Shown here: positions 1 through 64,000 of the stretch, in pieces
Layout: the number at the start of each line of letters is the position of its first letter
How positions within the stretch are numbered: position 1 is the stretch's first letter
Assembly: GCA_964515905.1 (NCBI GenBank)
Contig: CAZEWK010000089.1
Location: 13,719 to 77,718, forward strand
DNA: 64,000 nt
Source: an uncultured Rhodospirillaceae bacterium
Lineage (GTDB): Bacteria; Pseudomonadota; Alphaproteobacteria; UBA7887
Reading direction: 5' to 3'
Made by a program: the position numbers and the translations under genes
Notes under the pieces: generated by a model
What the model saw: only the letters and a program-made list of their open reading frames with translations
The model's database searches: none
Told to the model about the DNA's origin: nothing

Positions 1-363
1 TCATCCTGCTCCGTCACGAAAATAATTTGATAAGCACGCTACCCAAACTCTCTGCTAAACGCTCTAGAATTACCGCAGACCGATTCTATTAGAGGATAGA
101 GTTCCACAGATTGTTATTTCGTTTCTAGTTTCCTCGTCTATTAGAATTAGAATCGGACGCCGCAGCCTCATACTCCCTAGTTGAATAGGGTGGAAACAAC
201 CACACATCAGGCTATTTTCCGTAGTGTTTTATAGCGGTTTTAGTGATAAATTTAGCCAATCAATGCTTGTCACCACGGAAAAAGTTTAGAAAGTATCCCG
301 CTCCTTCAGTAAATCTGTTAGAATTACCGGTAACTATACTTGCAACCAGGCTGAATTATCACC

Positions 364-768
364 TTGCCCGAACATGAAACGATTCTCGAGGTAAAGAGTG
401 GCTTAGAACAACGCTTCAGCGTTGCTTGTGCTGTTGCTTTCTTATTAATCGGTGTCTACCCCCTAGTGAACGATGGCAACGTGCGCCTTTGGTGCCTTCT
501 TGCAGCAGCCATTTCTTGTCTGGTTGGACTTATTTCGCCGAGAGCTTTGGTTATACCCACTAAGATGTGTTTTAAAATTATTAGGGTCCTTAGCGCTGTG
601 CTAACCCAGATTCTGTTAGTATTAGTTTACTTTAGTTCTGTTGTGCCAACAGGATTAATTGTGAGATTAATGGGAAGAGATTCATTGCGACTGACCCCAA
701 ATAAAAATGCCAAATCATATTGGATCACACGCAAACAACCACTTGGATCCATGAAGGACCAATTTTAA
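364..768 (+). CDS. SxtJ-family small membrane protein
   Basis: 134 aa with hydrophobic segments. C-terminal motif GRDSLRL...NAKSYWITRK matches SxtJ-like proteins that accompany carbamoyltransferases. Confidence 0.65.
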   Translation: MPEHETILEVKSGLEQRFSVACAVAFLLIGVYPLVNDGNVRLWCLLAAAISCLVGLISPRALVIPTKMCFKIIRVLSAVLTQILLVLVYFSSVVPTGLIVRLMGRDSLRLTPNKNAKSYWITRKQPLGSMKDQF

Positions 769-804
769 AAACAGGGAAATCCATCATACTAAGGAGCCAT
801 ATCG

Positions 805-1035
805 ATGACATTAGTAGCAGAGTTATGGAAATTTCTACGCATTCGACGTAAATTTTGGTTGCTCCCTGTCGCATCTGTCATGGCCATGGCCTGCGTACCT
901 AGTGCCCTAGCGCACGGCCCACCTTCTAATCCACTCATGTACAAAATGTGGGACCATTGGTGTCCGGTAGAACATGAGACAATATTTGTCGGTACGGGAG
1001 AAGAATGCAATTGGTGTGGTCGGCATGAGTACTAA
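805..1035 (+). CDS. DUF5989 (SxtK-like) small membrane protein with Cys-rich C-terminal extension
   Basis: N-terminus MTLVAELWKFLRIRRKFWLLP...MYKMW matches the DUF5989 consensus. It has an extra ~28 aa tail containing CPVEH...CNWC. It lies between the sxtJ-like gene and the carbamoyltransferase. Confidence 0.55.
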   Translation: MTLVAELWKFLRIRRKFWLLPVASVMAMACVPSALAHGPPSNPLMYKMWDHWCPVEHETIFVGTGEECNWCGRHEY

Positions 1036-1094
1036 AAACGTTCCTCTATAACCCTAGAACTTGATTTTATAATATTACAGATCTGACCTAATCA

Positions 1095-2930
1095 GTGACA
1101 GCAATACTTGGTATCTCCGCATTCTACCATGACAGCGCAGCAGCGCTGGTCATTGACGGTGAAATTATTGCTGCTGCACAAGAGGAGCGCTTTACACGAA
1201 AAAAACACGATGCTAGCTATCCTGCACAGGCTATCAATTATGTGCTCGAACAAGTTGGCCTGACACTCGACCAAGTTGATCATATTGCTTTCTACGACAA
1301 ACCGTTTCTAAAGTTTGAAAGGCTGTTGGAAACCTACATCGCTTACGCTCCAAAAGGGCTAAGACAGTTCAACCAAGCTATGCCAATTTGGATGCGTGAG
1401 AAACTTTTCTTAAAGAAAAGGCTCACAGAGGAACTATCAAAACTCTACCCTAACTTTGATGATAAAAAACTGTTGTTTGGAGAGCACCATTTTAGCCACG
1501 CTGCCAGCGCGTTTTATCCGTCTCCATTTGAGAAGGCGGTGGTCTTGACGCTTGATGGGGTTGGTGAATGGGCAACAACAACTGTCGCAGTCGGCACAGG
1601 CAACCGCCTGGATATTGTCAAGGAAATCCATTTCCCCCACTCCATTGGTCTGCTGTATGCGGCATTCACCCACTACATTGGTTTTCGAGTAAACAGCGGC
1701 GAATACAAAGTGATGGGATTGGCACCATACGGAACCCCACACTATAGAGACCTGATATTAGAGAATCTCATTGATCTAAAAACCGATGGTTCGTTCTGGC
1801 TGGACCAATCCTACTTCAGCTATGCGACCGGTTTCACTATGACCAACAAAAAGTTTTCTAGGTTGTTTGGACAACCTCCAAGAAAGGCCGACTCGGATCC
1901 ACTGACACCATTCCATATGGATATTGCTGCATCTGTACAATCAGTGACAGAGGAGATAGTACTTCACATGACGAGAGCCTTAGCAGCAGAATACAAGATT
2001 CCAAATCTCTGCATGGCGGGTGGTGTAGCTCTAAACTGTGTGGTTAACGGGAAAATACATAGAGACCGCGCCTTCGAGAGACTTTGGATTCAGCCGGCCG
2101 CAGGCGATGCCGGTGGCGCATTGGGAGCGGCTCTGTCTGTCTGGCACAAAGAGCTAGGTAAACCTCGAATAGTAGATAAAAATGACTCCATGAAAGGGAC
2201 GTATCTTGGTCCCGAATTCGAGCAATCTGAAATCGAATCAGCACTTAGACACAGTGGTGCGAGATTTAGGATAGTTGACGAAGAAGATATGCTTGAAGAA
2301 ACCGCAGCAGCACTCTCAGAAGGCAAGGCGGTAGGTTGGTTTCAAGGACGGATGGAATTTGGACCAAGGGCGTTAGGTGGACGATCAATCCTCGCAGATC
2401 CACGCTCGACAACAATGCAAAAAATGCTAAATCTTAAGGTTAAATATCGGGAAAGTTTTCGCCCATTCGCTCCGTCTGTTCTTAGAGAAGACGTGTCCGA
2501 ATGGTTTGAGATGGATAACGATAGTCCGTACATGCTATTGGTCCATGGAATAAAAAAAGAGAAACGTCGAAAAATGAGCCGAGAGGAAGAAAAGCTGTTC
2601 GGCATAGAGAAACTAAACGTGAACCGCTCCACAATCCCTGCTGTCACACATGTTGACTATTCCGCTAGGATTCAAACAGTGCACGAGCGGACAAATCCTA
2701 AATACCATGCCCTCATTAAAAAGTTTAAAGAAAAAACGGGATGTCCCGTAGTCGTTAACACGTCCTTCAATGTGCGTGGAGAACCAATCGTGGATTCACC
2801 GGCAAACGCCTTTCGGTGTTTTATGGGTACTGACATTGATTTACTGGTAGTAGGAAATTGTATGTTAGAGAAACAAAATCAAAATATGACATTGGTTGAA
2901 GATTACAAAGCCAAATATCAAAGGGACTAA
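1095..2930 (+). CDS. carbamoyltransferase (NodU/CmcH/SxtI family)
   Basis: 611 aa with GTG start. N-terminus ILGISAFYHDSAAALV and the C-terminal YrdC/Kae1-like fold are typical of O-carbamoyltransferases. Confidence 0.85.
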   Translation: MTAILGISAFYHDSAAALVIDGEIIAAAQEERFTRKKHDASYPAQAINYVLEQVGLTLDQVDHIAFYDKPFLKFERLLETYIAYAPKGLRQFNQAMPIWMREKLFLKKRLTEELSKLYPNFDDKKLLFGEHHFSHAASAFYPSPFEKAVVLTLDGVGEWATTTVAVGTGNRLDIVKEIHFPHSIGLLYAAFTHYIGFRVNSGEYKVMGLAPYGTPHYRDLILENLIDLKTDGSFWLDQSYFSYATGFTMTNKKFSRLFGQPPRKADSDPLTPFHMDIAASVQSVTEEIVLHMTRALAAEYKIPNLCMAGGVALNCVVNGKIHRDRAFERLWIQPAAGDAGGALGAALSVWHKELGKPRIVDKNDSMKGTYLGPEFEQSEIESALRHSGARFRIVDEEDMLEETAAALSEGKAVGWFQGRMEFGPRALGGRSILADPRSTTMQKMLNLKVKYRESFRPFAPSVLREDVSEWFEMDNDSPYMLLVHGIKKEKRRKMSREEEKLFGIEKLNVNRSTIPAVTHVDYSARIQTVHERTNPKYHALIKKFKEKTGCPVVVNTSFNVRGEPIVDSPANAFRCFMGTDIDLLVVGNCMLEKQNQNMTLVEDYKAKYQRD

Positions 2931-3318
2931 CAATGTCGCCGGCTTAGACAGCAACTATTACAAAGCGGAGCAATCAAAGTACCAACCCAAATAGATTTGA
3001 TGCTCAATACATATACACTGAATAAATCCGGTTGAACGCTAGGATTTTAGGAAAGAAAAACTCCTATCATAATTGGTAGAAACCAAATTGATGCGAAGCA
3101 GACCGTCATAGATAGCCACATTAAATTTCTTCGAGCTTTTAAAAACCTACAAAACTCCAACCCAAAGGATAATTTGCTCATATCTTTGGTCCAACTCCCA
3201 AATAGTTTGCGTTACACGATTGCTGTTCGATTACTATCGTACCTACTTCAAACGAAATACAATTTATATTTTGCAAACATTTTCTGGTTCTGGGCCCAAG
3301 ACTTAATCGTAAGTAAGT

Positions 3319-3771
3319 TTACAGCGCCTGGCGCCCTTTTGCGATACTCACACGCATTGCAAACTCCTGTGTGTAATGAAAGAAATCGGTCTCAGTAACC
3401 AAATTCTTTGTGGCCATTATTGCGAAATCAACGGTCTCTTGTGTCGGAATATTATCTGGCGTAACTAGGCCCAATTCGCGTGCTTCCTTCAAAATTGATG
3501 AAATAGTGGATGGATTGGCGTCCGTTAATCGAGAAAGTTTAGCATTTGTTATCAACACCTTAGAATAATAGTGATCCATTAAATGATGCAAACAACTTAG
3601 ATTAGTTCGGTTGCGCTGCCAAAATTGAGGATTAACAGATGGCGACTTAGCGCGCAAATTTTTTCGATGCAGTTCTAGTTCCACCGCTGCCTTAGTATAA
3701 GCTCGGTGAATGAGTGGTAGAAATATTTCGTCACGGAGTTCATCCCATTTGGCGACATCTGTTTGCGTCAT
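3319..3771 (-). CDS. hypothetical protein with putative helix-turn-helix segment
   Basis: 150-aa ORF, divergent from the carboxyltransferase gene. The segment LSRLTDANPSTISSILKEARELGLV resembles a wHTH. No confident family assignment. Confidence 0.35.
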   Translation of the reverse strand: MTQTDVAKWDELRDEIFLPLIHRAYTKAAVELELHRKNLRAKSPSVNPQFWQRNRTNLSCLHHLMDHYYSKVLITNAKLSRLTDANPSTISSILKEARELGLVTPDNIPTQETVDFAIMATKNLVTETDFFHYTQEFAMRVSIAKGRQAL

Positions 3772-4110
3772 TTTTATAACCTTTTCTATCCATAAATGTG
3801 GAATACTTGCTGTGCATAATGTTTGAAAAAGTATACAATTGTGGCATTAAAGAGATGAATAAAGAATATTGGAATACTCAATATCGATTACCAAACTGAT
3901 TTTTATATTTGAACGCTCCCGGAAAAACGACCCTGAAGCAGCTCCAATTTCGTTTGAATAATGGACATAAACACTGGGCAAGAATCCTCTTGTAAAGAAT
4001 ATTAAGGGCTTGATTTGGGCCACCATGCTCCATAGCTTACTAGTGTTACCATATTATTTTTCATAACTTTTTATTAGACCCAAAGCCCGTGAATTAACGA
4101 TTTGTAACCC

Positions 4111-5658
4111 ATGACTTGGCAAAAAGAACTTGATGAATTACGTCGACGCGAAGCGTTTGCGGAAGAGTTAGGCGGCAAGGATAAAGTTAAACGTCAAAAA
4201 GACGGTGGCCGCTATACAGTCCGAGAACGCGTGCTGCTGCTAGCCGATGAAGGTTCGTTCCATGAGCGAGGTAAAATCGCGGGCGTGGCCGATTATGATT
4301 CCAATAATGACCTGTCAAAATTTACACCGTCCAATTTTATATTTGGCAAAGCAGAGGTAAATGGACGCCCAGTTGTTATTGGCGGAGACGACTTCACCGT
4401 TCGAGGCGGTTCTGCGGATGCTACAATTCGCGCAAAACACGTTATGTGCGAAGAAATGGCAAATGCGCTACAAATTCCACTGATTCGCCTGGTCGAAGGT
4501 TCTGGAGGGGGTGGCTCAGTTAAAACAATAGAGACAACCGGGCGTGCGAACATTCCCGAGCTCGAAGGATGGGAGTTATTGGTTAGCAACATAGGCACTG
4601 TACCTCGTGTAGCGTTAGGTCTAGGCTCTGTCGCTGGGCTCGGCGCCGCTCATCTTGCAGCATCGCACTATGCTGTAATGGTGAAAGAGAAGTCAGCACT
4701 CTTTGTGGCTGGCCCGCCCGTCGTGGCGCGAATCGGGGAAACACTGAGCAAAAATGAACTAGGTGGGTACCAGATACACCTCAAATCCGGAGCTGTAGAC
4801 CACGCGGTAGATTCTGAAGAGGAAGCGTTCGAGTGTGCTCGAAAATTTCTATCTTATTTACCAAATTCAACCTATGAACTTCCTGCTCGTGGTCCCCAAA
4901 ACGACGATCCTGATCGAGAAATAGACTGGCTGATTAACGCCATCCCCAGAAACACCCGAAAAATCTACAAAATGCGGCCGATAGTGGACGCGATAGTAGA
5001 CAACGGGTCTTTTTTTGAGATGGGCCAGCAGTATGGGAGGTCCGTAATTACCGGTTTTGCCAGATTAGACGGCTGGCCCGTCGCCCTCATGGCTAGTGAT
5101 CCCTACTCTTATGGGGGATGCTGGACGGCTGATACTTGCAAGAAAGTGACAAAATTTGTCGACTTAGCAGAAAGTTTTCACCTGCCGGTAGTTTATCTTG
5201 TTGACTGTCCGGGCTTTCAAATTGGATTACAGGCAGAGAAAAACGGGACCATCAAGGAAGGGGTGCGTGCCATGACCGCGATGTGGCAAACCACCACTCC
5301 ATGGTGCACCGTTGTGGTACGCAATTGTTTCGGGGTAGCTGGAGCTGCCCACAAAAACGGTGGAAGATATTGTACTCGATATGCCTGGCCCTCAGGGCGT
5401 TGGGGGTCTCTACCCCTTGAAGGCGGTATTGAAGCAGCTTACAGAGCCGACATTGAAGCTGCTGAGAACCCAGCTGCAAAATTGGGTGAAATTGAAGACC
5501 AACTGAACAAGCTTAGGTCGCCTTTTCGATCAGCAGAAACGTTTTGGATAGAGGAGATTGTCGATCCTAGGACGACACGGTCGCTACTTTGTGATTTTGC
5601 AAACAGCTCGGCCTCACTGCGCGTACCCGGGGTACGTAAATTTGCAATGCGCCCTTGA
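4111..5658 (+). CDS. acyl-CoA carboxylase carboxyltransferase subunit (PccB/AccD5-like)
   Basis: 515 aa. Carboxyl transferase domain motifs (GGSADATIRAKHV, LVDCPGF...) are typical of propionyl/methylcrotonyl-CoA carboxylase beta chains. Confidence 0.8.
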   Translation: MTWQKELDELRRREAFAEELGGKDKVKRQKDGGRYTVRERVLLLADEGSFHERGKIAGVADYDSNNDLSKFTPSNFIFGKAEVNGRPVVIGGDDFTVRGGSADATIRAKHVMCEEMANALQIPLIRLVEGSGGGGSVKTIETTGRANIPELEGWELLVSNIGTVPRVALGLGSVAGLGAAHLAASHYAVMVKEKSALFVAGPPVVARIGETLSKNELGGYQIHLKSGAVDHAVDSEEEAFECARKFLSYLPNSTYELPARGPQNDDPDREIDWLINAIPRNTRKIYKMRPIVDAIVDNGSFFEMGQQYGRSVITGFARLDGWPVALMASDPYSYGGCWTADTCKKVTKFVDLAESFHLPVVYLVDCPGFQIGLQAEKNGTIKEGVRAMTAMWQTTTPWCTVVVRNCFGVAGAAHKNGGRYCTRYAWPSGRWGSLPLEGGIEAAYRADIEAAENPAAKLGEIEDQLNKLRSPFRSAETFWIEEIVDPRTTRSLLCDFANSSASLRVPGVRKFAMRP

Positions 5659-5749
5659 CTAAAGCAAAAAGTTTTCTCAATTTTGCTTCTTCTTTCTGAA
5701 GTAAGACCATATGAAAATAGTTTCATAATACAGTAAAAGGGGCAACGTA

Positions 5750-6073
5750 ATGGCATTTTATGAGCTACGTAAGTACACCATTCGCAAGGGGAAAATGGCT
5801 GAATGGCTAAAATTGATGGAATCCGAGATTATTCCCTTCCAAGTATCCAAAGGCATGGTAATTACTGGATCTTTCAGAGGTGAATCTGACGATAGCGTTT
5901 ACATTTGGCTACGCAGGTTCAACACTGAAAAAGAGCGTGAACGTCTATACAAGGCCGTGTATGAGGATGAACACTGGACCAATAATATTGCGCCACGCGT
6001 CGGGAAACTGATGAACCGTGAAAAAATTGAAATTCAAAGAATTGTCCCCACTAAAAAATCTACGGCCCAATAA
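5750..6073 (+). CDS. NIPSNAP family protein
   Basis: 107 aa, MAFYELRKYTI...W pattern of the NIPSNAP dimeric alpha/beta barrel. RBS AAAGGGG upstream. Confidence 0.6.
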   Translation: MAFYELRKYTIRKGKMAEWLKLMESEIIPFQVSKGMVITGSFRGESDDSVYIWLRRFNTEKERERLYKAVYEDEHWTNNIAPRVGKLMNREKIEIQRIVPTKKSTAQ

Positions 6074-6086
6074 TAGCCGAGTTTAG

Positions 6087-6515
6087 TTAGACAAACTCCA
6101 CGAGATTGAGTTCAAAAGTAAGTGTTCGTCCAGCCAATGGGTGGTTAGCATCAAGTGCAACATTACGGTTGCTGAATTCGAGCACCTGCAACTGAATTTG
6201 GTTGCCACTAGGGTCCTCGGCTTCGAAGATAGTACCTATTTCTAACTCAATCTCGTTTGGTATAGACGTGCGCTCAACATTGTGGACGTTATGTGGATCA
6301 CGCATGCCATACGCTTCTTTCGGAGTAAGGGTGGCATTTTTTGTTTCACCAGCGGCCATACCGACAAGCGCCGTTTCAAATCCCCGAATTACTTGGCCAC
6401 TCCCAATCGTTAATTCTAGTGGTTCATCCTCTAGAGAACTATCAAACTCCGTGCCATCCAAAAGGGTTCCTGTGTAGTGGACCCGAACTGTGTCCCCAAC
6501 CTTAGCCAGTCGCAT
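6087..6515 (-). CDS. FKBP-type peptidyl-prolyl cis-trans isomerase (SlyD/FkpB-like)
   Basis: 142 aa, GDTVRVHYTGTLLDGTEFDSS...GSGQVIRGFE FKBP signature. Confidence 0.8.
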   Translation of the reverse strand: MRLAKVGDTVRVHYTGTLLDGTEFDSSLEDEPLELTIGSGQVIRGFETALVGMAAGETKNATLTPKEAYGMRDPHNVHNVERTSIPNEIELEIGTIFEAEDPSGNQIQLQVLEFSNRNVALDANHPLAGRTLTFELNLVEFV

Positions 6516-6713
6516 CTAGAGCCTCAGACAATTATATCCGTCACATAGTTCATTTGAGAAACCTAAAAAATTGTATCTATATAGTCTGTAACAACAACTC
6601 TAAAGTCTATATTTAAGCTAGTTGTTTGGCTCAATCTAATTATGATACCTCAGTAATTGCCGCATCTGTAAGAAGCCTTAATCTATAATAAATTTCACAA
6701 ATTACACACTTAC

Positions 6714-6746
6714 GTATAAAAAAGAAGACCCGCATTACTGCGGGCC
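6714..6746 (-). terminator. intrinsic terminator downstream of cspA
   Basis: On the minus strand, GC-rich hairpin GGCCCGCA-GTAA-TGCGGGTC (6727-6746) followed by a U-tract (plus-strand A-run 6714-6726). Confidence 0.5.
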
Positions 6747-6771
6747 CTCTAGTTCACTTCTAAAATTAGTT

Positions 6772-6981
6772 TCACTCAGACACTGTGAGGTTCTCAGCGG
6801 AACTTTTACCATTTCGTCCGGGCTCTAACTCGTAGTTAACCCTCTGACCTTCTTGTAATGTGGATAAACCTGCCCGCTCTACAGCGGAGATATGAACGAA
6901 GGCATCAGAACCACCCTCATCGGGGGTAATAAAACCGAAACCTTTGACCGGGTTGAACCACTTAACGGTCCCTGTAGCCAT
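6772..6981 (-). CDS. cspA: cold-shock protein CspA family
   Basis: 69 aa, GTVKWFNPVKGFGFI RNP1 and FVHISAV motifs. Confidence 0.9.
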   Translation of the reverse strand: MATGTVKWFNPVKGFGFITPDEGGSDAFVHISAVERAGLSTLQEGQRVNYELEPGRNGKSSAENLTVSE

Positions 6982-7210
6982 TTATACTTCCTCTACATAA
7001 ATTTTAGACTCCGTGGAATACACGGCAAACATACCAGTTCGACGAACCACATGGTGAATCTGTGCTTAATCTCAAGGAACAAAGCAAAGTACATTAGGGA
7101 CCCGAAGACCTGGTATCACTCTATATGACGAGATAAGCCGATAAAAACAAGGTTTACGTTTATTAATTTTTGCCTGATACATTCTTCGCAACCAAAAAGG
7201 AGCCGATTAC

Positions 7211-7846
7211 ATGTACACCCCAGAGCATTTTGAGCTGAAAAATCCCAAGCTTATTGAAGAAATCGTGCATGAAAATAGCTTTGCCACCCTGGTGACGCGA
7301 ACTGGCGAAAGCGTGACGGCTAGCCACTTACCCCTTTTATGGCATGGCAATGGCTCGGATAATGGCATCATTCAGGGGCATATGGCTCGAAATAACTCCC
7401 AATGGCACGATTTCGCTTTAAATAAGGAGGTTCTAGCAATTTTCACCGGATGCCACGGCTACATTTCCCCCACTTGGTATTCTGTATATCCCGCCGTTCC
7501 CACTTGGAATTATACAGCAGTCCACATATATGGAGCCGCAACCATCATACAGGACCCAGTATCTGTCCGTGCATTGCTTAAAAGGATGGTGGCCATTTTT
7601 GACCATGACCCTTCATCGGCATGGCCAAAGAATCAAAGCCACGAAACACTAATTACGGAAATGGTCCCTAATATAGTTACATTTGAAATAGCAATCTCGC
7701 GGATTGAAGCAAAGGCGAAATTAAGCCAAAACCGAAAACCTGATGAACAACAAAATATTGTATCCATGCTCAAAAGTTCTACCCAAAACGAGAGCAAAGC
7801 CTTGGCACATTTTATGGAAACTTTTTTTTTGGGGCCCAGAAAATAA
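7211..7846 (+). CDS. FMN-binding negative transcriptional regulator PaiB family
   Basis: 211 aa, N-terminus MYTPEHFELKNPKLIEEIVHENSFATLVT typical of PaiB. Confidence 0.7.
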   Translation: MYTPEHFELKNPKLIEEIVHENSFATLVTRTGESVTASHLPLLWHGNGSDNGIIQGHMARNNSQWHDFALNKEVLAIFTGCHGYISPTWYSVYPAVPTWNYTAVHIYGAATIIQDPVSVRALLKRMVAIFDHDPSSAWPKNQSHETLITEMVPNIVTFEIAISRIEAKAKLSQNRKPDEQQNIVSMLKSSTQNESKALAHFMETFFLGPRK

Positions 7847-8051
7847 AAAGATAATCCCGCATTAAAGGCAGCCAACGCACCTGGAGTAAAAAGTTATGAG
7901 ACACTTTTAATCGATGTAGATAGTTGTCCATTCCTTCTATTGCCGACTAATACTTTTGACAATCTATGTGACCAAAGTCGATTGGTTAGTATACTACACC
8001 GCCCCACTTAATGACTCATCCCGTGGCAAGCAGATCATATCGTTGCTCAAC

Positions 8052-8726
8052 CTATTTATTATGGAAAGTGGCAAAATTCTTAACAGGTTCACGCACAGTG
8101 ACTAAGCTGTTTTGAGGTGCTGTCGCATCCTCATAACCTAGGCTCATCCCAACATGGACTACCTCGTGGTTTTCCAGGCCCAACTCCTCTTCCACAACTG
8201 TATGAAAGTTCCCCCAAGAAGCTTGCGGACAAGTGTGGAGGTCCTGACCCCTGGCCGCAATACAAATATTCTGCAAAAACATTCCATAATCTAACCAGCT
8301 CATCCACCCCATATCTCGATCTATCGTGAAAATCATCCCAACGGGGGCACCAAAGAATTGGAAATTCATCGAATGAAATTTTTGGGTCTTCTCACGATCA
8401 CCCTTTTTTATACCTGCTAACCCATACAAATCCCAGCCCACCTTCCGACGGCGTGCAAGATAGGGGTCTCGCCATTTCTCAAGGTAATGAGTACGATCAT
8501 TACTATGTTTATCAGATTCATTCCAAAAAGCGCTGAGTACTCTTTCTGATAACCGACTGAGTGCCGACCCTGTAAAAACATGCACACTCCATGGCTGCGT
8601 ATTGGTTCCGCTAGGTGCCCTACTGGCTACTCCCAGAATGTGTTCTATCGTATCTTGGGAAACCGGTGTTGGAAGATAACCACGCACCGATCGTCTACTT
8701 AAGATAGCCTCATCTACGGTTAACAT
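8052..8726 (-). CDS. NAD(P)H nitroreductase family protein
   Basis: 224 aa, RRSVRGYLPTPVSQDTIEHILGVASRAPSGTNTQPW nitroreductase signature. Confidence 0.8.
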   Translation of the reverse strand: MLTVDEAILSRRSVRGYLPTPVSQDTIEHILGVASRAPSGTNTQPWSVHVFTGSALSRLSERVLSAFWNESDKHSNDRTHYLEKWRDPYLARRRKVGWDLYGLAGIKKGDREKTQKFHSMNFQFFGAPVGMIFTIDRDMGWMSWLDYGMFLQNICIAARGQDLHTCPQASWGNFHTVVEEELGLENHEVVHVGMSLGYEDATAPQNSLVTVREPVKNFATFHNK

Positions 8727-8936
8727 ACCTATTCTTGATCCTTTGTTTTTACGGAATACTGGCCGGTAAGGCCTTCGTAGTAACAGTTTATCTTATTAAA
8801 AAGCTGATTACAGTTAGGCCAGCCTTTTAATTAATTGCCACGGCACCAGAAAACCTTTGTAGAAACTCGCAACAATTAAATGAACACCCACTAAATCACG
8901 TGAGTTCACTGACCCCACCAGAAATGATCGATTTAT

Positions 8937-9983
8937 TTACGAGTATACAGCCTCCACTTTTTCGAACTTTTCTAAATTATCTTCAAATTCTTTCAGCCGT
9001 TTCCAAATGGATCGCAACTCCGTGATCGTCGTCCAATTATGTAAAAATAAAGCGAACCCACCGTGGACTCTCCCAAACGCATTAGAGACTTGAACCAAAA
9101 CTCCTAAAGTTATCAACCCAGTGAAGAGCCCAGGGCCCATCAGCAGGTAAGGTACAACCGTCATTATCTGGTCATAACTATGCACCCAAATATTGAAGTA
9201 CCCGTAGTGCAAATAAAGTCGATGATAATTAAATCTTATTCCTAAAAACAACTCCCAGAGATTTTCAGGGCGAGCATGGTTTACTTTATCGTCTTCTCCA
9301 AGCACCAAGTCCTTACGAAATGCTGCCTCAACTTTTTGGTTATTATATTCAAGGCCTGGAAGTTTCCATCCCACAAACCATGAAATAATCAAACCGCCAA
9401 TTGATACTACTAAAGCCCCCCAAACTAGAGAACCTTCTATATCCCTTAAAATGGGAACATCAACTTTGTCACTTAGTCCGTATAAAATTGGAATGAATGC
9501 TATCAGTGTCATTACGGCTCTAACAATTTGCAATCCTAAGGATTCAATTATTCTGGCGAAGCGGTTGCAGTCTTCTTGGATTCTCTGAGAAGCACCCTCA
9601 ATTTCTTCCTCTACATTTCTCCATCTTGGAATATAGCCCCAAGTTATTGCCTGCCTCCATCGCAATCCGTAAATGCTGGTAAACCAGGCCGTCAACGTTG
9701 CGAGGACAACATAAGGCGCCGCAATTACCAGGAAGGATGCATCTCCCTCAAAACCGTTATTTACATAATCTAAAGATATCAATTGCTGGTAAAATGAGCT
9801 TATTCCTTCTTCCGGCTTATCAACGTAGTCCGCTGAATTTTGCAAAAGGTCATAAAACTTCCCATACCAGGTATTTAGAGCAACAGTCATTTGGACTTGT
9901 AGCCATATGGAAAAGATAAGGACCCCTCCCCCGCCATATGCCCAAAGGGCCCACTCTTTTGTTCTATAAAAGGATCGCAGCAT
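8937..9983 (-). CDS. sbmA: SbmA/BacA-family peptide transporter
   Basis: 348 aa polytopic membrane protein. NTWYGKFYDLLQ, QRIQEDCNRFA and KLPGLEYNNQKVEAAFRKDLVLGEDD align to E. coli SbmA motifs. Confidence 0.8.
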   Translation of the reverse strand: MLRSFYRTKEWALWAYGGGGVLIFSIWLQVQMTVALNTWYGKFYDLLQNSADYVDKPEEGISSFYQQLISLDYVNNGFEGDASFLVIAAPYVVLATLTAWFTSIYGLRWRQAITWGYIPRWRNVEEEIEGASQRIQEDCNRFARIIESLGLQIVRAVMTLIAFIPILYGLSDKVDVPILRDIEGSLVWGALVVSIGGLIISWFVGWKLPGLEYNNQKVEAAFRKDLVLGEDDKVNHARPENLWELFLGIRFNYHRLYLHYGYFNIWVHSYDQIMTVVPYLLMGPGLFTGLITLGVLVQVSNAFGRVHGGFALFLHNWTTITELRSIWKRLKEFEDNLEKFEKVEAVYS

Positions 9984-10083
9984 GATGAATAAATAAAGTA
10001 ATTAGCATATTTGAGAACATGTGTAGTCTGAAAGTAGCCTTTAAGTCTACAAAAGATAAGTTGTATTTAGGGAAACAAAAAGT

Positions 10084-10125
10084 CCTTTAATCCAAAAAAA
10101 GGTTATACGGGAGAACAACTCCCGC
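10084..10125 (-). terminator. candidate intrinsic terminator after pentapeptide-repeat gene
   Basis: 6-bp GC stem CGGGAG/CTCCCG with a 5-nt loop (10108-10124). The U-tract on the minus strand (plus A7 at 10094-10100) is 7 nt downstream. Confidence 0.3.
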
Positions 10126-10266
10126 AGATTATTTTGAAATATCTGTGCTGAACCTCAATGCTCATTTATTTAGGGTCCAGGTATTACATTAGCAAAGAAA
10201 GCCACAGATCTACTTCTGAAGCAACGTATATAGATGGGACACTCTTAAAATATTAGTTCCCCGGAA

Positions 10267-10941
10267 CTATCTCTCGGGACACCCGGAATTGTCCTCCCCC
10301 CATGGCATTTTAGTTTTACATCTTTTCGCACCCTTTAAAGTGGCCTTTTTTAAATTCGCCCCTCTCAAGTCTGCACCCCGCAAGTCGGCGTTATTTAAGT
10401 TTACCCGATGCAAATTGGTATTTCGTAAATTAGCTCCCCGCAGACTACTTTCTGTCAAATTCGCAGCGCCCATCTTAGCTCCTGTAAGATTAGCAAAATT
10501 CAAATTTGACCGAGTTAGGTTGGCAAAGCTGAAGTTTGCCTCCCGCAAATCTGCATACCGAAGATCTATACCAACTAAGCTTGAACCCCACAAATCTGCA
10601 CCCTCCAAGCTACCATAGTCTATCTTAGCAAACCTTAAATCTGCACCAGCTAGAAGTACTTTTGCCAAATTGCTTCTTGTCAAAATAGCAGCGGACAAAA
10701 TAGTGTCTCGCAAGTCTGCACCGCTTAAATCACATTCGATACAAGTATTCTTTGCCTTTAGCCTGTGCAAGTCGTTCCCATCAACCCCCCACGACGGATC
10801 GTGGAAAACAAAAACAACAAAAATAATTACTCCTACCCAACGGCTACAATAACTTTTCCCGGCTTTCGAACCTGATAGAGAAAACAAATACATGTAAGAT
10901 ACCTGTGTCTTCAGGATTGACTTCATCGCGCACACAGTCAA
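10267..10941 (-). CDS. secreted/membrane-anchored pentapeptide-repeat protein
   Basis: 224 aa. N-terminal hydrophobic segment, then about 30 tandem A(D/N)LxxA(D/N)L pentapeptide repeats. Confidence 0.85.
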   Translation of the reverse strand: MTVCAMKSILKTQVSYMYLFSLSGSKAGKSYCSRWVGVIIFVVFVFHDPSWGVDGNDLHRLKAKNTCIECDLSGADLRDTILSAAILTRSNLAKVLLAGADLRFAKIDYGSLEGADLWGSSLVGIDLRYADLREANFSFANLTRSNLNFANLTGAKMGAANLTESSLRGANLRNTNLHRVNLNNADLRGADLRGANLKKATLKGAKRCKTKMPWGEDNSGCPER

Positions 10942-10989
10942 TTAAAATAGGATGGTTAAGCAGCAATAACGTTGAAAGGAATAGCTTAC

Positions 10990-11676
10990 ATGACAATTAA
11001 CTACAAAATTATTGTGCATGGCAATAATTTAAGACTTAGAGAAGGATTCCTAGGACTTGCAAATGCAACTCTCATTACCTGTGACGAAGGACCATTGTTG
11101 TTTGACGTAGGGCACTACTGCAACCGATCTACGTTAATAGAGGGCTTGCGCCAAGAAGGCATGCAACCTAACGACATAAAAATTATATTTTTGTCTCATT
11201 TACATTTTGACCATTGTAACAATGTGGATCTTTTTCCGAATGCAAAAATTATGGTTAGTCAGCGAGAATGGGAATATGTTGACAATCCGCATGCAAAAGA
11301 CCTTTACATCCCCTGGATGATCAAACAGCAACTCCAGAAACACGACCTCCAGTTGATTAAAGGCCAAAAACAAATTTGCACCGGCGTAGAGTATTTTCCA
11401 GCACCGGGACATACTCCAGGATCATTTGCAATAAAGCTGGATACGAAAGATTATGGCTGTGTTGTTGTAGCCGGAGACGCTTTGAAATATCCCAAAGAAG
11501 CCATTTCCCAGAGGTGTGACATGGCTTTCGATACGGTTGGTGCCGGAACTAACACTATATGTCGAATATTGGATATCGCGGACAGGATTATACCAGGTCA
11601 TTTCCCGGAGCTAATTAAGCAAAACGGATATTTTAGTTGGAACGACGCTGCTGAACTCCCTCTGATGGTTCGTTAA
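10990..11676 (+). CDS. MBL-fold metallo-hydrolase
   Basis: HxHxDH motif (LSHLHFDHCNN) and a later GHTPGS. The ATG at 10990 is preferred over the TTG-start ORF at 10972. Confidence 0.75.
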   Translation: MTINYKIIVHGNNLRLREGFLGLANATLITCDEGPLLFDVGHYCNRSTLIEGLRQEGMQPNDIKIIFLSHLHFDHCNNVDLFPNAKIMVSQREWEYVDNPHAKDLYIPWMIKQQLQKHDLQLIKGQKQICTGVEYFPAPGHTPGSFAIKLDTKDYGCVVVAGDALKYPKEAISQRCDMAFDTVGAGTNTICRILDIADRIIPGHFPELIKQNGYFSWNDAAELPLMVR

Positions 11677-11699
11677 CATATCACGTCCAGGACATAATT

Positions 11700-13250
11700 A
11701 TGCGTCTGATAGATTTTTTTGACCGAGGTGCGTCTCTGAACCCTAAGCAGGTTGCCTTTATGGACGACACCTGCTCCATCACCTATGAAGAAGCACAGAG
11801 ACAATCTCACCAGATGGCAATCGGCCTGTCCGAAACGGGTATTATGCCCGACCATGTAGCAGCAATTTATTGCCCTAACGATGCCCGTGCCTTTTTATGC
11901 ATGTTGGGCATTCTGAGAGCCGGGGCTATATATGTTAATTTGAATAGCCTGAGCCCGATTGAAGAAAATCTCTATGTCTTAAAGAATCGCGATGTATCTC
12001 TTCTATTCATTCATAGCCAGTTTGAAGAGCATCTTGAATTGATTTTGACTCAAATTCCAAAGATAACAAAAATAATTGCAATTGATCGCAGTTTTGGCGG
12101 GCTCACCAGCCTTGCTGAGTGGATAAAAGCGTATCCTTCCATCGCACCAGATATCCCTCGTCAAGCGGATGACATAGCATGCCTTTTTTCTACGGGAGGC
12201 ACGACCGGTCGGTCCAAAGCGGCCATGTTAACCAATCAAGTGTTTTCTACCATGATAGCGAATGCGAACATGGCCATGCCCAATCAAAGCCCACCCGTGC
12301 ACTTAATCGCCGCACCCATAACACACGCAGCTGGACTTACTGCCCTTTGGCTGCTCCCAATAGGAGCAACTAATATAATACTTCGACGTCCTGACCCAGA
12401 AGCAATTCTGGCAGCGATTCCGCGCCATAGAGTAACCACTTTGTTCCTACCGCCCACTCTGATTTATATGATGCTGGCCCACCCCCGTTTACAAGACTTC
12501 GATTACAGTTCTCTTCGTTACTTGATTTATGGCGCCGCTCCAATGTCTGTGGACAAGCTAAAGCATGCCGTCTCAGTCTTCGGTCCTGTGCTTACTCAAC
12601 TTTACGGACAGGCCGAGGCCCCGATGATGTGTACCGTTATGTCAGCGTTAGAGCATAGTCGGTGGTTAGACACAGGTTTTGAAAAACGTCTTGCGAGCTG
12701 TGGTCGGCCTTGCTTACTCACTGACTTAGAAATAATGGATAACTCGGGCAGATTGCTTCCTCCCGAAGAACAAGGAGAAATTGTCGTTCGCGGCAGCTTA
12801 GTAATGGCGGGATACTATAGAAATTCGACAGCGACAGAGGAGGTCAGTGCCCACGGTTGGCACCACACAGGGGACCTGGGCATTAAAGACCAAGAGGGTT
12901 ACGTATATATTCTAGACCGAAAAAATGACATGATTATCTCTGGTGGTTTTAACATTTACCCTGGCGAAATTGAACGAGTTTTGTTGGCTTTACCAGAGGT
13001 CCAGGAATGTGCGGTCGTCGGAATTCCAGACGAAAAATGGGGGGAATCTGTGACAGCAGTAATAGAATTGGTAAGAAGCGCCAAATTAGATGAAGCAACT
13101 GCTATATCACATTGCAAAACAACGCTTGGGAGTGTCAAAGCGCCCAAACGCATATTCTTTTGGGAGAATCTTCCAAGAAGCCCCGTTGGAAAGGTTTTAA
13201 GACGCAAGGTAAGAGATGTCTTCTGGAAGGACCAAGAGCGAGCAATCTAG
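11700..13250 (+). CDS. AMP-dependent acyl-CoA synthetase/ligase
   Basis: 516 aa. AMP-binding motif FSTGGTTGRSKAAMLTNQ and C-terminal GKVLRRK are typical of FadD-like ligases. Confidence 0.8.
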   Translation: MRLIDFFDRGASLNPKQVAFMDDTCSITYEEAQRQSHQMAIGLSETGIMPDHVAAIYCPNDARAFLCMLGILRAGAIYVNLNSLSPIEENLYVLKNRDVSLLFIHSQFEEHLELILTQIPKITKIIAIDRSFGGLTSLAEWIKAYPSIAPDIPRQADDIACLFSTGGTTGRSKAAMLTNQVFSTMIANANMAMPNQSPPVHLIAAPITHAAGLTALWLLPIGATNIILRRPDPEAILAAIPRHRVTTLFLPPTLIYMMLAHPRLQDFDYSSLRYLIYGAAPMSVDKLKHAVSVFGPVLTQLYGQAEAPMMCTVMSALEHSRWLDTGFEKRLASCGRPCLLTDLEIMDNSGRLLPPEEQGEIVVRGSLVMAGYYRNSTATEEVSAHGWHHTGDLGIKDQEGYVYILDRKNDMIISGGFNIYPGEIERVLLALPEVQECAVVGIPDEKWGESVTAVIELVRSAKLDEATAISHCKTTLGSVKAPKRIFFWENLPRSPVGKVLRRKVRDVFWKDQERAI

Positions 13251-13296
13251 ACCAAACGAATCTTTCGTACTTTTAAATCACTAAAAAGGGGTTTTC

Positions 13297-14697
13297 TTAC
13301 CTCAACTCATCAAGCTGTTTCTGGACAGCGCGAGCATCATTGCTATTTTCTGGGAGTTTATCGAGAAGGATTTGCCAGTATTCTTTCGCGTCTTCCTGAA
13401 GCCCTTTTTGCGAGGCGGCAAGACCCAGATACCAAAGAGCCTCCAGGTGATTAGCATCAAGTTCACGTACTTTTCTATAATTATTTTCAGCGATGGGGGG
13501 CACAATCCCACTGGCCATAATCTCCATAGAAATCTCTGCCTGCGCAATCAGGGCAATAATATCGGTAGGTGTTATTGAAAGCGCCCGACCGTACGCTTTG
13601 ACAGCTGCTGGGAGTTCACCTAAAACCCGCCGCGCGTTTCCAAGTCGTTTCCATCCTTCCGGATCTTCCGGATTAGCCTCCAACCGATTTGCTAATCGCT
13701 CTACCATGCTCTGAATCATGTCTGCGCGATCACCGTCAGACATTGCCCCTGCTGCCTCTATATCGGCGGCAGTAGGACCACTGGAACCAGCTGAAGAAGT
13801 ACTTTCTGGTTTATTCTCGAGGGCGCCTGCATTTGCGACTTCTGGGACCATCCGCCCCAGTTCCTCCGATAATTCGGCCAACTGCTTTTGCAATTGCGGA
13901 ACCCATGGCTCACCTGGGTCTGCATCTAACGCTAGCTCACTCCAAATTGCAAATGCGTTTTCCCTTGCGCCAGTCTGAGCATGCGCAAGGCCCAGATAAT
14001 ATCTAGCGATTTGGTGACTAGGATCACTAGCAAGCACATCTTCAAATTGTCGGCGGGCGGCTGGTGTCACCATTCCCTCTCGACTAAACACAATGGCTTC
14101 TCCCATAGCTGTCACTAGATCATTATCCTGCGGGGACAGTGCGATGGCTTCCCGATAGGCGCTAACGGCGTCACCAAATCGCCCCACAAAAGCGTAGGTT
14201 CGCGCAAGCAAGATCCACCCCTCCACCTCATTTGGATTCTCCTTGAGTCTCGCAACTAAACCTTCGATTGCCTGATCAAACTCTCCCTGCCCAACATTTT
14301 GATTATCAAGACCACGGGCAGCTAGCGGTTCATCTTTTAATTGCGGGCTCCCTAAAGTCTGATACAGGCTCGCTGCGAACAATGGCACTGCAACAATCAT
14401 GAGCAGCAAGATCTTCCATTGACCCCAGGTCTTTTTTTCTGGTGTATGATTTTCTAGATCCCGCGCGCCCCCTGCTACAAGAATTCGTCTCTCAATTTCA
14501 GTCTGAGCCGCTTCATGGTCTTGATCTGAGATCAGCCCTCGAGTGTTATCAAAATGCAACTCTTTTAGCTGTTCCCGGTAGACTTCTAGATCATAGCTGG
14601 CACGAGAGACAGCCCTTTTATGAGATCGAAAGAACGGGCGCAGGAGCAACACGAGGGCCCCAAGTGCCATGAAGAGAAATAGCCACCAGGGACTCAT
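13297..14697 (-). CDS. ccmI: cytochrome c-type biogenesis protein CcmI (CycH), TPR-containing
   Basis: 466 aa. N-terminal TM plus TPR repeats. Last gene of the ccm operon. Confidence 0.8.
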   Translation of the reverse strand: MSPWWLFLFMALGALVLLLRPFFRSHKRAVSRASYDLEVYREQLKELHFDNTRGLISDQDHEAAQTEIERRILVAGGARDLENHTPEKKTWGQWKILLLMIVAVPLFAASLYQTLGSPQLKDEPLAARGLDNQNVGQGEFDQAIEGLVARLKENPNEVEGWILLARTYAFVGRFGDAVSAYREAIALSPQDNDLVTAMGEAIVFSREGMVTPAARRQFEDVLASDPSHQIARYYLGLAHAQTGARENAFAIWSELALDADPGEPWVPQLQKQLAELSEELGRMVPEVANAGALENKPESTSSAGSSGPTAADIEAAGAMSDGDRADMIQSMVERLANRLEANPEDPEGWKRLGNARRVLGELPAAVKAYGRALSITPTDIIALIAQAEISMEIMASGIVPPIAENNYRKVRELDANHLEALWYLGLAASQKGLQEDAKEYWQILLDKLPENSNDARAVQKQLDELR

Positions 14698-14701
14698 CTA
14701 A

Positions 14702-15175
14702 TTATTCTACTTCCGTGTCAGAAATAAGTTCCTTGACCCTCTTGCGCTCCAATGAATTAAGCGAGGTTGATTTTCTCCCTACCTTATTCGCGTTTTTAAA
14801 AAACTGAAGCACAGTATATCCCGCCACAAGAAATATTAGTATCGGCCCGAACCAAAGCAAATAGGTCTTTGGTTTAATCGGTGGTTTTAATAAAACAAAA
14901 TCACCGTAACGAGCGACCAGATATTCTGTTATGGCCGCGTTATCATCTCCTAAAGTGATCCTCTCTCGTACAATCTTCCTCAGATCCTTTGCAAGTGCCG
15001 CATCCGAATCAAAAATCGACTGATTTTGGCAAACCAAACAACGAATCTCTTTTGCCAGGTCCCTCGCACGCGATTCCATCAAAGGATCCTCTAGCGGAGA
15101 ATCATTTTCAAATGCCATTGCAACCGATAAGGAAGCAACTAACAACGCCACAAGTGTAAAAATCCAAATCTTCAT
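14702..15175 (-). CDS. ccmH: cytochrome c-type biogenesis protein CcmH (CycL)
   Basis: 157 aa, signal peptide, LRCLVCQNQSI CXXC motif, C-terminal TM. Confidence 0.8.
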   Translation of the reverse strand: MKIWIFTLVALLVASLSVAMAFENDSPLEDPLMESRARDLAKEIRCLVCQNQSIFDSDAALAKDLRKIVRERITLGDDNAAITEYLVARYGDFVLLKPPIKPKTYLLWFGPILIFLVAGYTVLQFFKNANKVGRKSTSLNSLERKRVKELISDTEVE

Positions 15176-15708
15176 TGATTCAACTTTTCAATCAGTGGAA
15201 GCAGGTATTTATCCAAGTCCCTTTGCGTGATCGGACCAATATGTTTGTATCGTATGCGCCCCGACTGATCGATCACAAATGTTTCTGGAACACCATACAC
15301 TCCTAGCTCTATACCCACTCTCCCATCCCGATCTGCACCTATACGACCAAACGGATCACCTAATTCATCCAACCAAGCCCGCGCATCCTTAGACTCATCC
15401 TTATAGTTAATGCCATGCAGTGCAACTACTCCGTCGCCCGCCATCTTCATCAGTAATGGGTGCTCAACTCGACACGGTAAACACCATGATGCGAATACAT
15501 TAATCAGTGACACTTCCCCTCCTAAATCTGAGGATGCCAACCCAATAGTCTGATCATCTAAAGCGGGCAAATCAAAAATTGGAACATTTTTATCCGTTAA
15601 CGCGGTTGGCACTGCTGATGGATCTAATGACAGACCCCTCAGCAAAAAAATACATAAGACACCAAAAATAATAACTGGCAGAAGAAAATACAGCCGACTC
15701 TTATTCAT
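15172..15708 (-). CDS. ccmG: thiol:disulfide interchange protein CcmG/DsbE
   Basis: Thioredoxin-fold WCLPC active site. Start taken at MNKSRLYFLLP; the longer ORF to 15780 overlaps ccmF. Confidence 0.85.
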   Translation of the reverse strand: MNKSRLYFLLPVIIFGVLCIFLLRGLSLDPSAVPTALTDKNVPIFDLPALDDQTIGLASSDLGGEVSLINVFASWCLPCRVEHPLLMKMAGDGVVALHGINYKDESKDARAWLDELGDPFGRIGADRDGRVGIELGVYGVPETFVIDQSGRIRYKHIGPITQRDLDKYLLPLIEKLNQ

Positions 15709-15712
15709 ATAA

Positions 15713-17728
15713 TCAGTGCGCCGTTCTAGATCTGGATGCAGATATTGGCAACGAGTCTTGGCTTCGGCGAGGAGCACCAATCCTGTGGCGCCGATCGCTT
15801 AAAGAAAGGACTCCTCCGAATGCCATAATAAAGGCTCCCAGCCAAATCCAAACAACTAATGGATTGTGGTAAATTCGTGTGGACCATCCTCCTTGGCCAT
15901 CTGGATCTCCTACAACAGCGTATAGATCTGCATTCCACCTAGTGTGAATTCCTGCTTCAGTAGTAGGCTGCTGCTGGACCGGGTAAAACCTATTTTCTGG
16001 CCACAATTCAGTTACGAGACTCCCGTCTCTCGTTACCACGAAATGACCCCGATCGACTGAATAATTAGGGCCTTGAGTTTGGGAAACCCCTTGAAACAGG
16101 TATTCGTATCCTGCAACCGATACTGAATCGCCCGGCTCCATTACTTGAATGGCCTCAATTTTCCATGCGCTGGAAGCTGTTATCCCTGCAACCAAGACCG
16201 CAACTCCGAAGTGAGCACACATCATACCGTAAGTAGACCGAGGTATTCTGATTGCCCGGCTAAAACTTCCTGTCAGGGAGCCTTCCAATAACCGAACCCG
16301 TATCACCCAGTCCCATAGCACAGCAACCGCAAGCCAAGCGCTAATAGCCATGCCGAGAGCACCAAAGACCGTGTTACCCCATTTTTGGTAGACGAACCAA
16401 AACAAAACCAGAAATGATACACCTAGCGCTACCCTCATTCTAGCAAACATACCTGCAAGATCCGAACGCTTCCATGTCAGCATTGGTGCTATCCCTGCAA
16501 GCAGTATCAAGGGTGTCATTAGTGGTATGAACACTGTGTTAAAATAGGGCGGTCCTACTGATACCTTGCCTGCACCCAGTGCATCAACAAACAACGGATA
16601 GAGAGTCCCTAATAATACTGTCGCCGCTGCCGCACTAAGCAACAGGTTGTTAATTACCATACCCCCTTCCCTGGAAACGGGCGCAAAAAGACCCCCGGAG
16701 CGAAGTTTGGGGGCTCTTAAAGCAAATAAAATAAATGAACCACCCACTACAATGACTAAGAACCCAAGTATAAATGCACCTCTTGCTGGATCACTCGCGA
16801 ACGAATGCACAGACGTTAACACTCCTGAGCGAACCAGGAATGTCCCTAAAAGACTCAAGGAAAACGTCACAATAGCTAGAAGAATCGTCCAGGCTTTTAA
16901 GGCATCGCGCTTTTCAGACACAATGGAAGAATGCAACAGTGCGGTACCAGCAAGCCAAGGCATAAAAGATGCATTTTCTACTGGGTCCCAATACCACCAG
17001 CCTCCCCAACCTAGCTCATAGTATGCCCACCAGCTTCCTAGAGCGATCCCAATGGTCAGAAAACTCCATGCCACAAGCGTCCAGGGTCGGACCCAACGCG
17101 CCCAAGCGGCATCTACACGTCCCTCCACCAACGCTGCTATCGCAAAGGCAAACGCGATCGAAAAGCCAACGTAACCCAGATACAAAAATGGAGGATGTAT
17201 CGCAAGCCCTGGGTCCTGCAGCAATGGATTTAAGCCGACCCCATCTAAAGGCGCTGGAGCCAAACGTTCGAATGGGTTGGAAGTGAATAAACTAAAGGAT
17301 AGGAAGCCAATAGCTACCAACGCCTGAACAGATAACACCCTAGCACGCAAAGCCGGCGGCAAGTTACCGCCAAACAACACTATCGCACCACCAAACGTCG
17401 ATAGGATAAGAACCCATAACACCAATGAACCCTCATGATTTCCCCATACCCCAGCAATTTTATAGATCAAAGGTTTGGCGGAGTGAGAGTTATTTGCAAC
17501 GTTGGCAACAGAGAAATCTGACGTTACGTAGGCATTCATTAACGCAAAAAACGCAATCAAAATGAAAATCCATTGACCTAGTGCGGCGGTATTTCCAACC
17601 AACATAAGTCGCTCGTCATTACGAGCAGCACCTAACATTGGCACCACTGCTTGGACCAGTGCGATAGTAAGTGCAAAGATTAAAGCGATGTGCCCAAATT
17701 CAGCGATCATTGTGCACTTTCCTTCCAT
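15713..17728 (-). CDS. ccmF: cytochrome c heme lyase subunit CcmF
   Basis: 671 aa polytopic protein with WGGWWYWDPVEN WWD motif. Confidence 0.9.
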   Translation of the reverse strand: MEGKCTMIAEFGHIALIFALTIALVQAVVPMLGAARNDERLMLVGNTAALGQWIFILIAFFALMNAYVTSDFSVANVANNSHSAKPLIYKIAGVWGNHEGSLVLWVLILSTFGGAIVLFGGNLPPALRARVLSVQALVAIGFLSFSLFTSNPFERLAPAPLDGVGLNPLLQDPGLAIHPPFLYLGYVGFSIAFAFAIAALVEGRVDAAWARWVRPWTLVAWSFLTIGIALGSWWAYYELGWGGWWYWDPVENASFMPWLAGTALLHSSIVSEKRDALKAWTILLAIVTFSLSLLGTFLVRSGVLTSVHSFASDPARGAFILGFLVIVVGGSFILFALRAPKLRSGGLFAPVSREGGMVINNLLLSAAAATVLLGTLYPLFVDALGAGKVSVGPPYFNTVFIPLMTPLILLAGIAPMLTWKRSDLAGMFARMRVALGVSFLVLFWFVYQKWGNTVFGALGMAISAWLAVAVLWDWVIRVRLLEGSLTGSFSRAIRIPRSTYGMMCAHFGVAVLVAGITASSAWKIEAIQVMEPGDSVSVAGYEYLFQGVSQTQGPNYSVDRGHFVVTRDGSLVTELWPENRFYPVQQQPTTEAGIHTRWNADLYAVVGDPDGQGGWSTRIYHNPLVVWIWLGAFIMAFGGVLSLSDRRHRIGAPRRSQDSLPISASRSRTAH

Positions 17729-18150
17729 TGGCCTGATTTTTTCAGGGCATCTGCAACCTCAGGCGGCATATAATTTTCATCATGCTTAGCCATCACTTGG
17801 TCGGCAATAAAATGATCATGACTTTCTAGCTTCCCCTGTACTATAACACCCTGCCCTTCTCGAAAAAGACTCGGCAAAATTCCCTGATAAGAAACTCGAA
17901 TATTTTGGTTTAAATCCGTTATGAAAAAACTCACCGTGAGACCATCATCCTTACGGACAAAAGTACCCTCCTCCACTAAGCCACCTAAGCGAATCCGCTG
18001 ACCGATAGGAGTTTGTCTCTCTGTCAATTCCGTGGGACTGAAAAAAAATACCAAATTGTCACGAAAAGCCCCCACTATGAGTGCCGTAGCGCCCCCAAGG
18101 AACACAGTCGCACTAATAATAATATATAGGCGCCGACGTTTACGGGTCAT
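17707..18150 (-). CDS. ccmE: cytochrome c maturation heme chaperone CcmE
   Basis: 147 aa, N-terminal TM, CcmE OB-fold motifs (LRLGGLVEEG, HxxxY C-terminal region). Confidence 0.9.
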   Translation of the reverse strand: MTRKRRRLYIIISATVFLGGATALIVGAFRDNLVFFFSPTELTERQTPIGQRIRLGGLVEEGTFVRKDDGLTVSFFITDLNQNIRVSYQGILPSLFREGQGVIVQGKLESHDHFIADQVMAKHDENYMPPEVADALKKSGQWKESAQ

Positions 18151-18350
18151 TGGTTTACACCAGTATTCTGATCAGATGATTGACGACGCGCAACCTTTTC
18201 AAGGGCTCCCAGCTTAGAACGAGTGGACCGGTAGCTAGATACCGACATCATAAGCATTCCAGCTAATACTATTAATGCGACGGCATAGGCCGGCCATATA
18301 AATCGAGCATCTCCACCCATAGCAAGATATTCACTTAATTCGTACAACAT
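18147..18350 (-). CDS. ccmD: heme exporter protein CcmD
   Basis: 67 aa single-TM protein between ccmC and ccmE. Start overlaps the ccmC stop. Confidence 0.7.
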   Translation of the reverse strand: MLYELSEYLAMGGDARFIWPAYAVALIVLAGMLMMSVSSYRSTRSKLGALEKVARRQSSDQNTGVNQ

Positions 18351-19111
18351 TACTCTCTATTCCTAGGGCTCTGGGCAACCTGTTGAGCCAACATCACTCT
18401 ATGTGAACGTAAACGCGCCGCAATGATCGTGGAGCGCATTCGAATGAGGACTACTCCAACAAAATATGCCGTATATGCAATGGTCATAGCCATCAAAGGC
18501 CACATCATTGTACTATGGATAGATGGACCCGATAACTTTGATACACTTGCACCCTGATGCAAAGTTCTAAGTTCAAGTAGGTCCACGGAAAACTTTATTA
18601 TAGGAACAAATACTATGCCAACCATCGCTAGTATCCCAGCCGCTCTTGCTCCCTTAGTCGGATCATCAAATGAGTCGAAAAGAACAATATAACCCACGAA
18701 AAGAAAAAATAGAATTAACACAGAAGTAAGGCGCGCATCCCAAACCCACCAAGTGCCCCATGTCGGCTGGCCCCACAAGGCGCCGGTGACTAAGCAAATG
18801 AATGTGAAGCTTGCACCCACGGGTGCGATAGACCTGGCCGCAACATCTGCAAGGGGGTGTCTCCATATCACAGCGATAGCGCAGGCACAGGCCATACTAG
18901 TATAACTAAATAGGGCTAACCAAGCCGCTGGCACATGTATATACATGATTCGGACGGTTTCTCGTTGTTCGTAATCGGGGGGCGAGCCCACTAATGCTAA
19001 ATAGAGTCCAATAGGGAAGGAAACAAGACAAATTGCCATTACCCAAGGTAAAATGCGGCCGGATAAACTCATGAACCGTCTAGGATTGGCATAAAGATGA
19101 AGGTTGATCAT
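18350..19111 (-). CDS. ccmC: heme exporter protein CcmC
   Basis: WGTWWVWDARLTS WWD motif. Start taken at MINLHLYANPRRFMSLSGRILPW; the longest ORF extends to 19180. Confidence 0.9.
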   Translation of the reverse strand: MINLHLYANPRRFMSLSGRILPWVMAICLVSFPIGLYLALVGSPPDYEQRETVRIMYIHVPAAWLALFSYTSMACACAIAVIWRHPLADVAARSIAPVGASFTFICLVTGALWGQPTWGTWWVWDARLTSVLILFFLFVGYIVLFDSFDDPTKGARAAGILAMVGIVFVPIIKFSVDLLELRTLHQGASVSKLSGPSIHSTMMWPLMAMTIAYTAYFVGVVLIRMRSTIIAARLRSHRVMLAQQVAQSPRNRE

Positions 19112-19127
19112 AAAAGAAAACCCGACT

Positions 19128-19793
19128 TTATTCTTGAACCAATCGAAGGCCCGCAGCGGCAGCCCAAGGACATAGTACAATTGCTATCAATAGCAGAGCA
19201 CCAAGCAACATGAGCAGCGGTGTAGCATCAAGACCTGTCAAAACCATATCAACCGCACTTGCGCCTAGAATTAGAACAGGGGTCAATAACGGGAGAACTA
19301 AAAGGGATATTAAAACACTCCCCCGCCTCGTACCAACTACAAGGGCTGCCCCAACAGCACCTATAAGACTTAATGTGGGTGTCGCTAGCGTCATAGCAAG
19401 GACCATAACCAAAAATCCCTTACCATCCATATTAAGTAACAAAGAAAGAATAGGAGCCGCTATAATTAGGGGTACACCCGTGACTATCCAGTGAGCAACA
19501 ATTTTTGCAAAAACGATAGCTTCAAGCGGTAATGGAACCAGCAAGAGCTGATCCAAGCTGCCATCATCCGCATCAACCTGAAACAATCTATCAAGCGATA
19601 ACATTACTGCTAGCAATGCCACCACCCATACCGTGCCTGCCGAGATCCTAGCTAAGATGTTTAACTCGGGACCTATTCCAAGCGGAAATAATACAATAGC
19701 AAGAATAAAAAAGAGTATAACGGAAACTGCGTCACTCGGTCGCCTTAACACAAGGGATACATCTCGACGAATTACGGCCAGTAGGGCGATCAT
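19128..19793 (-). CDS. ccmB: heme exporter permease CcmB
   Basis: 221 aa, six-TM ABC permease, FFILAIVLFPLGIGPE typical of CcmB. Confidence 0.85.
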   Translation of the reverse strand: MIALLAVIRRDVSLVLRRPSDAVSVILFFILAIVLFPLGIGPELNILARISAGTVWVVALLAVMLSLDRLFQVDADDGSLDQLLLVPLPLEAIVFAKIVAHWIVTGVPLIIAAPILSLLLNMDGKGFLVMVLAMTLATPTLSLIGAVGAALVVGTRRGSVLISLLVLPLLTPVLILGASAVDMVLTGLDATPLLMLLGALLLIAIVLCPWAAAAGLRLVQE

Positions 19794-20416
19794 CCGTATG
19801 CTTCTGTGGCTAGAGTAATTGTTTTTGCGTTCTCAATCAGCGGAGCGCCGTGGCTTGAAACAACCACAGTACCACCACCTTTACGATGTTTCCCCAAGGC
19901 ATCGATAAGGGCCGAGATAGCCCACTCATCGAGGCCGACCGCGGGTTCGTCCAAAAGCCATAGTTTGGCTTTAACTGCTAAAAGACGAGCAAGCGCAACA
20001 CGGCGTCGCTGGCCCGCCGAAAGATAGCGCCCAGGCACTTCCGCTATCGTGTCGAGTCCAAAATGACGAAGTGCGGATCCATCGGGGTGGGCACCACGCA
20101 ATGTTGTCCAAAAGCTGACATTCTCTGCAACGGTAAGTGATGGTTTTACTGCATCAAGGTGTCCCACATAACCGAGTTCTTCGCGCCATGTTTCTTGTTT
20201 AGAGATGGGCACGCCGTTCCAAAACACCGTACCGGCGGTGGGTTGAATTAAACCGGCAATTAAACGCAGCAAAGACGTCTTTCCACTACCGTTTGGGCCA
20301 TTTAAAGCTAGCCCTTCCCCTGGCGCTAGAGAGAAGTCTAAATTCTGAAAAAGAAACCTCTCTCCCCTCCATAGACTGATCGCCTGTAATTGCAGTGCTT
20401 GTTTGCTCACATTCAC
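19790..20416 (-). CDS. ccmA: heme ABC exporter ATP-binding protein CcmA
   Basis: 208 aa, Walker A GPNGSGKTSLLR, ABC signature LSAGQRRRVALARL, Walker B LWLLDEP. Confidence 0.85.
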   Translation of the reverse strand: MNVSKQALQLQAISLWRGERFLFQNLDFSLAPGEGLALNGPNGSGKTSLLRLIAGLIQPTAGTVFWNGVPISKQETWREELGYVGHLDAVKPSLTVAENVSFWTTLRGAHPDGSALRHFGLDTIAEVPGRYLSAGQRRRVALARLLAVKAKLWLLDEPAVGLDEWAISALIDALGKHRKGGGTVVVSSHGAPLIENAKTITLATEAYG

Positions 20417-20511
20417 CTCAACGCCATTGGACTATTCGGTGTCCTGTTGCACTTGGTTCGCTCAATATATTGTTTACTATCAAAATAGAGACCAAACCAG
20501 GGAGACGAAAA

Positions 20512-20718
20512 ATGCAACAAGAAAGCTTTAATATCAGCACCAGAAGATTTTTAAAGAAAGTAGGTATTACTGCCCAACAAGAAATAGAACGTGCTGTTAG
20601 AGAGGGCATCGCACAAGGCAAAATAAAGGGTAACGAAACATTGTCTGCGCACGTTGACCTGGTTCTGGAAGGGGCTGAACTCCGTCTTACAATTGAAGGA
20701 GAGATTTCTCTCGAATAA
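20512..20718 (+). CDS. DUF6494-family small protein
   Basis: 68 aa from the internal ATG with a GGAGA RBS. ESFNISTRRFLKKVGITAQQEIERAV...LEGAELRLTIEGEISLE resembles the conserved DUF6494 proteins of proteobacteria. Confidence 0.5.
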   Translation: MQQESFNISTRRFLKKVGITAQQEIERAVREGIAQGKIKGNETLSAHVDLVLEGAELRLTIEGEISLE

Positions 20719-21004
20719 AGCAAGCACCTCATGAGAGAAGCTGCAACTGGCCAGCGAAGTGCCTCAACTTTAATGCGCCCAGTTTGCAAAATAGTATCAA
20801 AACTCAACAAATTTAGCCTCGAACCACCCAAGATCTTCGCGGTTTTGCCTGAACCAGCACAATTTTAAATTCAGCCAGCGGCCCTGCTCAACTTTGCATA
20901 ATTAAGTGCAGAAACAGTATAACATCGGTCTGAGAAAGAAAATGGGCCTTCGGCCATTCATAAGATAATTTTGAATATATAACAAAATAACAGGAGTACA
21001 AAAC

Positions 21005-22168
21005 ATGGCAGCCTCAATGATCACGTTACCAAGACTGATGATGATTGGGGCAAACGCTCACCAAGAGATCTCTGCTACGCTCGAAAGACTGAACTTAAAG
21101 CGCCCCTTAATCGTTAGTGACGCCTTCATGAAAAACTCGGGTGTATTGAACAAGTTGACATCCATATTGGATTCAACAGGAATGATTTGGGAAGCATTTA
21201 CGGACACTGTCCCCGATCCAACGACTGTGGCAGTCGACGAAGGTGTAAGGGTCCTGAAAGGCGGTAAATTTGATAGTCTAATTGCTCTAGGGGGAGGCAG
21301 CCCAATGGACACTGCTAAAGCGATGGCCGTGTTGGCAACTCATGGCGGGGCTATGAAGGATTACAAAGTTCCAACCCAGGTCGATCATTGTGACTTCCCG
21401 ATCATAGCTGTTCCAACGACAGCAGGCACTGGCTCCGAGGTGACCCGTTTTACGGTAATTACTGATACAGATACAGACGAAAAAATGTTGTGTATGGGTC
21501 TTGCTTACGTCCCTCAAGCAGCGTTAGTAGACTATACGCTTACACTGAGCATGCCGTTGCGACTTACAGCTGATACCGGGATTGATACCTTAACCCATGC
21601 TATGGAAGCTTACGTAAGTAAGAAACATAACCCGTTTTCGGATAGTGTAGCTCGGTCCTGTATGTCACTTGTCTTTAAACATCTAAAGAAAGCGTGCAGC
21701 CATCCCGATGATATTACGGCCCGCGAAGGAATGATGTTGGCAGCCACTCAAGGAGGCATGGCATTCTCAAATTCATCGGTTTGTATGGTCCACGGCATGA
21801 GTAGGCCTTTGGGTGCTCATTTTCATGTTCCACACGGACTTTCAAACGCCATGCTGCTACCGGCAGTGACGGAATTTTCTGCTTCCAACGCTGTGTCGCG
21901 TTACGCCGATTGTGCAAAAGCGATGGGGTGTGCGGAACAAAACGACCCCGCTCCAAAAGCGGTTGAAAAGCTTATTGAAGAACTCAGACAACTAAACATC
22001 GATTTAGAAGTTCCGAGTCCAAAAGATTACGGTATCGGGGATAATAAATACTTCAGCTTACTGGAAACAATGGCCGAACAAGCTCTTGCTTCGGGCTCCC
22101 CTGCCAATAATCCACGTATTCCAACCATCCCTGAGATGATAGATATTTATGAGAGAATTTATACCTAA
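21005..22168 (+). CDS. iron-containing alcohol dehydrogenase family protein
   Basis: 387 aa. GGGSPMDTAKA glycine-rich NAD site and the His motifs of Fe-ADH. Confidence 0.85.
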   Translation: MAASMITLPRLMMIGANAHQEISATLERLNLKRPLIVSDAFMKNSGVLNKLTSILDSTGMIWEAFTDTVPDPTTVAVDEGVRVLKGGKFDSLIALGGGSPMDTAKAMAVLATHGGAMKDYKVPTQVDHCDFPIIAVPTTAGTGSEVTRFTVITDTDTDEKMLCMGLAYVPQAALVDYTLTLSMPLRLTADTGIDTLTHAMEAYVSKKHNPFSDSVARSCMSLVFKHLKKACSHPDDITAREGMMLAATQGGMAFSNSSVCMVHGMSRPLGAHFHVPHGLSNAMLLPAVTEFSASNAVSRYADCAKAMGCAEQNDPAPKAVEKLIEELRQLNIDLEVPSPKDYGIGDNKYFSLLETMAEQALASGSPANNPRIPTIPEMIDIYERIYT

Positions 22169-22267
22169 AGTAAATTATGGTCGTTATTGACAACACATGT
22201 TAGCGGGTGCTAGCCAACCTCACCCGTTTTAACCAACCTCAACAATGGGACAAGCATAGTCACAATA

Positions 22268-23143
22268 ATGCAGAGCTACGACGATAATAATGGTTTGATT
22301 TGGTTTGATGGCGCAATGGTGCCCTGGAAGGAAAGCAAGGTTCACGTGCTTACTCACGGACTCCATTATGCCAGCGCCGTATTTGAAGGCCAGCGTTCGT
22401 ATAATGGGAAAATTTTTAAACTTGAAGAGCACACTGAGCGATTGATTCATTCAGCTAATACCCTAGGTTTCGACCTTCCCTATGCAGCCGAAGAAATAAA
22501 TAGTGCCAACTACCAAGTTTTAAAGGCCAATCAAATTTCGGATGGGTACTTGCGTCCAGTAGCGTGGCGCGGAAGCGAGATGATGGGTGTTTCTGCACAA
22601 GAATGCACAATACATGTGGCAATTGCTGCTTGGGAGTGGCCGTCATACTTTACACCGGAAGCCCGCTTGAAAGGCATCCGGCTACAGTGGTCAAAATGGA
22701 AGCGGCCGTCCCCCGAAACAATACCAGCCAAGACGAAGGCTGCGGGCCTTTATATGATCTGTACGCTTAGCAAACACGACGCGGAATCGAACGGCTTTGA
22801 TGACGCCCTTATGTTAGATTGGCGTGGTCGGATAGCGGAAGCAACTGGCGCGAATATATTCTTAGTCATTGACGGTACCCTGCACACCCCGATAGCAGAT
22901 TGTTTTCTCGATGGGATCACTCGCCAAACAGTGATTAAACTAGCACAGGACCGTGGCATTCAAACGGTTGAGCGTATTATAATGCCTGCTGATTTATCTG
23001 AAGCTGCTGAGGTGTTCGTGACTGGAACAGCAGCCGAAGTCACCCCTGTTAGCCAAATCGGTGAGGACCTTGAGTTTCAGGTAGGATCTGTAACAAAGAG
23101 ATTGATCGAGGATTACACACTACTCATCGGAGGCGACGTCTAG
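22268..23143 (+). CDS. ilvE: branched-chain amino acid aminotransferase (class IV PLP enzyme)
   Basis: 291 aa. GLHYASAVFEGQRSY and ...ETGANIFLV...VFVTGTAAEVTPV are typical of alphaproteobacterial IlvE. Confidence 0.75.
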   Translation: MQSYDDNNGLIWFDGAMVPWKESKVHVLTHGLHYASAVFEGQRSYNGKIFKLEEHTERLIHSANTLGFDLPYAAEEINSANYQVLKANQISDGYLRPVAWRGSEMMGVSAQECTIHVAIAAWEWPSYFTPEARLKGIRLQWSKWKRPSPETIPAKTKAAGLYMICTLSKHDAESNGFDDALMLDWRGRIAEATGANIFLVIDGTLHTPIADCFLDGITRQTVIKLAQDRGIQTVERIIMPADLSEAAEVFVTGTAAEVTPVSQIGEDLEFQVGSVTKRLIEDYTLLIGGDV

Positions 23144-23232
23144 GGACCCACGCATACGGCCAGCAATGCGCACAAAAATTAATTTAAAGCTGAAGTGCTG
23201 CAGAGTGGATCATTACCTAATTCTGAAACCTC

Positions 23233-23706
23233 TTACTTTTTATTTTTCCAACGCTCAGCAGCCACATTATCAGATGAACGCGCCTGCACCCACTTTCCAC
23301 TACCACCACTTTCTTCAAATTTCCAAAAAGGAGCCTTTGTCTTAAGCCAATCAATCAAAAACTGACAACTTTCAAGTGATGCGGCGCGATGGGCGGATGC
23401 CGTTGCAACTAATACAATTTGCTCCCCAGGTTCTAACCTGCCGTATCGATGGATGATACACACTGCATCTAGTGACCAACGTCTGTGTGCTTGGCTTTCT
23501 ATATCTTCTAGCTTCTTTTCTGTCATCCCCGGATAGTGTTCAAGGGTCATTGCACCCAGTTCATCTGGCTCTCCCACATTGCGAACGATGCCAACGAAGC
23601 TCGCTACACCACCAATATTGGGGTTACCCTGTCTGAGCGCTTTTAATTCCGCACTCACGTCAAAATCTTCACGTTGAACCCTAATCATCGCATGTGCCTC
23701 AGCCAC
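23233..23706 (-). CDS. moaE: molybdopterin synthase catalytic subunit MoaE
   Basis: 157 aa with GTG start. GGVASFVGIVRN...LEHYPGMTEK MoaE motifs. Start overlaps the moaD C-terminus. Confidence 0.85.
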   Translation of the reverse strand: MAEAHAMIRVQREDFDVSAELKALRQGNPNIGGVASFVGIVRNVGEPDELGAMTLEHYPGMTEKKLEDIESQAHRRWSLDAVCIIHRYGRLEPGEQIVLVATASAHRAASLESCQFLIDWLKTKAPFWKFEESGGSGKWVQARSSDNVAAERWKNKK

Positions 23707-23950
23707 CGGTCACGGGTGGAAACAAAGCTTCTTCGTCATTTGCACTCTAGGTGTGATCTAAACCAACATATTCTTGATTGACCGCTACTCGAACAACAGA
23801 GTGATCAACTAACGCATCTGCATAGCCGGGCCCTCGCTGGCTCAACCACTCTAGTAACTGTTCTACGTTAGTAACCTCTGTTGGTAAATCCAACTCTTCA
23901 GCGCCTACACCAATTTTTGTTCGTAACCACGCAAAGTAAAGAAGTTGCAT
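23699..23950 (-). pseudogene. moaD: moaD (molybdopterin synthase sulfur carrier) interrupted by an in-frame TAG
   Basis: N-terminal 66 aa (MQLLYFAWLRTKIG...VAVNQEYVGLDHT) ends at TAG 23747-23749. The same frame continues SANDEEALFPPVTGG then TGA at 23699-23701, which is the conserved MoaD C-terminus. The stop sits where a Leu is normally found. Confidence 0.7.
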
Positions 23951-23980
23951 TAATCCCTACCTACCCAATGTAATAACATC

Positions 23981-25267
23981 TTATTCTAATCCCCTAAATG
24001 GCAAAAAATCGACTAGCTGACCGCTCTCCACATACTCCAGATTTTCCGGCAGTTCGACCATACCATCAGCGAGTGTCACCGCCGAAAGAATTCCTGCTCC
24101 CTGCCTGCCGGACTTATTCGCCACCAAAAACTCATCGTGGCCGGGGTTGAGTGTACATCTAATGAATTCCCGTCGGTTTTTCTTTTTGTTATGTCTGAAA
24201 CCAGCACGAACCGGGAATGTCTTTGGTCCTTGCTCCTTCCCTCCAGCCAGACGCAAAATCAAAGGACGGGCAAATTTTATGAAAGTCACTATGACGGCAA
24301 CTGGATTTCCAGGCAAGCCGAGGTAAGGAACAGGCCCACTTTCAGTGCGCAAAGTCCCAAGCATCAACGGCCGCCCTGGCTTAATAGCTATGCGCCAAAT
24401 ATCAACCCTTCCCAAAGTGTCTAGTACACTACGAACGTGATCCTCTTCGCCGACCGATGCACCTCCAGAACTGACCAATAGATCATGGCTCTTGGCTTCT
24501 TTTTCAATTTGCTTCAACGTTTCTTCAGGATCGTCCGCCAAGATTCCTAAATCGTCCACATCACATCCAAGTGACGATAACATTGATCGCAGCACAATTC
24601 TGTTTGCGTCATAGATTTGTCCAGGACCCAAAGTATCTCCTGGCTCCCTAACTTCGTCCCCTGTTGAAAAAAGGCCAACATGTAGCGGCTTATATACAAC
24701 CACGTCAGTACAACCGGATGCAGCCAACAATCCCAAATCCATCGAACGAAGTCGCCGTCCCGGCTGTAATATTGCGTCACCCTTAGTTACGTCTTCACCT
24801 CGCTCACGTCGATTGGCGCCTCGCTGAATTCCATCCGGCAGGATTACGTTCGTTCCTTCAAATCTACAGTCTTCCTGCATAAAAACCGTGTCTGGCCCCT
24901 GGTCTAGAGTGCCGTCAGGGAGCATAGCACCGGTAAAAACTTGTAATGCTCCGCCCCTCTCCATATCACCTTTCATGGGTAAACCAGCGGCAATGCGGCC
25001 AAGTATTGGCAAGTTCGTCTCTTGATCCGGTATGAGATCCTCAAAATAAACAGCGTATCCATCGACAGCAGAATTTGAATAAGGTGGGACATGGTTTTTC
25101 GCTAATACTGTTTTTGCCACAATCCGGCCATTTGCTGCCTCCAACGGAACCTTCTCAACCTGAGAGATTGGCAGAACGCGATCTTCCAGTAGTGCCAGAG
25201 CATCGCTCAAAGGCAAGAGCTCACCTCCAGTAGCAAAACAGTCTTCGCTAAGCTGAGCCATCATCAT
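23981..25267 (-). CDS. moeA: molybdopterin molybdotransferase MoeA
   Basis: About 428 aa. MoeA N-terminal and MoCF-biosynthesis domains (GYAV, GxxxLGLPGNPVA). Start taken at the MMMAQLSEDC cluster; the longest ORF runs to 25303. Confidence 0.8.
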   Translation of the reverse strand: MMMAQLSEDCFATGGELLPLSDALALLEDRVLPISQVEKVPLEAANGRIVAKTVLAKNHVPPYSNSAVDGYAVYFEDLIPDQETNLPILGRIAAGLPMKGDMERGGALQVFTGAMLPDGTLDQGPDTVFMQEDCRFEGTNVILPDGIQRGANRRERGEDVTKGDAILQPGRRLRSMDLGLLAASGCTDVVVYKPLHVGLFSTGDEVREPGDTLGPGQIYDANRIVLRSMLSSLGCDVDDLGILADDPEETLKQIEKEAKSHDLLVSSGGASVGEEDHVRSVLDTLGRVDIWRIAIKPGRPLMLGTLRTESGPVPYLGLPGNPVAVIVTFIKFARPLILRLAGGKEQGPKTFPVRAGFRHNKKKNRREFIRCTLNPGHDEFLVANKSGRQGAGILSAVTLADGMVELPENLEYVESGQLVDFLPFRGLE

Positions 25268-25772
25268 TCGCCAATAAATTGTAGTGGCCAACAACAAAGT
25301 CACTAATTGAACTTATGTCATCAAGATGGAAGACTGGCCGATCCGCATCCTCTAAAGGTAAATCACTCACGACGGCTAACACTCTTGGATCTGACACGTA
25401 AAGCGGATTTCCTCCACGAGCACCCCTGTAAACTTCGATCTTCGGATGGCTCTCAAATTTAAAGCCCTCAACCAATATCAAATCAACCGGAGAAATTCTC
25501 GCTAATAACTCATTGAGATTCGGCTCGCTTGAACCCCGTAACTCGTGCACTAATGCCCAACGCGAGCTCGAACCAATCATTACCTCTTGGGCTCCAGCCT
25601 CCCGATGCCTATACGAATCCTTTCCGGGCTTATCTATGTCAAAATTTTTGTGCCCGTGCTTGATTGTAGCTATCGTAATTCCCTTTTTTACTAAATTGGT
25701 TATTAGTCGTACCATCAATGTCGTTTTACCGCTGCCACTCCAACCCGCAATACCCAGCACATTCATGGTCAT
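25248..25772 (-). CDS. mobB: molybdopterin-guanine dinucleotide biosynthesis adapter MobB
   Basis: 174 aa, P-loop GIAGWSGSGKTTLMVRLI. Confidence 0.8.
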   Translation of the reverse strand: MTMNVLGIAGWSGSGKTTLMVRLITNLVKKGITIATIKHGHKNFDIDKPGKDSYRHREAGAQEVMIGSSSRWALVHELRGSSEPNLNELLARISPVDLILVEGFKFESHPKIEVYRGARGGNPLYVSDPRVLAVVSDLPLEDADRPVFHLDDISSISDFVVGHYNLLANDDGSA

Positions 25773-26344
25773 GTCCCTTGTGACTCTTGAGCGAACATAG
25801 TTTTAAAGCCTGTTTTCCAATAACTATAAGCGCTGGCCACTCCAAGGCCTGCTGCTAACCATATTAAAACCACGCCGAACAAGTAAACACTGCTTGAGAG
25901 CTCTCCTGAAAAACTTAACGTATGACTTCCAAACAACAACACCAACGCTAGGAACTGAATTCCTGTTTTCCATTTACCAAGAGCAATTACGGGAATTTGA
26001 ACAGCTCGTTGTCCTAAGTATTCTCGTAGCCCAGATACAAAAACTTCCCGGCAAATAATGATAAGAGATGGCAACAACGGAATGGCATCTTTAGACAATA
26101 ACAAGGCGATTGCAGCCAAAACGAGCATCTTATCTGCTATTGGATCTAACATACGCCCAAAATCGGATACAGCGTTTAGTCGGCGAGCGAGAATTCCATC
26201 TAAGTAATCGGTTGCACCAGCGGCGATAAAAATAATGCACGCCAACCAGTGAGGCCAAACATCTGTCAGTAAAAATGCTGCCACCAATAGCGGAATCGAA
26301 AGAATCCGGAGAATTGTTAATAAGTTAGGTAGGAAATGAATCAA
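25769..26344 (-). CDS. pgsA: CDP-diacylglycerol--glycerol-3-phosphate 3-phosphatidyltransferase
   Basis: 191 aa, NLLTILRI...DYLDGILARR...FGRMLDPIADK CDP-alcohol phosphatidyltransferase motif. Size and context fit PgsA. Confidence 0.8.
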   Translation of the reverse strand: MIHFLPNLLTILRILSIPLLVAAFLLTDVWPHWLACIIFIAAGATDYLDGILARRLNAVSDFGRMLDPIADKMLVLAAIALLLSKDAIPLLPSLIIICREVFVSGLREYLGQRAVQIPVIALGKWKTGIQFLALVLLFGSHTLSFSGELSSSVYLFGVVLIWLAAGLGVASAYSYWKTGFKTMFAQESQGT

Positions 26345-26413
26345 TTTCTTTCGGCCCTCTTAATGCTTGCTGATAGCCCCTAGTCGCCCCTCACATTTGA
26401 GCAATCAATCAAT

Positions 26414-28318
26414 TTAATCATCACCATGAAAATAGTCATATACAAGTCGTGCTACTGTGGAACTGATGCCTTCTACCTCTCTGAGATCTTGCAGGCCTGC
26501 ATCCGCCACTGCACGCACCGATCCAAAACGATTCAAAAGTGCTCGCTTCCTTTTACTGCCGATACCACTTATTGCGTCAAGTTCAGAGCGACGAATATCC
26601 TTAGATCGTTTCGATCGATGGGTCCCTATTGCAAATCGGTGCGCCTCATCTCTCAAACGTTGAATGAAATATAGAATTGGATCACTCGGCACAAGCATGC
26701 GCGGAGGGCAACCTGGAAGATAAATCCGCTCCCTTCCCGCATTACGGTCTGGGCCTTTGGCTACGGCCGCCACGGTTACATTAGTAATCCCAATCTCTTC
26801 CAAAACAGAGCAGCATATAGATAGTTGCCCACGGCCCCCATCGATCAAAACTAAGTCTGGCCATTTTTCGTGCAAACGCTCCGGATCCTCTTTCTGCAAT
26901 CGCACAAAACGCCGGGTCAAAACCTGACGCATCATTCCGTAATCATCACCTGGCTCAATTGATTTTGTTAAGCCGGGCTTATTGTCAATCTTGATATTAA
27001 ATTTTCGGTACGCGTTTTTATTGAATCCATCAGGTCCTGCAACGACCATTGCTCCGACTGAGTGGGAGCCAGAAATATGGCTATTATCGTAGACTTCTAT
27101 ACGATGAGGTGTAGCATCTAACTGCAGTTTCTCGGCCAAACCCTCCAATAGGCGACGCTGGGATTCACTTTCCGATAACCTGCGCGCGAGGGCCTCATTA
27201 GCATTTCTTTCCGCATGCTCAACCAATCTAAGCTTGTCCCCTCGTCGCGGCACCGTAATTCGAATGCGACGATCGGACTTGAGATTTAGCGCCTCTTCAA
27301 CCAGATCGAGCCCTTCAATACTGTGGCTTAGCAACAAATTTCTAGGGACACTGCGACTCTCATAGAATTGAGCGATAAATGAGACCAACACCTCAGATAT
27401 AGTGGCGCCTCTATAATGTACTGGATAATGGGCTTTGTTCCCATAATTACTGCCACCCCGAAAGAAAAATACCTGAACACAAATCTGGCCCGCTTGCTGG
27501 TTTGCCGCGATCACATCCGCATCATCGATATACCGAACATTCACTCCTTGGCGAGACTGTATGTGGGCTAACGCACGAATTCTATCTCGAAGGACTGCAG
27601 CTTTTTCAAATTCCAATTGATCACTCGCATCCCTCATTCGAATTGCTAAGCTATTCCCCACTTGGGCACTTTTCCCGGACAGAAAATCGTCTGTTTCTTG
27701 AACAAGGCTATCGTAATCCTGCACCGTAATATGCCCAACACACGGTGCAGAACATCGTTTAATTTGATACTGTAGACATGGACGAGTTCGGTTGGAAAAC
27801 ACACTATCTGAGCAGGTGCGCAAAGGAAAAGCCCGTTGCAATGCATTCAACGTACGATTTACAGCTCCCGCCGAAGCGAAGGGACCAAAATATTGACCTT
27901 TCCTGGAACGAGCTCCACGGTGCTTCACTAGCATGGGCCAATCATGGCCACCTGTAAGAAGAATATACGGATGCGACTTATCGTCCTTTAAAACAATGTT
28001 GTAGTGCGGCCTAAGCCGTTTTATTAGGTTTGCTTCTAACAGTAGCGCCTCAGCTTCTGTATGTGTCGTAATAATTTCTATCGTGGCGGTTTTGCCCACC
28101 ATCTGTGTTATGCGATTGCCGAGAGATGCAGGCCTAGCATAACTCTGGACTCTTCGCTTAAGATTGCGCGCTTTACCCACGTAGAGGACCCGTCCGCTAG
28201 GATCCAACATCCGGTATACCCCTGGCTGATTCGGAAGTGTCTTAACAATTTTGCGGACTACTGGGATCCCCAAGTTGACGGTACTGCTCTCTGCAGATGA
28301 GGACGTATCAAGTTCCAT
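26414..28318 (-). CDS. uvrC: excinuclease ABC subunit C
   Basis: 634 aa. GIY-YIG N-terminus (GVYRMLDPSGRVLYVGKARNLKRR), UvrBC-interaction domain, RNase H-like domain, and HhH domain. Confidence 0.95.
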   Translation of the reverse strand: MELDTSSSAESSTVNLGIPVVRKIVKTLPNQPGVYRMLDPSGRVLYVGKARNLKRRVQSYARPASLGNRITQMVGKTATIEIITTHTEAEALLLEANLIKRLRPHYNIVLKDDKSHPYILLTGGHDWPMLVKHRGARSRKGQYFGPFASAGAVNRTLNALQRAFPLRTCSDSVFSNRTRPCLQYQIKRCSAPCVGHITVQDYDSLVQETDDFLSGKSAQVGNSLAIRMRDASDQLEFEKAAVLRDRIRALAHIQSRQGVNVRYIDDADVIAANQQAGQICVQVFFFRGGSNYGNKAHYPVHYRGATISEVLVSFIAQFYESRSVPRNLLLSHSIEGLDLVEEALNLKSDRRIRITVPRRGDKLRLVEHAERNANEALARRLSESESQRRLLEGLAEKLQLDATPHRIEVYDNSHISGSHSVGAMVVAGPDGFNKNAYRKFNIKIDNKPGLTKSIEPGDDYGMMRQVLTRRFVRLQKEDPERLHEKWPDLVLIDGGRGQLSICCSVLEEIGITNVTVAAVAKGPDRNAGRERIYLPGCPPRMLVPSDPILYFIQRLRDEAHRFAIGTHRSKRSKDIRRSELDAISGIGSKRKRALLNRFGSVRAVADAGLQDLREVEGISSTVARLVYDYFHGDD

Positions 28319-28800
28319 GTTTTTTCATAAGAATCTATAATTAAGAACTCAAATATTATGCTCCCAAGAGGTGTCGTCAATGAGATCACTTGGGCAATTT
28401 ATGAATGGCCTTGAAGAAGACCAGTAACAAAATCCCCCGATACGGGATTCAGGTAAACGCGTTTGATTAATATCCACGAAATCTGTGGGCAAGTATGTGG
28501 ATAATTACTGCGACACGCCCCCTACAACGCAAAGAACCCATCTTTACACATGTTTGCCTAAATTATAGGCGTTTTTTATAACCTATTGTTTTCATTTAAT
28601 TTTGTAGGATTCTATCTTTTCGCAGCTGTGACAAGGAAATGACAGCACTGAAAAGGTACCCAACCACCTCGTGTCGCGTGCCCTTGTGTACAAATTTTGC
28701 TATTTACCCTTATACGAAACCATAAATCCCAAGCAATAGACCCACTACTGTGCTTAAACCAAAGGTAGTAGCTCTAAGACTGAGGTATAACATCTAGCAA

Positions 28801-29232
28801 TCATGCTTCCCTTTCTTGCTGCAGTTCAACGCCAACAGTAGTGTCATTACCAAATACATCCAGTTTCTCAACTTTTATTTTGACAGAGATTACACGGTCG
28901 TCCTGAAAACAGAACATGACAATTTGCTCGGCCAAGCTCTCCACCAAATTTATATGCTCGTGTTGAACGATCTTGCGAATACCATTGACAACATCATCAT
29001 AACTTACAACTTCCTGAATCGAGTCCTGACACGGCACCCTGGACCTTTGAATATCGAGGTTCACACTGATCCGAACTCTTTGCGGCGCATCCAGCTCGTG
29101 TCGGTGGACTCCAATTTTACAGGGCAGCACTAGTCCATGAACAAAAAGCCGATGCCGAACTAAATTCGTCGTGGCGTCAGGGCTACAACTTGTTCCAATT
29201 TTCTCCCGATTGGCTAGAATGGGGGCCTCCAT
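28801..29232 (-). CDS. folB: dihydroneopterin aldolase
   Basis: FolB fold: ...VHGLVLPCKIGVHRHELDAPQRVRISVNLD... aligns to E. coli FolB. ATG at 29232 chosen; the longest ORF (TTG) starts at 29253. Confidence 0.65.
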   Translation of the reverse strand: MEAPILANREKIGTSCSPDATTNLVRHRLFVHGLVLPCKIGVHRHELDAPQRVRISVNLDIQRSRVPCQDSIQEVVSYDDVVNGIRKIVQHEHINLVESLAEQIVMFCFQDDRVISVKIKVEKLDVFGNDTTVGVELQQEREA

Positions 29233-29239
29233 ACTTTTC

Positions 29240-30004
29240 TTACTCCTTTGCAATCATGGTTGAATCGGATGGAGACCAACCAAGATGCTGGCCACCATCT
29301 AATGCAATCATTTGCCCAGTCATACTTTGTGCGCTCAATATATATGCTACTGCCTCCGAAATCTCTTCCGGCGATACTTTACGTTGCAACGGAAGTGCTT
29401 GCCATTGAGCACGAAACTCTCCCTCGGTTTGTCTAGAACTTGGCAAAGTCGGACCCGGCCCAACACCATTAACCCGTATATTAGGAGCAAGCGCCAGGGC
29501 CAAAGTTTGGGTCAAAGTCCATAACCCTGTTTTACTGATAGTGTAGGAAATGAAGTGCGGGGTCAGGTTCCACACTCTTTGGTCAATAATATTTATAATA
29601 TTGCCTACCTTACCATCAGGAACTTGATTAGCAAAAGTTTGCGATAACAGAAGTGGAGAAGTCAAATTCACACTTAAGTGTGCCTTCCAGCTCTCCGATG
29701 TCACAGTATGGATATTGTCGTATTCAAAAAGTGCCGCATTATTTATGAGGCAGCTTATTGCACCTAACCTTTCATGGGCTGAGTCTATCACACCCTCCGC
29801 CTGTCTCGAGTCCAACAGATTCGCAGAAATTGCCGTCGCTGTAGCACCTAAGCTTTGCAACTCAGAGACGAGCTCTTTTGCTTCCTCGCTAGACCGATGA
29901 TGGTGGACGGCAACGTTCCATCCCGCTTTTGCCATTGCAAGAGCAATAGCGCGCCCAATACGCGTCGCGGCACCCGTTATTAGAACGTTTTGAGTTATCA
30001 TCAT
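29240..30004 (-). CDS. SDR-family pteridine reductase (FolM/PTR1-like)
   Basis: 254 aa. TGAATRIGRAIA Rossmann motif and YTISK catalytic YxxxK. Closest resemblance is to FolM/PTR1, and it lies directly upstream of folB. Confidence 0.6.
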   Translation of the reverse strand: MMITQNVLITGAATRIGRAIALAMAKAGWNVAVHHHRSSEEAKELVSELQSLGATATAISANLLDSRQAEGVIDSAHERLGAISCLINNAALFEYDNIHTVTSESWKAHLSVNLTSPLLLSQTFANQVPDGKVGNIINIIDQRVWNLTPHFISYTISKTGLWTLTQTLALALAPNIRVNGVGPGPTLPSSRQTEGEFRAQWQALPLQRKVSPEEISEAVAYILSAQSMTGQMIALDGGQHLGWSPSDSTMIAKE

Positions 30005-30076
30005 TTGCGACCTTGGAGGAGTCTAAGATCTGGCGCAAGCAAACTTTCCATCGAAGCACACTCGCACCCTCAAAAA

Positions 30077-32137
30077 TTAAGTCGAATCAGACTGTCTACT
30101 AGTTATTGTGCATACGCGACTAGGCACTGCCGACCTCCGTTTGTTCGTGAGGCCAAGATCCGAGGCTTGAAGAAGCCGCAACTCATCCCTTAAACGCGCG
30201 GCCTCTTCAAATTCTAGGTTTGCGGCAGCTTCATACATTTTGGTTTCCAAGGCGTTGATATGTGATAGCAAATTGTTGCCAATCGATCCGTCGTAGATCG
30301 CCATCCGTCTATCCACGGTCACGTAGTCTGCTTCACTAATATCCTGAAGGACCTGGCTAATTGATTTTTTGATACTCTCCGGAGTGATGCCGTGTTTCTT
30401 ATTATATGTTTCTTGCTTTTCTCGCCGACGATTTGTCTCAGTAATTGCAGCCTCCATCGAGGTTGTGCTTCTGTCCGCATACAGGATACAACGCCCTGCG
30501 ATATTCCGTGCAGCCCGGCCAATTGTCTGGATCAGTGAAGTTCTGGAACGCAAGAACCCTTCTTTGTCTGCATCAAGTATTGCCACCAACGCACACTCGG
30601 GAATGTCTAGGCCCTCCCTCAGCAAGTTAATTCCTACTAGCACATCAAAAACACCGAGTCGCAAATCTCGAATGATTTCAATGCGTTCGAGGGTATCAAC
30701 ATCTGAATGCAAATATCTTACACGTAAACCGCTTTCCCCTAGATATTCTGTAAGATCCTCAGCCATCCGTTTAGTCAACGTAGTAACCAAAACACGTTCG
30801 CCTCGGGATACGGAGGCACTACATTCTGCCAGCAAGTCATCCACTTGCATGGAAGCGGGTCGTGTAACGCACACTGGGTCTGTTAAACCTGTGGGACGAA
30901 TTACTTGTTCTACAAATACGCCTTGTGTTAACTCCAACTCCCATGGCCCAGGCGTTGCGGAGATAAATAACGTTTGAGGCCTCATCGAGTCCCATTCCTC
31001 AAACTTAAGGGGCCTATTATCAACACACGAGGGCAGCCGAAACCCATATTCAGCGAGTGTGCTTTTACGATTGAAGTCTCCTTTGAACATCCCACCCAAC
31101 TGAGGGACAGTGACGTGACTTTCATCGACTATGACCAGAGCATTGCCCGGTAGATACTCAAATAACGTCGGTGGCGGTTCACCAGGGTTTCTCCCAGTCA
31201 AATAACGCGAATAGTTTTCAACACCCGCGCACGTACCCGTAGTCTCCATCATCTCAAGATCGAACCTGGTTCTTTCCTGCAAACGCTGCGCCTCTAAAAG
31301 TTTCCCTTGCGATTCTAGTTCTGCTAAACGAGCACGCAGTTCAATTCGAATCCCTTTGATAGCCTGCTGCATTGTAGGTCTCGGTGTTACGTAATGGCTA
31401 TTGGCATATACCTTCACCTCCTCCATTCTGCGCGTTGTCTCACCGGTTAACGGGTCAATCTCGCTGATGGATTCAATTTCATTGCCAAAGAACGAAATTC
31501 TCCAAGCTCGATCCTCATAATGCGCCGGGAAAATCTCCACTGTGTCCCCACGTGCCCTGAATGTACCTCGCACAAAATTAGTATCATTCCTCTTATACTG
31601 AAGTTCTACCATTTGTTTTAAGAGGAGATTGCGTTCTAACTGATCCCCAACGGCTAATCGAATAACCATTTGAGAATAAGTCTCGAGCGAACCAATTCCA
31701 TAAATACAAGATACACTGGCGACAATCACGACATCATCGTTTTCTAATAATGCCCGAGTAGCTGAGTGTCGCATCCTATCGATTTGCTCATTAATGGACG
31801 CGTCCTTCTCTACATAGGTATCGGAGCGCGGAACATAGGCTTCGGGCTGATAATAGTCATAGTAAGAAACAAAGTATTCCACGGCGTTTTCAGGAAAGAA
31901 TTCAGCCATCTCGCCGTACAACTGAGCAGCTAAGGTCTTATTCGGGGCAAGTATCAATGTTGGTCGCTGGGTTGCCTGAATGACATTTGCTACTGTGAAG
32001 GTCTTCCCTGATCCAGTTACTCCTAATAACACCTGTTCTCGCTCACCACGAGAAATGCCTGCCAAAAGCGCTGTTATGGCATCTGGTTGATCGCCCGATG
32101 GGGCAAACTCAGACTTGATAGAAAATTTTTGCGCCAT
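30077..32137 (-). CDS. uvrB: excinuclease ABC subunit B
   Basis: 686 aa. Helicase motifs GVTGSGKT and DESH, and a C-terminal UVR domain [13 protein letters not shown]. Confidence 0.95.
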
Positions 32138-32265
32138 CAGTGGAGCGCTTCCTTTGTTAACAACTCACCTACACGAATTTATTTTACCATCACAAGGTTT
32201 TCTTCTCCGAGGCTTAATTTCTTCTAACTTAAGACCCAGTTTTATAGCTCTTAATACGTCTTGGG

Positions 32266-33450
32266 TTACGTCTGGCCCCAACCTTCTGCAACTCCACGTT
32301 CACGAATACGAGCCATCGCTCTTTTTATGTTTTGGGAACTATTTGCGTAGGAAAACCTCATATAACCCTCCCCATAAGCGCCAAAACTAGTGCCCGCTAC
32401 AGCTGCAATTTCCAATTCATCTAACAGAAAATTCTCCATGTCTTTTGCCTTCATGCCAGTCCCGCTGATGTTAGGCATAGTATAGAACGCCCCTTCTGGC
32501 ATTATGGATGTAAATCCCGGAATCGAATTCGTCTCTTCAACAATAAGTTGTCGGCGTTCGTCAAATGCTCGGGCCATTTGTAAAACCGATTCCTGTGAAC
32601 CCGTTAAGGCAGCGATGGCAGCATATTGTGTTGCAGCATTTGTACAGGAAACTGAATTGATATTTAGCCTAGTGACTAAATCTACTAATGCAGATGGCCA
32701 TACTCCATAACCAATCCGCCATCCTGTCATCGCGTACGTCTTGCTCCATCCATCCAAAATTATCAGTCTATCTCGCAACACCTCATATTCTAACAACGAA
32801 ACAAATTCAGCTTCATCATATATTAAGCGAGAGTATATTTCGTCCGACAGAACCACTATATCTGGATATGCTTCGAGCCCCTCTACAAGTCGATTGAATT
32901 GTGAGCGAGGCGCGACCCCACCTGTTGGATTCGCCGGACTATTTAGAATAATGAGCCGCGTCGCAGAAGTAATTTGAGAAAGAACCTCCTCTGCATCGAA
33001 GGCGAATTGGTTAGATTCGCGTAAAGGAATAGGGACGGCTTTAGCGCCTGAATAATTTATTACTGATTCATATATAGGGAAACCAGGGTTAGGGTACATT
33101 ATTTCAGCACCAGGTTCACCAAATAGGAGTATGGCATACCACATTGTAACTTTTCCGCCTGGGACTATTACTACCTGGTCAGGGTCAACCTCTAACCCAC
33201 GGAACTTGGCAATGTCAGCTGCGACAGCTTCGCGCAAAGGCAATATGCCGTTGCCTGGAGTGTATCCGTGGTGCCCATCCGCAAGGGCCTTCTGCGCAGC
33301 CTCCACTATATGGTCAGGAGTACGGAAATCAGGTTGGCCGATTCCTAGATTGATAACGTCGCGTCCCTGCGCCTCTAGTGCCTTTGCGCGGGCTAAAAGC
33401 TCAAACGCACTCTCTGTCCCAAGACGAGACAGACCTGATGCTAATTGCAA
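32266..33450 (-). CDS. pyridoxal-phosphate-dependent aminotransferase (class I, AspC/AlaT-like)
   Basis: 394 aa. INLGIGQPDF N-terminus and [16 protein letters not shown]-lysine region. Confidence 0.85.
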   Translation of the reverse strand: MQLASGLSRLGTESAFELLARAKALEAQGRDVINLGIGQPDFRTPDHIVEAAQKALADGHHGYTPGNGILPLREAVAADIAKFRGLEVDPDQVVIVPGGKVTMWYAILLFGEPGAEIMYPNPGFPIYESVINYSGAKAVPIPLRESNQFAFDAEEVLSQITSATRLIILNSPANPTGGVAPRSQFNRLVEGLEAYPDIVVLSDEIYSRLIYDEAEFVSLLEYEVLRDRLIILDGWSKTYAMTGWRIGYGVWPSALVDLVTRLNINSVSCTNAATQYAAIAALTGSQESVLQMARAFDERRQLIVEETNSIPGFTSIMPEGAFYTMPNISGTGMKAKDMENFLLDELEIAAVAGTSFGAYGEGYMRFSYANSSQNIKRAMARIRERGVAEGWGQT

Positions 33451-33576
33451 AAATTTCTCCTTTAATTATATATCTGCCACAAAAATAGTGAGTATGGGGC
33501 AACCGGTAATTCACTGCAATCTGTGGTATAGTTGTTTATTCTTGCAAGAGTGCAGTTCACCAGCGTAGCCTCGTAG

Positions 33577-34806
<1,230 letters not shown>

Positions 34807-34808
34807 AA

Positions 34809-36875
34809 ATGGATAAAGATACACCTATTCAGGTTAACTATTCGGCATGTCCTCATGACTGCCCCAGCACATGTGCTCTTGAAGTAGAGTTGTTAGACCA
34901 ACATCGGATAGGTCGGGTCCGTGGAGCTAAAGAAAATTCTTATACTTCGGGCATCGTCTGCGCAAAAGTGGCGCGCTACTCTGAACGCACGCATCATCCG
35001 GATCGTTTGATTTCCCCGATGCGTCGAAGCGGTGAAAAGGGAACCGGTGAATTTAAATCTATTTCTTGGGATGACGCCCTAGATGAAGTGGCCGAAGCGT
35101 TCATCCAAACGGCTCAAAAACATGGCTCCGAATCTATATGGCCTTATTTTTATGCTGGAACCATGGGTCTGCTGCAACGTGATGGCATCAATCGACTGCG
35201 CCACGACATGAAATATTCTGGGCAACACAGTACCATTTGCGTAACACTTGTCCAAGCCGGATGGAAAGCAGCCGTAGGGACCCTGCGTGGACCAGACCCA
35301 CGAGAAATGGCGGCCTCCGACTTAATTATTGCCTGGGGTGGAAACCCTGCTTCTACTCAAGTCAACGTAATGACCCATATACAAAAAGCACGGAAAGAGC
35401 GTGGAGCAAAATTTATCGTGGTCGATCCATACCGAACACGCTCTGCTCAAGTATCCGACATGCACCTCGCTTTGAAGCCAGGTACGGATGCAGCAATGGC
35501 CTGTGCGGTAATGCATGTACTTTTTCGGGATGGATTTGCCAACCACAAATATATGTCACAATTTTCGGATTGTCCCGAAGCCCTTGAACATCACTTGCGC
35601 ACACGCACACCCGCATGGGCGGCAAAAATCACTGGTCTGTCAGTCTCAGAGATAGAGACTTTTGCGAAATTGTACGGTCAAACAAAGCGTAGCTACATCC
35701 GAGTGGGATTTGGCTTCTCTCGCTCTCGAAACGGCGCGGTGAATACCCATGCTGTATCCTGCTTGCCAACCATTACTGGAGCTTGGGCTCATAAAGGCGG
35801 TGGAGCATTTCACAGTAATGGTGGCATCTATCATTGGGATAAAACTTTGATAGAAGGTCTTGACTGCCAGGACCCTTCGATTCGCCTGCTGGATCAATGC
35901 AGGATCGGACCAATTTTAACCGGTGATAAAATGGATCTAGCCAACGGGCCAGCAGTGCACGCCATGTTGGTACAAAATACTAACCCGGCAGTGGTGGCTC
36001 CAGAATCAGCCAAAGTGATAGAGGGCCTGCTCCGGGACGATTTATTCTTGTGTGTCCATGAGCAATTTGTAACAGATACTGCTAAATTTGCCGATATTCT
36101 GCTGCCCGCCACCACTTTCGTGGAACATAACGACATATATCAAGCAAGCGGACACCAACATATTACTCTTGGCCCGAAACTTATCGAACCTATTGGTCAA
36201 TCCCGCTCCAATCACAATGTAATCTGCGCAATTGCAAAGCGGGTGGGTGCCACTCATAGGGGTTTCAAAATGACGGAGTGGGAAATTATTGACGAGACGT
36301 TAAAGACCTCTGGTTGGGGTAGCGTTGACGCCTTAAAAGATAACCGTTGGATTGACTGTCAACCGAGTTTTAAGGATTCTCACTTTTTAGATGGATTTGG
36401 GTTCGATGACGGCAAGTTTCGGTTTGCTGCTAACTGGGCCGCTGAAGGGCCCGACCATAAGGCTCTACCGAATCTCCCAGACCACATAGAATTAATCGAA
36501 AAGGCTGATGCAGATCATCCATTCCGACTAGTAACTGCTCCAGCACATAATTACCTAAACACATCGTTTACAGAGACAAAAACTTCTATAGCAAAAGAAG
36601 TGAGACCGACTATTAAACTGTGTAAGGAGGATATCGCGCAATTAAATATGCTCCCTGGGGACAAAGTAAAAGTTGGGAACAGTCGAGGTGAAATTATTGT
36701 GCACGTTGACATTGCCAAAGATCAACAATCAAAAGTCGCAGTAATTGAAGGTATTTGGCCTAATCATGCATTCGAAAACGGGCTCGGTGTAAACACGTTG
36801 ATCGGGGCTGACCCCGGGCCACCGAATGGCGGCGGTGTTTTTCATGATGCTGCAGTTTGGATTAAAAATGCCTGA
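34809..36875 (+). CDS. molybdopterin-dependent oxidoreductase (MopB/COG0243 family) with N-terminal Cys cluster
   Basis: About 688 aa starting MDKDTPIQVNYSACPHDCPSTC (Fe-S motif). Bis-MGD oxidoreductase domains follow. Start abuts the upstream stop with a 2-nt gap. Confidence 0.8.
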   Translation: MDKDTPIQVNYSACPHDCPSTCALEVELLDQHRIGRVRGAKENSYTSGIVCAKVARYSERTHHPDRLISPMRRSGEKGTGEFKSISWDDALDEVAEAFIQTAQKHGSESIWPYFYAGTMGLLQRDGINRLRHDMKYSGQHSTICVTLVQAGWKAAVGTLRGPDPREMAASDLIIAWGGNPASTQVNVMTHIQKARKERGAKFIVVDPYRTRSAQVSDMHLALKPGTDAAMACAVMHVLFRDGFANHKYMSQFSDCPEALEHHLRTRTPAWAAKITGLSVSEIETFAKLYGQTKRSYIRVGFGFSRSRNGAVNTHAVSCLPTITGAWAHKGGGAFHSNGGIYHWDKTLIEGLDCQDPSIRLLDQCRIGPILTGDKMDLANGPAVHAMLVQNTNPAVVAPESAKVIEGLLRDDLFLCVHEQFVTDTAKFADILLPATTFVEHNDIYQASGHQHITLGPKLIEPIGQSRSNHNVICAIAKRVGATHRGFKMTEWEIIDETLKTSGWGSVDALKDNRWIDCQPSFKDSHFLDGFGFDDGKFRFAANWAAEGPDHKALPNLPDHIELIEKADADHPFRLVTAPAHNYLNTSFTETKTSIAKEVRPTIKLCKEDIAQLNMLPGDKVKVGNSRGEIIVHVDIAKDQQSKVAVIEGIWPNHAFENGLGVNTLIGADPGPPNGGGVFHDAAVWIKNA

Positions 36876-36956
36876 ATTCAGCAGCCCCTTCACACGACAA
36901 CGAATAAAAACCAATAAACTATATACCTCACAAAGTCGGACGTAACCAAAACACCT

Positions 36957-37937
36957 ATGTTTATCAAAAACCATCGTAATTGGTATATTCCAGACTCAAA
37001 AGTGACACCAGAAAAGGTATTTTGGAACCGCCGTGAATTCTCCAAAACCGTCATTGCGGGCAGTATTTTAGGTGGGTCAACCAGCAATATTTTTAGTGTT
37101 TTATCACCATCTGAAGCTTTGGCTGAACCGGATTTAAACGCTGACCGTTATCCTGCCCGCATCAACCCTCGATATACAGTGAGACGACCAATTACGCCAG
37201 AGCATCTCGCAACTACTTATAACAATTTCTTTGAATTTGGATCCAGCAAAGACATATGGAAAAGCGCTAAGCAGCTTCCTCTAAGACCTTGGGAGATACG
37301 TCTTGATGGAATGGTTGAGAAACCAATGACATTTGGCGTGGACGACTTGATCAAAAAAATGCCACTTGAAGAGCGCGTGCTCCGGCATCGCTGTGTAGAA
37401 GCCTGGTCAATGACAGTACCTTGGACAGGGTTCCCACTTCGACTTTTACTTGATATTGCCAAACCTTTAAGCCAAGCCAAATACTTGGAAATGTCTGCTT
37501 TTGAATTGCCAGATATTGCTCAAGGACAACGACAAATATGGTTGCCTTGGCCCTACGGGGAGGGCATTACAATAGAAGAGGCTAGCAACGAATTGGCCAT
37601 GCTGGTGGTAGGGGCTTACGGGGCACCACTGCCCCACCAAAATGGAGCCCCACTGCGACTAATTTTGCCATGGAAATATGGCTTTAAATCAATCAAATCC
37701 ATTCAACGCTTTACTTTCACAGACCGCCGTCCAGTAAGTTTCTGGCAAGAGATCGCTGGAAACGAGTATGGCTTTTGGGCCAATGTAAATCCTGAAGTTC
37801 CACACCCGAGATGGAGCCAAGAAACGGAGCGAATGTTGGGGTCGAATGAACGGGTACCAACACGCATTTTTAATGGATATGGGGAGTTTGTGTCGCACCT
37901 ATACACAGACCTTAGAAACGAAAATCTCTTTTTATAA
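36957..37937 (+). CDS. msrP: protein-methionine-sulfoxide reductase catalytic subunit MsrP (YedY)
   Basis: 326 aa. ...CVEAWSMTVPWTGFPL...NGAPLRLILPWKYGFKSIKSI aligns to the MsrP sulfite-oxidase-fold Moco domain. Confidence 0.85.
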   Translation: MFIKNHRNWYIPDSKVTPEKVFWNRREFSKTVIAGSILGGSTSNIFSVLSPSEALAEPDLNADRYPARINPRYTVRRPITPEHLATTYNNFFEFGSSKDIWKSAKQLPLRPWEIRLDGMVEKPMTFGVDDLIKKMPLEERVLRHRCVEAWSMTVPWTGFPLRLLLDIAKPLSQAKYLEMSAFELPDIAQGQRQIWLPWPYGEGITIEEASNELAMLVVGAYGAPLPHQNGAPLRLILPWKYGFKSIKSIQRFTFTDRRPVSFWQEIAGNEYGFWANVNPEVPHPRWSQETERMLGSNERVPTRIFNGYGEFVSHLYTDLRNENLFL

Positions 37938-37957
37938 TGAGCATTAGGTTCTAGTAA

Positions 37958-38629
37958 GTGCTAAATATTTCGCCCGCTCTAATTATTTTTGATTGTGATG
38001 GTGTTCTGGTAGATTCTGAGCCAATTGCAAATCGAATATTAGCTCAATCGCTGAGCAAAGAAGGCTATGAATGTTCTTTTGAGGACTCGATTGAGAAGTT
38101 CGTGGGAAGGGACCTCACCACTATTGTAAATCAGGTTGAGACAGAATTAGGCCGAGAACTTTCAGAAAGATTTTTTGAACAATTGCAGGCTCAAACTTAT
38201 GCTACCTTTCAGAAATATCTAAAACCGGTCCCGGGTATTGGTGCCGTTTTAGGCAAGATTTCGTTGCCCAAGTGTGTCGCATCCTCAGGGACTATTGATA
38301 AGATAGAATTTACTTTGACCTTGACTGGGCTGCGACATCATTTTGGGAGCGCAGTTTTTAGTGCCAGTCAAGTACCTCGAGGCAAGCCCTATCCAGACTT
38401 ATTTCTCCACGCAGCGCAACAATTTAGCGTTTCACCAAACGCGTGTATCGTAGTCGAAGACAGTATACCAGGCGTTCTGGGTGCCCGTGCAGCAGGAATG
38501 CATGTGTTAGGTTATGCGGGTGGAACTCATGTTAGACCAAATCATGATCATCTTTTAACTGAAGCTGGAGCACAGGTTTTTCTTTCTATGACCAGTCTCC
38601 CCAAACTGTTAACCACCAAATTCGAATAA
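37958..38629 (+). CDS. HAD-IA family hydrolase
   Basis: 223 aa, IIFDCDGVLVDSE motif I and later SxxG and VEDSxxG motifs. Confidence 0.8.
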   Translation: MLNISPALIIFDCDGVLVDSEPIANRILAQSLSKEGYECSFEDSIEKFVGRDLTTIVNQVETELGRELSERFFEQLQAQTYATFQKYLKPVPGIGAVLGKISLPKCVASSGTIDKIEFTLTLTGLRHHFGSAVFSASQVPRGKPYPDLFLHAAQQFSVSPNACIVVEDSIPGVLGARAAGMHVLGYAGGTHVRPNHDHLLTEAGAQVFLSMTSLPKLLTTKFE

Positions 38630-38681
38630 CTTTAAAGGTTCTTTGCCTCGGCGAGTGACATCCGAACACTAACAAATCTAT

Positions 38682-39605
38682 TTGTGGAGACATCGCCCAA
38701 TGACAAACTCCCTGGTTGAAAATCTCGATGGTGTGGCATTCATTGACAGAGACTACGTCCCCATCCGAGAAGCTAAAATCCCCCTACTAGATTGGGGTTT
38801 TTTACGATCGGATGCCAATCAAGATACGATTTCTGTTTGGAAAGGACTATTCTTTCGATTAGAAGATCATCTGGACCGATTTGAGAAAAATATCGCGAAA
38901 TTACGAATGGAGTGCCCTTACGACCGTGCGCAAATACGGTCCATAATGGTAGAATGTGTTAAACGCTCAAAGGCAACTAACGCCTACGTCCAGATTATCA
39001 TGACGCGGGGGACTCCTCCGATCGGCATTCGAGATCCTAGAGAATGCCAGAATCAATTTTATGCTTTCTGTGTTCCTTACATCTGGATCGCAACTGAGGC
39101 CCAACGGGAATATGGGTTGAAATTAGTAGTTAGTTCGATCCAGAGAATTCCTGTGTCTTCTGTTGATCCTACACTGAAGCATTATCACTGGCTCGATTTC
39201 CAAATGGGTTTGTTTGAAGCATATGAACGAGGCGGCGACACTGTTGTTTTAACCGACGAAGCCGGACTTGTAACTGAGGGGCCAGGATTCAATATTTTTA
39301 TAGTAAAAGATGGCAACATAGGAACTCCCAGACACGGTGTCCTTAACGGCATGACCCGTCAAACAGTGAGCGAACTCTGCGCAGAAATCGGTGTTTCCTG
39401 TTTCTCCAAAGATATTCCTGTGGAACATCTTATCAACGCAGATGAAGTGTTTCTATCTTCAACGGCAGGGGGAATAATCCCAGTGACCACAGTTAATGGC
39501 CACGTTGTCGGCAACGGAAAGCCAGGTCCAACCTATGAACAACTGAAAGTCCTCTATTGGGAAAAACGTGAATCGGGTTGGCACGGGACCCCTGTATTTG
39601 TTTAA
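38682..39605 (+). CDS. class IV aminotransferase (BCAT/D-amino-acid aminotransferase-like)
   Basis: 307 aa. Fold-type IV PLP enzyme motifs (EGPGFNIFIV, ...EVFLSSTAGGIIPV). Confidence 0.8.
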   Translation: MWRHRPMTNSLVENLDGVAFIDRDYVPIREAKIPLLDWGFLRSDANQDTISVWKGLFFRLEDHLDRFEKNIAKLRMECPYDRAQIRSIMVECVKRSKATNAYVQIIMTRGTPPIGIRDPRECQNQFYAFCVPYIWIATEAQREYGLKLVVSSIQRIPVSSVDPTLKHYHWLDFQMGLFEAYERGGDTVVLTDEAGLVTEGPGFNIFIVKDGNIGTPRHGVLNGMTRQTVSELCAEIGVSCFSKDIPVEHLINADEVFLSSTAGGIIPVTTVNGHVVGNGKPGPTYEQLKVLYWEKRESGWHGTPVFV

Positions 39606-39628
39606 GGACAGCCAAATGGAAGGGATAT

Positions 39629-40522
39629 TTATTTAAAACCCGTCTCCGCGACTTTCCGTAATAAGAAATCGCGAAAAACCGAAATGCGACGCGAATCTTT
39701 TAGTTCTGACGGATAAACGAAATATGCCTCCGCTGACGGTGTCTCGAGTTTGTCTAAAATACGGACTAAATTTGGTTGTTGGTTTGAAAGGAAGGTTGGC
39801 AATGTTGCAATACCAGTTCCATTCTGAACGCAACGCAACATGCCGTAAACATTGTTTACTGTTAACGACGGCTCAAACTTGGGCGCTATCAAATTGAGCT
39901 CGTCGAGCAGCCAACTGTGCCCCGCAAACGGTGAAGGCATTTCGGAACCAAAACTTATGACTCTGTGCTTGGTTAACTCTCGTATTTTCGTAGGTGTCCC
40001 AAACTGATTCAAATAGGCCGGTGCGGCATATATACCTAAATGTCCTGTGAACAAACGCCGCTGTATCAAGTCCGACTGTGTTGGGGGTTTTACTCGTATT
40101 GCAACGTCTGCCTCTCGCATGGTCAAGTCAAGCTCTACATCTGCTACTAGTAAGCTTACCGATATATCGGAATACAGGTCTATAAATTCTCCTATATGTT
40201 CGGTAAGCCATAATGAGCCAAATCCCACAGTCGTCGTAATCCGTAGTGGTCCTTTTGGATGCTCTTGACTTTCAGTTAGCCTTGCTTCAGTCATCGCGAG
40301 TGTCGTGAAAACATCGTGAACGGACTGAAACAAGACCTCTCCTTGTTCCGTTAACAGCAGACCTCTTGCGTGACGATGAAACAAAGTTAAATTCAACGAG
40401 TCTTCAAGACCCCGGATCTGGCGACTTACCGCAGATTGACTCAAATTTAGCACGTCCCCCGCATGAGTGAAACTACCGGTTTCAGCGACTACATGGAAGA
40501 TTCTTAGCTTATCCCAGTTCAT
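39629..40522 (-). CDS. LysR-family transcriptional regulator
   Basis: 297 aa. N-terminal HTH FTHAGDVLNLSQSAVSRQIRGLE and a LysR substrate-binding domain. Confidence 0.9.
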   Translation of the reverse strand: MNWDKLRIFHVVAETGSFTHAGDVLNLSQSAVSRQIRGLEDSLNLTLFHRHARGLLLTEQGEVLFQSVHDVFTTLAMTEARLTESQEHPKGPLRITTTVGFGSLWLTEHIGEFIDLYSDISVSLLVADVELDLTMREADVAIRVKPPTQSDLIQRRLFTGHLGIYAAPAYLNQFGTPTKIRELTKHRVISFGSEMPSPFAGHSWLLDELNLIAPKFEPSLTVNNVYGMLRCVQNGTGIATLPTFLSNQQPNLVRILDKLETPSAEAYFVYPSELKDSRRISVFRDFLLRKVAETGFK

Positions 40523-40583
40523 CTATTTGATTTCAGAAATGATTTTGCAACTCACCTCTTGTCCTAGCCTTTGCAATTAATAG

Positions 40584-41549
40584 TCACTCCGCGGCGCGCA
40601 TCGCGTTATCATCAGTTGCTAGATATCGTTCCGCTTCAAGAGCCGCCATGCAGCCAGAGCCCGCTGCGGTTACGGCCTGCCGGTACACCTTATCTTGGAC
40701 ATCACCAGCCGCGAACACACCAGGAATATTTGTTGCCGTACTTCCCGGTATAGTGTTGATATAACCATCCTTATCCATATCCACCATACCTTTAAATAAA
40801 CCGGTATTCGGTGTATGGCCAATAGCAATAAACAAGCCGTCCAATGGCAGTTCTCTTTGCGCACCAGTTTTAATATTTTTAAGACGAAGACACTCTACAG
40901 ATTTTGGATCACTGCTCCCTAACACCTCTTCGACCAGATGATCCCACAGTATTTCTATTTTTTTGTTAGAGAATAGTCTGTCCTGCAGCATCTTTTCTGC
41001 TCGCAACTCATCACGGCGGTGAACAAGCCACACTTTTGAAGCAAAATTAGTCAGAAAAAGCGCCTCCTCAACAGCCGTGTTACCTCCTCCAACTACTGCA
41101 ACCACTTTATTTCGGAAAAAGAACCCATCACAAGTAGCACACGCTGAGACACCAAATCCTTGGTATTCTGTCTCACTGTCCAACCCCAGCCATCGAGCTT
41201 CCGCGCCAGTACATAATATTACCGATTCCCCAGTATAACGCGCACCAGAATCTCCTAGACACACAAAGGGGCCCTGGCCTAAATCTATTTCTTTGATTAT
41301 GTCTGAAACCATTTTTGTACCAACTGACTCTGCTTGCTTCTGCATCTGCTCCATGAGCCAAGGACCCTGAATAACATCAGCAAAACCGGGGTAATTTTCG
41401 ACGTCGGTGGTGATTGTCATTTGTCCGCCAGGTTGAATACCGTGCAACAAGATCGGGGCTAAATTCGCTCTTGAAGCATATATAGCCGCTGTTAGACCGG
41501 CAGGCCCGGAACCCAAGATTAGTACCTTGCTGTGGTTTAAAGTCGTCAT
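40584..41549 (-). CDS. trxB: thioredoxin-disulfide reductase
   Basis: 321 aa. GSGPAG FAD site, CATCDGFFF redox-active disulfide, GGGNTAVEEA NADPH site. Confidence 0.95.
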   Translation of the reverse strand: MTTLNHSKVLILGSGPAGLTAAIYASRANLAPILLHGIQPGGQMTITTDVENYPGFADVIQGPWLMEQMQKQAESVGTKMVSDIIKEIDLGQGPFVCLGDSGARYTGESVILCTGAEARWLGLDSETEYQGFGVSACATCDGFFFRNKVVAVVGGGNTAVEEALFLTNFASKVWLVHRRDELRAEKMLQDRLFSNKKIEILWDHLVEEVLGSSDPKSVECLRLKNIKTGAQRELPLDGLFIAIGHTPNTGLFKGMVDMDKDGYINTIPGSTATNIPGVFAAGDVQDKVYRQAVTAAGSGCMAALEAERYLATDDNAMRAAE

Positions 41550-41831
41550 ACACCCACCAAAAAATCTGTAATTTAGAAATCGAAACTACTGTTGGATATG
41601 CAAAGTAGATCAGAAAATAAACAATATTTACATTCTAAATAAAATGAATAGCCTGCTATTTAATCGTACTTTACGCGACCTCTCCACAAACTTCCAAATG
41701 TTTTACTCTACCGTTGAACGATTAGGTAAGATTACAGGCGTATTTCTGTATTAATCAACGTTAAGTATCTGTCCCCTACGCGATCTCTCCTTAAAGCTTG
41801 ACCATTACTACTTGCCCGTGAAAATAAGGAT

Positions 41832-42563
41832 ATGTTTTCTAATAATTCTATCACCCGCAAATGCTTCTATTTGGCTATTCTGCTACTAACGTGTGTGGCT
41901 TGGGATCAACTGTATGTTTGTGCTGGGGTCGCCGAAGAGACAGAATCTGGCGGACAAGAATGGAACCATATCAAAACTGTGCTGATGTCGGCCGAATATG
42001 GAGGAAGATCCGGAGTTGTTGAACGCTGGAACCGTTCCCCGCTGATCACTGCCGTAGGCGCCTCAAAAACAGACCAGGCATATATTGAATCTCTCATTAT
42101 GAACTGGAATCAAATTCTAGCAGAAACACCCATTCAGCTAAAATATACGAATGATGCGCGCGCTGATATTGGTATAATCTTCGCGGATCGAGCAAATTTT
42201 AAAGAAATTTCTGCCATTTATGGCTTCCAGATTGTTGAAGGAGGCGTCGGCTTTGCGGGAACAATCGTTGACAACCAGCATCACATGAGAATGGGGCTAG
42301 TACTGATAGATAACAAATTACTCGATCACGAGCGTAAGGCAACGATCGCTCAGGAGCTCTATCATACTCTTGGACCAATAAACGACTCGCCGTATTTTCC
42401 AGCTAGTGTCGTATTTGAAGACGAGACCATGCCCTCCTCAGCAATTAAACTTGCGGATGTCGATAGAAAGCTCTTAAAATTTTTATACGCCTATTTAAAG
42501 CCCGGTGACCTACAATCGGACACGCGAGAAGCTTTTATAAAATTTTGGGATACTCTAGAATAG
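41832..42563 (+). CDS. secreted hypothetical protein (possibly DUF2927-like)
   Basis: 243 aa with N-terminal signal-like hydrophobic segment. No catalytic motif recognised. First gene of a three-gene plus-strand cluster. Confidence 0.45.
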   Translation: MFSNNSITRKCFYLAILLLTCVAWDQLYVCAGVAEETESGGQEWNHIKTVLMSAEYGGRSGVVERWNRSPLITAVGASKTDQAYIESLIMNWNQILAETPIQLKYTNDARADIGIIFADRANFKEISAIYGFQIVEGGVGFAGTIVDNQHHMRMGLVLIDNKLLDHERKATIAQELYHTLGPINDSPYFPASVVFEDETMPSSAIKLADVDRKLLKFLYAYLKPGDLQSDTREAFIKFWDTLE

Positions 42564-42601
42564 AAAGTCTATTTGTAGGCCTGTCTGGCAAAGATTTATA
42601 G

Positions 42602-43432
42602 ATGACTAATCAAATGCGGAATAATGATAGCCAACCCGATTTGACAGGCTATTGGGGACATTTAACCACTACGGACTTTTCTACCTTAAACCCCGAGGAA
42701 ACCATTGCCCTACTCCCAGTAGCAGCCATCGAACAGCATGGGCCGCATCTACCACTTGAGACGGATGCATGCATAAGTGAAGGCTTGGTCAAAGGCCTTT
42801 TGGGCAGAAGCCATGATCGTCTAACACTCGTTAGCCTGCCGCCGATGGTTATCGGCGATAGCACAGAGCACATTGATTATTCAGGAACACTCTCAGCTAA
42901 CACCGAGACACTAGTCAGTCTGTGGTCAGGTATCGGCAAGCAAGTGGCCAAATCTGGCATTCAAAAACTACTAATCCTGAATACTCATGGAGGGCAACCG
43001 CAAATCGTGGACATAGTAGCACAGCGTCTTCGTGCCCAGGATAAAATGCTGGTAGTTGGGGTGAGCACCTTTAAGCTTGGCATTCCTGAAGGCCTATTTA
43101 ATACTAAAGAACTTCAGCATGGGCTACATGGGGGTGAAATAGAAACATCACTCATGCTCTTCCTTAAGCCAGAATTAGTGCGCCCAAACCGGGCAAACAA
43201 TTTTATTTCATCATCTTGGAAAATGGAAGAAACATACTCCCGCCTTTCGACAAACGGACCGGCTGCATTTGCTTGGCAAGCACAAGACTTGCACGAATTG
43301 GGAGTGGTGGGCGATGCAGCAAAAGCCGACGCCAAGCGTGGGTCCAAATTGTTTGAATTCTTGTTGGATGAAATATCTCTTATTTTGAGGGATATGAGAC
43401 AGTTCCCCATATCTGATTTGAAGAATGTCTAG
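42602..43432 (+). CDS. creatininase-family amidohydrolase
   Basis: 276 aa. ...AIEQHGPHLPLETDACISEGL... and ...LNTHGGQ...GGEIETS match the creatininase/ArfB/MftE family metal-binding motifs. Confidence 0.75.
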   Translation: MTNQMRNNDSQPDLTGYWGHLTTTDFSTLNPEETIALLPVAAIEQHGPHLPLETDACISEGLVKGLLGRSHDRLTLVSLPPMVIGDSTEHIDYSGTLSANTETLVSLWSGIGKQVAKSGIQKLLILNTHGGQPQIVDIVAQRLRAQDKMLVVGVSTFKLGIPEGLFNTKELQHGLHGGEIETSLMLFLKPELVRPNRANNFISSSWKMEETYSRLSTNGPAAFAWQAQDLHELGVVGDAAKADAKRGSKLFEFLLDEISLILRDMRQFPISDLKNV

Positions 43433-44246
43433 TCAGACTTTGATTGACGTTGAGGGTGCTTGGACGCTCCTGCTGCAATATCTAAACGGAACATCTCAAA
43501 ACATTTTGGACATCGACGAAACGGGCTCATGGAATATTATACGAGGCCTCTCAGACGCAGCCGAAGATTTAATCCGGTTATACGGACCCTTAGTTGCAAA
43601 ACAGAGAAACCGATCGCTGATTGTCGCGAATCTGGGACAGAGTCTGGACGGATATATCTCTACCAACAACGGTAACTCATATTACGTCACTGGCAAGGAA
43701 AGCATTATTCATCTTCATCGAATGCGCGCCTTATTTGATGCAGTTATAGTAGGAGCAAATACAGTTGATGCAGACAATCCAAAACTGACAACACGACTAG
43801 TGAGCGGCAATAACCCAACCCGCGTCGTTATAGACCCAAACCGTAAATTAAGTCCTTCCCACCAAGTGTTTACTGATGAATCAGTTGCTACTGTTTTGTT
43901 GTGCGCCCAAAACCTAAAGCAAAGAAATTATCCTGCTTTGAAGAACGTTGAAATTCTTGAACTGCCCAACACCGACGAAGGTATCTCTACTAAGGATTGC
44001 ATTGATGCATTGGGCTCACGAGGGCTACATCGTTTGTTCATAGAGGGTGGTGGCATCACCGTGAGCCGTTTTTTTAATGCGGGTGTCCTTGATCGGCTTC
44101 ATATCACCGTTGCCCCCGTAATGTTTGGCGCAGGCAAGGTCGGAATCCAACCCACGGCTGCAATAAATCCTGGTAAGGCCTTTCGTGGAAAGCACTGCAG
44201 AACTTTTCCACTCGGGGACGATATTTTGTTTGATTTCGAATTTTAG
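43425..44246 (+). CDS. RibD C-terminal-domain (pyrimidine reductase/DHFR-like) family protein
   Basis: 273 aa. ...IVANLGQSLDGYIST... and ...LFIEGGGITVSRFF... match RibD_C reductase motifs. Has a ~60 aa N-terminal extension. Overlaps the creatininase gene by 8 nt. Confidence 0.7.
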   Translation: MSSQTLIDVEGAWTLLLQYLNGTSQNILDIDETGSWNIIRGLSDAAEDLIRLYGPLVAKQRNRSLIVANLGQSLDGYISTNNGNSYYVTGKESIIHLHRMRALFDAVIVGANTVDADNPKLTTRLVSGNNPTRVVIDPNRKLSPSHQVFTDESVATVLLCAQNLKQRNYPALKNVEILELPNTDEGISTKDCIDALGSRGLHRLFIEGGGITVSRFFNAGVLDRLHITVAPVMFGAGKVGIQPTAAINPGKAFRGKHCRTFPLGDDILFDFEF

Positions 44247-44274
44247 GAAGTAAGCCCAATCCTGATATTATCAC

Positions 44275-45129
44275 CTACCAAGAAATGGGCCACGCCCACA
44301 AATCTGTATGCCCAACATCCAATTGAGAATGGCATTGCTCAATTGCTGTGAGTCGAAATTTCAACCAGTCGCGAGTTTCCTGACTTTTGTCCACCAGACC
44401 CATCCAATCTTTGATAAGTGCTGTTTGAAGATCCAAATCGGCTTTTCCCAATGCCCAAGCACTTGGGGCAGTTATAACGTCGTATCCTGCGTGGCGAAGT
44501 GCACACTCTAATACAGAGACAGCACGTGACCCAAGCCCCTCTCCAAAGCCTTTATCTCGACGTTGATCATAATTTAAGGCGTCTAGGACCAGTGAGTCTG
44601 TGGGGTGAGCTGGGCCAAAAGTTACACAGCCGTTGTAGTTCAGGCACGCGTATACACATGCTTGAGTCTCAGAACACCAATCTACAAACTTCATACACCA
44701 ACTAGCGGAGACCAGGTCTAAAAAAGCGGAAACAGTTACTAAATCAATCTCTGAAGGTCTGTCCCCAAAGCCTCTTGATAAATCACAATCATGGAAAGTT
44801 AACTCATAATCTTTGTCATCACCGTATATCTCTAGGCGATCTGGGGCTATCTTTGTCTGCAAGCCATTTTGTTGGCCCCACTTACAAAGGTTAGTTTTTG
44901 CTGCCGCAAGCAATGAGTCTGAGTGATCCATGAGTCTCCATGACTGCCCTAATCCCAAATAAGGGGCCAATGCCCGGATACAACTTCCAGTGCCAGAGGC
45001 TATGTCAATGGCCGAAATATGATCGAAGTGTTGTGACCAACAGTGCAGAACCGCTAATAGGTCTTTGTTGCGTGCACGAGAATCTGCTGGTTCACGTAAA
45101 TTTAACCAGTCAACCGTAAACCCACTCAT
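44275..45129 (-). CDS. class I SAM-dependent methyltransferase
   Basis: 284 aa, DIASGTGS motif I-like glycine-rich segment. Last gene of a four-gene minus-strand operon, overlapping the glycosyltransferase stop. Confidence 0.55.
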   Translation of the reverse strand: MSGFTVDWLNLREPADSRARNKDLLAVLHCWSQHFDHISAIDIASGTGSCIRALAPYLGLGQSWRLMDHSDSLLAAAKTNLCKWGQQNGLQTKIAPDRLEIYGDDKDYELTFHDCDLSRGFGDRPSEIDLVTVSAFLDLVSASWCMKFVDWCSETQACVYACLNYNGCVTFGPAHPTDSLVLDALNYDQRRDKGFGEGLGSRAVSVLECALRHAGYDVITAPSAWALGKADLDLQTALIKDWMGLVDKSQETRDWLKFRLTAIEQCHSQLDVGHTDLWAWPISW

Positions 45130-46271
45130 TAACCAACCGTCTCAAGAAGGAATGCCTCCATTTGGTAAACCACCTTTTCCCATGATCTTTGAGTCCTTCT
45201 GCAACCCCTTGCTCCCTCTGTCAAGCGGCAGCGCAACCGAGGTTCGTGAAAAAATCGACTTAATGCTGAAGCGAAGGCCCTACTATCACCGGCGGGAACC
45301 AACAAACCTGCCTTCTGAGGGACAGTCTCAATTATTGCTCCGGCGCTAGTCGCTACGATTGGTATTCCTGACCCCAAAGCCTCAGCCAAAGCCATCCCAT
45401 ATCCTTCATGGTATGACGCAAGCACGAACAAATCGGCGGACCGAAGCGCATCTCTCATTTTTGATACATTCAAGTTTCCTAGAAAATTAATTCTATCGCG
45501 AATGCCGAGTTTCGTAGCACAATTTTTCACTCGAATACTTGTTTGCTTATCCCTATCTAGATCACCTATACAATCTAGGTTCCAAGGAACCTCCTGAAGA
45601 GAGGCTAATGCATGCAGCAATACTTCATGCCCTTTCCGCGGTATTAATGTGGCGATACACAAAAGATTGAATGAAGCCTTATTAGATCCTATAGAGACAG
45701 GCATTTTCGCTATCCCCGGCTCGATAACCTCAATAGAAGCTGGATTCACATAGTACTCTTCTATTAACATCTTGGCAGTTACTGCGCTGGTTACCGAGAT
45801 CTGGGAACACACGGAAAGAGCCACCTGTTCTAACTTTTTAAACTGCAGTTGCTGAGCCAACGTTAGTCCAGTTTCCTCCGCCACAGGGTGATGAACTAAG
45901 GCGACTATCCTCAATCGTTTTGAAGCCTTACAAAGCTGACTTGCTAGTGGTGCCAACGCAAGCCCATCAATAACGACTAGACTATGATCTGGAATTTTTT
46001 TAATTATTGAATAAGCGTATTCCAGGTCATGGTCCGACGGGAATGGAAATCTTGCTGATAGGGAATGAAGACTCACATGCCACTTCTGGGCAGACAATCC
46101 GTTAATGATATGCTTGTCATAGATATACCCGCCTGTGAGAGCATCGATATTACCTGGTATAATGAAGTGTATCTGCCGCAAATTGTCTGCTCCTACACAA
46201 AACGAAGATGCATGCCTGTACCGAGAAGGTCCAACCGCTTGTACATACGCCCATCCGTCGGCCAACCTCAA
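45129..46271 (-). CDS. glycosyltransferase family 4 (GT-B, group 1)
   Basis: 380 aa. [20 protein letters not shown] is the GT4 E-x7-E donor-binding motif. Confidence 0.8.
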
Positions 46272-46675
46272 CCATTAAGTAAGGCACCTTCGTAGCGCGC
46301 CCATGCCACGTGTGATTCATGCAGTGTCACCGAAATCGCTGTCAGGCCTGAGGCATCCGCCCCCAAGTCTCCTTCACTAACCTTTTTAAATAATCTAGAA
46401 AATATCACTTCAGCTAGAACTTCGGTGGTAGTGTTCCGATCAGCAAGCGACGGGTCTTCATCCAAGTTTCGATAATTTAACTCTTCAAGGACCTCCGCTA
46501 AAGCGGCGGAAGCTAATCCAATATCTATCACCAAGCCGTTATTATCCAAAGTCGGTCGACGAAATTCAACGTCAACCACATATGTAGCGCCATGCAGGCG
46601 CTGCGCGGGCCCAAACACGGCCCCTTTAAAACTATGTGCAATCATAACATGATCGCGGACCGATACGGTGTACAT
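46268..46675 (-). CDS. 6-pyruvoyl-tetrahydropterin synthase/QueD-like protein with degenerate active site
   Basis: 135 aa. Aligns to E. coli QueD (AAHRL / IAHSF; CGRLHGHSF / AQRLHGATY; TSEVLAKWIW / [10 protein letters not shown]). The catalytic Cys and one zinc-ligand His are replaced by Ala. Confidence 0.7.
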
Positions 46676-46687
46676 CAGCCTTCTCCT

Positions 46688-47698
46688 CTAAACGTGATCA
46701 TCATACTGAGCAACGACCCCCGAATACGTCACACAATGACAAAGCTCTTGGTTGGTTGGCAGAGTAATTCGACGCATTGTTTCTGGTAGTTGTTCAAACT
46801 CACTATGGCCAGAAATCAGTTGATCCAGTATGTCGTCAGCAAGAAGATCAAGCGCCAAAGATAAACGTCGGCGATAATCCCAACGGGATCTCTGGGTAAT
46901 CCCGACCTGCCCAACTTGTGAAGATTGCAACCTAAGTCGCTTGGAGTGAAACCCTTCGCCCAAGGGTAACTTCACAGTTTGTTTTCCGAACCAACTCAAC
47001 TCTAGAATTGTCGCCTCTTTTCCCGCCAATTCAAGTGCCAGATGCAATCCCTCCTGCGACCCAGAAGCGTGAATCACCATGTCACCTGATCCTGAGGCAT
47101 TTTTGGCTTCAGAGAACTTAACGCCCAAAGCACTGGTAACATTTTTCTTACATGGATCGATATCGACCATCAGCACCCGGGTTCCTGGAATCTGGTTAAC
47201 GAGGTACGCTGCCAGGCACCCAATGACGCCAGCGCCAACGACTATCACATCTGAACCAATTGCCACCGGGGAGTCCCAGAGACCATTAATAGCAGTCTCC
47301 ATGTTGGCCGCCAAAATTGCACGACCCTTGGGGACATTTGCTGGGATCGGCACCACGGATTCCTCTGGCACAACGTAAAAATCCTGGTGTGGGAAAAGGC
47401 AAAAAACAGCCCGATTTAACAAACTAGCCGGGCCCTTCAATACAAGCCCGACATTCGAGTATCCATATTTCACTGGTCCTGGGAAGTTTCCCTCCTGAAA
47501 CGGAGCACGCATAATCTGATGCTGGCTGGCTGGAACGTTACCCTTATAGACCAGACTTTCGGTTCCCCGGCTAATACCACTAAACAGTGTTTGAACCAAA
47601 ACCTCCCCTTCCCGAGGCTCCACCAATGGTGTTCGGAGTATCTGACCGTTTCCAGGTGCTTGCACCCAAAACGCGTGGGCATAAAGGGCCGTGGTCAT
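46688..47698 (-). CDS. medium-chain dehydrogenase/reductase, BchC-like subfamily lacking canonical zinc ligands
   Basis: 336 aa. FSGISRGTE and YGYSNVG sit where Zn-ADHs have CxxC and GHE. GAGVIGCLAAY Rossmann motif. Confidence 0.65.
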   Translation of the reverse strand: MTTALYAHAFWVQAPGNGQILRTPLVEPREGEVLVQTLFSGISRGTESLVYKGNVPASQHQIMRAPFQEGNFPGPVKYGYSNVGLVLKGPASLLNRAVFCLFPHQDFYVVPEESVVPIPANVPKGRAILAANMETAINGLWDSPVAIGSDVIVVGAGVIGCLAAYLVNQIPGTRVLMVDIDPCKKNVTSALGVKFSEAKNASGSGDMVIHASGSQEGLHLALELAGKEATILELSWFGKQTVKLPLGEGFHSKRLRLQSSQVGQVGITQRSRWDYRRRLSLALDLLADDILDQLISGHSEFEQLPETMRRITLPTNQELCHCVTYSGVVAQYDDHV

Positions 47699-47846
47699 AT
47701 TTTGATGCTCCCTAAACGGGTTCTAAATCGAACAGAAAAGTATATGATTGCATAAACTACAACATCTTGCATTGCAGGAGTTACACTCTCCATTCTCTTT
47801 GCCTAGAGCCTAAAATGAGAAACCCCCTGGTAGTTCTACACGTGAA

Positions 47847-48611
47847 ATGCAGAAAACACGATCTTCCTTAACTAAATTTACTACTAGCACCATTTGTCAT
47901 TTGATCGCTGCTGCTGCAACGACTGTGCTTACCACAAAGCTATTAACGTTAGGGAAAAGTACTCAAATTTTTGCCCCCCTGCAGGTGCTAACTGTGTTTA
48001 TCCTGATAGTAGGTACAACACTCCTACAAGCAAGAAAACACCCGCTGCCAGACTCCTTTGGGATCGCCAATCGGGTTACATTATTCCGGCTCAGCTTAAC
48101 GGCCGTCCTCGCAAGTCAGATTGGCATCGCCGCAACCCTTCGCCCTAGTGAACTTTGGTTTTTCGTTTCACTGGCTGTAATCGCACTTTTATTTGATGCT
48201 GTCGATGGGTGGCTAGCCCGCCGCTTCCATATTCAAAGCACGTTCGGAGCAATATTTGATCTAGAAGTTGATGCTTCTTTCATACTTGTCTTAGCAATAA
48301 TAGTATTCGAACTTGGAAAAGTTGGGCCCTGGGTTCTTTTAGTGGGAGCCATGCGTTACCTGTTTGTGGTGGCAGGGTGGAAGATTCGTAAACTCCGGAG
48401 ACCATTACCTCCAAGCCGAAGGAGGCAAGTTATTTGCGTAGTACAAGCTATTAGTTTGATAATAATTTTGTGCCCTATTACTAGCGCCGCGCTAGCTACC
48501 ACAATTATACTCTTCTCCCTTCTGCTCTTACTTGTCTCATTTTATCAAGATATTTATTACCTCCTATCCACCGAACGAACCATGGAGGCGTGTTGTGGAA
48601 ACACCTCGTAG
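47847..48611 (+). CDS. CDP-alcohol phosphatidyltransferase family protein
   Basis: 254 aa. DAVDGWLARRFHIQSTFGAIFDLEVD is the D-x2-DG-x2-AR-x8-G-x3-D-x3-D motif. Multi-TM. A second family member beside pgsA, so substrate is unknown. Confidence 0.75.
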   Translation: MQKTRSSLTKFTTSTICHLIAAAATTVLTTKLLTLGKSTQIFAPLQVLTVFILIVGTTLLQARKHPLPDSFGIANRVTLFRLSLTAVLASQIGIAATLRPSELWFFVSLAVIALLFDAVDGWLARRFHIQSTFGAIFDLEVDASFILVLAIIVFELGKVGPWVLLVGAMRYLFVVAGWKIRKLRRPLPPSRRRQVICVVQAISLIIILCPITSAALATTIILFSLLLLLVSFYQDIYYLLSTERTMEACCGNTS

Positions 48612-49206
48612 GATTTATGTTGCCACCGTATTTTTAATAACCATTGCAACAACTTTTATCTTAACGATTACTAGTCTTAAAGCAGAACCCTTAGATTATG
48701 TGATCGACCCAGAGCATTTTAGTGTGGGCTTTTTAGTTGACCATATCGGCTATGCGAAAATCCTGGGGATGTTTTTGAAAGCGGAGGGGCGTTTTACCTT
48801 TGACGAGCAAGAACAGTCCATCACAAATCTGTACGTTCAAATTGATACCATGAGTGTATTTACCAATCACAAAAAAAGAGATAGCCATTTACGAGGTCCG
48901 GATTTTTTAAATGCACGTGAGTTTCCGGTGATGACATTTAAGGGAGACTTAATTGAACAAACAGGCGCTAAAACTGGAAAGATTATCGGTCCTCTATCTT
49001 TGATAGGGCAATCGTTTCCTTTAACTTTGGATTTTACCTGGAACAAAAACGAGATCTATCCGTTTGGACACCGTAAACCTACCATAGGTATTTCTGCACG
49101 AGGCACCTTCCGCCGAAGCGCTTACGGCATGAGCTATGCGGTAGGAAATGGATGGGTAGGCGACAATATTGACATAATCATTGAATTCGAGGCCTACCAG
49201 AAGTGA
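48532..49206 (+). CDS. YceI-family periplasmic protein
   Basis: Signal-like N-terminus plus YceI domain (DPEHFSVGF...TFDEQE...). Start uncertain: ATG at 48532 overlaps the upstream gene by 80 nt, and an in-frame GTG near 48594 is an alternative. Confidence 0.7.
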   Translation: MSHFIKIFITSYPPNEPWRRVVETPRRIYVATVFLITIATTFILTITSLKAEPLDYVIDPEHFSVGFLVDHIGYAKILGMFLKAEGRFTFDEQEQSITNLYVQIDTMSVFTNHKKRDSHLRGPDFLNAREFPVMTFKGDLIEQTGAKTGKIIGPLSLIGQSFPLTLDFTWNKNEIYPFGHRKPTIGISARGTFRRSAYGMSYAVGNGWVGDNIDIIIEFEAYQK

Positions 49207-49226
49207 CGGGTCTGACCTACTAGCAA

Positions 49227-50846
49227 ATGGTCAACTGGAAGAGATTTGCTGGGATTTGTGCCGCTTTAATAATCCTTAATGCGTCGCTGAGCTTCCACAA
49301 TATTTGGCCAACACCCTGGATCTACTTGAGGCCTGAATTATCTGTTGAAGCAGCAATGGTAATACTTCTGATATGTACGTATACCAGTGCGTTTAAAAAA
49401 TCTATGGGACAACGAATGCGACTTTGTTTGTTGATATTCGTTCTTATCCTTGTTCTTGGACGTTACCTCGACGTCACAACGCCTTCCCTCTTTGGAAGAC
49501 CTCTTGATCTCTATTGGGACGCCCAACACGTACCTCGCATTGTCGCGATGATTTGTGACGGCAGAACCACCGCATTTATTTTTGGAATAGGGGCACTGCT
49601 ATTGGCAGGTGCTGCTTGTATTGCTTACACCGCGTCATGCTCACTGCGCTTTCTTTGCCTATCCACAGAAACTAAAAGAGTCCGCATTGCATTGTCGTGC
49701 CTATCCCTTTTTATATTAGGACTTTACGCTGCAGGAATGGGCAATCGGAGCATTCAAACCGAACGATGGTTTTCTATTCCAGTAGGTTACATGTACATTG
49801 AACAGCTCAACACAATCTACGAGTCTTTGTACGACCATACCCCAGTTGAAATTGCCGCCCCTGCCCACATTAATTCGGACCTAGGTCGGCTACATGGTCG
49901 AGACATGTATCTGTTTTTCGTAGAATCGTACGGCTCGATAGTATTCGATGATGGTGAATTCATTCCACGCTTAAAACCAGCCATAAAAACTCTGGACGAA
50001 AATATGGAAATATATGGATGGGTGGCCGCGACCGGGCTTTATGAAAGCCCGACTTTTGGCGGGGCTTCTTGGTTGGCACACGCAACTTTGATGACAGGGA
50101 ATTGGACAAAAAGACAACAGGATTACAAAGCCCTGATGAGCAGCAAATTTCGTAGCTTAACAACATACTTCCAGGAGGCAGGATATCGCACAGTAGCACT
50201 TATGCCTGGCTTAAAAACACTATGGCCCGAGGGAACATTTTACAAATATGATCAAATTTGGAATGCCAGCCAACTCAAATATATGGGACCTGATTTTGGG
50301 TGGTGGCGGATTCCAGATCAGTACAGCCTGTCTTATTTATACGATACTGAAATAGCACTCTCAGACCGACCCCCATTATTTGTTTTCTTTGCATCTATTT
50401 CTAGTCATATGCCATTTACTCCGCTCCCCCCTTATGAAGAAGACTGGTCGCAGGTACTATCGGATTCTCCGTATGATATTGCTCATACGAACGTTGATAA
50501 TAGCTACTTGATCGAAGCAGATACTATGCGTCTCGCATACGAGCGAGCAATAAATTATGAGATCCATTTGCTAGCAGGGTTTTTAAAAAAGGTCGCGCAT
50601 CAAAAGCCTATGATAATAGTGCTCGGCGACCACCAACCTCCAGCAATAGTATCTGGGAGGAATACACCATGGCTGGTTCCAGTTCATGTGTTTACCCAGA
50701 ATACTGACCTTTTAGAACCCTTTATTGACATCGGATTTCGGCGTGGGCTTCTACCACCGAGCAACCCATTGGGACGTTTGAGTTTTTTACATAAAATAAT
50801 CCTGGAAGGCTTCGACACAAGGTGGCAAGCCAAAACAAATGATTAG
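49227..50846 (+). CDS. membrane-anchored alkaline-phosphatase-superfamily transferase (LtaS/EptA/OpgB-like sulfatase domain)
   Basis: 539 aa. About 5 N-terminal TM helices, then a soluble domain with LFFVESYGS and C-terminal IIVLGDHQPP motifs, as in phosphoglycerol/phosphoethanolamine transferases. Confidence 0.55.
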   Translation: MVNWKRFAGICAALIILNASLSFHNIWPTPWIYLRPELSVEAAMVILLICTYTSAFKKSMGQRMRLCLLIFVLILVLGRYLDVTTPSLFGRPLDLYWDAQHVPRIVAMICDGRTTAFIFGIGALLLAGAACIAYTASCSLRFLCLSTETKRVRIALSCLSLFILGLYAAGMGNRSIQTERWFSIPVGYMYIEQLNTIYESLYDHTPVEIAAPAHINSDLGRLHGRDMYLFFVESYGSIVFDDGEFIPRLKPAIKTLDENMEIYGWVAATGLYESPTFGGASWLAHATLMTGNWTKRQQDYKALMSSKFRSLTTYFQEAGYRTVALMPGLKTLWPEGTFYKYDQIWNASQLKYMGPDFGWWRIPDQYSLSYLYDTEIALSDRPPLFVFFASISSHMPFTPLPPYEEDWSQVLSDSPYDIAHTNVDNSYLIEADTMRLAYERAINYEIHLLAGFLKKVAHQKPMIIVLGDHQPPAIVSGRNTPWLVPVHVFTQNTDLLEPFIDIGFRRGLLPPSNPLGRLSFLHKIILEGFDTRWQAKTND

Positions 50847-53484
50847 TGAAAGTAAACCCCAGCAGGCCAACTGCGCTAGTATCAAAAACAGCCTCATTGT
50901 TTTCGCAACAGCGTTCGGAAGTCTAGTGGTATGGTACATTTCCCATCCCCATACCCTCATACCAGCATTCAATGACCAAATTAATGCAGTAGCCTACACT
51001 GTACAACAAAGATGGGAATCGCCTACGGATCAAAGAAGAAACCCAAAATCTTCAATCCAAGACGTCCAACAAATTGCTGGAATAACCGGGGCTGTCAGAA
51101 CTTATACGGTAAGCGGTGGCATAAAAGATTTTATCCAACAGGCAGAGAAAGCTGGACTAGAAATTATAGCTGGTGCTTGGACTGGAGTAGACTCCAAAAC
51201 TGATGGGAAAGAACTTTCCGCCCTTATACAGGTTGGGCGTTCCCAACATAATATTAAGCGTTTGCTAGTCGGAAACGAAGTTTTGCTTCGTAATAATCTC
51301 TCGCCTAGTCAGGTTCAAAAATACATCGAGGAGGTTCGAATAAAGACAAAAAAACCAACTAGCGTTGCTGAGCCATGGCATATATGGCTCGCAAACCCCA
51401 CACTAGCCGACAGCGCCGATTTCCTTGCTGTACATATCCTTCCCTACTGGGAGGGAATATCGGTCGAACAAGCAGTGCCCTACATAGATCAAAGATTGAA
51501 GCAACTTCAGAATACTTATCCTGGAAAACCAATTCTTCTGGCTGAGGTGGGATGGCCTTCTGCAGGGGATTCCCGCGGCGACGCAAAGGCTTCCAAAACT
51601 AATCAAATATTTTTTGTCCGCACATTTGCGGCGTACGCAAAGAAACATAACATTGATTACGTGTTGCTCGAAGCTTATGACCAACCATGGAAAGCTCACA
51701 TTGAAGGCCAAGTGGGTTCCCACTGGGGCCTGTTTGACGCACATAGAAACCCTAAATGGCCCTTGGCTGGCAGCCCGATTTACAAAAATTTATACTGGCT
51801 TCCTTGGGCTTTATTAGCATCCTTCTTTGCCACAGTCGCCCAGTTTATTTACATCCGCCAGTGGCCACAAATCAAGGTGTGGAAAGCTGTACTAATAGGA
51901 GTGTGCTTTCAAGCATGGGCTGTCGGGCTGATATGGCCATACATGGCACTGACCAATCACTATTTAACCCAGCTGGGTCTTATCGTATGGATCACCCTAA
52001 GTGTATCCCAACTTATACTATTTCTACTTCTTGCGACTGATTTAGTTGAATTTGTAAACGTACTGTGGCATCGGCCACATCGATGTCCAACGTCACAAAT
52101 TATAACCAAAGACATTGAAACCTACTTTGTGTCAATCCATGTTCCCTGCAGTGGCGAGCCATTTGAAATAGTATCTCAGACCCTTACTGGATTATCACGT
52201 CTTGATTATCCGAACTATGAAGTAATAGTGATCAGCAACAACTACCAATCTCCGGGTCGATGGAAACCTATTCAGAAATTATGCTTGCATTTGGGTCCTA
52301 AATTTCACTTCGTACATCAAGATCATTGTCCTGGATACAAAGCTGGAGCACTCAATCTTGCAGAAACTCTTACCAACGTTCGTGCTGAGATTATCGCTGT
52401 AGTGGATTGTGATTATGTCGTTGAACCTAATTGGCTACGAAGCCTAATGCCCATTTTTAAGAGTCCGGATATCGCCATTGTGCAGTCTCCGCAAGATCAC
52501 GTTGCTTCGAGCGAAAATAAGTTCCAAAAAAAATGTTTCTGGGAATATGCCGGGTTTTTCCAAGTTGGAATGATCCAGCGTAATGAGGCAAATGCAATAA
52601 TTCAGCATGGAACCATGACATTGATTCGCCGATCTGCACTTGCGCAGGTGGGTGGGTGGAGTGAATGGTGCATCACTGAAGACGCAGAACTCGGTCTTCG
52701 TTTGCTTGCCGCAGGTTGGAACTCCTTATATGTCCCCAATTCATTTGGTCGAGGCTTGTTACCATCCGATTTTAACGCATACAAAACTCAACGCTTTCGG
52801 TGGACATATGGAGCGATGCAAATTCTACGCCGGTTTGGTCCGGAATTACTCGGTCTGAGAAAGAGTCGTTTACGGATGCCGCAAAAATATCATTTCCTCG
52901 CAGGTTGGATGCCATGGCTAGCAGATGCCGTTGGTTTTATTTTTACGTTAGCAGCGGGTGTGTGGACGGTTACCATGATTATATTCCCGGACCAGTTTGG
53001 CCCCCCGATAGAACTATTTTTAATCCCAGTTTTAGTCGTATTTGTATTACGTCAACTTCGCGACTGGATTCTTTATGCAGTTAGGGTAAAGTGCTCCCTT
53101 AGGAACAGCCTATATGCCGCTATAGCAGGCCAATCACTAAAGTACACAATTGCCCGTGCAGTACTAACTAGTGTTTTTAAAAAAAACATGCCTTTCCAAA
53201 AAACACGAAAACAATGGTCTTTTTTAAGTCCTTTTCAGGCCTTGATGACGTCTGTCACAGAGACTTCTATGTTTCTAGCAATCTCCTGTATTTTAGTCGG
53301 TTTCTGTCTGCACTGTGATCTGAGCGACACAACAAATATATTGTGGATTTTCATACTAATAATACAGACAATGCCATACCTAACGTCCTTCCTAATGGCT
53401 TGCAGTGACGCCCTGTCTCGACGGCGCATGCCCCCAAACCAAACGGGGATTGCACAAATTGAATTACCTACCCACACTAAGTAA
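50839..53484 (+). CDS. ndvB: bifunctional GH17 glycoside hydrolase / GT2 glycosyltransferase (NdvB-like beta-1,3-glucan synthase)
   Basis: 881 aa. N-terminal GH17 motifs LLVGNEV and ILLAEVGWPSAG. Central TM helices. C-terminal GT2 with DCD, TED and QRFRW motifs. This matches the Pseudomonas/Bradyrhizobium NdvB architecture. Confidence 0.7.
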   Translation: MISESKPQQANCASIKNSLIVFATAFGSLVVWYISHPHTLIPAFNDQINAVAYTVQQRWESPTDQRRNPKSSIQDVQQIAGITGAVRTYTVSGGIKDFIQQAEKAGLEIIAGAWTGVDSKTDGKELSALIQVGRSQHNIKRLLVGNEVLLRNNLSPSQVQKYIEEVRIKTKKPTSVAEPWHIWLANPTLADSADFLAVHILPYWEGISVEQAVPYIDQRLKQLQNTYPGKPILLAEVGWPSAGDSRGDAKASKTNQIFFVRTFAAYAKKHNIDYVLLEAYDQPWKAHIEGQVGSHWGLFDAHRNPKWPLAGSPIYKNLYWLPWALLASFFATVAQFIYIRQWPQIKVWKAVLIGVCFQAWAVGLIWPYMALTNHYLTQLGLIVWITLSVSQLILFLLLATDLVEFVNVLWHRPHRCPTSQIITKDIETYFVSIHVPCSGEPFEIVSQTLTGLSRLDYPNYEVIVISNNYQSPGRWKPIQKLCLHLGPKFHFVHQDHCPGYKAGALNLAETLTNVRAEIIAVVDCDYVVEPNWLRSLMPIFKSPDIAIVQSPQDHVASSENKFQKKCFWEYAGFFQVGMIQRNEANAIIQHGTMTLIRRSALAQVGGWSEWCITEDAELGLRLLAAGWNSLYVPNSFGRGLLPSDFNAYKTQRFRWTYGAMQILRRFGPELLGLRKSRLRMPQKYHFLAGWMPWLADAVGFIFTLAAGVWTVTMIIFPDQFGPPIELFLIPVLVVFVLRQLRDWILYAVRVKCSLRNSLYAAIAGQSLKYTIARAVLTSVFKKNMPFQKTRKQWSFLSPFQALMTSVTETSMFLAISCILVGFCLHCDLSDTTNILWIFILIIQTMPYLTSFLMACSDALSRRRMPPNQTGIAQIELPTHTK

Positions 53485-53531
53485 AATGATTAGGCTCGGG
53501 TCAACACCAAGGGATCATTGATAGCTATCAA

Positions 53532-54635
53532 ATGAAAGTTGACGGCACTCACTATCAAACAATATGGGTCCATGATGATGGCTGGCGCGTCAACATCATC
53601 GACCAAACGAAATTACCTCATGAGTTCAACGTCACCACCCTATCCTCCTCATGTGAAGTAGCCCATGCTATTCGTACAATGATGGTGCGTGGCGCGCCAT
53701 TAATTGGTGCAGCAGCGGCGTTCGGTATTTGTCTAGCCATGCGGAAAGACCCCTCCGACGACAATTTAGAAGATGCATCCAAATTGCTTTTAGCTACAAG
53801 GCCAACAGCCATTAACCTACATCATGCTGTCCATGAGATGCGGGCGAACTTGCTATCCATTAGGGAACCAGAACGAGCAAACACCGCATACAGAATGGCA
53901 GAAAATATTTGTTCAATCGATATAAAAACGAATCGAGCAATTGGTGAACATGGCTTCCGAATCCTGAAAGGCATTTCCGAAAATAAACCAACAGGTGTTC
54001 CGGTGAATATTTTAACCCATTGCAACGCCGGGTGGCTTGCTACAGTCGACTGGGGCACGGCCACTGCGCCAATATACACTGCTCATAGTGCGGGCATTCC
54101 AATTCATATCTGGGTGGACGAGACACGACCCAGGAATCAGGGCGCTGCGCTAACCGCCTTCGAATTTTTGGAACAGGATATCCCACATACAGTTATCGTA
54201 GATAATGCCGGGGGACATTTAATGCAAAATGGACTGATTGACCTTTGCATTGTTGGAACAGACCGGACGACGGCAACTGGCGACGTAGCGAATAAAATCG
54301 GTACTTATTTGAAGGCCCTCGCAGCCAAGGACAACAATATTCCTTTCTATGTAGCACTTCCTTCTTCCACTATAGATTGGTCAATAAAGGATGGAATCAC
54401 TCAAATACCCATTGAAGAACGCCCACAAGAGGAAGTCCTATACATTAACGGACAAGATGAAACTGGCCGGCTAACCCGAATCCAGATTACTCCGGACGGC
54501 ACGAATGCAGTAAACTATGCCTTTGACGTTACTCCAGCGCATCTAATTACAGGTTTAATTACCGAAAGAGGAGTCGCGGATCCCTCCAAAGAAGGTCTAG
54601 AAAAACTTTTCCCCAAATCAGCTCGCGGAAACTGA
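53532..54635 (+). CDS. mtnA: S-methyl-5-thioribose-1-phosphate isomerase
   Basis: 367 aa, eIF-2B alpha/beta/delta-like. VRGAPLIGAAAAFG and ...CNAG...TGADR... typical of MtnA. Confidence 0.85.
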   Translation: MKVDGTHYQTIWVHDDGWRVNIIDQTKLPHEFNVTTLSSSCEVAHAIRTMMVRGAPLIGAAAAFGICLAMRKDPSDDNLEDASKLLLATRPTAINLHHAVHEMRANLLSIREPERANTAYRMAENICSIDIKTNRAIGEHGFRILKGISENKPTGVPVNILTHCNAGWLATVDWGTATAPIYTAHSAGIPIHIWVDETRPRNQGAALTAFEFLEQDIPHTVIVDNAGGHLMQNGLIDLCIVGTDRTTATGDVANKIGTYLKALAAKDNNIPFYVALPSSTIDWSIKDGITQIPIEERPQEEVLYINGQDETGRLTRIQITPDGTNAVNYAFDVTPAHLITGLITERGVADPSKEGLEKLFPKSARGN

Positions 54636-54638
54636 TAA

Positions 54639-55130
54639 CTATTTAATATCACGAAAGCCGCTAGCATCCTCAATCGCCCTAGTATCTGTCGGCCTTGGAA
54701 AAGGCTCCGGCGCAGCTTGGCCCGCCACGCGCCGTCGTCCTATCTGGGCAAAAAACTTTTCCAGACCAGGCGGTGTAATAACCCAAAGCATGACAAGATC
54801 TTGATCAAAATCGTTTACGATTTCGTGACTGACGTCAGGGCCGAGAAAACAAGTTGTCCCGGGCACCAATGAATGCTCCTCTCCTGAAACGCAAACGCGA
54901 CCACCACCCTTAAAACAAACCTGCAACTCTATTTGATCTGAATGGGAATGCGCACGAATATGCCCTCCTGGTGCAATGGTTTGAAACCCCGTCGCCAAAA
55001 CGTCACAGTTAGTATTTTGAGGACTAAGCATTACCTCGCTATAGCCATTTGCCGGCACCGGTTGCCAGTAACTGGGCCCTTCACCGGGCTGCACAACTAC
55101 TGCCTGGTTACGTGCAGCTTGAATATTCAT
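54639..55130 (-). CDS. cupin-domain protein
   Basis: 163 aa. Two-His cupin motifs (GGHIRAHSHSDQIE ... PGTTCFLGPDVSHE). Confidence 0.7.
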   Translation of the reverse strand: MNIQAARNQAVVVQPGEGPSYWQPVPANGYSEVMLSPQNTNCDVLATGFQTIAPGGHIRAHSHSDQIELQVCFKGGGRVCVSGEEHSLVPGTTCFLGPDVSHEIVNDFDQDLVMLWVITPPGLEKFFAQIGRRRVAGQAAPEPFPRPTDTRAIEDASGFRDIK

Positions 55131-55336
55131 TCTATCTTCCCCCGTGCTGCTAGGATGTAAACTCCAAAACTTTCCTCTTCACAACCCTTATCATAAATTC
55201 TCAAATCCACAAACTAGGGCGCTTTATATTTGCGCAACCTAATTCCTTAAAGCATTGTACTGGGATGGTTTGTGTGATTAGCAATCCACCTATGATATTG
55301 CCCAAAAAATAGTGCAGGACAGAAAGATACAGAGAA

Positions 55337-55624
55337 ATGCCCAATAAACTCACTGACGCACAAATCACAGATTCCCTTGCCGAAATAGAGGGGTGGAGAA
55401 GGTTAGAAAACCGTGACGCCATTTATAAGCAGTTTGAATTTTCTGATTTCATTGCCGCCTTTAGTTGGATGCTCCGGGTAGCGATGTTTGCAGAAAAAAT
55501 GAACCACCACCCTGAATGGTTTAACGTGTACAACAAGGTTGAAGTAACTCTTGCGACTCATGATGTCGAAGGGCTGAGTGAAAAAGATTTCAAACTAGCT
55601 CAGCTGATGGATTCAAATAAGTGA
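55337..55624 (+). CDS. phhB: 4a-hydroxytetrahydrobiopterin dehydratase (pterin-4-alpha-carbinolamine dehydratase)
   Basis: 95 aa. ...[41 protein letters not shown] signature of the PCD/DCoH family. Confidence 0.85.
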
Positions 55625-56118
55625 CCAGCCTTGTGAGTAGTAATTTTAAGGACGTCCCACTCGGAATATTAGTCGTTGCCCTGACCGGGTTACTCATCAT
55701 CTATGGATTGTCTTTTTTGATGCTTTTTGGGAAACCAGTGCTGGCTATCAATGCATACCTACAATTGATTTATTTTAGTGTCCTTATTTTAAGTTTTCTG
55801 GGTGCCATCAACTGGGGGCTAGCTATTTCTGCGGAATCACGTGGTATTCGCATTTCACCTTGGTGGTATATAGCTGCTGCTGGACCTACTGCATTAGGAT
55901 GGATAGCTCTTATTCTTATAAGCCCCACTATCAAGATTGTGGTTTTATCGTTAGGATTTTTTAGCTCTTTTATGTTGGATGTAACCGCTTCATCCCGGGG
56001 CTACGCTCCCGTCTGGTATAAAAATCTCAGAAAATTGATGACGACCGCTGTATTAATTGCAATGACTTTGGCGCTGCTAGCTGTTCGACTAACAATCACA
56101 AGTAGTCTCCTAGGTTGA
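55621..56118 (+). CDS. DUF3429-family membrane protein
   Basis: 165 aa, four predicted TM helices. ...[20 protein letters not shown] resembles the DUF3429 core. Start overlaps the phhB stop by 4 nt. Confidence 0.5.
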
Positions 56119-56139
56119 ATTTTAAAAACCGGTTTTACT

Positions 56140-57084
56140 TCATGAGTTCAAATGTCCCGATTTCTCAGATGCGATATTTTGTCCTAATCTTGCTTCGCGG
56201 TGAGTAATATAAACAGAGCTTGAAACTATCACTCCAGCACCAATCCAAGTCCATATATCGGGAGTTTCATCGAAGGCCATAAATCCAATGAACGCTACAA
56301 ATGGCAAACCCATAAATTCAAAGGGGACCACAGCCGTTGCATCGGCGAGTGCAAAACTCCTTGCCACAGACTGATGAGCAAGGGTAGCAATAAGACCAAG
56401 CCCTACCAACCAAAACCACTCATGGCCGGATGGCGATTCCCAAAATGCCACCGCCGGCATAAACGAAAGAGGCAAAACCAAAAATACCAACCAAAACACT
56501 ATGGCATTCGGATGATCTTTCCCCGTAAGGTACTTCACCATAACCTGATTTACTGCCATGAGTAACGCCGCAATTAGGATCAAGAGACTGCCTGTACCAA
56601 ATTCCTCGAAGCCTGGCCGCAGCACAATCAAAGTTCCTACAAAACCTACTATTGTTGCGGTCCAACGTCTTCGGCGCATGACTTCACCCAAAAGTATCAC
56701 CGCGGCGATTGAGGAAAATAAAGGGGTGGTGAAGCCAAGTGCAACCGCTTCCGCCAGTGGCATGTGGTTTATACCGTAGAACCAACAACACATGCCCACA
56801 ACGGCGATGAGGCCTCTAATCCCGTGAAGAAGGGGGTTTTGTGTGTGAAGAGAAGTGAGTCCCGAACGCAACAGAAACGGTGCCATGCCAACCAATCCAA
56901 AAAGGCAGCGAAAAAAGACAACTATTATTGGTTCAATTGACCCACCAAGATGGCGCACTATACCGTTCATAGCGGAAAAACAAATACAAGCAAATGTCAT
57001 CCAAATGGCGACCTGGACCATTTTCCCGCTGGGCATCAACTTTATTTGAAACAAAAAATGTCTCCATGATAGGACTAGTACCAA
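56140..57084 (-). CDS. DMT-superfamily (EamA-like) transporter
   Basis: 314 aa, 10 predicted TM helices in two EamA-like halves. Confidence 0.8.
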   Translation of the reverse strand: MVLVLSWRHFLFQIKLMPSGKMVQVAIWMTFACICFSAMNGIVRHLGGSIEPIIVVFFRCLFGLVGMAPFLLRSGLTSLHTQNPLLHGIRGLIAVVGMCCWFYGINHMPLAEAVALGFTTPLFSSIAAVILLGEVMRRRRWTATIVGFVGTLIVLRPGFEEFGTGSLLILIAALLMAVNQVMVKYLTGKDHPNAIVFWLVFLVLPLSFMPAVAFWESPSGHEWFWLVGLGLIATLAHQSVARSFALADATAVVPFEFMGLPFVAFIGFMAFDETPDIWTWIGAGVIVSSSVYITHREARLGQNIASEKSGHLNS

Positions 57085-57227
57085 TGTTCATAGCTGGTAG
57101 GATTTTCTAAAAACCATCATAATACTGAATAAATAGCTTTCCACATGAATAACCATATACCCTCAAGTATCCCCATTATGAGCATCCCAAGGCATATGCT
57201 TTAGGAGTGCTCTTAGGAAAACCCACG

Positions 57228-59186
57228 ATGACAGAAACTACCCCTTTATGGGAGCCTAGTGATCTCCGCATAGCTCAAAGCAACCTGCAGAAGTTTATGG
57301 GGATGGTGAACACAAGGACCAGAATGAATTTTAGTAACTATCGTTCATTATACGATTGGTCAATTAACAATTCAGAATCTTTTTGGCGCGCTCTAATCGA
57401 TTTCTCACAACTTAAAGCTAGTTCGTGGGGCGACAAAACCCTTGTTGATGGCGGAAAGATGCCCGGAGCCCAATGGTTTCCTGATGCTAAACTCAATTAC
57501 GCCGAAAATATGCTCTGCAAAAGTGATGATTCTGCAGCAATTGTTTTTCGGAATGAAAATGGGCTTTCCAGAACCCTCAGTTGGCAGGAGCTAACACAAC
57601 AAGTTGCTACTCTATCGAACGCCCTTCGAAATTTTGGTATTCAGCCCGGCGATCGGGTTGCTGCTATCGCACCGAATATTCCAGAAACAATTATATGGTT
57701 TCTAGCGACAGTTAGCGTAGGCGGTATTTGGTCCTCATGTTCACCTGACTTCGGAACAGACGGCGTCTTAGACCGCTTTTCCCAAATTGCCCCTCGTATT
57801 TTAGTCACTTGCGACGGTTATTCCTATAATGGAAAGCGATATCAAGTTCTAGATAAACTAGCTACCATTTTGGACCGTTTACCTGATGTGGAAATGTGTG
57901 TGGTAATCCCATATGCGAGCTCAGACCCTTTAGTGACGCCATTGAAAAATACTATTTTATTCGATGATTTAATTGCGGGAAGTCAAACGGGACATACTAT
58001 TTTTGAACAGCTACCATTTTCGCATCCATTGTATATTCTTTATTCTTCTGGAACCACAGGCCGACCTAAATGCATTGTGCATAGTGCGGGCGGAGCTTTA
58101 CTTACCCACATAAAAGAGCATCAACTCCATTGTGACATCAAACCTGGCAATCGAGTATTTTATTACACCACCTGTGGATGGATGATGTGGAACTGGCTGG
58201 TTTCCGCACTTGGATCAGGAGCATGCCTTGCTCTATATGATGGTGCACCATCCCATCCCAATCACGATGTTCTATTTGACTATATAGATCTGGCACAAAT
58301 CAACTTATTTGGTACCTCCGCTAAGTTCATTGACTCTTTGGCTAAAGCATCTATATCTCCGATCAAGAGCCATAGTCTAAGTTCTTTAAAAACCATCACA
58401 TCTACCGGCTCTCCTTTAGCACCTGAATCTTTTGAATACGTGTACCAGAGCATCAAAAAGGATGTCCACCTCGCTTCTATCGCTGGGGGTACCGATATCG
58501 TTGGCTGCTTCGTTGCGGGGGTCCCCACCGAACCAGTTTGGAGCGGCGAAATCCAGGGGCCCGCGTTAGCGATGGCTGCCAAGATCTTCGATTCAGAAAG
58601 GAACTCTGTAACGGGTCAAAAGGGCGAATTGGTATGCACAGAGCCATTTCCATCAATGCCATTAAAATTTTGGAACGACCCAGGCGCGACCCAATATAGG
58701 GCCACCTACTTCGACCACTTCCCCGGGGTATGGAGACATGGAGACTGGGCCGAAGTTACAAGCCGTGGGAGTTTTATAATATATGGGCGCTCAGACGCAA
58801 CGCTCAATGCCGGAGGAGTACGGATCGGCACCGCTGAGATTTACCGACAAGTGGAACAATTATGGGAGGTCATTGAAAGCGTAGCAATTGGTCAGGACTG
58901 GGATGGAGACACTCGGATTGTTCTATTTGTCAGCTTACAACCTTCTGTCCGCCTAACCCAAACCTTAAGTAGCAAAATTAAGGATCGACTTCGCAGCTTC
59001 TGCTCTCCCCGACACATTCCTTCTCGTATTATTTCTGTTCCTGACATTCCTCGGACCAAAAGCGGAAAAATATCAGAACTCGCCGTGAGAGATACTGTGC
59101 ACGGGAAAGCAATAGAGAACGCGGAAGCTCTTGCTAACCCTGAATCTCTAGAATATTTCACTAACTGCCCAGAACTTCAGTCGTAA
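57228..59186 (+). CDS. acetoacetate--CoA ligase (acetoacetyl-CoA synthetase)
   Basis: N-terminus MTETTPLWEPSDLRIAQSNL..., AMP-binding motif YSSGTTGRPKCIVHS and C-terminal ...PRTKSGKI match AacS. The longest ORF begins at 57207 (GTG). Confidence 0.85.
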   Translation: MTETTPLWEPSDLRIAQSNLQKFMGMVNTRTRMNFSNYRSLYDWSINNSESFWRALIDFSQLKASSWGDKTLVDGGKMPGAQWFPDAKLNYAENMLCKSDDSAAIVFRNENGLSRTLSWQELTQQVATLSNALRNFGIQPGDRVAAIAPNIPETIIWFLATVSVGGIWSSCSPDFGTDGVLDRFSQIAPRILVTCDGYSYNGKRYQVLDKLATILDRLPDVEMCVVIPYASSDPLVTPLKNTILFDDLIAGSQTGHTIFEQLPFSHPLYILYSSGTTGRPKCIVHSAGGALLTHIKEHQLHCDIKPGNRVFYYTTCGWMMWNWLVSALGSGACLALYDGAPSHPNHDVLFDYIDLAQINLFGTSAKFIDSLAKASISPIKSHSLSSLKTITSTGSPLAPESFEYVYQSIKKDVHLASIAGGTDIVGCFVAGVPTEPVWSGEIQGPALAMAAKIFDSERNSVTGQKGELVCTEPFPSMPLKFWNDPGATQYRATYFDHFPGVWRHGDWAEVTSRGSFIIYGRSDATLNAGGVRIGTAEIYRQVEQLWEVIESVAIGQDWDGDTRIVLFVSLQPSVRLTQTLSSKIKDRLRSFCSPRHIPSRIISVPDIPRTKSGKISELAVRDTVHGKAIENAEALANPESLEYFTNCPELQS

Positions 59187-59223
59187 ACCCTAAGACCTGA
59201 ACAAACAGAAATTTGCCCGATCA

Positions 59224-60198
59224 CTAGCCCCGTGTTTCAAGCACCACTTTCCCGGTCGCCTTACGTTCATATAATAGGGCTAATGCTCTACCCGCATCTT
59301 CAAGGGAGAACGAGGCAGAAATATGCGGTGACAATTTTCCCTGACTAAACCAATCAAGTAACATCTGCAGTGAATTCAATAAAATTTCCGGTTTTTTATC
59401 ATTATAAGGTCCCCAGTAAGCTCCTACAGCTGAGCAGTTTTTTAGCAGAAGATAATTAGCAGGAATCTTTTGTATTATCCCGGACGCAAATCCGATGACG
59501 ATAATTCGGCCTTCCCAGTTCATACAGCGAAGGGCTTGGAGCGAGGGATCGCCTCCGACAGGATCATAGACAACGTCTACACCACCGACTAATTCCTTTA
59601 CTTTCTCGCGTAAATCTTCTTCCACATAATTTATCAGGTAATCCGCACCATGTTCCTTGGCAACAGCGAGTTTTGCCTGGGTCGACGCGGCCGCAATGAC
59701 TTTTGCGCCCATTGCTTTTCCGATTTCAACAGCCGCTAGTCCTACGCCACCGGAAGCCCCTAGCACCAGAAGAGTCTCTCCATTTCCTAAATGAGCCCGA
59801 TGGTCTAGAGCCAAATGTGATGTGCCATAAGTCACAGCAAAAGAAGCGCCGACCTTGAAATCCATTTTGTCAGGAATTTTCAGGGCTCTTCCCGACTCTA
59901 CTGTAACCTGTTCGGCAAATCCCCCGTGTGAGGTCATAGCCAATACTCGATCGCCTACCTTAAGACTTGTGACTTGAGAGGCAACCTTAGACACTATTCC
60001 GGCCACCTCACCACCTGGAATAAATGGCAAAGGAGGTTTGGCCTGGTATTTTCCCTGAACAATCAACACATCGGCAAAATTGATCCCGCAGGCATGAACA
60101 TCTATTTGAATCTCACCATCTTTCAAATTAGGCGGACTGGCATCTTCTAGAACCAGTTTTGGTGGCGTACCATATTCCTTGCAAAGTGCAGCTCGCAC
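59224..60198 (-). CDS. NADPH:quinone oxidoreductase (MDR/Qor family)
   Basis: 324 aa. ...GINFADVLIVQGKY... and GASGGVGLAAVEIGKAMGAKVIA Rossmann motif. Confidence 0.85.
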   Translation of the reverse strand: MRAALCKEYGTPPKLVLEDASPPNLKDGEIQIDVHACGINFADVLIVQGKYQAKPPLPFIPGGEVAGIVSKVASQVTSLKVGDRVLAMTSHGGFAEQVTVESGRALKIPDKMDFKVGASFAVTYGTSHLALDHRAHLGNGETLLVLGASGGVGLAAVEIGKAMGAKVIAAASTQAKLAVAKEHGADYLINYVEEDLREKVKELVGGVDVVYDPVGGDPSLQALRCMNWEGRIIVIGFASGIIQKIPANYLLLKNCSAVGAYWGPYNDKKPEILLNSLQMLLDWFSQGKLSPHISASFSLEDAGRALALLYERKATGKVVLETRG

Positions 60199-60272
60199 GG
60201 CGACTCTCTCCTTATTGCTTTATAACAACCATTTGGCACATCATAGAGTGTGTTGGAACAGAGGGCCAATCA

Positions 60273-60830
60273 ATGACGAACCAGTTGAAGGACACGCGAG
60301 CGCCTATTCCTCGCGGGTATTTTGGCATTGGAGCAGAAGGCATCTCAAAACCAATGAATTTGGGGAATTTGATTAGATCTGCACATGCCTTCGGTGCCAG
60401 TTTTGCCTTTACTATAAACGCTAATTATTCGAGCACATCCGCCAGATCGGATACTTCTCTAGCTCCGGTGAACATCCCATTTTATCAACATGGGGACCCT
60501 TCCGAACTTGTTTTAGCAGATGGCTGCGAACTTGTAGGCGTTGAACTTATCGAAGAAGCCATAGATCTACCAAGTTTCCGACACCCCCGATGTGCCGCCT
60601 ATATTTTGGGGCCGGAGCGTGGTCAACTTAGCGCACAATTGCTACAAAGGTGTGTTCAGGTGGTCCGTATACCTACGCACTTTTGCATAAACGTTGCGAC
60701 GGCTGGTGCGATCGTTATGTATGATCGTCTAATTACTATGGGCCGGTTTGCGGAACGGCCGGTCACTGCACATGGAGGAGCCAATCCCCCACCAAACCAT
60801 GTCTACGGCGCCCCTCGACGTCGATCATAA
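60273..60830 (+). CDS. SpoU/TrmH-family RNA 2'-O-methyltransferase
   Basis: SPOUT fold motifs (...LGNLIRSAHAFGAS..., ILGPERGQLS, ...VRIPT....NVATAGAIVMYD). Start taken at MTNQLKDTR; the longest ORF starts at 60159. Confidence 0.75.
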   Translation: MTNQLKDTRAPIPRGYFGIGAEGISKPMNLGNLIRSAHAFGASFAFTINANYSSTSARSDTSLAPVNIPFYQHGDPSELVLADGCELVGVELIEEAIDLPSFRHPRCAAYILGPERGQLSAQLLQRCVQVVRIPTHFCINVATAGAIVMYDRLITMGRFAERPVTAHGGANPPPNHVYGAPRRRS

Positions 60831-60940
60831 AATTACATTCGCAATACCTGTTTTTTGCATACATAATTAGATAGGCTCTAAAAATACTGAAACCTGTTTA
60901 CTATAAAGCTAATATCCAACAAATATCTATGTGAACAGAA

Positions 60941-61465
60941 ATGGCCATGACCCGATATCTTAACTACCTATTAAGTTTAATATTTGTCCTATCGAACGTT
61001 TTTGTTACTTCAACAATTGTGAGCGCAGAGCCTGACAAGTGGCTTGGGGAATTCCAAGACTGGACCGCCGTCTCTTTTGCCGAGGACGGGCGCCATGGTT
61101 GTTACATTGTCAGTAAACCAAAAAAAGAAGAGGGAGACTACACGCAAAGAGGCCCTACGTATGTACAAGTTACTCGCAGACAAGGCACCAACAACGATGT
61201 TGTGAGTTTTCAAGCTGGGTATCGATTTAAGGAAAAAAGCGACGTCTTCGTTGAGATTGACGGCAAAATACAGAAATTGTTTACGGATTCCGAGGTTGCT
61301 TGGACATATACCGACGCAGACGACAAAGTACTCGTCGAAAGTATGCGGAAAGGAAAAAAAATGGTTGTAGTGGGTACATCCTGGAGAGGCACCAAGACGA
61401 CAGATACATACTCACTATTTGGTTTTACCAGGGCATACACGAAAATAGCAGAAGCCTGCAAATGA
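60941..61465 (+). CDS. invasion-associated-locus-B (IalB)-like periplasmic protein
   Basis: 174 aa with signal peptide. Conserved W/C pattern (DWTAVSF...GCYIVSKP) resembles the IalB family. Confidence 0.5.
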   Translation: MAMTRYLNYLLSLIFVLSNVFVTSTIVSAEPDKWLGEFQDWTAVSFAEDGRHGCYIVSKPKKEEGDYTQRGPTYVQVTRRQGTNNDVVSFQAGYRFKEKSDVFVEIDGKIQKLFTDSEVAWTYTDADDKVLVESMRKGKKMVVVGTSWRGTKTTDTYSLFGFTRAYTKIAEACK

Positions 61466-61487
61466 CTTCCACTATCACCTTACAAAA

Positions 61488-62639
61488 ATGCTAAAATCCG
61501 ATCTAAAACACTCCATGAAGTCCAAATCGGCTACGAGAAGTCCGAAACAGGCCCAAACTAATGGTCGCATTGCCTTAATCGGCCTTGATAAACCTTCTTT
61601 TAAGTCTGCGCTGACTACGCTCGGGGAACCGCCCTTTAGAGCCAAACAACTTTGGCATTGGATTTATTATCGAGGCGCTAAAACTTTTGAAGAAATGACT
61701 ACCCTTCCCAAAGCACTTCGTTATCGTTTGACCGAAACATGCGACATCAGTCGACCTTCTATTAATCAATCCCACCATAGTGACGATGGATCACACAAAT
61801 GGCTGTTAAGCTTTTCTGATGGACGAGAGGTAGAGTGCGTCCATATACCTGAAGAAGACAGGGGTGCTTTATGCATTTCCTCTCAAGTCGGGTGCACTCT
61901 TACTTGCAAATTTTGTCACACTGGCACCCAAAAGTTAGTCCGCAATCTCAAAGCAGGGGAAATTGTGAACCAATTTCTTATTGCTCGAGACGAAATCGGC
62001 GAGTGGCCCACACCAAAGGACGGGCGAATGATTTCAAATATCGTTATGATGGGAATGGGAGAACCACTGTATAACTTTGAAAACGTTGCTTGTGCGCTAA
62101 AAATTCTCATGGATGGAGAAGGAATTGCCCTATCCCGTCGAAGAATTACTTTGTCGACTGCGGGCATAGTTCCTCTTATAGAGCGGTGTGGACTAGAACT
62201 GGGAGTGAATTTAGCGGTCTCGCTGCACGCTGTGGAAGATAGCTTGCGTGATCAAATAGTACCTATCAACAGAAAATATCCCATTTCGACCCTTCTGGAA
62301 GTGTGCCGAAATTACCCATCTGGGCGCAACTCTCGACGGATAACGTTTGAATACGTAATGTTAAAGGGGGTCAATGATTCAAATTCTGACGCCCACAAAC
62401 TTGTTCGTTTATTGCAAGGAATTCCTGCTAAAGTTAATCTGATCCCCTTCAATGCATGGCCTGGCGCACCTTTTGAGTGCTCCAGCAACAATCGCATGCA
62501 CGCTTTTGCCAACATCGTGAATGATGGTGGGTACTCCGCGCCGATACGTATACCCCGCGGACGGGATATTTTAGCCGCATGCGGACAATTGAAATCTGCA
62601 AGTGAAAGAAGCAAAAGGCAAGCCACTCAATTGAATTGA
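61488..62639 (+). CDS. rlmN: 23S rRNA (adenine2503-C2)-methyltransferase RlmN (radical SAM)
   Basis: 383 aa. CISSQVGCTLTCKFCHTG radical-SAM CxxxCxxC and the downstream GMGEPL motif. Confidence 0.9.
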   Translation: MLKSDLKHSMKSKSATRSPKQAQTNGRIALIGLDKPSFKSALTTLGEPPFRAKQLWHWIYYRGAKTFEEMTTLPKALRYRLTETCDISRPSINQSHHSDDGSHKWLLSFSDGREVECVHIPEEDRGALCISSQVGCTLTCKFCHTGTQKLVRNLKAGEIVNQFLIARDEIGEWPTPKDGRMISNIVMMGMGEPLYNFENVACALKILMDGEGIALSRRRITLSTAGIVPLIERCGLELGVNLAVSLHAVEDSLRDQIVPINRKYPISTLLEVCRNYPSGRNSRRITFEYVMLKGVNDSNSDAHKLVRLLQGIPAKVNLIPFNAWPGAPFECSSNNRMHAFANIVNDGGYSAPIRIPRGRDILAACGQLKSASERSKRQATQLN

Positions 62640-62674
62640 GCTACAAAGTGGTTTTTAGATTAGGGTGAAATTAT

Positions 62675-63880
62675 ATGGCCAAACTATCGAAAGTTGTGCT
62701 CGCTTATTCCGGTGGCCTTGATACGTCCGTGATACTGCGATGGCTTCAGGAAACCTATGACTGCGAGGTAGTTACCTTTACTGCTGACCTTGGCCAAGGA
62801 GAAGAATTGTCAGTTGCAAAAGCCAAGGCAACTGGGATGGGCGTCAAACAAATCTATGTTGAGGATTTACGAGAAGAATTTGTTAAAGAGTATGTGTTCC
62901 CGATGTTTCGGGCTAATGCACTTTATGAAGGAACTTATTTGTTGGGTACAGCCATTGCTAGGCCACTGATAGCCAAGAGACAAATTGAGATAGCCCAGCA
63001 TGTAGGAGCAGATGCAGTGGCTCATGGTGCTACTGGGAAAGGAAATGATCAGGTCCGATTTGAGATTGGGTGCTACGCTTTAAATCCAGATATAAGGATA
63101 ATCGCCCCGTGGCGAGAATGGTCACTGGATTCCAGGTCCGACCTAATTAGGTACGCGGAAAAACATCAAATCCCCATTCCAACTGATAAACGGGGGGAAC
63201 CACCATATTCAACAGATGCAAATCTTCTACATATATCTTACGAAGGCAAAGCCCTCGAAGATCCATGGTTGGCGCCGGACGAAGAGATGTTCACGCGCAG
63301 CGTAAGTCCGATTGTAGCGCCAGATCATCCAACATCGATTGAAATTGGTTTTGAAAATGGAGATCCAGTATCTGTAAATGGTCAAAATCTCTCTCCAGCA
63401 ACACTCCTAGAGACATTGAACCAGGTGGCCGGTGCAAATGGTATAGGAAGAATGGATATCGTTGAAAGCCGTTTTGTAGGCATGAAGTCGCGGGGGGTGT
63501 ATGAGACACCCGGTGGCACGATTTTGTTGTCAGCCCACCGTGCCATAGAAAGCATTACTCTTGATCGAAAGGAAATTCATTTGAAAGATGAAATTATGCC
63601 TCGATACGCCGAATTAATTTATGACGGTTTTTGGTGGTCCCCAGAGAGAAGAATGCTGCAGGTTGCCATAGATGAAACGCAAAAATACGTAAATGGAACC
63701 GTTCGGCTCAAATTGTATAAAGGAAATGTCATAGTGGAAGGGCGGCGCTCCCCTAATGACGTGTATGATAAAGAACTTGTAACTTTCGAGTCCGACCACA
63801 TTTACAACCAGGCGGATGCAGAAGGATTTATTCGGTTAAATGCTCTGAGATTACGTACTTTGAAAAAAAGTAGAGGCTGA
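62675..63880 (+). CDS. argG: argininosuccinate synthase
   Basis: 401 aa. [15 protein letters not shown]-loop, ...[11 protein letters not shown]... and C-terminal domain. Confidence 0.95.
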
Positions 63881-64000
63881 AAGCCCAGGATAGATCAGTT
63901 ACGTGCACCTGCCACTATAAATTTATAGTTTTCAATAAACTTAACGACAATTTTGCCTTGCCACAGTGGACGAAAGATCTGGACGCAACAGAACCGGATC

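Follow-up and report, generated by a model that had tools for sequence, protein, structure and literature searches.

Gene organization of the moaD region

The window, i.e. the whole 64-kb stretch of DNA that was analysed, carries on its minus strand a gene string consisting of a CDP-alcohol phosphatidyltransferase gene (pgsA-like), mobB, moeA, moaD and moaE. Two genes that encode Moco-dependent enzymes are located on the plus strand. The features are as follows.

23233–23688, minus strand: moaE, 151 aa, intact (PF02391; NCBIfam MoaE, E = 3e-47)
23699–23950, minus strand: moaD frame of 83 codons and a TGA, broken by a stop at codon 68 (ORF list, translation, TIGR01682)
23702–23707, minus strand: codons 82–83 of moaD, the Gly-Gly of the MoaD tail, encoded but 3' of the premature stop
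23729–23731, minus strand: codon 74 of moaD, GAA (Glu); the changed base is 23730, T on the plus strand (A in the others)
23747–23749, minus strand: in-frame TAG, codon 68 of moaD; the changed base is 23748, T on the plus strand (A in the others)
23981–25261, minus strand: moeA, 426 aa, intact (database look-up and NCBIfam)
25248–25766, minus strand: mobB, 172 aa, intact (TIGR00176, 163 bits against a cut-off of 76)
34809–36875, plus strand: MopB-family molybdopterin oxidoreductase, a Moco client, 688 aa, intact (PF04879/PF00384/PF01568)
36957–37937, plus strand: MsrP, a Moco client, 326 aa, intact (NF003767, 399 bits against a cut-off of 207)

An initial annotation of this DNA had described moaE, moeA and mobB as intact, and had named a MopB oxidoreductase and MsrP among the encoded enzymes. 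Both descriptions agree with the present results, which are based on protein look-ups and NCBIfam models for the three biosynthetic genes and on Pfam and NCBIfam matches for the two enzymes. The MopB-family enzyme reaches no NCBIfam equivalog cut-off, and its gene differs from the other contigs by two synonymous window-private changes and by T512S. The exact MsrP protein of the window is also encoded on an independent scaffold (scaffold_286, see below). Within 34809–38629, msrP lies directly downstream of the MopB gene and is followed by a HAD phosphatase gene, not by msrQ.

The characteristic pairing of moaD with a moaE gene directly downstream is present in the window, and the same arrangement is found in relatives. 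The start of moaE had been placed initially so that it overlaps the TGA of moaD, but this placement is not borne out. The GTG at 23706, which overlaps the moaD TGA, is merely the start of the longest ORF, and the resulting 157-aa version of the protein is found on no other contig, whereas the exact 151-aa MoaE that begins at ATG 23688 (MIRVQREDFD) is present on 11 other contigs. The MIRVQREDFD start is also kept in two relatives (L012 and L015, see below). The ATG at 23688 lies 10 nt past the moaD TGA, and a GAGG sequence in the spacer (23700–23697), overlapping the moaD stop, is a putative ribosome-binding site of moaE.

The interrupted moaD reading frame

Translation of the minus strand of the window at 23690–23950 reads MQLLYFAWLRTKIGVGAEELDLPTEVTNVEQLLEWLSQRGPGYADALVDHSVVRVAVNQEYVGLDHT as far as the first stop codon, and then continues in the same frame as SANDEEALFPPVTGG to the second stop. 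The assignment of this frame to moaD, already made in the initial annotation, is supported by a family model, by alignment with a structure in the PDB and by the surrounding string of Moco genes. When codon 68 is read as Leu, the conceptual protein reaches 82.9 bits on the NCBIfam model TIGR01682 (moaD) and passes its cut-off of 66.15 bits; this result is evidence on the ancestry of the gene, not on its present product. A phmmer search of the PDB aligned residues 2–83 of the conceptual MoaD with E. coli MoaD (1FM0, chain D; E = 6e-11). The intact copies of the protein in conspecific contigs carry the Pfam domain PF02597 (ThiS-MoaD).

The TAG at 23747–23749 was seen in the moaD frame on translation, as had been reported, and is codon 68. 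In the phmmer alignment, it is placed opposite Leu66 of 1FM0_D, in line with the earlier statement that the stop falls at a Leu position of E. coli MoaD, and codon 74 is placed opposite Val72. The product as written has 67 aa according to the ORF listing. It scores 56.9 bits on TIGR01682, below the cut-off, and does not end in Gly-Gly. Additionally, the equivalent of E. coli Val72, which is expected to be Val or Ile in a functional MoaD, is Glu in the window.

The frame beyond the TAG comprises 15 in-frame codons and ends in FPPVTGG, followed by the terminal TGA at 23701–23699. Thus, the earlier claim that the canonical C-terminus lies intact downstream of the stop holds only in part: the frame does run to the Gly-Gly codons and the TGA, but the tail segment is itself altered by a private and radical change, V74E. 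A tblastn search with the intact MoaD allele matched residues 1–83 of the window moaD with 97.6% identity. Identity to the intact allele thus accounts for the continuation of the frame beyond the TAG, which is not a chance ORF. A check for a second copy of moaD had been proposed and was carried out on the window, where neither tblastn nor a scan for ORFs ending in Gly-Gly identified a second moaD or a thiS-like carrier.

The same gene in conspecific contigs and relatives

Conspecific contigs were gathered by an exact look-up of the MoaE protein, followed by a look-up of the intact 83-aa MoaD. The contigs come from marine metagenomes (Station ALOHA, BATS and other runs) and share 99.5–99.9% DNA identity with the window. 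The intact 83-aa MoaD, with Leu68 and Val74, is found on 15 contigs from about 14 samples. At the DNA level, codons 68 and 74 are TTG and GTA in all eight conspecific contigs that were read over the site. A degenerate-pattern scan of JGI metagenomes that allowed either allele returned one contig, which also carries TTG/GTA. Compared to its conspecifics, the window moaD shows two changes 18 nt apart, TTG to TAG at codon 68 and GTA to GAA at codon 74 (V74E). Both are A to T on the plus strand, i.e. T to A on the coding strand. Since the near-identical environmental contigs all have TTG, a single base change suffices to produce the stop, as had been suggested.

Both positions are well conserved among 80 GTDB relatives. 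The column of codon 68 contains Val (51), Leu (16) and Ile (13), and that of codon 74 contains Val (59) and Ile (21). A stop at codon 68 was found in none of the approximately 14 conspecific samples and in none of the 80 relatives. The 67-aa product is on record once, on an NCBI contig of 157,452 bp with the exact MoaE of the window, which is presumably the window's own record; it was found in no other assembly. The scan of GTDB genomes returned no conspecific genome, and the best match was MarineAlpha9_Bin7, the nearest relative with a name, at 73% MoaE identity. Judged from its sequence, the window moaD is a candidate recent nonsense pseudogene, in that it bears a disabling lesion at a site where the orthologues of close relatives are intact and conserved. 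The titles and abstract openings of the literature on moaD pseudogenes contained nothing pertinent to this case.

Soundness of the assembly and clustered private substitutions

The window was tiled against an independent 82.7-kb ALOHA scaffold (scaffold_286) and against other contigs. Over 59,031 bp, the window and scaffold_286 differ by 66 substitutions and no indels. The SNPs that are private to the window number 44, consisting of 27 synonymous, 15 non-synonymous, one intergenic and one nonsense change, the last being the TAG of moaD. The excess of synonymous changes among these SNPs indicates that most of the differences are genuine polymorphisms that have passed through selection. The assembly of the window, moaD aside, appears to be sound, and the base differences appear to be mostly real.

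Changes from A to T on the plus strand make up seven of the 44 private SNPs, and five of these seven fall into two tight clusters, one of them in ccmF.

15713–17710, minus strand: ccmF
16992, 17003 and 17012 (within 21 nt), plus-strand changes: private A>T cluster in ccmF, two synonymous changes and F246Y
23730 and 23748, plus-strand changes: private A>T cluster in moaD, V74E and the nonsense change

This same-type clustering of private A>T changes is non-random (p = 7.5e-5, with mutation labels permuted over the SNP positions). Each cluster is therefore best regarded as the outcome of one event, which may be a multi-nucleotide mutation or a local artefact. Taken this way, the two radical changes within 18 nt need not have occurred independently, which would have seemed improbable. 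No shared motif, such as a methylation motif, is evident by eye around the five clustered sites. The ccmF cluster, with its two synonymous changes and one Phe to Tyr replacement, looks as if it had been filtered by selection. The window allele of ccmF that carries the cluster has no other database record. The same is true of CcmI Y61H, an ordinary private allele without an A>T cluster. Since this ordinary allele is equally unrecorded, the absence of the moaD and ccmF alleles elsewhere is weak evidence.

Another private pair, at 20546 and 20562, is located in a DUF6494 gene (20512–20718, plus strand) and consists of K12R and one synonymous change. It is absent from five long contigs that cover this region and present in three short contigs from other samples, and is, on the evidence of these contigs, a genuine segregating haplotype. 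No independent contig of the window haplotype was found to span moaD; the contigs with the DUF6494 allele (532–721 bp) stop short of it.

Differences in stop codons are also seen in the other direction. Scaffold_286 has its own TTG to TAG change at window position 47127, within a hypothetical gene (46688–47698, 336 aa). Together with a shifted stop at 44278, this change indicates that nonsense and stop-shift polymorphisms exist in the population. The hypothetical gene is split into products of 130 and 190 aa in scaffold_286, and is also split in another contig (L096). At 44278, codon 284 of the gene at 44275–45129 is TGA in scaffold_286 and TGG in the window, and the product has 283 aa in the former and 284 aa in the latter.

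Damaged moaD genes in other assemblies

The moaD gene is damaged in seven of the 80 GTDB relatives (~9%), by one TAA, one lost stop and five frameshifts. The TAA is located at codon 64 of moaD in relative L015 (DAIMFL010000125.1, 2743–2994), whose contig has an assembler-given name that indicates 5.5x coverage. The MoaD of this relative is 63% identical, its TAA lies four codons upstream of the position of the window TAG, and the equivalent codon encodes Asp or Glu in most other relatives. The lost stop was found in MarineAlpha9_Bin7 (L012; PTKD01000001.1, 2738–3003), where moaD has no stop after the Gly-Gly and reads PPVTGGCGGPG into the start of moaE before terminating. This extension is either an error or represents a MoaD that needs C-terminal processing to expose the Gly-Gly. 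The five frameshifts occur in MFD MAGs (L026, L053, L061, L064 and L091), which we take to be long-read assemblies, and probably stem from homopolymer errors in GC-rich DNA. Broken moaD genes in draft genomes are thus not rare and are often of technical origin.

In one contig from BATS (L007), moeA has a nonsense change and has lost 206 bp, and a 110-bp deletion removes the start of moaD. Five comparable deletions are found in a second contig of the same BATS assembly (L104), where they affect unrelated genes such as ccmI and that of an acyl-CoA synthetase. Relative to the window, the deletions in these two contigs (ENA ERZ23486382, BATS20-1 scaffolds 33058 and 10262) are about 50–240 bp long, with about 3 bp of microhomology. 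Decay of Moco genes at the population level, for which the first contig might have been taken as evidence, was ruled out by the deletions in unrelated genes of the second, which mark them as assembly artefacts.

Origin of the premature stop

Three explanations had been proposed initially for the TAG: a sequencing or assembly error, a very recent nonsense mutation, and read-through or suppression of the stop. The first two remain standing. The reading that we favour, with some reserve, is that the TAG belongs to a recent, lineage-private, inactivating double substitution and that no programming is involved. Several observations count for this reading. The lesion is private when compared to the 15 intact contigs and falls in conserved columns. 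The assembly is reliable elsewhere, with no indels and an excess of synonymous changes, so that the base differences are mostly real. The pattern of the A>T clusters makes a single mutation event plausible, and the TTG to TAG change at 47127 of scaffold_286 indicates that nonsense alleles do segregate in the population. The two changes in moaD would then most likely have arisen together, by one multi-nucleotide mutation event in the sequenced genome. Other observations count against it. Both A>T clusters are present in no other dataset, and their odd clustering also resembles an artefact of amplification or polishing. The other Moco genes of the window and both Moco enzymes are intact, with no relaxed selection seen, and this intactness is as compatible with an error as with a very young mutation. 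Finally, about 9% of the relatives represented by public MAGs have a damaged moaD, and in most of them the damage is evidently technical.

The main alternative is a sequence artefact, in which the A>T calls in moaD (two) and ccmF (three) were produced during amplification, sequencing, assembly or polishing, and the true moaD sequence is TTG/GTA. We consider an artefact of this kind a substantial possibility, although one that falls short of being probable. The TAG allele is unique to the window's record against 15 intact contigs, and both changes affect near-invariant hydrophobic positions in an operon that is otherwise intact, as are the client enzymes. The same-type clustering of A>T changes is non-random, the ccmF allele with the other cluster is likewise unrecorded elsewhere, and technically damaged moaD genes are common in public MAGs (five frameshifts and one TAA at 5.5x coverage). 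However, the 59 kb compared are free of indels and have the moaD TAG as their only nonsense change, and the private differences are mostly synonymous. Substitution errors that reach the consensus are rare, and CcmI Y61H is equally unrecorded without belonging to an A>T cluster. Moreover, the ccmF cluster is mainly synonymous, whereas random error would give a synonymous change at only about one in four sites.

In a bolder version of the mutational reading, both A>T clusters would be genuine traces of multi-nucleotide mutation by an error-prone, strand-specific process, and the moaD knockout would mark the point at which an open-ocean sub-lineage becomes Moco-auxotrophic or Moco-free. We regard this version as unlikely.

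Ongoing loss of the Moco pathway is a still less credible explanation. According to it, this oligotrophic marine lineage can do without MsrP and the MopB enzyme, selection on the pathway is relaxed, and pseudogenisation has begun with the TAG. The second radical change (V74E) 3' of the stop, the lesions in moeA and moaD of the BATS contig and the TAA in moaD of relative L015 could be seen in this light. However, the deletions in the BATS assembly are assembly artefacts, as indicated by its second contig, and not Moco-specific decay; 15 contigs keep an identical intact MoaD and 11 keep an identical MoaE; and MoeA, MobB, MoaE, MsrP and the MopB enzyme are all intact in the window.

Programmed decoding of the TAG into full-length MoaD, by an amber suppressor tRNA, by pyrrolysine insertion or by context-dependent read-through, is highly improbable. 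The frame does continue past the TAG without interruption to the Gly-Gly codons and the TGA, and some basal read-through of UAG by near-cognate tRNAs is common to all bacteria, but this open frame is already accounted for by the 97.6% identity to the intact allele. Moreover, the stop is conserved in none of the approximately 14 conspecific samples and in none of the 80 relatives, TAG is a usual terminator in the window (14 of the 57 long, non-overlapping ORFs), and a read-through MoaD would still bear V74E in a column that is Val or Ile in 80 of 80 relatives. Two specific routes to such decoding were examined and rejected. Genome-wide reassignment of TAG is contradicted by its use as a terminator in those 14 ORFs and by the finding that no other gene is broken by a TAG when compared to the independent scaffold. 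A suppressor tRNA inside the window is contradicted by ARAGORN, which found no tRNA genes in the 64 kb. The initial suggestion of read-through or suppression is therefore unsupported.

Predicted consequences for molybdopterin synthesis

In E. coli, MoeB adenylates and thiocarboxylates the C-terminal tail of MoaD, and this tail inserts into MoaE. If the double substitution favoured above is real, translation of the window moaD would halt after residue 67 and, by analogy with E. coli MoaD, MoaE and MoeB, would yield a MoaD without its last β-strand and without the FPPVTGG tail. By the same analogy, the 67-aa protein would be unable to give sulfur to cPMP, and the molybdopterin synthase would be dead. 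The moaE gene would probably still be translated from its own GAGG and ATG. The MopB enzyme and MsrP would lack Moco unless the genome has a gene for another carrier outside the window. The persistence of the allele may reflect a very young age, or it may reflect that the MopB and MsrP enzymes are conditionally dispensable.

Comparison with known systems and implications

The interrupted gene closely resembles that of E. coli MoaD (PDB codes 1FM0 and 1FMA with MoaE; 1JW9 with MoeB). Both encode a β-grasp protein of 81–83 aa in the same register with an FPPVTGG C-terminus, and both lie immediately upstream of moaE. In contrast to E. coli MoaD, the codon for Leu66 is TAG, Val72 is replaced by Glu, and the product ends at residue 67 with no Gly-Gly.

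The lesion is similar to recent (unitary) nonsense pseudogenes and to segregating loss-of-function alleles, in which a single-base disabling lesion is found while the orthologues are intact and other decay is not seen. The same population contains a second nonsense allele, the TTG to TAG change of scaffold_286 at window position 47127. The putative moaD lesion differs from ordinary nonsense pseudogenes by a linked transversion 18 nt away, which is part of the A>T cluster pattern. In this respect, it resembles the clustered multi-nucleotide mutations attributed to error-prone DNA synthesis, in that the 59 kb contain two groups of same-type substitutions, each confined to about 20 nt of one strand. 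The sequence of the window clusters points to no assignable polymerase or mechanism, and their pattern could be technical. The resemblance to amber suppression or pyrrolysine decoding does not go beyond the UAG within the frame of a gene that is otherwise in good order. Here, in contrast to those systems, the UAG is not conserved, TAG is not avoided, and no suppressor or pyrrolysine machinery is present in the window.

In every likely reading, the moaD TAG belongs to an ordinary and already known kind of event and carries little weight beyond annotation. Whether it is real or an error, it lends no support to amber suppression or to a variant genetic code. An error would warn against taking single-base stops in draft genomes for recoding. 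If it is real, this marine alphaproteobacterial genome would make no molybdopterin, although the species normally has MsrP and the MopB enzyme, and metabolic reconstructions should then not credit the genome with an active form of either enzyme.

Follow-up and report, generated by a model that had tools for sequence, protein, structure and literature searches.

An overlapping pair of creatininase-family and RibD_C genes beside a conserved PTPS-IV operon and its possible role in processing a GTP-derived pyrimidine

The window, that is, the whole 64-kb stretch of DNA analysed here, encodes on its forward strand two overlapping genes, both of which were confirmed at the positions assigned to them by an earlier sequence-only reading. 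The first (42602..43432, +) codes for a 276-aa BrbF-like metal-dependent amidohydrolase of the creatininase family (Pfam Creatininase, E=3e-61, residues 20-259), and the second (43425..44246, +) for a 273-aa stand-alone RibD_C protein with the pyrimidine-reductase fold (Pfam RibD_C, E=1.6e-37, residues 66-260). Direct inspection of the junction, ...AAG A[ATG TC(TAG)]T CAG, shows that the start codon of the reductase gene (ATG, 43425-43427) precedes the stop codon that closes the amidohydrolase gene (TAG, 43430-43432), giving the overlap of 8 nt (43425..43432, +) that had been claimed. Short overlaps are common among same-strand bacterial genes, and one of 8 nt is by itself not unusual. Relatives with identities as low as 53% retain the overlapping tandem, with shared stretches of 8 nt (locus L011), 11 nt (L082, L003 and L099) and 14 nt (L101). 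Scans for promoters and terminators gave signals at background level only.

Gene neighborhoods were surveyed around related RibD_C genes at 54 loci, each 16 kb or longer, with neighbors counted within 10 kb; the loci represent Acidobacteriota, Gemmatimonadota, Myxococcota and Alpha-, Beta- and Gammaproteobacteria. Upstream of the pair in the window, at a distance of 38 nt, is a gene for a DUF2927 protein (41832..42563, +; Pfam DUF2927, E=2.8e-13) with a hydrophobic, signal-like N-terminus, which may be co-transcribed with the pair. It is found in this position only in L002-L004 and L011, amounting to 1/54 of the long genome loci; it is a lineage-specific neighbor outside the conserved cluster, and this count rules it out as a cluster component.

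On the other side, the reductase stop (44246) faces the stop of a convergent methyltransferase-like gene (44275), which belongs to the PTPS-IV operon. The closeness of the pair to this operon, to which attention had been drawn previously, thus stands, but the distance is 28 nt and not the 30 bp then given; being convergent, the two units are separate transcripts. Four genes of this reverse-strand operon are conserved cluster members or nearly universal neighbors in the survey. They encode a SAM-methyltransferase-like protein ("MT12"; 44275..45129, -) with a weak match to Pfam Methyltransf_12 and homologs at 45/54 loci; a GT4 glycosyltransferase (45129..46271, -; Pfam Glycos_transf_1, E=1e-28; 49/54), whose nearest solved structures are MshA, BshA and PimA/B, enzymes with polyol-phosphate or small-molecule acceptors; a T-fold PTPS homolog of the PTPS-IV type (46268..46675, -; Pfam PTPS, E=3e-26), which is present in various orientations at 50 of the 54 loci; and an MDR-type (zinc-ADH-like) dehydrogenase (46688..47698, -; 49/54), which resembles threonine, sorbitol or xylitol dehydrogenases only weakly and is 52% identical to its Acidobacteriota counterparts. 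The PTPS homolog carries FGPAQ, the PTPS-IV signature (PMC5445326), and lacks the C-x-x-x-H-G-H zinc/Cys motif, and with it the third zinc-binding histidine and the catalytic cysteine. It matches PDB 3D7J, the crystallised, zinc-less SCO6650 of S. coelicolor, at E=2e-48.

Beyond the dehydrogenase the forward strand codes for a membrane protein of the CDP-alcohol phosphatidyltransferase family (47847..48611, +; Pfam CDP-OH_P_transf, E=8e-17), a frequent member of the cluster (41/54); a YceI-like protein (48532..49206, +; Pfam YceI, E=2e-33), an occasional neighbor (10/54); and a membrane-anchored protein of the sulfatase/alkaline-phosphatase superfamily with an LtaS- or OpgB-like architecture (49227..50846, +; Pfam Sulfatase, E=2e-7), again a frequent member (36/54), for which no relative was found in the PDB by sequence. 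In the lineage of the window a GH17/GT2 glucan synthase adjoins the cluster. No GTP cyclohydrolase gene is present anywhere in the 64-kb window.

Neighborhoods of this kind have been recorded before: GTP_cyclohydro2 and RibD_C were reported near PTPS-IV genes with AGeNNT (PMC5445326). The window has RibD_C and the core of MDR dehydrogenase, GT4 and methyltransferase genes, and lacks GTP_cyclohydro2 throughout its 64 kb; it appears to be a further member of a cluster type already noted in the literature. A search of full-text literature returned nothing on the function of the cluster, and the sole statement found on that of PTPS-IV is a remark on unpublished work linking it to F420 (PMC5041015). 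We did not adopt this role because F420 or Fo genes are not recurrent in the surveyed neighborhoods.

The Pfam name of the first gene's family, and the fact that its top-scoring NCBIfam match is the MftE model, might suggest a true creatinine amidohydrolase or an MftE-type peptidase whose overlap with RibD_C is meaningless. We find this scarcely credible and, in agreement with the earlier suggestion that the pair does not serve creatinine metabolism, reject both roles on curated-model scores and gene context. The protein falls below every equivalog cut-off, scoring 111.2 bits against 172 for MftE (TIGR03964), 74.8 against 235 for creatininase (TIGR04448), 41 against 245 for IolN and 21.3 against 180 for ArfB (NF033501), the last of these covering only residues 43-141. 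When it is aligned to 3A6H/1J2T, N-T-H-G-G-Q stands opposite the N-G-H-Y-E-N of creatininase, so that G-H-Y-E, which we take to be the second metal-site motif (His120/Glu122), is replaced by H-G-G-Q. Moreover, creatinase, sarcosine oxidase and mycofactocin genes are missing from the scanned ORFs (window, 30-64 kb), the pair is not flanked by MftC-type radical-SAM or other mft genes, and the tandem is conserved across classes. The labels "creatinine amidohydrolase" and "RibD" are probably misleading for these two genes.

The closest characterised relative of the amidohydrolase is BrbF (SMc02977 / Bab2_0247; Yurgel et al. 2022), a creatininase-family protein proven to be a formamidase of a formylated pyrimidine intermediate and needed by S. 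meliloti and Brucella to make riboflavin intracellularly (PMC9478397). The S. meliloti ORF (Sm-BrbF) was located via the primers published in that study (PMC9478397). The invariant residues E44, H46, D55, H129, H176 and E181 and the subfamily motif S87-x-E89-H90 are common to the window protein and Sm-BrbF, and their NCBIfam score profiles are closely alike; Sm-BrbF also fails the ArfB model (31.8 bits against the cut-off of 180) despite having the same activity as ArfB. These shared residues and profiles favor a formamidase function for the window protein. The assignment is weakened by an identity of just 35% between the two, which occupy separate branches of a neighbor-joining tree, and by the failure of two more distant BrbF homologs to complement (PMC9478397). 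It is further weakened by the apparent polyphyly of the cluster-linked creatininases in that tree, which has no bootstrap support and in which the single clade that we had expected of them did not appear. The clade containing the window protein is equally near (~50-55% identity) to stand-alone homologs with unrelated neighbors.

The second protein scores 129.7 bits against a Pfam RibD_C cut-off of 24.1, and its motifs S/T-L-D-G, D-x-P-x-L-T and E-G-G-G are invariant across the family alignment. Among solved structures, those closest to it belong to archaeal 2,5-diamino-6-ribosylaminopyrimidinone-5'-phosphate reductases (6p8c, E=1e-22; 2azn, E=1e-21), and its AlphaFold model (pLDDT 85) superimposes on the same structures with target-normalised Foldseek TM-scores of 0.82 and 0.79, respectively. 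The Pfam domain begins at residue 66 and is preceded by ~65 residues, which bears out the N-terminal extension of ~60 aa described earlier; this extension is folded in the model, and residues 42-65 align with the inter-domain region of RibD. Against curated models the protein scores 108.7 bits for archaeal Rib7/ArfC (TIGR01508, cut-off 186) and 113.5 bits for eubacterial RibD/RibG (TIGR00326, cut-off 156), the latter match spanning only profile positions 121-341; the deaminase domain is absent. The position of RibG Lys151, presumably a functional residue of the reductase domain that marks RibG-type enzymes, is occupied by Asn in the window protein and by His or Gln in relatives, with Lys in 0 of 84 sequences. 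Both the closeness in sequence and model to archaeal reductases of a non-deaminated substrate and the lack of the RibG-type lysine across the family favor a role as a ribosyl reductase.

This role is weakened by Ser and His at the positions of Rib7 Asp33 and Arg36, which we take to be the specificity pair recognising the 2-amino group. The loss of these residues is also in line with another reading, whereby the protein is a dihydropterin/dihydrofolate-type reductase like M. tuberculosis Rv2671 and acts on a pterin from the PTPS-IV branch. RibD_C and DHFR share a fold, pteridine-bound Rv2671 structures are among the structural matches of the model, and PTPS-IV, according to what is reported of the SCO6650 structure, retains a T-fold, which typically accommodates pterin-like rings. 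We nevertheless regard this as distinctly improbable: models of true ribosyl reductases score 109-124 bits, as opposed to 45-52 bits for the Rv2671-like "pyrimidine reductase family" models, the best matches in both sequence and structure are of the Rib7/ArfC type, and the Asp and Arg pair is found in 17 members of the family, mostly at loci that also encode the cyclohydrolase and the creatininase-family protein. The Rib7-type D33 mutant structures 5XV0 and 5XV2 are likewise among the structural matches.

The survey places the pair in a cluster that spans at least four phyla of the scan as well as Actinomycetota; its cultured carriers include Halomonas/Vreelandella, Inquilinus and S. coelicolor. 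Of the 54 loci, 28 have a GTP cyclohydrolase II gene no more than 10 kb from the RibD_C homolog and 26 do not, and 27, from several phyla, have a creatininase-family gene within the same distance. The latter co-location has a probability of less than 1% by chance, a rough estimate that assumes 1-2 such genes per several-Mb genome. The two genes are associated with each other, with 21 loci containing both, 6 only the creatininase-family gene, 7 only the cyclohydrolase gene and 20 neither (odds ratio ~10). In the usual layout the creatininase-family gene (+) is followed by the cyclohydrolase gene (-) and then by RibD_C (+); at loci without the cyclohydrolase, the creatininase-family and RibD_C genes either adjoin directly or, as in the window, overlap. 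The creatininase-family gene always adjoins the cyclohydrolase or RibD_C gene and never that of the GT4. A plasmid collection yielded only Rhizobium paralogs (~41% identity) beside LysR genes and was uninformative.

The same comparison bears on the idea that the pair serves riboflavin synthesis as an alternative housekeeping route, with a BrbF-type formamidase and a stand-alone reductase replacing part of RibA/RibD, and that the proximity of PTPS-IV is incidental. Such a role would accord with the riboflavin requirement for BrbF in S. meliloti and Brucella (PMC9478397), with the occurrence of creatininase homologs of ~50-55% identity as stand-alone genes in other genomes, and with the separate, convergent transcripts of the pair and the operon. 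It appears quite improbable in view of the presence of PTPS-IV near this RibD_C subfamily at nearly all of the surveyed loci in several phyla, which would be unexpected for a housekeeping gene. Further, ribH, ribE and ribB are not among the recurrent neighbors of these loci, no FMN or other riboswitch was detected near the pair (40500-51000 scanned), and cultured carriers of the cluster such as Halomonas presumably possess a normal ribD.

A counterpart of the cluster in Streptomyces provides a further link to GTP. At this locus, where the PTPS is 98% identical to SCO6650 (PDB 3D7J), a creatininase-family ORF is divergent from, and back-to-back with, a GTP cyclohydrolase II gene whose product has Met at the position of E. 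coli Tyr105. We take this to be an enzyme of the SCO6655 type; SCO6655 reportedly releases 2-amino-5-formylamino-6-ribosylaminopyrimidinone phosphate, the Met substitution being said to result in the formylated product. Both this Met-type partner and the tracking of the cyclohydrolase by the creatininase-family gene favor a formamidase. We had expected the Met switch in the cluster cyclohydrolases, and it is present only in Streptomyces: Tyr105 and the full RibA catalytic set are retained in all 37 scorable Gram-negative sequences. The Tyr-containing cluster enzyme is long (~375 aa), as in Vreelandella titanicae BH1 (locus L074). Given that this is the only known switch residue, the Gram-negative cyclohydrolases would deformylate their product themselves and a separate formamidase would be unnecessary. 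The formamidase reading is additionally weakened by the lack of a cyclohydrolase gene in the 64-kb window and by the presence of a creatininase-family gene in only half of the clusters, and the pathway reading as a whole by the Streptomyces cluster being without RibD_C within 10 kb.

These points leave room for a reading in which RibD_C is still a ribosyl reductase and the creatininase-fold enzyme acts later, on a different amide. It might deacetylate a GlcNAc added by the GT4, as MshB/BshB do after MshA/BshA, or open a ring, lactam or acylguanidine, in the pyrimidine or pterin product. The retention of Tyr105, with which no formyl intermediate should be released, would be explained, as would the restriction of the gene to 27/54 clusters; the GT4 is closest to MshA/BshA, whose products get deacetylated, and the family, to judge by the names of its members, is diverse in the amide or C-C bonds that it cleaves (creatinine, the MftA peptide, diketo-inositol). 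We consider it rather unlikely, since the creatininase-family gene tracks and adjoins the cyclohydrolase gene, or else adjoins RibD_C, whereas the GT4 gene is near-universal with or without it and is not its neighbor. The Met-type cyclohydrolase that accompanies it in Streptomyces and the formamidase activity of its closest characterised relative, Sm-BrbF, also speak against a later amide.

In light of the above contextual connections, we propose that the pair carries out early nucleotide processing for the conserved PTPS-IV (SCO6650-type) cluster, a reading that on balance we hold to be modestly probable. A GTP cyclohydrolase II-type enzyme, for which the window has no gene but roughly half of the related genomes have one in the cluster, would open the imidazole ring of GTP. 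The 42602-43432 protein might then strip the N5-formyl group from 2-amino-5-formylamino-6-ribosylaminopyrimidin-4(3H)-one 5'-phosphate (the ArfB/BrbF reaction), and the translationally overlapped RibD_C protein (43425-44246) might use NAD(P)H to reduce the ribosyl side chain to the ribityl form (the Rib7/ArfC reaction). The resulting aminopyrimidine would pass to the products of the convergent operon, namely the zinc-less T-fold PTPS-IV, the MDR dehydrogenase, the GT4 and the methyltransferase, and may finally reach the CDP-alcohol phosphatidyltransferase and the sulfatase-like transferase in the membrane. Observed in the sequences are the fold families, the conservation of the catalytic residues and of the overlap, and the clustering with GTP cyclohydrolase II and PTPS-IV across phyla; both substrates, the order of the steps and all that concerns the final product are inferred. 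The comparative context, in particular the frequency of PTPS-IV (50/54) and cyclohydrolase II (28/54), the Streptomyces locus and the BrbF-like score profile, lends support to the role in GTP-derived pyrimidine or pterin processing, in the manner of ArfB and ArfC, that had been suggested from the sequence.

If these assignments hold, the pair would be a bacterial equivalent, outside riboflavin synthesis, of the ArfB and ArfC steps, and would supply a concrete starting substrate for a cross-phylum cluster from which SCO6650 has been crystallised. A link to a formamidase would also bear on a question raised by the BrbF work, namely the bacterial source of the formylated intermediate. More tentatively, and with considerable doubt as to the product, the PTPS-IV cluster, present in at least five phyla, could direct the synthesis from GTP of a metabolite not yet described, such as a lipid head group or envelope decoration of nucleotide origin. 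Here, the pair and cyclohydrolase II would furnish a ribityl-diaminopyrimidine, which PTPS-IV and the MDR dehydrogenase might remodel and the GT4 and methyltransferase(s) decorate, before the CDP-alcohol phosphatidyltransferase attaches it to a phospholipid and the sulfatase-like transferase delivers it to an envelope component; in the lineage of the window the acceptor may be the glucan product of the adjacent GH17/GT2 synthase. The membrane enzymes accompanying the cluster might point to a new class of head groups or envelope decorations.

Comparison with known systems sets the pair apart from each of them in some respect. The P. putida creatininase (1J2T) has the same fold as the window protein, the same first metal motif (E-x-H ... 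D) and the same catalytic H-G-G-x-x-E-T-S, but differs in its H-Y-E metal motif (H-G-G-Q in the window) and in lacking S-x-E-H. BrbF, like the window protein, is a bacterial creatininase-family member with the same invariant metal and catalytic residues and S-x-E-H. In Rhizobiales its gene is flanked by MarR and CobW genes and functions in riboflavin synthesis (PMC9478397), whereas the window gene has DUF2927 and RibD_C neighbors and is near PTPS-IV. Bacterial RibD/RibG and the window reductase share the fold and the NADPH and substrate motifs, the latter being without the deaminase domain and Lys151. The SCO6648-SCO6655 region of S. coelicolor resembles the window in encoding a CDP-alcohol phosphatidyltransferase, an MDR dehydrogenase, PTPS-IV, a GT4, a methyltransferase and a creatininase-family protein. 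In the Streptomyces locus, unlike in the window, the last of these is beside a short Met-type cyclohydrolase, an LPG_synthase_TM-like gene is present and there is no RibD_C within 10 kb; the window has RibD_C and no cyclohydrolase. From the archaeal ArfA-ArfB-ArfC system for riboflavin and Fo (GTP cyclohydrolase III, the formamide hydrolase MJ0116 and a Rib7-type reductase) the window differs in that its amidohydrolase is no ortholog of ArfB (21 vs 180 bits), in that the cyclohydrolase of related clusters is of type II and not III, and in that the pair occurs in a PTPS-IV/glycosyltransferase/methyltransferase cluster and not with riboflavin or Fo genes. The proposed chemistry and its order are nonetheless the same: as with ArfB and then ArfC, a creatininase-fold enzyme would deformylate the ring-opened product of GTP, and a RibD_C-fold enzyme would then reduce the non-deaminated ribosylaminopyrimidine.

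The creatininase-family amidohydrolase gene (42602-43432, plus strand; 276 aa; Pfam Creatininase, E 3e-61) is followed by a gene for a RibD_C reductase-fold protein (43425-44246, plus strand; 273 aa; Pfam RibD_C, E 1.6e-37, residues 66-260), and both ORFs match exactly the coordinates given in the sequence-only reading. The 8-nt overlap that it described is likewise borne out, with the ATG of the reductase (43425-43427) lying inside the amidohydrolase gene, which ends in a TAG stop at 43430-43432. A spacer of 28 nt separates the end of this pair from a convergent four-gene operon, which comprises a methyltransferase-like gene (44275-45129) and genes for a glycosyltransferase of the GT4 family (45129-46271), a PTPS-family protein of the PTPS-IV subfamily (46268-46675) and an MDR-type dehydrogenase (46688-47698). 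Beyond it lie plus-strand genes for a CDP-alcohol phosphatidyltransferase (47847-48611), a YceI protein (48532-49206) and a membrane-anchored sulfatase-superfamily protein. The first two overlap by 80 nt as listed, probably because the listed YceI ORF starts at an upstream TTG; the Pfam match does not begin before residue 56, and in the related loci L003 and L101 these genes overlap by 4 nt. Immediately upstream of the pair, at a distance of 38 nt, is a gene for a DUF2927 protein whose N-terminus resembles a signal sequence; among the loci compared, this gene is restricted to the window's own lineage. Farther upstream (34788-37937, plus strand) are genes for a molybdopterin oxidoreductase and an Oxidored_molyb (MsrP/YedY-like) protein, and after them come those for a HAD hydrolase, a class IV aminotransferase, a LysR protein and a thioredoxin reductase. 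The block recurs syntenically in the related loci L002, L099 and L101, and represents lineage synteny rather than membership in the cluster.

Close relatives (53-67% identity) found in metagenomes from hydrothermal vents and other marine sites retain the complete locus, overlapping tandem included (overlaps of 8-14 nt). The closest genome is the Rhodospirillaceae MAG of locus L011, and the window therefore probably stems from an uncultured marine alphaproteobacterium. With an alignment of the RibD_C subfamily as query, a scan limited to a single genome per species recovered 80 loci; in the 54 that span at least 16 kb, gene families lying no more than 10 kb from RibD_C were counted. The most frequent neighbors were a PTPS homologue (50/54), the GT4 glycosyltransferase and MDR dehydrogenase (49 each), the methyltransferase (45), the CDP-alcohol phosphatidyltransferase (41) and the sulfatase-like protein (36), followed by a GTP cyclohydrolase II homologue (28) and the creatininase-family gene (27). 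Carriers belong to the Acidobacteriota (Vicinamibacterales), Gemmatimonadota, Myxococcota and Alpha-, Beta- and Gammaproteobacteria, and include the cultured Halomonas/Vreelandella, Inquilinus and Ferruginivarius. The creatininase and cyclohydrolase genes co-occur (both in 21 loci, creatininase only in 6, cyclohydrolase only in 7, neither in 20), usually with a minus-strand cyclohydrolase filling a gap of ~1.15-1.2 kb between plus-strand creatininase and RibD_C genes; where the cyclohydrolase is missing, as in the window, the creatininase abuts or overlaps RibD_C. A Steroidobacteraceae chromosome (OZ257260.1, 7582-10783) encodes the creatininase, cyclohydrolase II and RibD_C trio with no PTPS-IV, GT4 or dehydrogenase within 10 kb, indicating that this three-gene module is physically separable from the remaining cluster genes. 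When all ORFs of the scanned loci were clustered de novo, no additional recurrent families emerged.

The window amidohydrolase falls below the cut-offs of all curated equivalog models for its superfamily (MftE 111 vs 172, creatininase 75 vs 235, IolN 41 vs 245, ArfB 21 vs 180), and these identities were rejected. It has H-G-G-Q in place of the H-Y-E metal motif of creatininase; despite the family name, a genuine creatininase or MftE function has next to no probability. Closer comparison is offered by the creatininase-family proteins SMc02977 (Sm-BrbF) and Bab2_0247, which deformylate 2-amino-5-formylamino-6-ribosylaminopyrimidinone 5'-phosphate and are required for riboflavin prototrophy, two remoter BrbF homologues having failed to complement (Yurgel et al., PMC9478397). 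We retrieved the SMc02977 ORF from a metagenome contig with the published cloning primers (PMC9478397), both of which have exact matches, located at the two ends of a 263-aa ORF. Sm-BrbF is 35% identical to the window protein, and its scores against the same four models (106/67/40/32) closely resemble those of the latter. A nine-sequence alignment that includes a Streptomyces ORF revealed invariant E44, H46, D55, H129, H176, E181 and S87-x-E89-H90, the last of these motifs being absent from creatininase. In a neighbor-joining tree computed with no bootstrap support, the cluster-linked creatininases split into at least three groups, and that of the window is equally close to stand-alone homologues in unrelated gene neighborhoods (Caenispirillum, a Thiotrichales MAG, and the proteins P0013 and P0016) and to other cluster-linked ones. 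P0013 (56% identical; locus L100, 8001-8819) overlaps an IF-2B family gene (8816-9907) by 4 nt, and a gene of this family (53532-54635, plus strand; a methylthioribose-1-phosphate or ribose-1,5-bisphosphate isomerase type) also lies in the window, ~10 kb further downstream than the pair. The two occurrences may be coincidental or may reflect a second setting for the window's creatininase clade.

The reductase has no deaminase domain, and its scores against three models (bacterial RibD, archaeal reductase, RibD C-terminal domain) all stay under the respective cut-offs. Among solved structures it is closest to the archaeal 2,5-diamino-6-ribosylaminopyrimidinone-5'-phosphate reductases (6p8c, 2azn), on which its AlphaFold model (pLDDT 85) also superposes best (target-normalised TM-score 0.82). 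That it instead reduces a pterin, a reading to which the nearby PTPS homologue might lend itself, appears improbable. The ~65 residues preceding the RibD_C domain are confidently predicted to fold as helix-strand-strand-helix (H9-20, E28-30, E36-38, H44-58). Against the bacterial RibD profile, residues 42-65 line up with the inter-domain region; in Foldseek, full-length RibD gives ~30 more aligned columns than stand-alone reductases do. This extension varies from ~40 to 110 residues across the family, always with a conserved terminal L-L-D-L-Y-x-P-L segment, and may be left over from the deaminase-reductase junction of RibD. We scored three positions implicated in specificity, equivalent to Lys151 of B. 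subtilis RibG and Asp33 and Arg36 of M. mazei Rib7; D33 mutant structures of Rib7 are listed among the structural matches. Across the aligned RibD_C homologues from loci L007-L090, the triplets are H-N-H (46), Q-D-R (17), Q-S-H (8), Q-D-H (6), H-D-H (3), Q-G-H (2) and Q-N-H (1), with N-S-H (N68, S92, H95) in the window only and no lysine at the RibG Lys151 position in any member. A creatininase gene is near 15 of the 17 Q-D-R proteins, 14 of these also having the cyclohydrolase, and 33 of the 46 H-N-H proteins have neither nearby; the co-varying triplets may mark two substrate specificities within one family.

The 64-kb window encodes no cyclohydrolase. Those of the Gram-negative clusters are long (~375 aa; for example 6856-7986, minus strand, in locus L007, and in 37 other loci), their nearest NCBIfam model being NF006456, under cut-off (324 vs 464 bits); the N-terminal ~170 residues align with this model and match no Pfam domain. 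In all 37 scorable ones, Tyr105 is present along with the zinc cysteines and the remaining catalytic residues of RibA, and by the sole known criterion, Tyr105, a formamidase should then be unneeded. A later amide hydrolysis by the creatininase-fold enzyme is nevertheless unlikely. The Streptomyces locus L103, whose PTPS is 98% identical to SCO6650, has CDP-alcohol transferase, MDR dehydrogenase, PTPS-IV, GT4, methyltransferase and LPG_synthase_TM-like genes, with no RibD_C gene near the cluster. Between the LPG_synthase_TM-like gene and a 229-aa cyclohydrolase II (14919-15608, plus strand) we found a directly divergent 254-aa creatininase-family ORF (14119-14883, minus strand), absent from the stored gene calls, with the complete catalytic motif set. 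This cyclohydrolase has Met at the position of E. coli RibA Tyr105, a feature through which SCO6655 is said, by Spoonamore et al. (Biochemistry 2006), to release the formylated product with no deformylation. A creatininase-fold gene beside a Met-type cyclohydrolase is the arrangement to be expected of a dedicated formamidase.

The window PTPS-IV carries [12 protein letters not shown] and matches PDB 3D7J, the 'uncharacterized protein SCO6650' of Streptomyces coelicolor, in sequence (E 2e-48). The structure paper reportedly found the zinc and catalytic triad missing and residues suited to a pterin-like ring retained. FGPAQ is the PTPS-IV signature, and PTPS-IV neighborhoods hold PF00925 (GTP_cyclohydro2) and PF01872 (RibD_C) (AGeNNT, PMC5445326); a review from the de Crécy-Lagard group states only that the subfamily is 'involved in the synthesis of F420 (unpublished)' (PMC5041015). 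The recurrent neighbors from ORF clustering include no Fo/F420 genes and no lumazine or riboflavin synthase, and a housekeeping riboflavin role of the pair, for which the BrbF precedent might speak, is quite unlikely. We slightly favor a formamidase and a ribosyl reductase acting in the PTPS-IV pathway: a cyclohydrolase II-type enzyme encoded elsewhere in the genome would open GTP, the amidohydrolase (42602-43432) would strip the N5-formyl group, the reductase (43425-44246) would turn ribosyl into ribityl, and the product would pass into the PTPS-IV/dehydrogenase/GT4/methyltransferase branch. This simple story is weakened by the missing window cyclohydrolase, Tyr105 in the Gram-negative enzymes, the apparent polyphyly of the cluster-linked creatininases and the failed remote BrbF homologues, as well as by the N-S-H triplet of the window reductase and the lack of RibD_C near the Streptomyces cluster.

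The nearest solved relatives of the GT4 protein are MshA, BshA and PimA/B, glycosyltransferases whose acceptors are polyol phosphates or lipid-linked; a ribityl-phosphate acceptor fits this pattern without being proven by it. LPG_synthase_TM, Exo_endo_phos and DoxX-like proteins also travel with the cluster in other lineages, and together with the CDP-alcohol phosphatidyltransferase and sulfatase-like protein they hint at a membrane-linked end product. The sulfatase-like gene is overlapped by 8 nt by one for an 881-aa protein (50839-53484, plus strand) that combines a GH17-like region with a GT2 domain; this gene also follows it in L099 (16377-end) and L101 (13346-end). The 881-aa protein resembles a synthase of periplasmic or cyclic beta-glucan, and its company with the phosphatidyltransferase and the OpgB/LtaS-like protein suggests an envelope glucan decorated with a phospho-head group.

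In the accessible literature we found no report of the systematic association of the creatininase with the cluster cyclohydrolase, of its resemblance to BrbF, or of the co-variation at the reductase specificity positions. The window locus itself adds a member to a cluster type recorded by comparative genomics of PTPS-IV neighborhoods, the S. coelicolor version of which has reportedly been partly probed biochemically.

Follow-up and report, generated by a model that had tools for sequence, protein, structure and literature searches.

The locus is centred on four minus-strand genes packed head-to-tail within the window, by which we mean the whole 64-kb stretch of DNA analyzed. From first to last, they encode an MDR-fold dehydrogenase without zinc ligands (336 amino acids, positions 46688..47698), a T-fold protein of the PTPS-IV subfamily (135 amino acids, 46268..46675), a retaining GT4 glycosyltransferase (380 amino acids as called, 45129..46271), and a class I SAM-dependent methyltransferase (284 amino acids, 44275..45129). 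The tight packing claimed in a preliminary description is borne out by the open reading frames, all present at these coordinates and in this order, and independent gene calls on metagenome contigs produced the same four genes. As read from the sequence, 12 nt, including AGGAGAAGG, lie between the dehydrogenase TAG and the PTPS ATG, which is the gap originally described. The overlapping junctions proposed alongside it stand for GT4 and the methyltransferase, where TAA and ATG have one base in common (TAATG). The other, a 4-nt overlap between the PTPS TGA and a TTG at 46271, is uncertain and hinges on the real GT4 start codon. Because similarity to 75 GT4 orthologues begins only at about residue 31 of the called protein and AGGAG lies 8 nt upstream of a TTG at 46181, that TTG may be the true start, giving a 350-residue protein and an 86-nt spacer after the PTPS gene.

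Plus-strand genes occupy both flanks. A divergent intergenic region of 148 nt (47699..47846), for which an Rfam search returned no match, separates the four genes from a second operon. Its first gene encodes a CDP-alcohol phosphatidyltransferase paralogue (47847..48611; Pfam E-value 8.1e-17) with an intact D-x2-D-G-x2-A-R...G-x3-D-x3-D motif, which is distinct from the true PgsA of the window (25769-26344) and falls below all NCBIfam equivalog cut-offs. Genes follow for a YceI-family periplasmic lipid-binding protein (48595..49206, 203 amino acids as called; Pfam YceI, 1.8e-33) and for an LtaS/EptA/OpgB-type membrane-anchored transferase of the alkaline phosphatase superfamily, annotated as 'sulfatase' (49227..50846). 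The match of the latter to Pfam Sulfatase is weak (2.3e-7, 30.8 bits), and no solved relative was detected by sequence profile. Its N-terminal 200 residues are hydrophobic, E233, T276 (in SPTFGG) and D468-H469 are invariant, with a Thr nucleophile and metal ligands in place, and a CxPxR motif is absent. On the other flank, convergent with the methyltransferase gene, lies a gene for a RibD C-terminal-type pyrimidine reductase paralogue (43425..44246; Pfam RibD_C, 1.6e-37). It is below every cut-off of the NCBIfam reductase models, consists of the reductase domain only, and is matched by E. coli RibD only through the reductase half, with no deaminase domain. This gene overlaps by 8 nt with that of a creatininase-family metal-dependent amidohydrolase (42602..43432; Pfam Creatininase, 3e-61), itself below the NCBIfam cut-offs for creatininase, MftE, IolN, and ArfB.

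The Pfam PTPS profile spans residues 4-130 of the PTPS-like protein (3.3e-26), and the 'Uncharacterized protein SCO6650' of Streptomyces coelicolor (3D7J) is matched over its full length (2e-48). On these matches, and on the FGPAQ signature of the PTPS-IV subfamily (PMC5445326), the protein is an orthologue of SCO6650 and a member of this named subfamily of COG0720, for which a structure has been solved (SCO6650, 3D7J). Its score of 42 bits, under the cut-off of 89, sets it apart from standard QueD proteins, and the good full-length alignment to E. coli QueD first described was overstated, as the direct alignment covers residues 23-95 only (2.7e-4). The loss of the catalytic Cys and of one zinc-binding His agrees with the HMMER alignment to that protein, in which QueD Cys27 and His33 correspond to Ala24 and Ala30, and Asp70/His71 to Asn67/Tyr68, with His14 and His28 retained. 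The whole family shares these replacements, with Ala24 and Ala30 at least 98% conserved among 72 PTPS-IV sequences. The same set shows conservation of at least 98% at 38 of 135 positions, retention of T82/T84/E85 and E120, and a series of new invariant polar residues (R7, H9, D35, D44, D51, N70, D72, S121, H122). PTPS-IV, 61-69% identical across phyla, exceeds all other cluster proteins in conservation and, judging from this pattern, is under strong selection.

No Pfam MDR model scored above threshold for the dehydrogenase. Its AlphaFold model (pLDDT 90.8) has polyol and sugar-alcohol MDRs as best PDB matches (TM 0.74-0.78), and the structural matches include TarJ, a ribulose-5-phosphate reductase. 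The lack of canonical zinc ligands had been noticed before and holds throughout the family: SGISRGTE and KYGYSN, in place of the Cys and His-Glu of zinc-dependent MDRs, are invariant across orthologues. The invariant residues include S43, G45, E47, Y78-G79-Y80, H104, and D179, the last following the GxGxxG motif. Replacements of the same kind in the catalytic zinc site (G-I-S-x-G-T-E) are found in BchC, the 3-hydroxyethyl bacteriochlorophyllide a dehydrogenase. However, the NCBIfam BchC model gives only a weak match over residues 24-248 (43 bits, cut-off 291), photosynthesis genes are absent nearby, and non-phototrophs such as Micromonospora and Halomonas also have orthologues.

The closest solved relatives of the GT4 protein (Pfam Glycos_transf_1, 1.2e-28) are the SPS Tll1590 and MshA. 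They match mainly through the donor domain and therefore tell little about the acceptor. The methyltransferase has a weak Pfam Methyltransf_12 match and a family-specific N-terminal motif, W-L-x-L-R-E-P-x-D; its model (pLDDT 96.9) shows a generic small-molecule methyltransferase fold that gives no substrate class.

A relative is encoded in at least 572 species genomes, and the four genes are, by homology and gene order, one copy of the PTPS-IV (SCO6650-type) gene cluster, which hundreds of bacterial species possess. We compared 80 loci from unrelated genomes of at least five phyla, 53 of them with full flanks. Gene order and strand recur in 66-77 of the 80: the dehydrogenase immediately precedes PTPS-IV in 77/80 loci, GT4 is present in 75/80, and the methyltransferase in 66-68/80. 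Five Halomonas-type loci encode GT4 and the methyltransferase as a fusion, and one triple PTPS-IV protein carries a cluster-type methyltransferase. This synteny and the fusions uphold the earlier view of the four genes as one functional unit. The conserved unit is larger than these four genes, since the phosphatidyltransferase paralogue and the RibD-type reductase belong to it too. Of the 53 full-flank loci, 46 have an ORF bearing the phosphatidyltransferase motif, in 36 cases divergent and adjacent as in the window; the RibD_C reductase occurs in 57-58/80 loci (41/53 with full flanks). PF00925 and PF01872 have been reported in PTPS-IV gene neighbourhoods, the RibD_C reductase for 561 sequences (PMC5445326). 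Variable joiners are the LtaS/EptA-like transferase (38-39/80 loci; 30/53 with full flanks, about 40% of which lack it), the creatininase-family hydrolase (25/80; 17/53), GTP cyclohydrolase II (28/53, about half), and, in actinobacterial versions, an MprF-type membrane protein (LPG_synthase_TM, 24/53), to which some add a PlsC-type acyltransferase. The YceI gene, found in only 8/80 loci, is weakly associated. The cluster family is thus already known, and the window adds one more copy. We found no paper in the literature that assigns it a function, in line with the earlier remark that the gene combination matches no described pathway.

From gene content and synteny, which are what these comparisons cover, we infer the chemistry of the cluster. 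As predicted starting material, dihydroneopterin triphosphate is less likely than a diaminopyrimidine nucleotide of the riboflavin type, since the genes that accompany the cluster are those for GTP cyclohydrolase II, the RibD-type reductase, and the creatininase-family hydrolase, and not that for GTP cyclohydrolase I (FolE), which is absent from all 80 loci. At the Tyr105 switch position of GTP cyclohydrolase II, nine clusters have His or Met, and all nine carry the creatininase gene, whereas none of the 16 with the short Tyr-type enzyme does; this correlation rests on a few lineages. The creatininase gene also accompanies 11 of the 12 long Tyr-type cyclohydrolases; deformylation may therefore be not its only role, or no role at all.

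The gene content suggests a methylated, sugar-decorated compound made from GTP, probably on a membrane lipid. GTP cyclohydrolase II would open GTP to 2,5-diamino-6-ribosylamino-4(3H)-pyrimidinone 5'-phosphate, or a His/Met 'switch' cyclohydrolase would yield the 5-formyl form, to be deformylated by the creatininase-family hydrolase in the manner of archaeal ArfB. The RibD-type reductase would convert ribosylamino to ribitylamino, and, because no deaminase is present, the 2-amino group would stay. The polyol phosphate could then be tailored by the NAD-type, zinc-less, polyol-dehydrogenase-like MDR together with PTPS-IV, which keeps the residues holding a 2-amino-4-oxopyrimidine ring alongside its new invariant polar residues; one possibility is oxidation at 2' and then closure of a ring to give a dihydropterin. 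GT4 would add a sugar and the methyltransferase a methyl group. The conserved phosphatidyltransferase and LtaS-like transferase, missed in the preliminary description, point to a lipid-linked product: the former may couple the polyol (phosphate) to CDP-diacylglycerol, after which the LtaS-like enzyme or a flippase-like protein would handle the head group on the outer side of the membrane. We give a probability of about 40% to the general scheme of a membrane-linked, GTP-derived pyrimidine- or pterin-type glycoside, and this figure applies to no single step. Counting against it, GTP cyclohydrolase II is missing within the 64 kb of the window and from around half of the full-flank loci, and the lipid genes form a separate divergent transcription unit, possibly a neighbour module conserved for another reason.

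The last point leads to a reading that we hold to be possible, if rather doubtful, in which the product is soluble, a cofactor or secondary metabolite made from GTP (for example a glycoside of riboflavin, deazaflavin or pyrimidine type), and the lipid genes are a distinct membrane module that only accompanies the cluster. The divergent transcription of these genes and the 23/53 full-flank loci without an LtaS-like gene fit such a product, as does the parallel of GTP cyclohydrolase II, RibD_C, and creatininase with the archaeal ArfA/ArfB/ArfC steps feeding riboflavin and F420. Moreover, PTPS-IV has been stated to be involved in F420 synthesis on the basis of unpublished data (PMC5041015), a remark that the lipid scheme does not explain. 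On the other hand, the phosphatidyltransferase-motif ORF is as conserved as the methyltransferase, its directly upstream, divergent position recurs across phyla, the actinobacterial versions add further membrane-protein and, in some cases, acyltransferase genes, and FO synthase, RibH, and RibB occur in no locus.

The model first put forward, a pterin glycoside (of biopterin or neopterin, for instance) made from dihydroneopterin triphosphate by PTPS-type chemistry and subsequent glycosylation and methylation, with the folB, pteridine reductase, and PCD genes of the window taking part, appears improbable. It draws on the PTPS fold with its pterin-ring-binding Thr/Glu residues, on the adjoining GT4 and methyltransferase genes, and on a detectable relationship of GT4 to tetrahydrobiopterin glucosyltransferase (3.7e-14), but MshA and SPS are much closer to GT4, and throughout the family other residues stand in place of the catalytic Cys, the Asp-His pair, and one zinc His. 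SCO6650 itself was reportedly found, in work by Spoonamore et al. in 2008, to lack both zinc and PTPS activity. The tie to the pterin genes of the window is likewise not supported: the folB/pteridine reductase pair lies 15 kb and PCD 8 kb away, both in housekeeping context, and FolB and PCD are near PTPS-IV in none of the 80 other genomes. Finally, the genes might be read as a generic operon for envelope polysaccharide or for decorating LPS, with PTPS-IV as a non-catalytic scaffold, from the lost PTPS catalytic residues, the EPS/LPS glycosyltransferases that give GT4 its best NCBIfam E-values, and the GH17-GT2 glucan-synthase-like gene into which the divergent operon runs on. This reading is very improbable: those E-values are all far below cut-off with no LPS/EPS equivalog matched, polysaccharide export and polymerase genes are not among the conserved neighbours of the set, GH17-GT2 was seen in none of the 80 loci, PTPS-IV, with its high conservation and new polar invariants, does not resemble a decaying scaffold, and pyrimidine-nucleotide enzymes are consistently associated with it.

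Among the closest known systems are the SCO6650/PTPS-IV loci, which have in common with the window copy the full-length match, FGPAQ, and a neighbouring RibD_C reductase. Streptomyces loci have the same order of dehydrogenase, PTPS-IV, GT4, and methyltransferase, continuing with a membrane protein, creatininase, and GTP cyclohydrolase II. In contrast, the window lacks this cyclohydrolase and the MprF-like protein of actinobacterial versions, and has DUF2927, YceI, and GH17-GT2 as specific neighbours. In the archaeal route of ArfA (GTP cyclohydrolase III), ArfB (formamide hydrolase), and ArfC (pyrimidine reductase), the creatininase and RibD_C families likewise serve steps two and three; a further parallel is the co-variation of the cyclohydrolase switch residue with hydrolase presence, and the lack of a deaminase domain agrees with the archaeal reaction order. 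However, scores are far below the ArfB (21 against 180) and archaeal reductase (109 against 186) equivalog cut-offs, and downstream stand the MDR dehydrogenase, PTPS-IV, GT4, and methyltransferase instead of lumazine or FO synthases. The pteridine glycosides of cyanobacteria and Chlorobium, made with PTPS and UDP-glucose:tetrahydrobiopterin glucosyltransferase, also pair a PTPS-fold protein with a related GT-B enzyme. The cluster differs from them in its lost PTPS catalytic apparatus, its missing link to GTP cyclohydrolase I, its GT4, which stands far closer to MshA and SPS, and the lipid-synthesis module conserved with it.

The mix of families resembles that of phosphatidylinositol/PIM and mycothiol synthesis, in which PIP synthase or PgsA acts on a polyol phosphate and PimA and MshA are GT4 enzymes. 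In the cluster, too, a CDP-alcohol phosphatidyltransferase occurs with a GT4, joined in some loci by a PlsC-type acyltransferase, and the nearest NCBIfam models of the phosphatidyltransferase are CDP-diacylglycerol-dependent enzymes accepting polyol phosphates. Unlike in those systems, all equivalog scores are below cut-off, inositol-phosphate synthase is absent, and a ribitylamino-pyrimidine or pterin phosphate is a hypothetical acceptor. With LtaS, EptA, and OpgB, the window transferase shares the N-terminal multi-helix anchor, the Glu, the Thr nucleophile, and the Asp-His pair, and, as in LtaS-type systems, it goes together with the enzyme expected to synthesize its lipid donor.

The 135-aa PTPS-like protein of the operon (46268-46675, minus strand) matches the Pfam PTPS model over residues 4-130 (E 3.3e-26), and its best PDB match is 3D7J, the 'Uncharacterized protein SCO6650' (E 2e-48, residues 1-132). 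It carries an FGPAQ signature where PTPS-I/II enzymes have their Cys-containing motif, and conservation of F21, G22, P23 and A24 reaches at least 98% among 72 sequences. The FGPAQ signature defines the PTPS-IV subfamily (PMC5445326). On sequence grounds, the protein belongs to this named, structurally solved subfamily of COG0720. Canonical PTPS-I/II enzymes were recognized by a catalytic Cys in CxxxHGH or CxxxxxHGH and by three zinc-binding His residues. Aligned with E. coli QueD by HMMER, the protein has Ala24 where QueD has Cys27, Ala30 in place of His33 and Asn67/Tyr68 in place of Asp70/His71, and it keeps His14 and His28 of QueD; the loss of canonical catalytic and zinc residues holds across PTPS-IV (72 sequences). 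A standard QueD was rejected on the NCBIfam QueD equivalog (42.4 bits against a cut-off of 89.25), and neither queC nor queE was found nearby, among the window genes or in the 80 comparison loci. In the 72 sequences, conservation reaches at least 98% at 38 of the 135 positions. The ring-binding Thr/Glu positions are kept (T82, T84, E85, E120) and a new set of polar residues is conserved (R7, H9, D35, D44, D51, N70, D72, S121, H122), as would suit an enzyme of altered mechanism better than a scaffold in decay. SCO6650 was reportedly found by Spoonamore et al. in 2008 to be without zinc and without PTPS activity.

Database searches with the PTPS-IV protein gave more than 8000 matching clusters, 52 representatives at 50% identity with E 1e-30 or better, and matches in at least 572 species genomes, with 61-69% identity across phyla. 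Several proteins from the representatives search (P0362, P0364, P0365, P0378, P0400, P0411) have three tandem PTPS-IV domains per chain, the middle one degenerate, with HGC in place of HGA and with eukaryote-like low-complexity linkers. At its C-terminal end, P0400 also has a domain of the cluster methyltransferase type, and the alignment to that family takes in the distinctive N-terminal motif (hhalign probability 92.9%, E 3.6e-7). Eukaryotes such as algae may have the pathway too. In addition, the GT4 and methyltransferase genes form one ORF (615-654 aa, approximately 10400-12350 in the locus) in five comparison loci, L047, L052, L059, L064 (Halomonas/Vreelandella) and L031. The two kinds of fusion, GT4-methyltransferase and triple PTPS-IV-methyltransferase, support functional coupling. 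Long Arg/Ala/Pro-rich stretches mark the seeming PTPS-GT4 and dehydrogenase-PTPS fusions (P0504, P0508, P0483) as likely frameshifted gene models, and these were discarded.

The remaining genes of the operon, also on the minus strand, encode a dehydrogenase (46688-47698, 336 aa), a GT4 glycosyltransferase (45129-46271 as the longest ORF) and a methyltransferase (44275-45129, 284 aa); the same four genes are called on independent metagenome contigs bearing an identical PTPS-like protein. The preliminary description had the operon packed with a short gap followed by two overlapping junctions, and two of these three junctions are firm: the 12 nt between the dehydrogenase stop and the PTPS ATG contain AGGAGAAGG, and the GT4 TAA and the methyltransferase ATG have one base in common. 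The PTPS/GT4 junction has two candidate TTG starts, of which the earliest, at 46271, overlaps the PTPS TGA, and the other, at 46181, has AGGAG 8 nt upstream. Because similarity to 75 orthologues starts only at about residue 31 of the longest ORF and AGGAG precedes 46181, the GT4 may be a 350-aa protein starting there, which would leave an 86-nt spacer after the PTPS gene; most GT4 orthologues are 350 aa long. On the near-identical ENA contig L001, which encodes an identical PTPS-IV protein, the gene calls split the dehydrogenase in two (152 and 192 aa, 8973-9988) and likewise the methyltransferase (93 and 200 aa, 11547-12397), and both genes are intact in JGI and Logan contigs. The split is due either to frameshifts introduced in assembly or to gene inactivation in a related strain. 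A promoter and terminator scan gave sites no more numerous than in shuffles, and searches for riboswitches and other RNAs gave no Rfam match in the window and none in the cluster at relaxed thresholds.

We used the window proteins as queries against 80 loci around PTPS-IV from Actinomycetota, Alpha-, Beta- and Gammaproteobacteria, Acidobacteriota, Gemmatimonadota and Myxococcota. Orthologues of the dehydrogenase were identified at 77 of the 80 loci, followed by the GT4 (75), the methyltransferase (66), the RibD_C reductase (57), the phosphatidyltransferase (44), the LtaS-like protein (38), the creatininase (25) and YceI (8). The dehydrogenase and GT4 genes flank PTPS-IV in the order and strand of the window, and the methyltransferase gene keeps both in nearly all loci; in a few it is located elsewhere, on the opposite strand. 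The RibD_C reductase gene, which adjoins the four-gene operon in the window, is mostly convergent with the methyltransferase gene, as it is there. Clustering of all ORFs revealed further recurrent families, named by Pfam: GTP cyclohydrolase II in short and long forms, LPG_synthase_TM (the MprF-type membrane domain), FkbM methyltransferase and a PlsC-type acyltransferase. Among the 53 loci with 10 kb on either side, the dehydrogenase and the GT4 are each present in 52, the methyltransferase in 49, an ORF with the CDP-alcohol phosphatidyltransferase motif in 46 (36 of them directly upstream and divergent, as in the window), RibD_C in 41, the LtaS-like protein in 30, GTP cyclohydrolase II in 28, LPG_synthase_TM in 24, the creatininase in 17 and FkbM in 14. 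A seeming second phosphatidyltransferase copy at 23 loci was dismissed as an antisense-ORF artefact on high-GC DNA. PADLOC models of anti-phage defence, such as 7-deazaguanine DNA modification, had no match among eight cluster proteins. Gene content, conservation and arrangement are established facts; from the characterised families represented in the cluster we infer, with a probability of about 40%, a pathway to a GTP-derived glycoside of the pyrimidine or pterin type that would be linked to the membrane.

Divergent from the operon lies the gene for a CDP-alcohol phosphatidyltransferase paralogue (47847-48611; PF01066, E 8.1e-17) with the full D-x2-D-G-x2-A-R-x8-G-x3-D-x3-D motif, DAVDGWLARRFHIQSTFGAIFDLEVD. 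Among NCBIfam models it comes nearest to CDP-diacylglycerol-dependent enzymes, in each case short of the cut-off, and its identification as PgsA was rejected (TIGR00560, 28.4 bits against a cut-off of 109.1). Since the true PgsA is encoded at 25769-26344 (minus strand; TIGR00560, 146.3 bits against 109.1), adjacent to uvrC and with mobB and moeA as further neighbours, the cluster gene is, by this comparison, an extra paralogue beside the housekeeping one; the two proteins have solely the catalytic motif in common. The 'sulfatase' gene at 49227-50846 (plus strand; PF00884, 30.8 bits against a cut-off of 25) encodes a protein with 200 hydrophobic N-terminal residues and invariant Glu233, Thr276 (in SPTFGG) and Asp468-His469, in which the sulfatase CxPxR motif was not found. 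Its features thus include the membrane anchor and the alkaline-phosphatase-type domain, with a Thr nucleophile and metal ligands, by which LtaS/EptA-type phosphotransferases are recognized. This product probably has the catalytic set of LtaS/EptA/OpgB head-group transferases and not that of a sulfatase; a profile search gave no PDB match for the family. Overlapping its gene by 8 nt, and translationally coupled to it, is the gene of an 881-aa protein (50839-53484, plus strand) in which a GH17-like domain is fused to a GT2 synthase domain of the cellulose/PNAG-synthase type; the protein is similar to cyclic beta-glucan synthases and was found beside PTPS-IV in none of 80 other genomes. A periplasmic glucan is a possible target for decoration by the LtaS-like enzyme in the window organism. 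That the cluster makes a soluble cofactor or metabolite, with the recurrent lipid genes forming a separate module, is credible but unlikely.

We also analyzed the genes of GTP metabolism. No GTP cyclohydrolase II is encoded in the 64-kb window, GTP cyclohydrolase I, RibB and RibH were found at none of the 80 loci, and E. coli RibD matches 53 loci through its reductase half only. PF00925 and PF01872 have been reported in PTPS-IV neighbourhoods (PMC5445326), where PF00925 is labelled 'GTP cyclohydrolase I / FolE2'; the Pfam model is that of GTP cyclohydrolase II (RibA type), which alters the biochemical reading of the neighbourhood. The creatininase homologue, whose gene overlaps that of the RibD_C reductase by 8 nt in the window, scores 207 bits with PF02633 and 21 bits with the ArfB equivalog (cut-off 180). 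A DUF2927 protein with a hydrophobic N-terminus (41832-42563, plus strand) is encoded 38 nt upstream of this gene pair and at none of the 80 loci elsewhere. The position aligned with E. coli RibA Tyr105 in the cluster-encoded cyclohydrolases (the switch residue) is His in eight and Met in one of nine clusters, all of which contain the creatininase homologue; it is present in 0 of 16 clusters with short Tyr-type cyclohydrolases and in 11 of 12 with long ones. This distribution, drawn from few lineages and with the long forms fitting poorly, partly supports an ArfB-like deformylase role. SCO6655, a neighbour of SCO6650, was reported by Spoonamore et al. in 2006 to be a paralogue of GTP cyclohydrolase II whose reaction ends with formylated FAPy because Met replaces a Tyr. 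The long cyclohydrolases (approximately 370-420 aa; loci L014, L047, L052, L059 and others) are extended at the N-terminus by about 190 aa without a Pfam match, at the position of the DHBP synthase domain in RibBA proteins.

The preliminary description had connected the operon with a 'pterin island' in the window. The genes for FolB and a pteridine-reductase-like SDR (28801-30004, minus strand, with a 14-nt overlap; the SDR scores best with PRK09134 and second best with pteridine reductase) are flanked by uvrB and uvrC, 15 kb from the cluster, and the connection is unsupported because FolB and PCD are absent near PTPS-IV in all 80 genomes. A pterin glycoside of the kind proposed there, if made from dihydroneopterin triphosphate, is improbable. 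Other pterin chemistry in the window, unrelated to the cluster, comprises the molybdenum-cofactor genes moeA and mobB (23981-25772, minus strand) and a molybdopterin oxidoreductase gene (34788-36875, plus strand).

The dehydrogenase reached no Pfam MDR model. Its AlphaFold model (pLDDT 90.8) predicts the two-domain MDR fold with the Rossmann GxGxxG motif, and resembles L-idonate 5-dehydrogenase, sorbitol and butanediol dehydrogenases, and the ribulose-5-phosphate reductase TarJ (TM 0.74-0.78). A zinc-dependent MDR was rejected, as the catalytic ligands (Cys, His-Glu, Cys) are replaced: SGISRGTE and KYGYSN, invariant in orthologues, occupy these positions, with invariant or near-invariant Ser43 and Tyr80-Ser81 at the aligned motifs, as assigned by motif comparison and not by superposition. 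In MDRs, an Asp after GxGxxG favours NAD over NADP. Because Asp179 at this place is invariant in orthologues, the enzyme is probably of the NAD type. An identity as BchC itself was rejected: its equivalog model, TIGR01202, gave 43.2 bits (cut-off 291.25), and bch genes were not found in the region of the window. The GT4 has a C-terminal Glycos_transf_1 domain (PF00534, E 1.2e-28) and an E-x7-E motif with invariant E259 and E267 (numbered from the 46181 start). Its profile comes nearest to the sucrose-phosphate synthase (SPS) Tll1590 (5.4e-45) and to MshA (3.7e-37); the solved tetrahydrobiopterin (BH4) glucosyltransferase BGluT matches at 3.7e-14. A role as pteridine (BH4) glucosyltransferase was rejected, BGluT being a far weaker match than SPS or MshA; the likeness to the latter two is mostly in the donor domain, so the acceptor is not inferable from them. 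The methyltransferase model is of class I (pLDDT 96.9), a fold search gave generic small-molecule class I methyltransferases alone (TM at most 0.61), and its nearest relatives are from marine Alphaproteobacteria MAGs. That such enzymes, clustered with RibD_C and GTP cyclohydrolase II, form a generic envelope-glycan operon is highly improbable.

In the pathway that we propose for the membrane-linked glycoside, GTP would be converted to 2,5-diamino-6-ribosylamino-pyrimidinone 5'-phosphate by GTP cyclohydrolase II, with a creatininase-type hydrolase where needed, and the RibD_C reductase would give the ribityl form with the 2-amino group retained. The NAD-type, polyol-dehydrogenase-like MDR and PTPS-IV would tailor this form; one option is 2'-oxidation followed by closure to a dihydropterin, which would give a pterin product by a route bypassing GTP cyclohydrolase I. 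The GT4 and the methyltransferase would decorate the product, the phosphatidyltransferase would couple its polyol (phosphate) to CDP-diacylglycerol, and LtaS-like or MprF-like proteins would act afterwards on the outer face of the membrane. More specifically, and tentatively, the cluster could make an unrecognised phospholipid or glycolipid class with a GTP-derived ribitylamino-pyrimidine or pterin glycoside head and LtaS-like display or transfer to envelope polymers, in at least five phyla and possibly algae; this is a rather doubtful proposal. Within limited access to the literature, we found no paper assigning the cluster a function or noting its lipid genes, no experimentally tested function in the two papers that name PTPS-IV, and nothing that pairs PTPS with a creatininase, a GTP cyclohydrolase II or a CDP-alcohol phosphatidyltransferase.

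The window cluster joins a known cluster family that is spread over hundreds of soil, marine and halophilic bacterial species. For PTPS-IV/SCO6650, a solved structure has been available since the late 2000s. If a pterin- or pyrimidine-headed lipid is indeed the product, it would be a new type of bacterial membrane component and a new fate for a riboflavin-pathway intermediate. The conserved unit exceeds its earlier description, and it brings GTP chemistry of the riboflavin type together with glycosyltransferase, methyltransferase and dedicated phosphatidyltransferase genes.

Follow-up and report, generated by a model that had tools for sequence, protein, structure and literature searches.

An NdvB-type glucan synthase at the end of a widespread gene cluster for a possible GTP-derived, lipid-borne head group

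Two divergent operons occupy about 10 kb of the window (the whole 64-kb stretch of DNA analysed here), and they contain the following features:

43425..44246, + strand: RibD_C-type pyrimidine reductase, 273 aa (Pfam PF01872, 129.7 bits)
44275..45129, - strand: SAM-dependent methyltransferase-like protein, 284 aa (weak Pfam match to Methyltransf_12)
45129..46271, - strand: GT4 glycosyltransferase, 380 aa (Pfam PF00534, 100 bits)
46268..46675, - strand: PTPS-IV / SCO6650-like T-fold protein, 135 aa (match to PDB 3D7J)
46688..47698, - strand: BchC/threonine-dehydrogenase-like MDR oxidoreductase, 336 aa (weak NCBIfam matches to Tdh and BchC)
47699..47846: divergent intergenic region between both operons, 148 bp
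47847..48611, + strand: orphan CDP-alcohol phosphatidyltransferase (CDPOH), 254 aa (PF01066, CDP-OH_P_transf, 62.5 bits)
48595..49206, + strand: periplasmic YceI-family lipid/polyisoprenoid-binding protein, 203 aa (PF04264, 116.5 bits)
49227..50846, + strand: sulfatase-like transferase (SULF), about five TM helices and a periplasmic alkaline-phosphatase-fold domain, 539 aa (weak PF00884 match)
50839..53484, + strand: NdvB-type fusion of a GH17 transglycosylase and a processive GT2 glucan synthase, 881 aa (Pfam GH17 and GT2)

The four rightmost genes, which an initial annotation had taken as the whole locus, are real and correctly placed, as judged from the ORF list of the window. However, SULF and ndvB overlap by 8 nt (ATGATTAG), not 7 nt as given there, and the left boundary set at 47847 caused the operon at 43425-47698 to be missed. 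This operon also belongs to the locus and, in distant lineages, accompanies CDPOH and SULF more consistently than anything else. The promoters of both operons presumably lie in the 148-bp intergenic region. The YceI reading frame may start at 48532 or 48595; the GTG at 48595, with its GGAGG ribosome-binding site, is most likely, and a gene starting there has 17 nt in common with the end of CDPOH, stop codon included. No ribA, flippase-like gene or cytochrome b561 gene is present within the window.

As proposed initially, the 881-aa protein belongs to the family of Pseudomonas aeruginosa NdvB: it aligns with the annotated protein across 96% of its length at 37% identity, and on sequence grounds it is a true NdvB-family GH17–GT2 synthase. 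It matches Glyco_hydro_17 and several GT2 models of Pfam; residues 75-306 match PDB code 4wtp (9e-25) and residues 471-722 match BcsA (PDB code: 4hg6; 7e-20). The motifs quoted earlier (GNEV145, EVGWPS236, DCD523, TED613, and QRFRW651) are all present and show no variation across 20 NdvB homologues. Architecture, catalytic motifs, and full-length homology are common to this protein and the cyclic beta-(1,3)/(1,6)-glucan synthases NdvB of P. aeruginosa (PA1163) and Bradyrhizobium. The gene context differs. Pseudomonad ndvB lies between tcdA and dapE without nearby decoration genes, with neither SULF nor CDPOH alongside it in P. aeruginosa, and has been published as an 'orphan' (PMC10237404), whereas ndvB of the window overlaps the SULF stop codon.

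SULF itself belongs, by sequence, to an unnamed family of 1279 clusters at 50% identity (E<=1e-30). Its Pfam Sulfatase match is weak (30.8 bits, profile positions 74-244 only), none of 24 members matched any NCBIfam family even at E<=1, no NCBIfam model of OpgB, OpgE, LtaS, EptA, or BcsG was matched, and a sequence search of the PDB gave no match. By fold, the earlier description as an LtaS/EptA-like membrane transferase is supported. In the structure model (pLDDT 86.4), about five TM helices form an N-terminal bundle, accompanied by an alkaline-phosphatase-fold domain, and the top Foldseek matches are LtaP/LtaS, full-length MCR-1 and EptA, EptC, and GacH. The metal-ligand positions of these solved structures are equivalent to those of SULF, and the match reaches into the TM region for MCR-1 (PDB code: 9nww) and EptA (PDB code: 5fgn); identity is only 11-18%, and the acceptors differ among them (lipoteichoic acid, group A carbohydrate, and lipid A). 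Residues E233, T276, S281, H285, H394, and D468-H469 are invariant, and a helix (281-290) begins at S281 in the model.

OpgB (MdoB) and OpgE of Escherichia coli and CgmB of Sinorhizobium meliloti are phosphoglycerol/phosphoethanolamine transferases that decorate periplasmic glucans. They have in common with SULF the N-terminal TM helices followed by a periplasmic alkaline-phosphatase-fold domain, and they take a phospho-head group off a membrane lipid and attach it to a glucan, as SULF would do. However, SULF has no detectable membership of their sequence families, its probable nucleophile is Ser281 instead of Thr, and its gene pairs with a CDP-alcohol transferase gene of its own and is often fused to it, an arrangement that is not known for OpgB, OpgE, or CgmB. 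BcsG is a phosphoethanolamine transferase that acts on cellulose, the product of the GT2 synthase BcsA. Like SULF, it is an alkaline-phosphatase-superfamily membrane enzyme with a Ser nucleophile, encoded beside a processive GT2 polysaccharide synthase; the two have no detectable sequence homology, and BcsG draws on bulk phosphatidylethanolamine whereas the SULF gene travels with genes for what appear to be a donor-lipid synthase of its own and a pathway for the head group.

CDPOH carries the signature D117xxDGxxARx8Gx3Dx3D of CDP-alcohol transferases, and every NCBIfam equivalog scores far below its cut-off (28 bits against 109 for PgsA). Its AF2 model (pLDDT 90.9) is closest to PgsA (PDB codes: 7drj and 7drk; TM 0.72-0.75), the CDP-diacylglycerol:glycerol-3-phosphate phosphatidyltransferase. 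The signature is common to both, but CDPOH has two extra N-terminal helices and a distinct conserved motif, PLPPSRRRQ; its sequence matches to CEPT1 (0.0028) and PgsA (0.0076) do not separate the specificities. Of the 38 loci flanked by 1 kb or more on each side, 30 have CDPOH and SULF together, adjacent, and at least ten fusions of the two were found (L128, L130, L149, L158, P0225, P0374, P0387, P0404, P0413, and P0414). YceI, which has a signal-peptide-like N-terminus, had been counted as part of the module; it does lie upstream of SULF here, but it is optional, being found in about 10 of 80 SULF loci.

The genes of the whole window that recur near SULF are solely those of this cluster (80 loci): the BchC-like dehydrogenase in 36, the PTPS-IV-like protein in 26, GT4 in 25, the methyltransferase in 24, and the RibD_C reductase in 16 of these distant loci. 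Fully flanked SULF loci number fifteen, and nine of them hold the ADH-like, PTPS-like, GT4, and methyltransferase genes all together with CDPOH. Elsewhere the operon additionally holds GTP cyclohydrolase II (RibA, 17/80 SULF loci), a flippase-like protein, and cytochrome b561, the last within or beside the homologous clusters. At least three different gene orders were seen, and the linkage of CDPOH/SULF to PTPS-IV/RibD/RibA genes spans Alpha- and Gammaproteobacteria. Thiodictyon has one co-directional array in which the RibD stop overlaps the CDPOH start; in Agrobacterium tumefaciens pAt and Rhizobium SL42, MT-GT4-PTPS-ADH runs opposite to ribA-CDPOH-(flippase-like)-SULF; Palleronia has an operon ribA-ADH-PTPS-MT-RibD; and a Rhodobacterales variant without PTPS-IV still keeps GT4. 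Homologues of the methyltransferase are annotated as class I SAM methyltransferases in the A. tumefaciens, Rhizobium, and Thiodictyon clusters. In the window, ndvB forms one end of this larger cluster, which is widespread and uncharacterised; no description of it was found in the searchable literature.

The closest solved relatives of the RibD_C protein (PDB codes: 6p8c, 1e-22, and 2azn, 1e-21) are archaeal/fungal-type 2,5-diamino-6-ribosylamino-pyrimidinone 5'-phosphate reductases. The T-fold protein matches SCO6650 of Streptomyces coelicolor (PDB code: 3D7J) at 7e-48 as against 3e-4 for QueD. It has the FGPAQ motif, and the Cys...HGH motif is replaced by LHGAT (PMC5445326); it is not a canonical PTPS or QueD. 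SCO6650, of the PTPS-IV subfamily of COG0720, likewise has FGPAQ and has lost the Cys/His-Gly-His catalytic motif, but its gene context in Streptomyces, with MEKHLA and cupin genes, is unrelated. The BchC-like dehydrogenase matches MDR structures in the PDB at 2e-5 and lacks the catalytic-zinc Cys, with GISRGTE instead. The initial annotation derived the substituent from an ordinary phospholipid head group such as glycerol or ethanolamine. This is probably not the case; a GTP-derived compound is likelier since RibA, RibD_C, and PTPS-IV are operonic with CDPOH.

The idea of a self-contained four-gene module was not borne out by comparison of ndvB loci. Of the 80 closest NdvB loci, just 3 have SULF, and neither SULF nor CDPOH lies within 10 kb of ndvB in the other 77, which counts against glucan decoration. 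In general the neighbours have not been conserved along with NdvB, nor is there any other conserved partner across these loci, in agreement with the 'orphan' status of pseudomonad ndvB (PMC10237404). A functional link between CDPOH, SULF, and NdvB is nevertheless supported by the CDPOH-SULF fusions, by an NdvB-SULF fusion, and by recurrent SULF-NdvB adjacency. NdvB lies directly 3' of SULF at 6 of the 38 loci used above for the CDPOH-SULF count, in two separated clades of both the SULF and the NdvB tree (rough neighbour-joining trees). The fusion (P0430) is full-length with the order reversed; it is a single metagenomic sequence, which weakens its weight. At one locus (L092) SULF is followed by a different membrane GT2, and in a close relative (L087) mtnA comes straight after SULF and ndvB is absent. 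At most SULF loci no glucan synthase gene lies within 10 kb; of the fully flanked ones, 9/15 have the cluster only and 3/15 have neither partner. A second synthase gene, mdoH, is contiguous with ADH-PTPS-GT4-MT in Neorhizobium and divergent from it in Methylosinus OB3b, and mdoGH-cytb lies opposite CDPOH-SULF-flippase in Dinoroseobacter shibae, OpgGH adjacency being found in just one of four annotated Rhodobacterales examples. Overall, glucan synthases (NdvB; OpgH/OpgGH) are optional yet recurrent partners of the SULF cluster.

The likeliest scheme, to which we give about an even chance, is that the region from about 43.4 to 53.5 kb encodes a three-module envelope system consisting of a glucan synthase, a GTP-derived head-group pathway, and lipid-mediated periplasmic transfer. 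The results above show which domains and folds the proteins have, which active-site residues are conserved, and how the genes are linked and fused; what all the substrates are, which way the transfer runs, and what accepts the group we infer. In the first module, the cytoplasmic GT2 domain of NdvB would polymerise beta-1,3-glucan through its own channel and the periplasmic GH17 domain would cut and rejoin the chain, cyclising or branching it, as proposed for P. aeruginosa NdvB. In the second, the RibD_C reductase, PTPS-IV/SCO6650-like protein, BchC-like dehydrogenase, methyltransferase, and GT4 would convert a GTP-derived aminopyrimidine or pterin-like intermediate to a modified, glycosylated alcohol, the GTP cyclohydrolase II step being cluster-encoded in other genomes. 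The PTPS-IV subfamily has no established activity, its function being unpublished or unclear (PMC5041015), and therefore this head-group chemistry is a guess. In the third, the PgsA-like CDPOH would join the alcohol to CDP-diacylglycerol at the cytoplasmic face, and the resulting dedicated phospholipid would move to the outer leaflet, for which an MprF-type flippase-like protein is cluster-encoded in some genomes. SULF would then attack the phosphodiester, probably via Ser281 and a metal held by E233/D468/H469, and hand the phospho-head group on to an acceptor in the periplasm; because SULF and ndvB overlap, this acceptor is in the present organism most likely the NdvB glucan. YceI, or cytochrome b561 elsewhere, may be an accessory periplasmic or membrane partner.

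NdvB-type glucans bear phosphodiester substituents: those of P. aeruginosa carry phosphoglycerol and those of Bradyrhizobium japonicum phosphocholine (PMC10237404; PMC4881576). No transferase has so far been named for the former (PMC10237404, where the role of MdoB in glucan decoration is also described), and none was found named in the literature for the latter (PMC4881576). If the head group goes onto glucan, as it probably does, the cluster is a candidate for this missing decorating machinery.

It is possible, though doubtful, that CDPOH, SULF, and the PTPS-IV operon instead serve to produce a novel lipid of the envelope or to remodel one, or that they modify an acceptor other than glucan (for example LPS/lipid A, a component of the outer membrane, or a protein), and that ndvB is a mere neighbour with envelope-stress regulation in common with the cluster in a few lineages. 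The SULF loci without a nearby glucan synthase, the ndvB-free relative, and a SULF gene adjoining an AsmA-like lipid-transport protein (L168) are consistent with this, as are the action of EptA, MCR-1, and EptC on lipid A or LPS and the co-induction of D. shibae homologues with cytochrome b561 under photo-oxidative stress (PMC4373377). It sits poorly with the NdvB adjacency retained across deep divergence in two clades, the overlapping stop and start codons, the NdvB-SULF fusion, and the linkage of the unrelated OpgH/OpgGH in three genera.

Essentially the model of the initial annotation, in which SULF, as an ordinary OpgB/CgmB-like enzyme, transfers phosphoglycerol (or phosphoethanolamine or phosphocholine) from bulk membrane phospholipid, CDPOH is a PgsA/Pcs-like paralogue that boosts supply, and the PTPS-IV operon is unrelated, appears unlikely. 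The nearness of CDPOH to PgsA, the phosphoglycerol transferases LtaS and GacH among the nearest SULF folds, and the substituents of known NdvB glucans (PMC10237404; PMC4881576) would fit it. The linkage to PTPS-IV/RibD/RibA, however, outlasts at least three rearrangements from Alpha- to Gammaproteobacteria, RibD-CDPOH genes overlap and ribA-CDPOH genes adjoin, CDPOH stays far under the equivalog cut-offs, and SULF leaves all the named transferase models unmatched. Least probable, and quite improbable, is the export of a soluble pterin- or flavin-like redox compound without glucan decoration, in which the head group would cross the membrane as a lipid conjugate, be freed into the periplasm by a SULF phosphodiesterase, and be used or reduced by YceI and cytochrome b561: the recurrence of cytochrome b561 and/or YceI, the oxidative-stress response in D. 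shibae (PMC4373377), and the fact that a periplasmic pterin route and exporter are not established in the literature (PMC13259868) leave room for it, but it does not explain the NdvB/OpgH linkage and fusion, and the closest SULF folds are transferases, not hydrolases, although a modelled fold cannot tell these activities apart. The D. shibae data, the sole expression data for the cluster and from distant homologues, point to photo-oxidative stress, not osmoregulation (PMC4373377).

Four open reading frames on the forward strand, and a divergently oriented operon next to them, form the region of interest.

47847-48611, forward strand: CDP-alcohol phosphatidyltransferase (CDPOH), 254 aa
48595-49206, forward strand: YceI protein
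49227-50846, forward strand: sulfatase-like membrane protein with an LtaS/EptA-like fold (SULF), 539 aa
50839-53484, forward strand: GH17-GT2 protein, 881 aa
43425-47698, divergent operon: RibD_C on the forward strand, then a methyltransferase, a GT4 glycosyltransferase, a PTPS-like protein (PTPS-IV) and an ADH-like protein on the reverse strand

The four reading frames were found where the initial annotation had placed them, and its domain calls stand, with Pfam matches for all four: CDP-OH_P_transf (PF01066, 62.5 bits) in CDPOH, PF04264 (116.5 bits) in YceI, GH17 (PF00332) together with several GT2 models in the 881-aa protein, and a weak Sulfatase match (30.8 bits) in SULF, covering profile positions 74-244 only. 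YceI probably starts at the GTG at 48595, with a GGAGG site in front of it and an overlap of 17 nt with the end of the CDPOH gene. The YceI and SULF genes are separated by 20 nt, and SULF and ndvB overlap by 8 nt (ATGATTAG), not by 7 nt as first described. The YceI N-terminus (METPRRIYVATVFLITIATTFILTITSLKA) is hydrophobic and carries a putative secretion signal. GC content is even throughout the region. Promoter and terminator scans gave counts not above those in shuffled sequence, and the whole window (1-64000) holds no tRNA genes or Rfam matches at gathering thresholds.

The 881-aa protein is, by homology, very probably an NdvB. For its GH17 part the match is a Rhizomucor beta-1,3-glucanosyltransferase (PDB code: 4wtp; 9e-25, residues 75-306), and all 20 homologues compared keep the catalytic glutamates E147 and E236. 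The GT2 part, flanked by transmembrane segments at 321-399 and 698-852, matches BcsA (7e-20, residues 471-722) and is of the BcsA-like processive type, with the D, DxD, TED, and QxxRW motifs all present. The motifs originally quoted (GNEV145, EVGWPS236, DCD523, TED613, and QRFRW651) are likewise invariant across the 20 homologues. Aligned with the product of the P. aeruginosa gene annotated 'ndvB: glycosyltransferase NdvB', the protein shows 37% identity at 96% coverage (E = 3e-176), and the GH17-GT2 architecture is common to thousands of proteins (7,886 matches at E<=1e-10). The proposed product of the NdvB family is a glycerol-phosphorylated cyclic beta-1,3-glucan (PMC10237404).

It had been suggested that the four genes constitute a self-contained module for the synthesis and decoration of an NdvB glucan. 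Seen from NdvB, the neighbours are mostly not conserved with it: among the 80 most similar loci from GTDB species genomes (37-56% identity, flanks up to 10 kb), SULF is present in three (L006, L036, and L054) and CDPOH in one (L006). In an unbiased clustering of the NdvB neighbours, every real family was confined to at most 7 of 79 loci, and the top 'family' was an antisense shadow ORF. Given the scarcity of SULF and the lack of a shared neighbour family, the self-contained module was rejected; seen from NdvB, this is also the outcome that the initial annotation had itself named as refuting its suggestion. In MarineAlpha MAGs, close relatives whose NdvB is 51-62% identical, the entire region is kept, which relatedness alone could be enough to explain. 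The P. aeruginosa ndvB gene is flanked by tcdA and dapE, and the survey agrees with the published description of ndvB as an 'orphan' (PMC10237404).

Seen from SULF, a different set of genes emerges. The protein belongs to a large group of sequences, with about 5,000 word-filtered matches; an exhaustive search gave 2,877 representatives at a threshold of E<=1e-3 and 1,279 at the stricter E<=1e-30. NCBIfam gave no match to the window protein at E<=0.01 and none to 24 members at E<=1, and a PDB sequence search with SULF found no match. SULF is a separate family, outside the curated OpgB, OpgE, CgmB, BcsG, LtaS, and EptA families. The AF2 model (pLDDT 86.4) has about five N-terminal transmembrane helices and an alkaline-phosphatase-fold domain, a multi-TM and extracytoplasmic layout which agrees with hydropathy and with the K/R distribution. 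Its best structural matches in Foldseek are LtaP/LtaS, full-length MCR-1 and EptA, EptC, GacH, and PbgA. Across 24 sequences E233, T276, S281, H285, H394, D468, and H469 are invariant, and conserved metal ligands of the alkaline-phosphatase type are present (E233 and D468-H469). Since S281 opens the helix 281-290 and aligns with the sulfatase nucleophile position, this serine, and not T276, is the predicted nucleophile.

The neighbourhoods of SULF were read in 80 metagenomic loci with relatives at 34-53% identity, by targeted phmmer queries and annotated contexts instead of single-linkage clustering, which chained all raw ORFs around SULF into one component. When all window ORFs were queried against these loci, only those from RibD_C (43.4 kb) through SULF recurred. 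CDPOH is present in 30 of the 38 loci having at least 1 kb on both flanks. Where both flanks reach at least 5 kb (15 loci), nine contain CDPOH with the ADH-like, PTPS-like, GT4, and methyltransferase genes, and RibD_C is additionally present in seven; NdvB without the ADH-PTPS-GT4-methyltransferase cluster was found in three, and neither partner in three. NdvB and YceI also recur near SULF in the 80 loci, less often. The order of the cluster varies, from the divergent arrangement of the window to one where SULF is convergent with CDPOH beside the ADH-PTPS-GT4-methyltransferase operon. CDPOH and SULF are moreover fused in at least ten instances (L128, L130, L149, L158, P0225, P0374, P0387, P0404, P0413, and P0414), and it is highly likely that the two act as a pair.

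CDPOH carries, at residue 117, the family signature D(x)2DG(x)2AR(x)7-9G(x)3D(x)3D, which in such transferases lies on TM helices 2-3, with D117, D120, G121, A124, R125, G134, D138, and D142 invariant. None of the PgsA, Pss, Pcs, Cls, and PIPS equivalogs scored above its cut-off (best pgsA, 28.4 bits vs 109.1). The nearest structure to its model (pLDDT 90.9) is S. aureus PgsA (TM 0.72-0.75), which favours, without proving, CDP-diacylglycerol as the donor.

The PTPS-like protein matches SCO6650 (PDB code: 3D7J) at 7e-48, as compared with 3e-4 for QueD. The structure of SCO6650 was solved in 2008, and the accompanying paper reportedly found neither zinc nor PTPS activity, together with a binding site of the pterin-like type. 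The FGPAQ signature is present in the window protein, whereas the canonical motif of PTPS/QueD (PTPS-I/II/III) is not: there is no Cys, and the second His of HGH is replaced by Ala (motif definitions from PMC5445326 and PMC5041015). By its motifs and its match to SCO6650, the protein is classified in the PTPS-IV subfamily (PMC5445326), the role of which is unpublished (PMC5041015), and is not a true PTPS. As it lacks the catalytic Cys and has an incomplete zinc motif, it does not fit the canonical route to biopterin glycosides, in which a PTPS works with a pteridine glycosyltransferase, and this reading of the operon was rejected. The nearest relatives of RibD_C are archaeal and fungal diaminopyrimidinone-ribosyl reductases, and the ADH-like protein is an MDR resembling BchC and Tdh in which the catalytic-zinc Cys is missing. 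Taken with RibA, found in some of the related clusters, these proteins suggest that an aminopyrimidine or pterin-like alcohol is made from GTP and then undergoes reduction or oxidation, methylation, and glycosylation. That the PTPS-IV operon supplies the CDPOH-SULF pair is likely, though less so than the pairing itself.

Cultured organisms carry the cluster as well. In A. tumefaciens Yub001 (pAt) and Rhizobium sp. SL42, cytochrome b561 and RibD are followed on the opposite strand by the methyltransferase, GT4, PTPS, and ADH genes, and the clusters continue with ribA (GTP cyclohydrolase II), CDPOH, (an FkbM methyltransferase), a flippase-like LPG_synthase_TM gene, and SULF. All cluster genes of Thiodictyon lie in one co-directional array, where RibD overlaps CDPOH, and Palleronia has an operon ribA-ADH-PTPS-MT-RibD. 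A RibA homologue is present in 17 of the 80 metagenomic SULF loci, often between CDPOH and SULF. A Rhodobacterales variant (D. shibae, Tateyamaria, P. yeei, Alloyangia, and P. denitrificans), without PTPS genes, has cytochrome b561 opposite CDPOH-SULF-(flippase-like)-ABC transporter-GT4. On the plasmids L172 and L174-L176, a three-gene ABC importer (binding protein, ATPase, and permease) lies between the flippase-like gene and GT4. The presence of this importer and the absence of PTPS-IV genes suggest that the head-group precursor is imported in this variant, not synthesised. In D. shibae, Dshi_4166-4170 on pDSHI05 (L172, NC_009959.1, 13-18 kb) encode cytochrome b561, CDPOH, SULF, and LPG_synthase_TM; these homologues are reported to be induced by light and oxidative stress, and the chromid is required to survive starvation in light/dark cycles (PMC4373377). 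These are the only functional data, and they come from distant homologues; the induction is consistent with a redox-active or protective envelope decoration and is no test of a glucan link.

The Streptomyces context of SCO6650 was discarded as a model of the cluster, its gene surroundings being unrelated. In S. anthocyanicus (L179) the SCO6650-type PTPS-IV gene has MEKHLA and cupin genes as neighbours, and in S. fungicidicus (L169) the SULF homologue stands alone; in these actinomycetes the PTPS-IV and SULF genes are clustered neither together nor with CDPOH. The structurally characterised SCO6650 may thus work in another context than the proteobacterial cluster.

Links between the cluster and glucan synthases are facultative yet real. 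NdvB is directly downstream of SULF in 6 of the 38 loci with enough sequence, and in L167, a 2.6-Mb contig, the two are adjacent with no CDPOH nearby. Adjacent SULF-NdvB pairs fall into two well-separated clades in the neighbour-joining trees of both proteins. The pair has thus persisted across deep divergence on at least two occasions. P0430 (1,426 aa), one single metagenomic sequence, is a fusion of a full-length NdvB (38% identity, 882 aa) with a full-length SULF (30%, 533 aa), with motifs intact and in a domain order opposite to the gene order of the window. In L092, CDPOH-YceI-SULF is followed by another membrane GT2. An OpgH-type synthase, unrelated to NdvB, is contiguous with ADH-PTPS-GT4-MT in Neorhizobium NCHU2750 (2-nt gap) and divergent from that operon in M. 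trichosporium OB3b, and D. shibae has mdoG-mdoH-cytb opposite CDPOH-SULF-flippase. OpgGH adjacency is not general in the Rhodobacterales variant, since it was seen in only one of four annotated examples and opgGH was absent near the cluster at the three other loci. The glucan synthase, the head-group operon, and the CDPOH-SULF pair are thus three modules joined pairwise in different organisms. The three Rhodobacterales loci without opgGH nearby count against strict coupling, as do two others: in L087, a close relative, mtnA directly follows SULF without ndvB, and in L168 SULF is followed by a 1,162-aa AsmA/YhdP-like protein (11736-15224), of an inter-membrane lipid transport family, and not by CDPOH or a glucan synthase. 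The chance that the glucan made by NdvB serves as acceptor here is about even.

A possible mechanism can be described as follows, where we infer the substrates and the acceptor, while domains, folds, conserved residues, and linkage are observed. The divergent operon would produce a GTP-derived, glycosylated, and methylated alcohol, which CDPOH would join to CDP-DAG at the cytoplasmic face. The lipid would then move to the outer leaflet, in some genomes perhaps by the flippase-like gene product, the gene being absent from the window. SULF would form a phospho-enzyme on Ser281 and transfer the phospho-head group onto a periplasmic acceptor, here most likely the NdvB glucan. A tentative and, as a whole, rather doubtful proposal is that GTP cyclohydrolase II, RibD_C, PTPS-IV, dehydrogenase, methyltransferase, and GT4, with CDPOH, the optional flippase-like protein, and SULF, make a new phospholipid whose glycosylated, methylated, GTP-derived aminopyrimidine or pterin-like head group carries a redox-active group to the periplasm, where SULF links it by a phosphodiester to NdvB or OpgH glucans.

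The decoration of periplasmic glucans by transferases of the alkaline phosphatase superfamily is a kind of system already known. Comparable pairs are PgsA/OpgB for the OPG of E. coli and BcsG/BcsA for cellulose; the mechanism would be parallel, but here there would be a dedicated donor lipid and head-group pathway. Three things are new: SULF as a family, the seemingly obligate pairing of SULF with a CDP-alcohol transferase of its own, and the link of SULF to the PTPS-IV pathway. No description of the cluster, SCO6650, or SCO6655 was found in the searchable literature. Three orphans, namely the PTPS-IV/SCO6650 subfamily, an unassigned CDP-alcohol transferase family, and an unnamed LtaS/EptA-like family, are thereby joined in one testable pathway, with cultivable carriers in A. 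tumefaciens, Rhizobium, Paracoccus denitrificans, Dinoroseobacter shibae, and Methylosinus trichosporium OB3b. Periplasmic and cyclic glucans have a role in osmoadaptation, symbiosis, virulence, and biofilm antibiotic tolerance, all of which are affected by the phosphodiester substituents that NdvB-type glucans bear. The enzyme adding phosphoglycerol in P. aeruginosa is unidentified (PMC10237404), and SULF (about 1,300 clusters at 50% identity), tied to glucan synthases by gene order and fusion, is a concrete candidate family. If the lipid-carrier reading is true, the PTPS-IV subfamily gains a function, a glucan-decorating enzyme family is identified, and pterin-like molecules have a lipid-linked route across the inner membrane; a pterin-like head group would also be relevant to how pterins enter the periplasm (PMC13259868).

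Several neighbouring genes deserve mention. In another assembly of the same species (L001, 5850-6860), gene calling splits the ADH-like gene into fragments of 130 and 190 aa, although both the window and L002 have it whole (336 aa), which could reflect a frameshift, strain variation, or an assembly error. Creatininase, MtnA, pterin-4a-carbinolamine dehydratase, and cupin were considered as general cluster members and dropped, since none of them is a recurrent neighbour of SULF in the distant loci. The creatininase-family gene at 42602-43432 (forward strand; PF02633, 207 bits) shares 8 nt with the start of RibD_C and is conserved in close relatives only; its family includes the archaeal FAPy deformylase ArfB, an activity that would suit a pathway starting from GTP. 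At 53532-54635 (forward strand), 47 nt after ndvB, lies a gene for a bona fide MtnA (S-methyl-5-thioribose-1-phosphate isomerase, 470 bits), and in the relatives L004 and L005 mtnA overlaps the ndvB stop. In Rhodobacteraceae SC52 (L181), mtnA is next to RibD in an operon that also encodes ADH, PTPS-IV and MT, and a ribokinase gene lies upstream; ribose-phosphate chemistry may provide a link. The pterin-4a-carbinolamine dehydratase gene, another pterin-related neighbour, lies a few kb beyond the cluster on the downstream side, at 55337-56118 (forward strand), where it overlaps a gene for a DUF3429 membrane protein and is conserved in the close relatives L001-L005.
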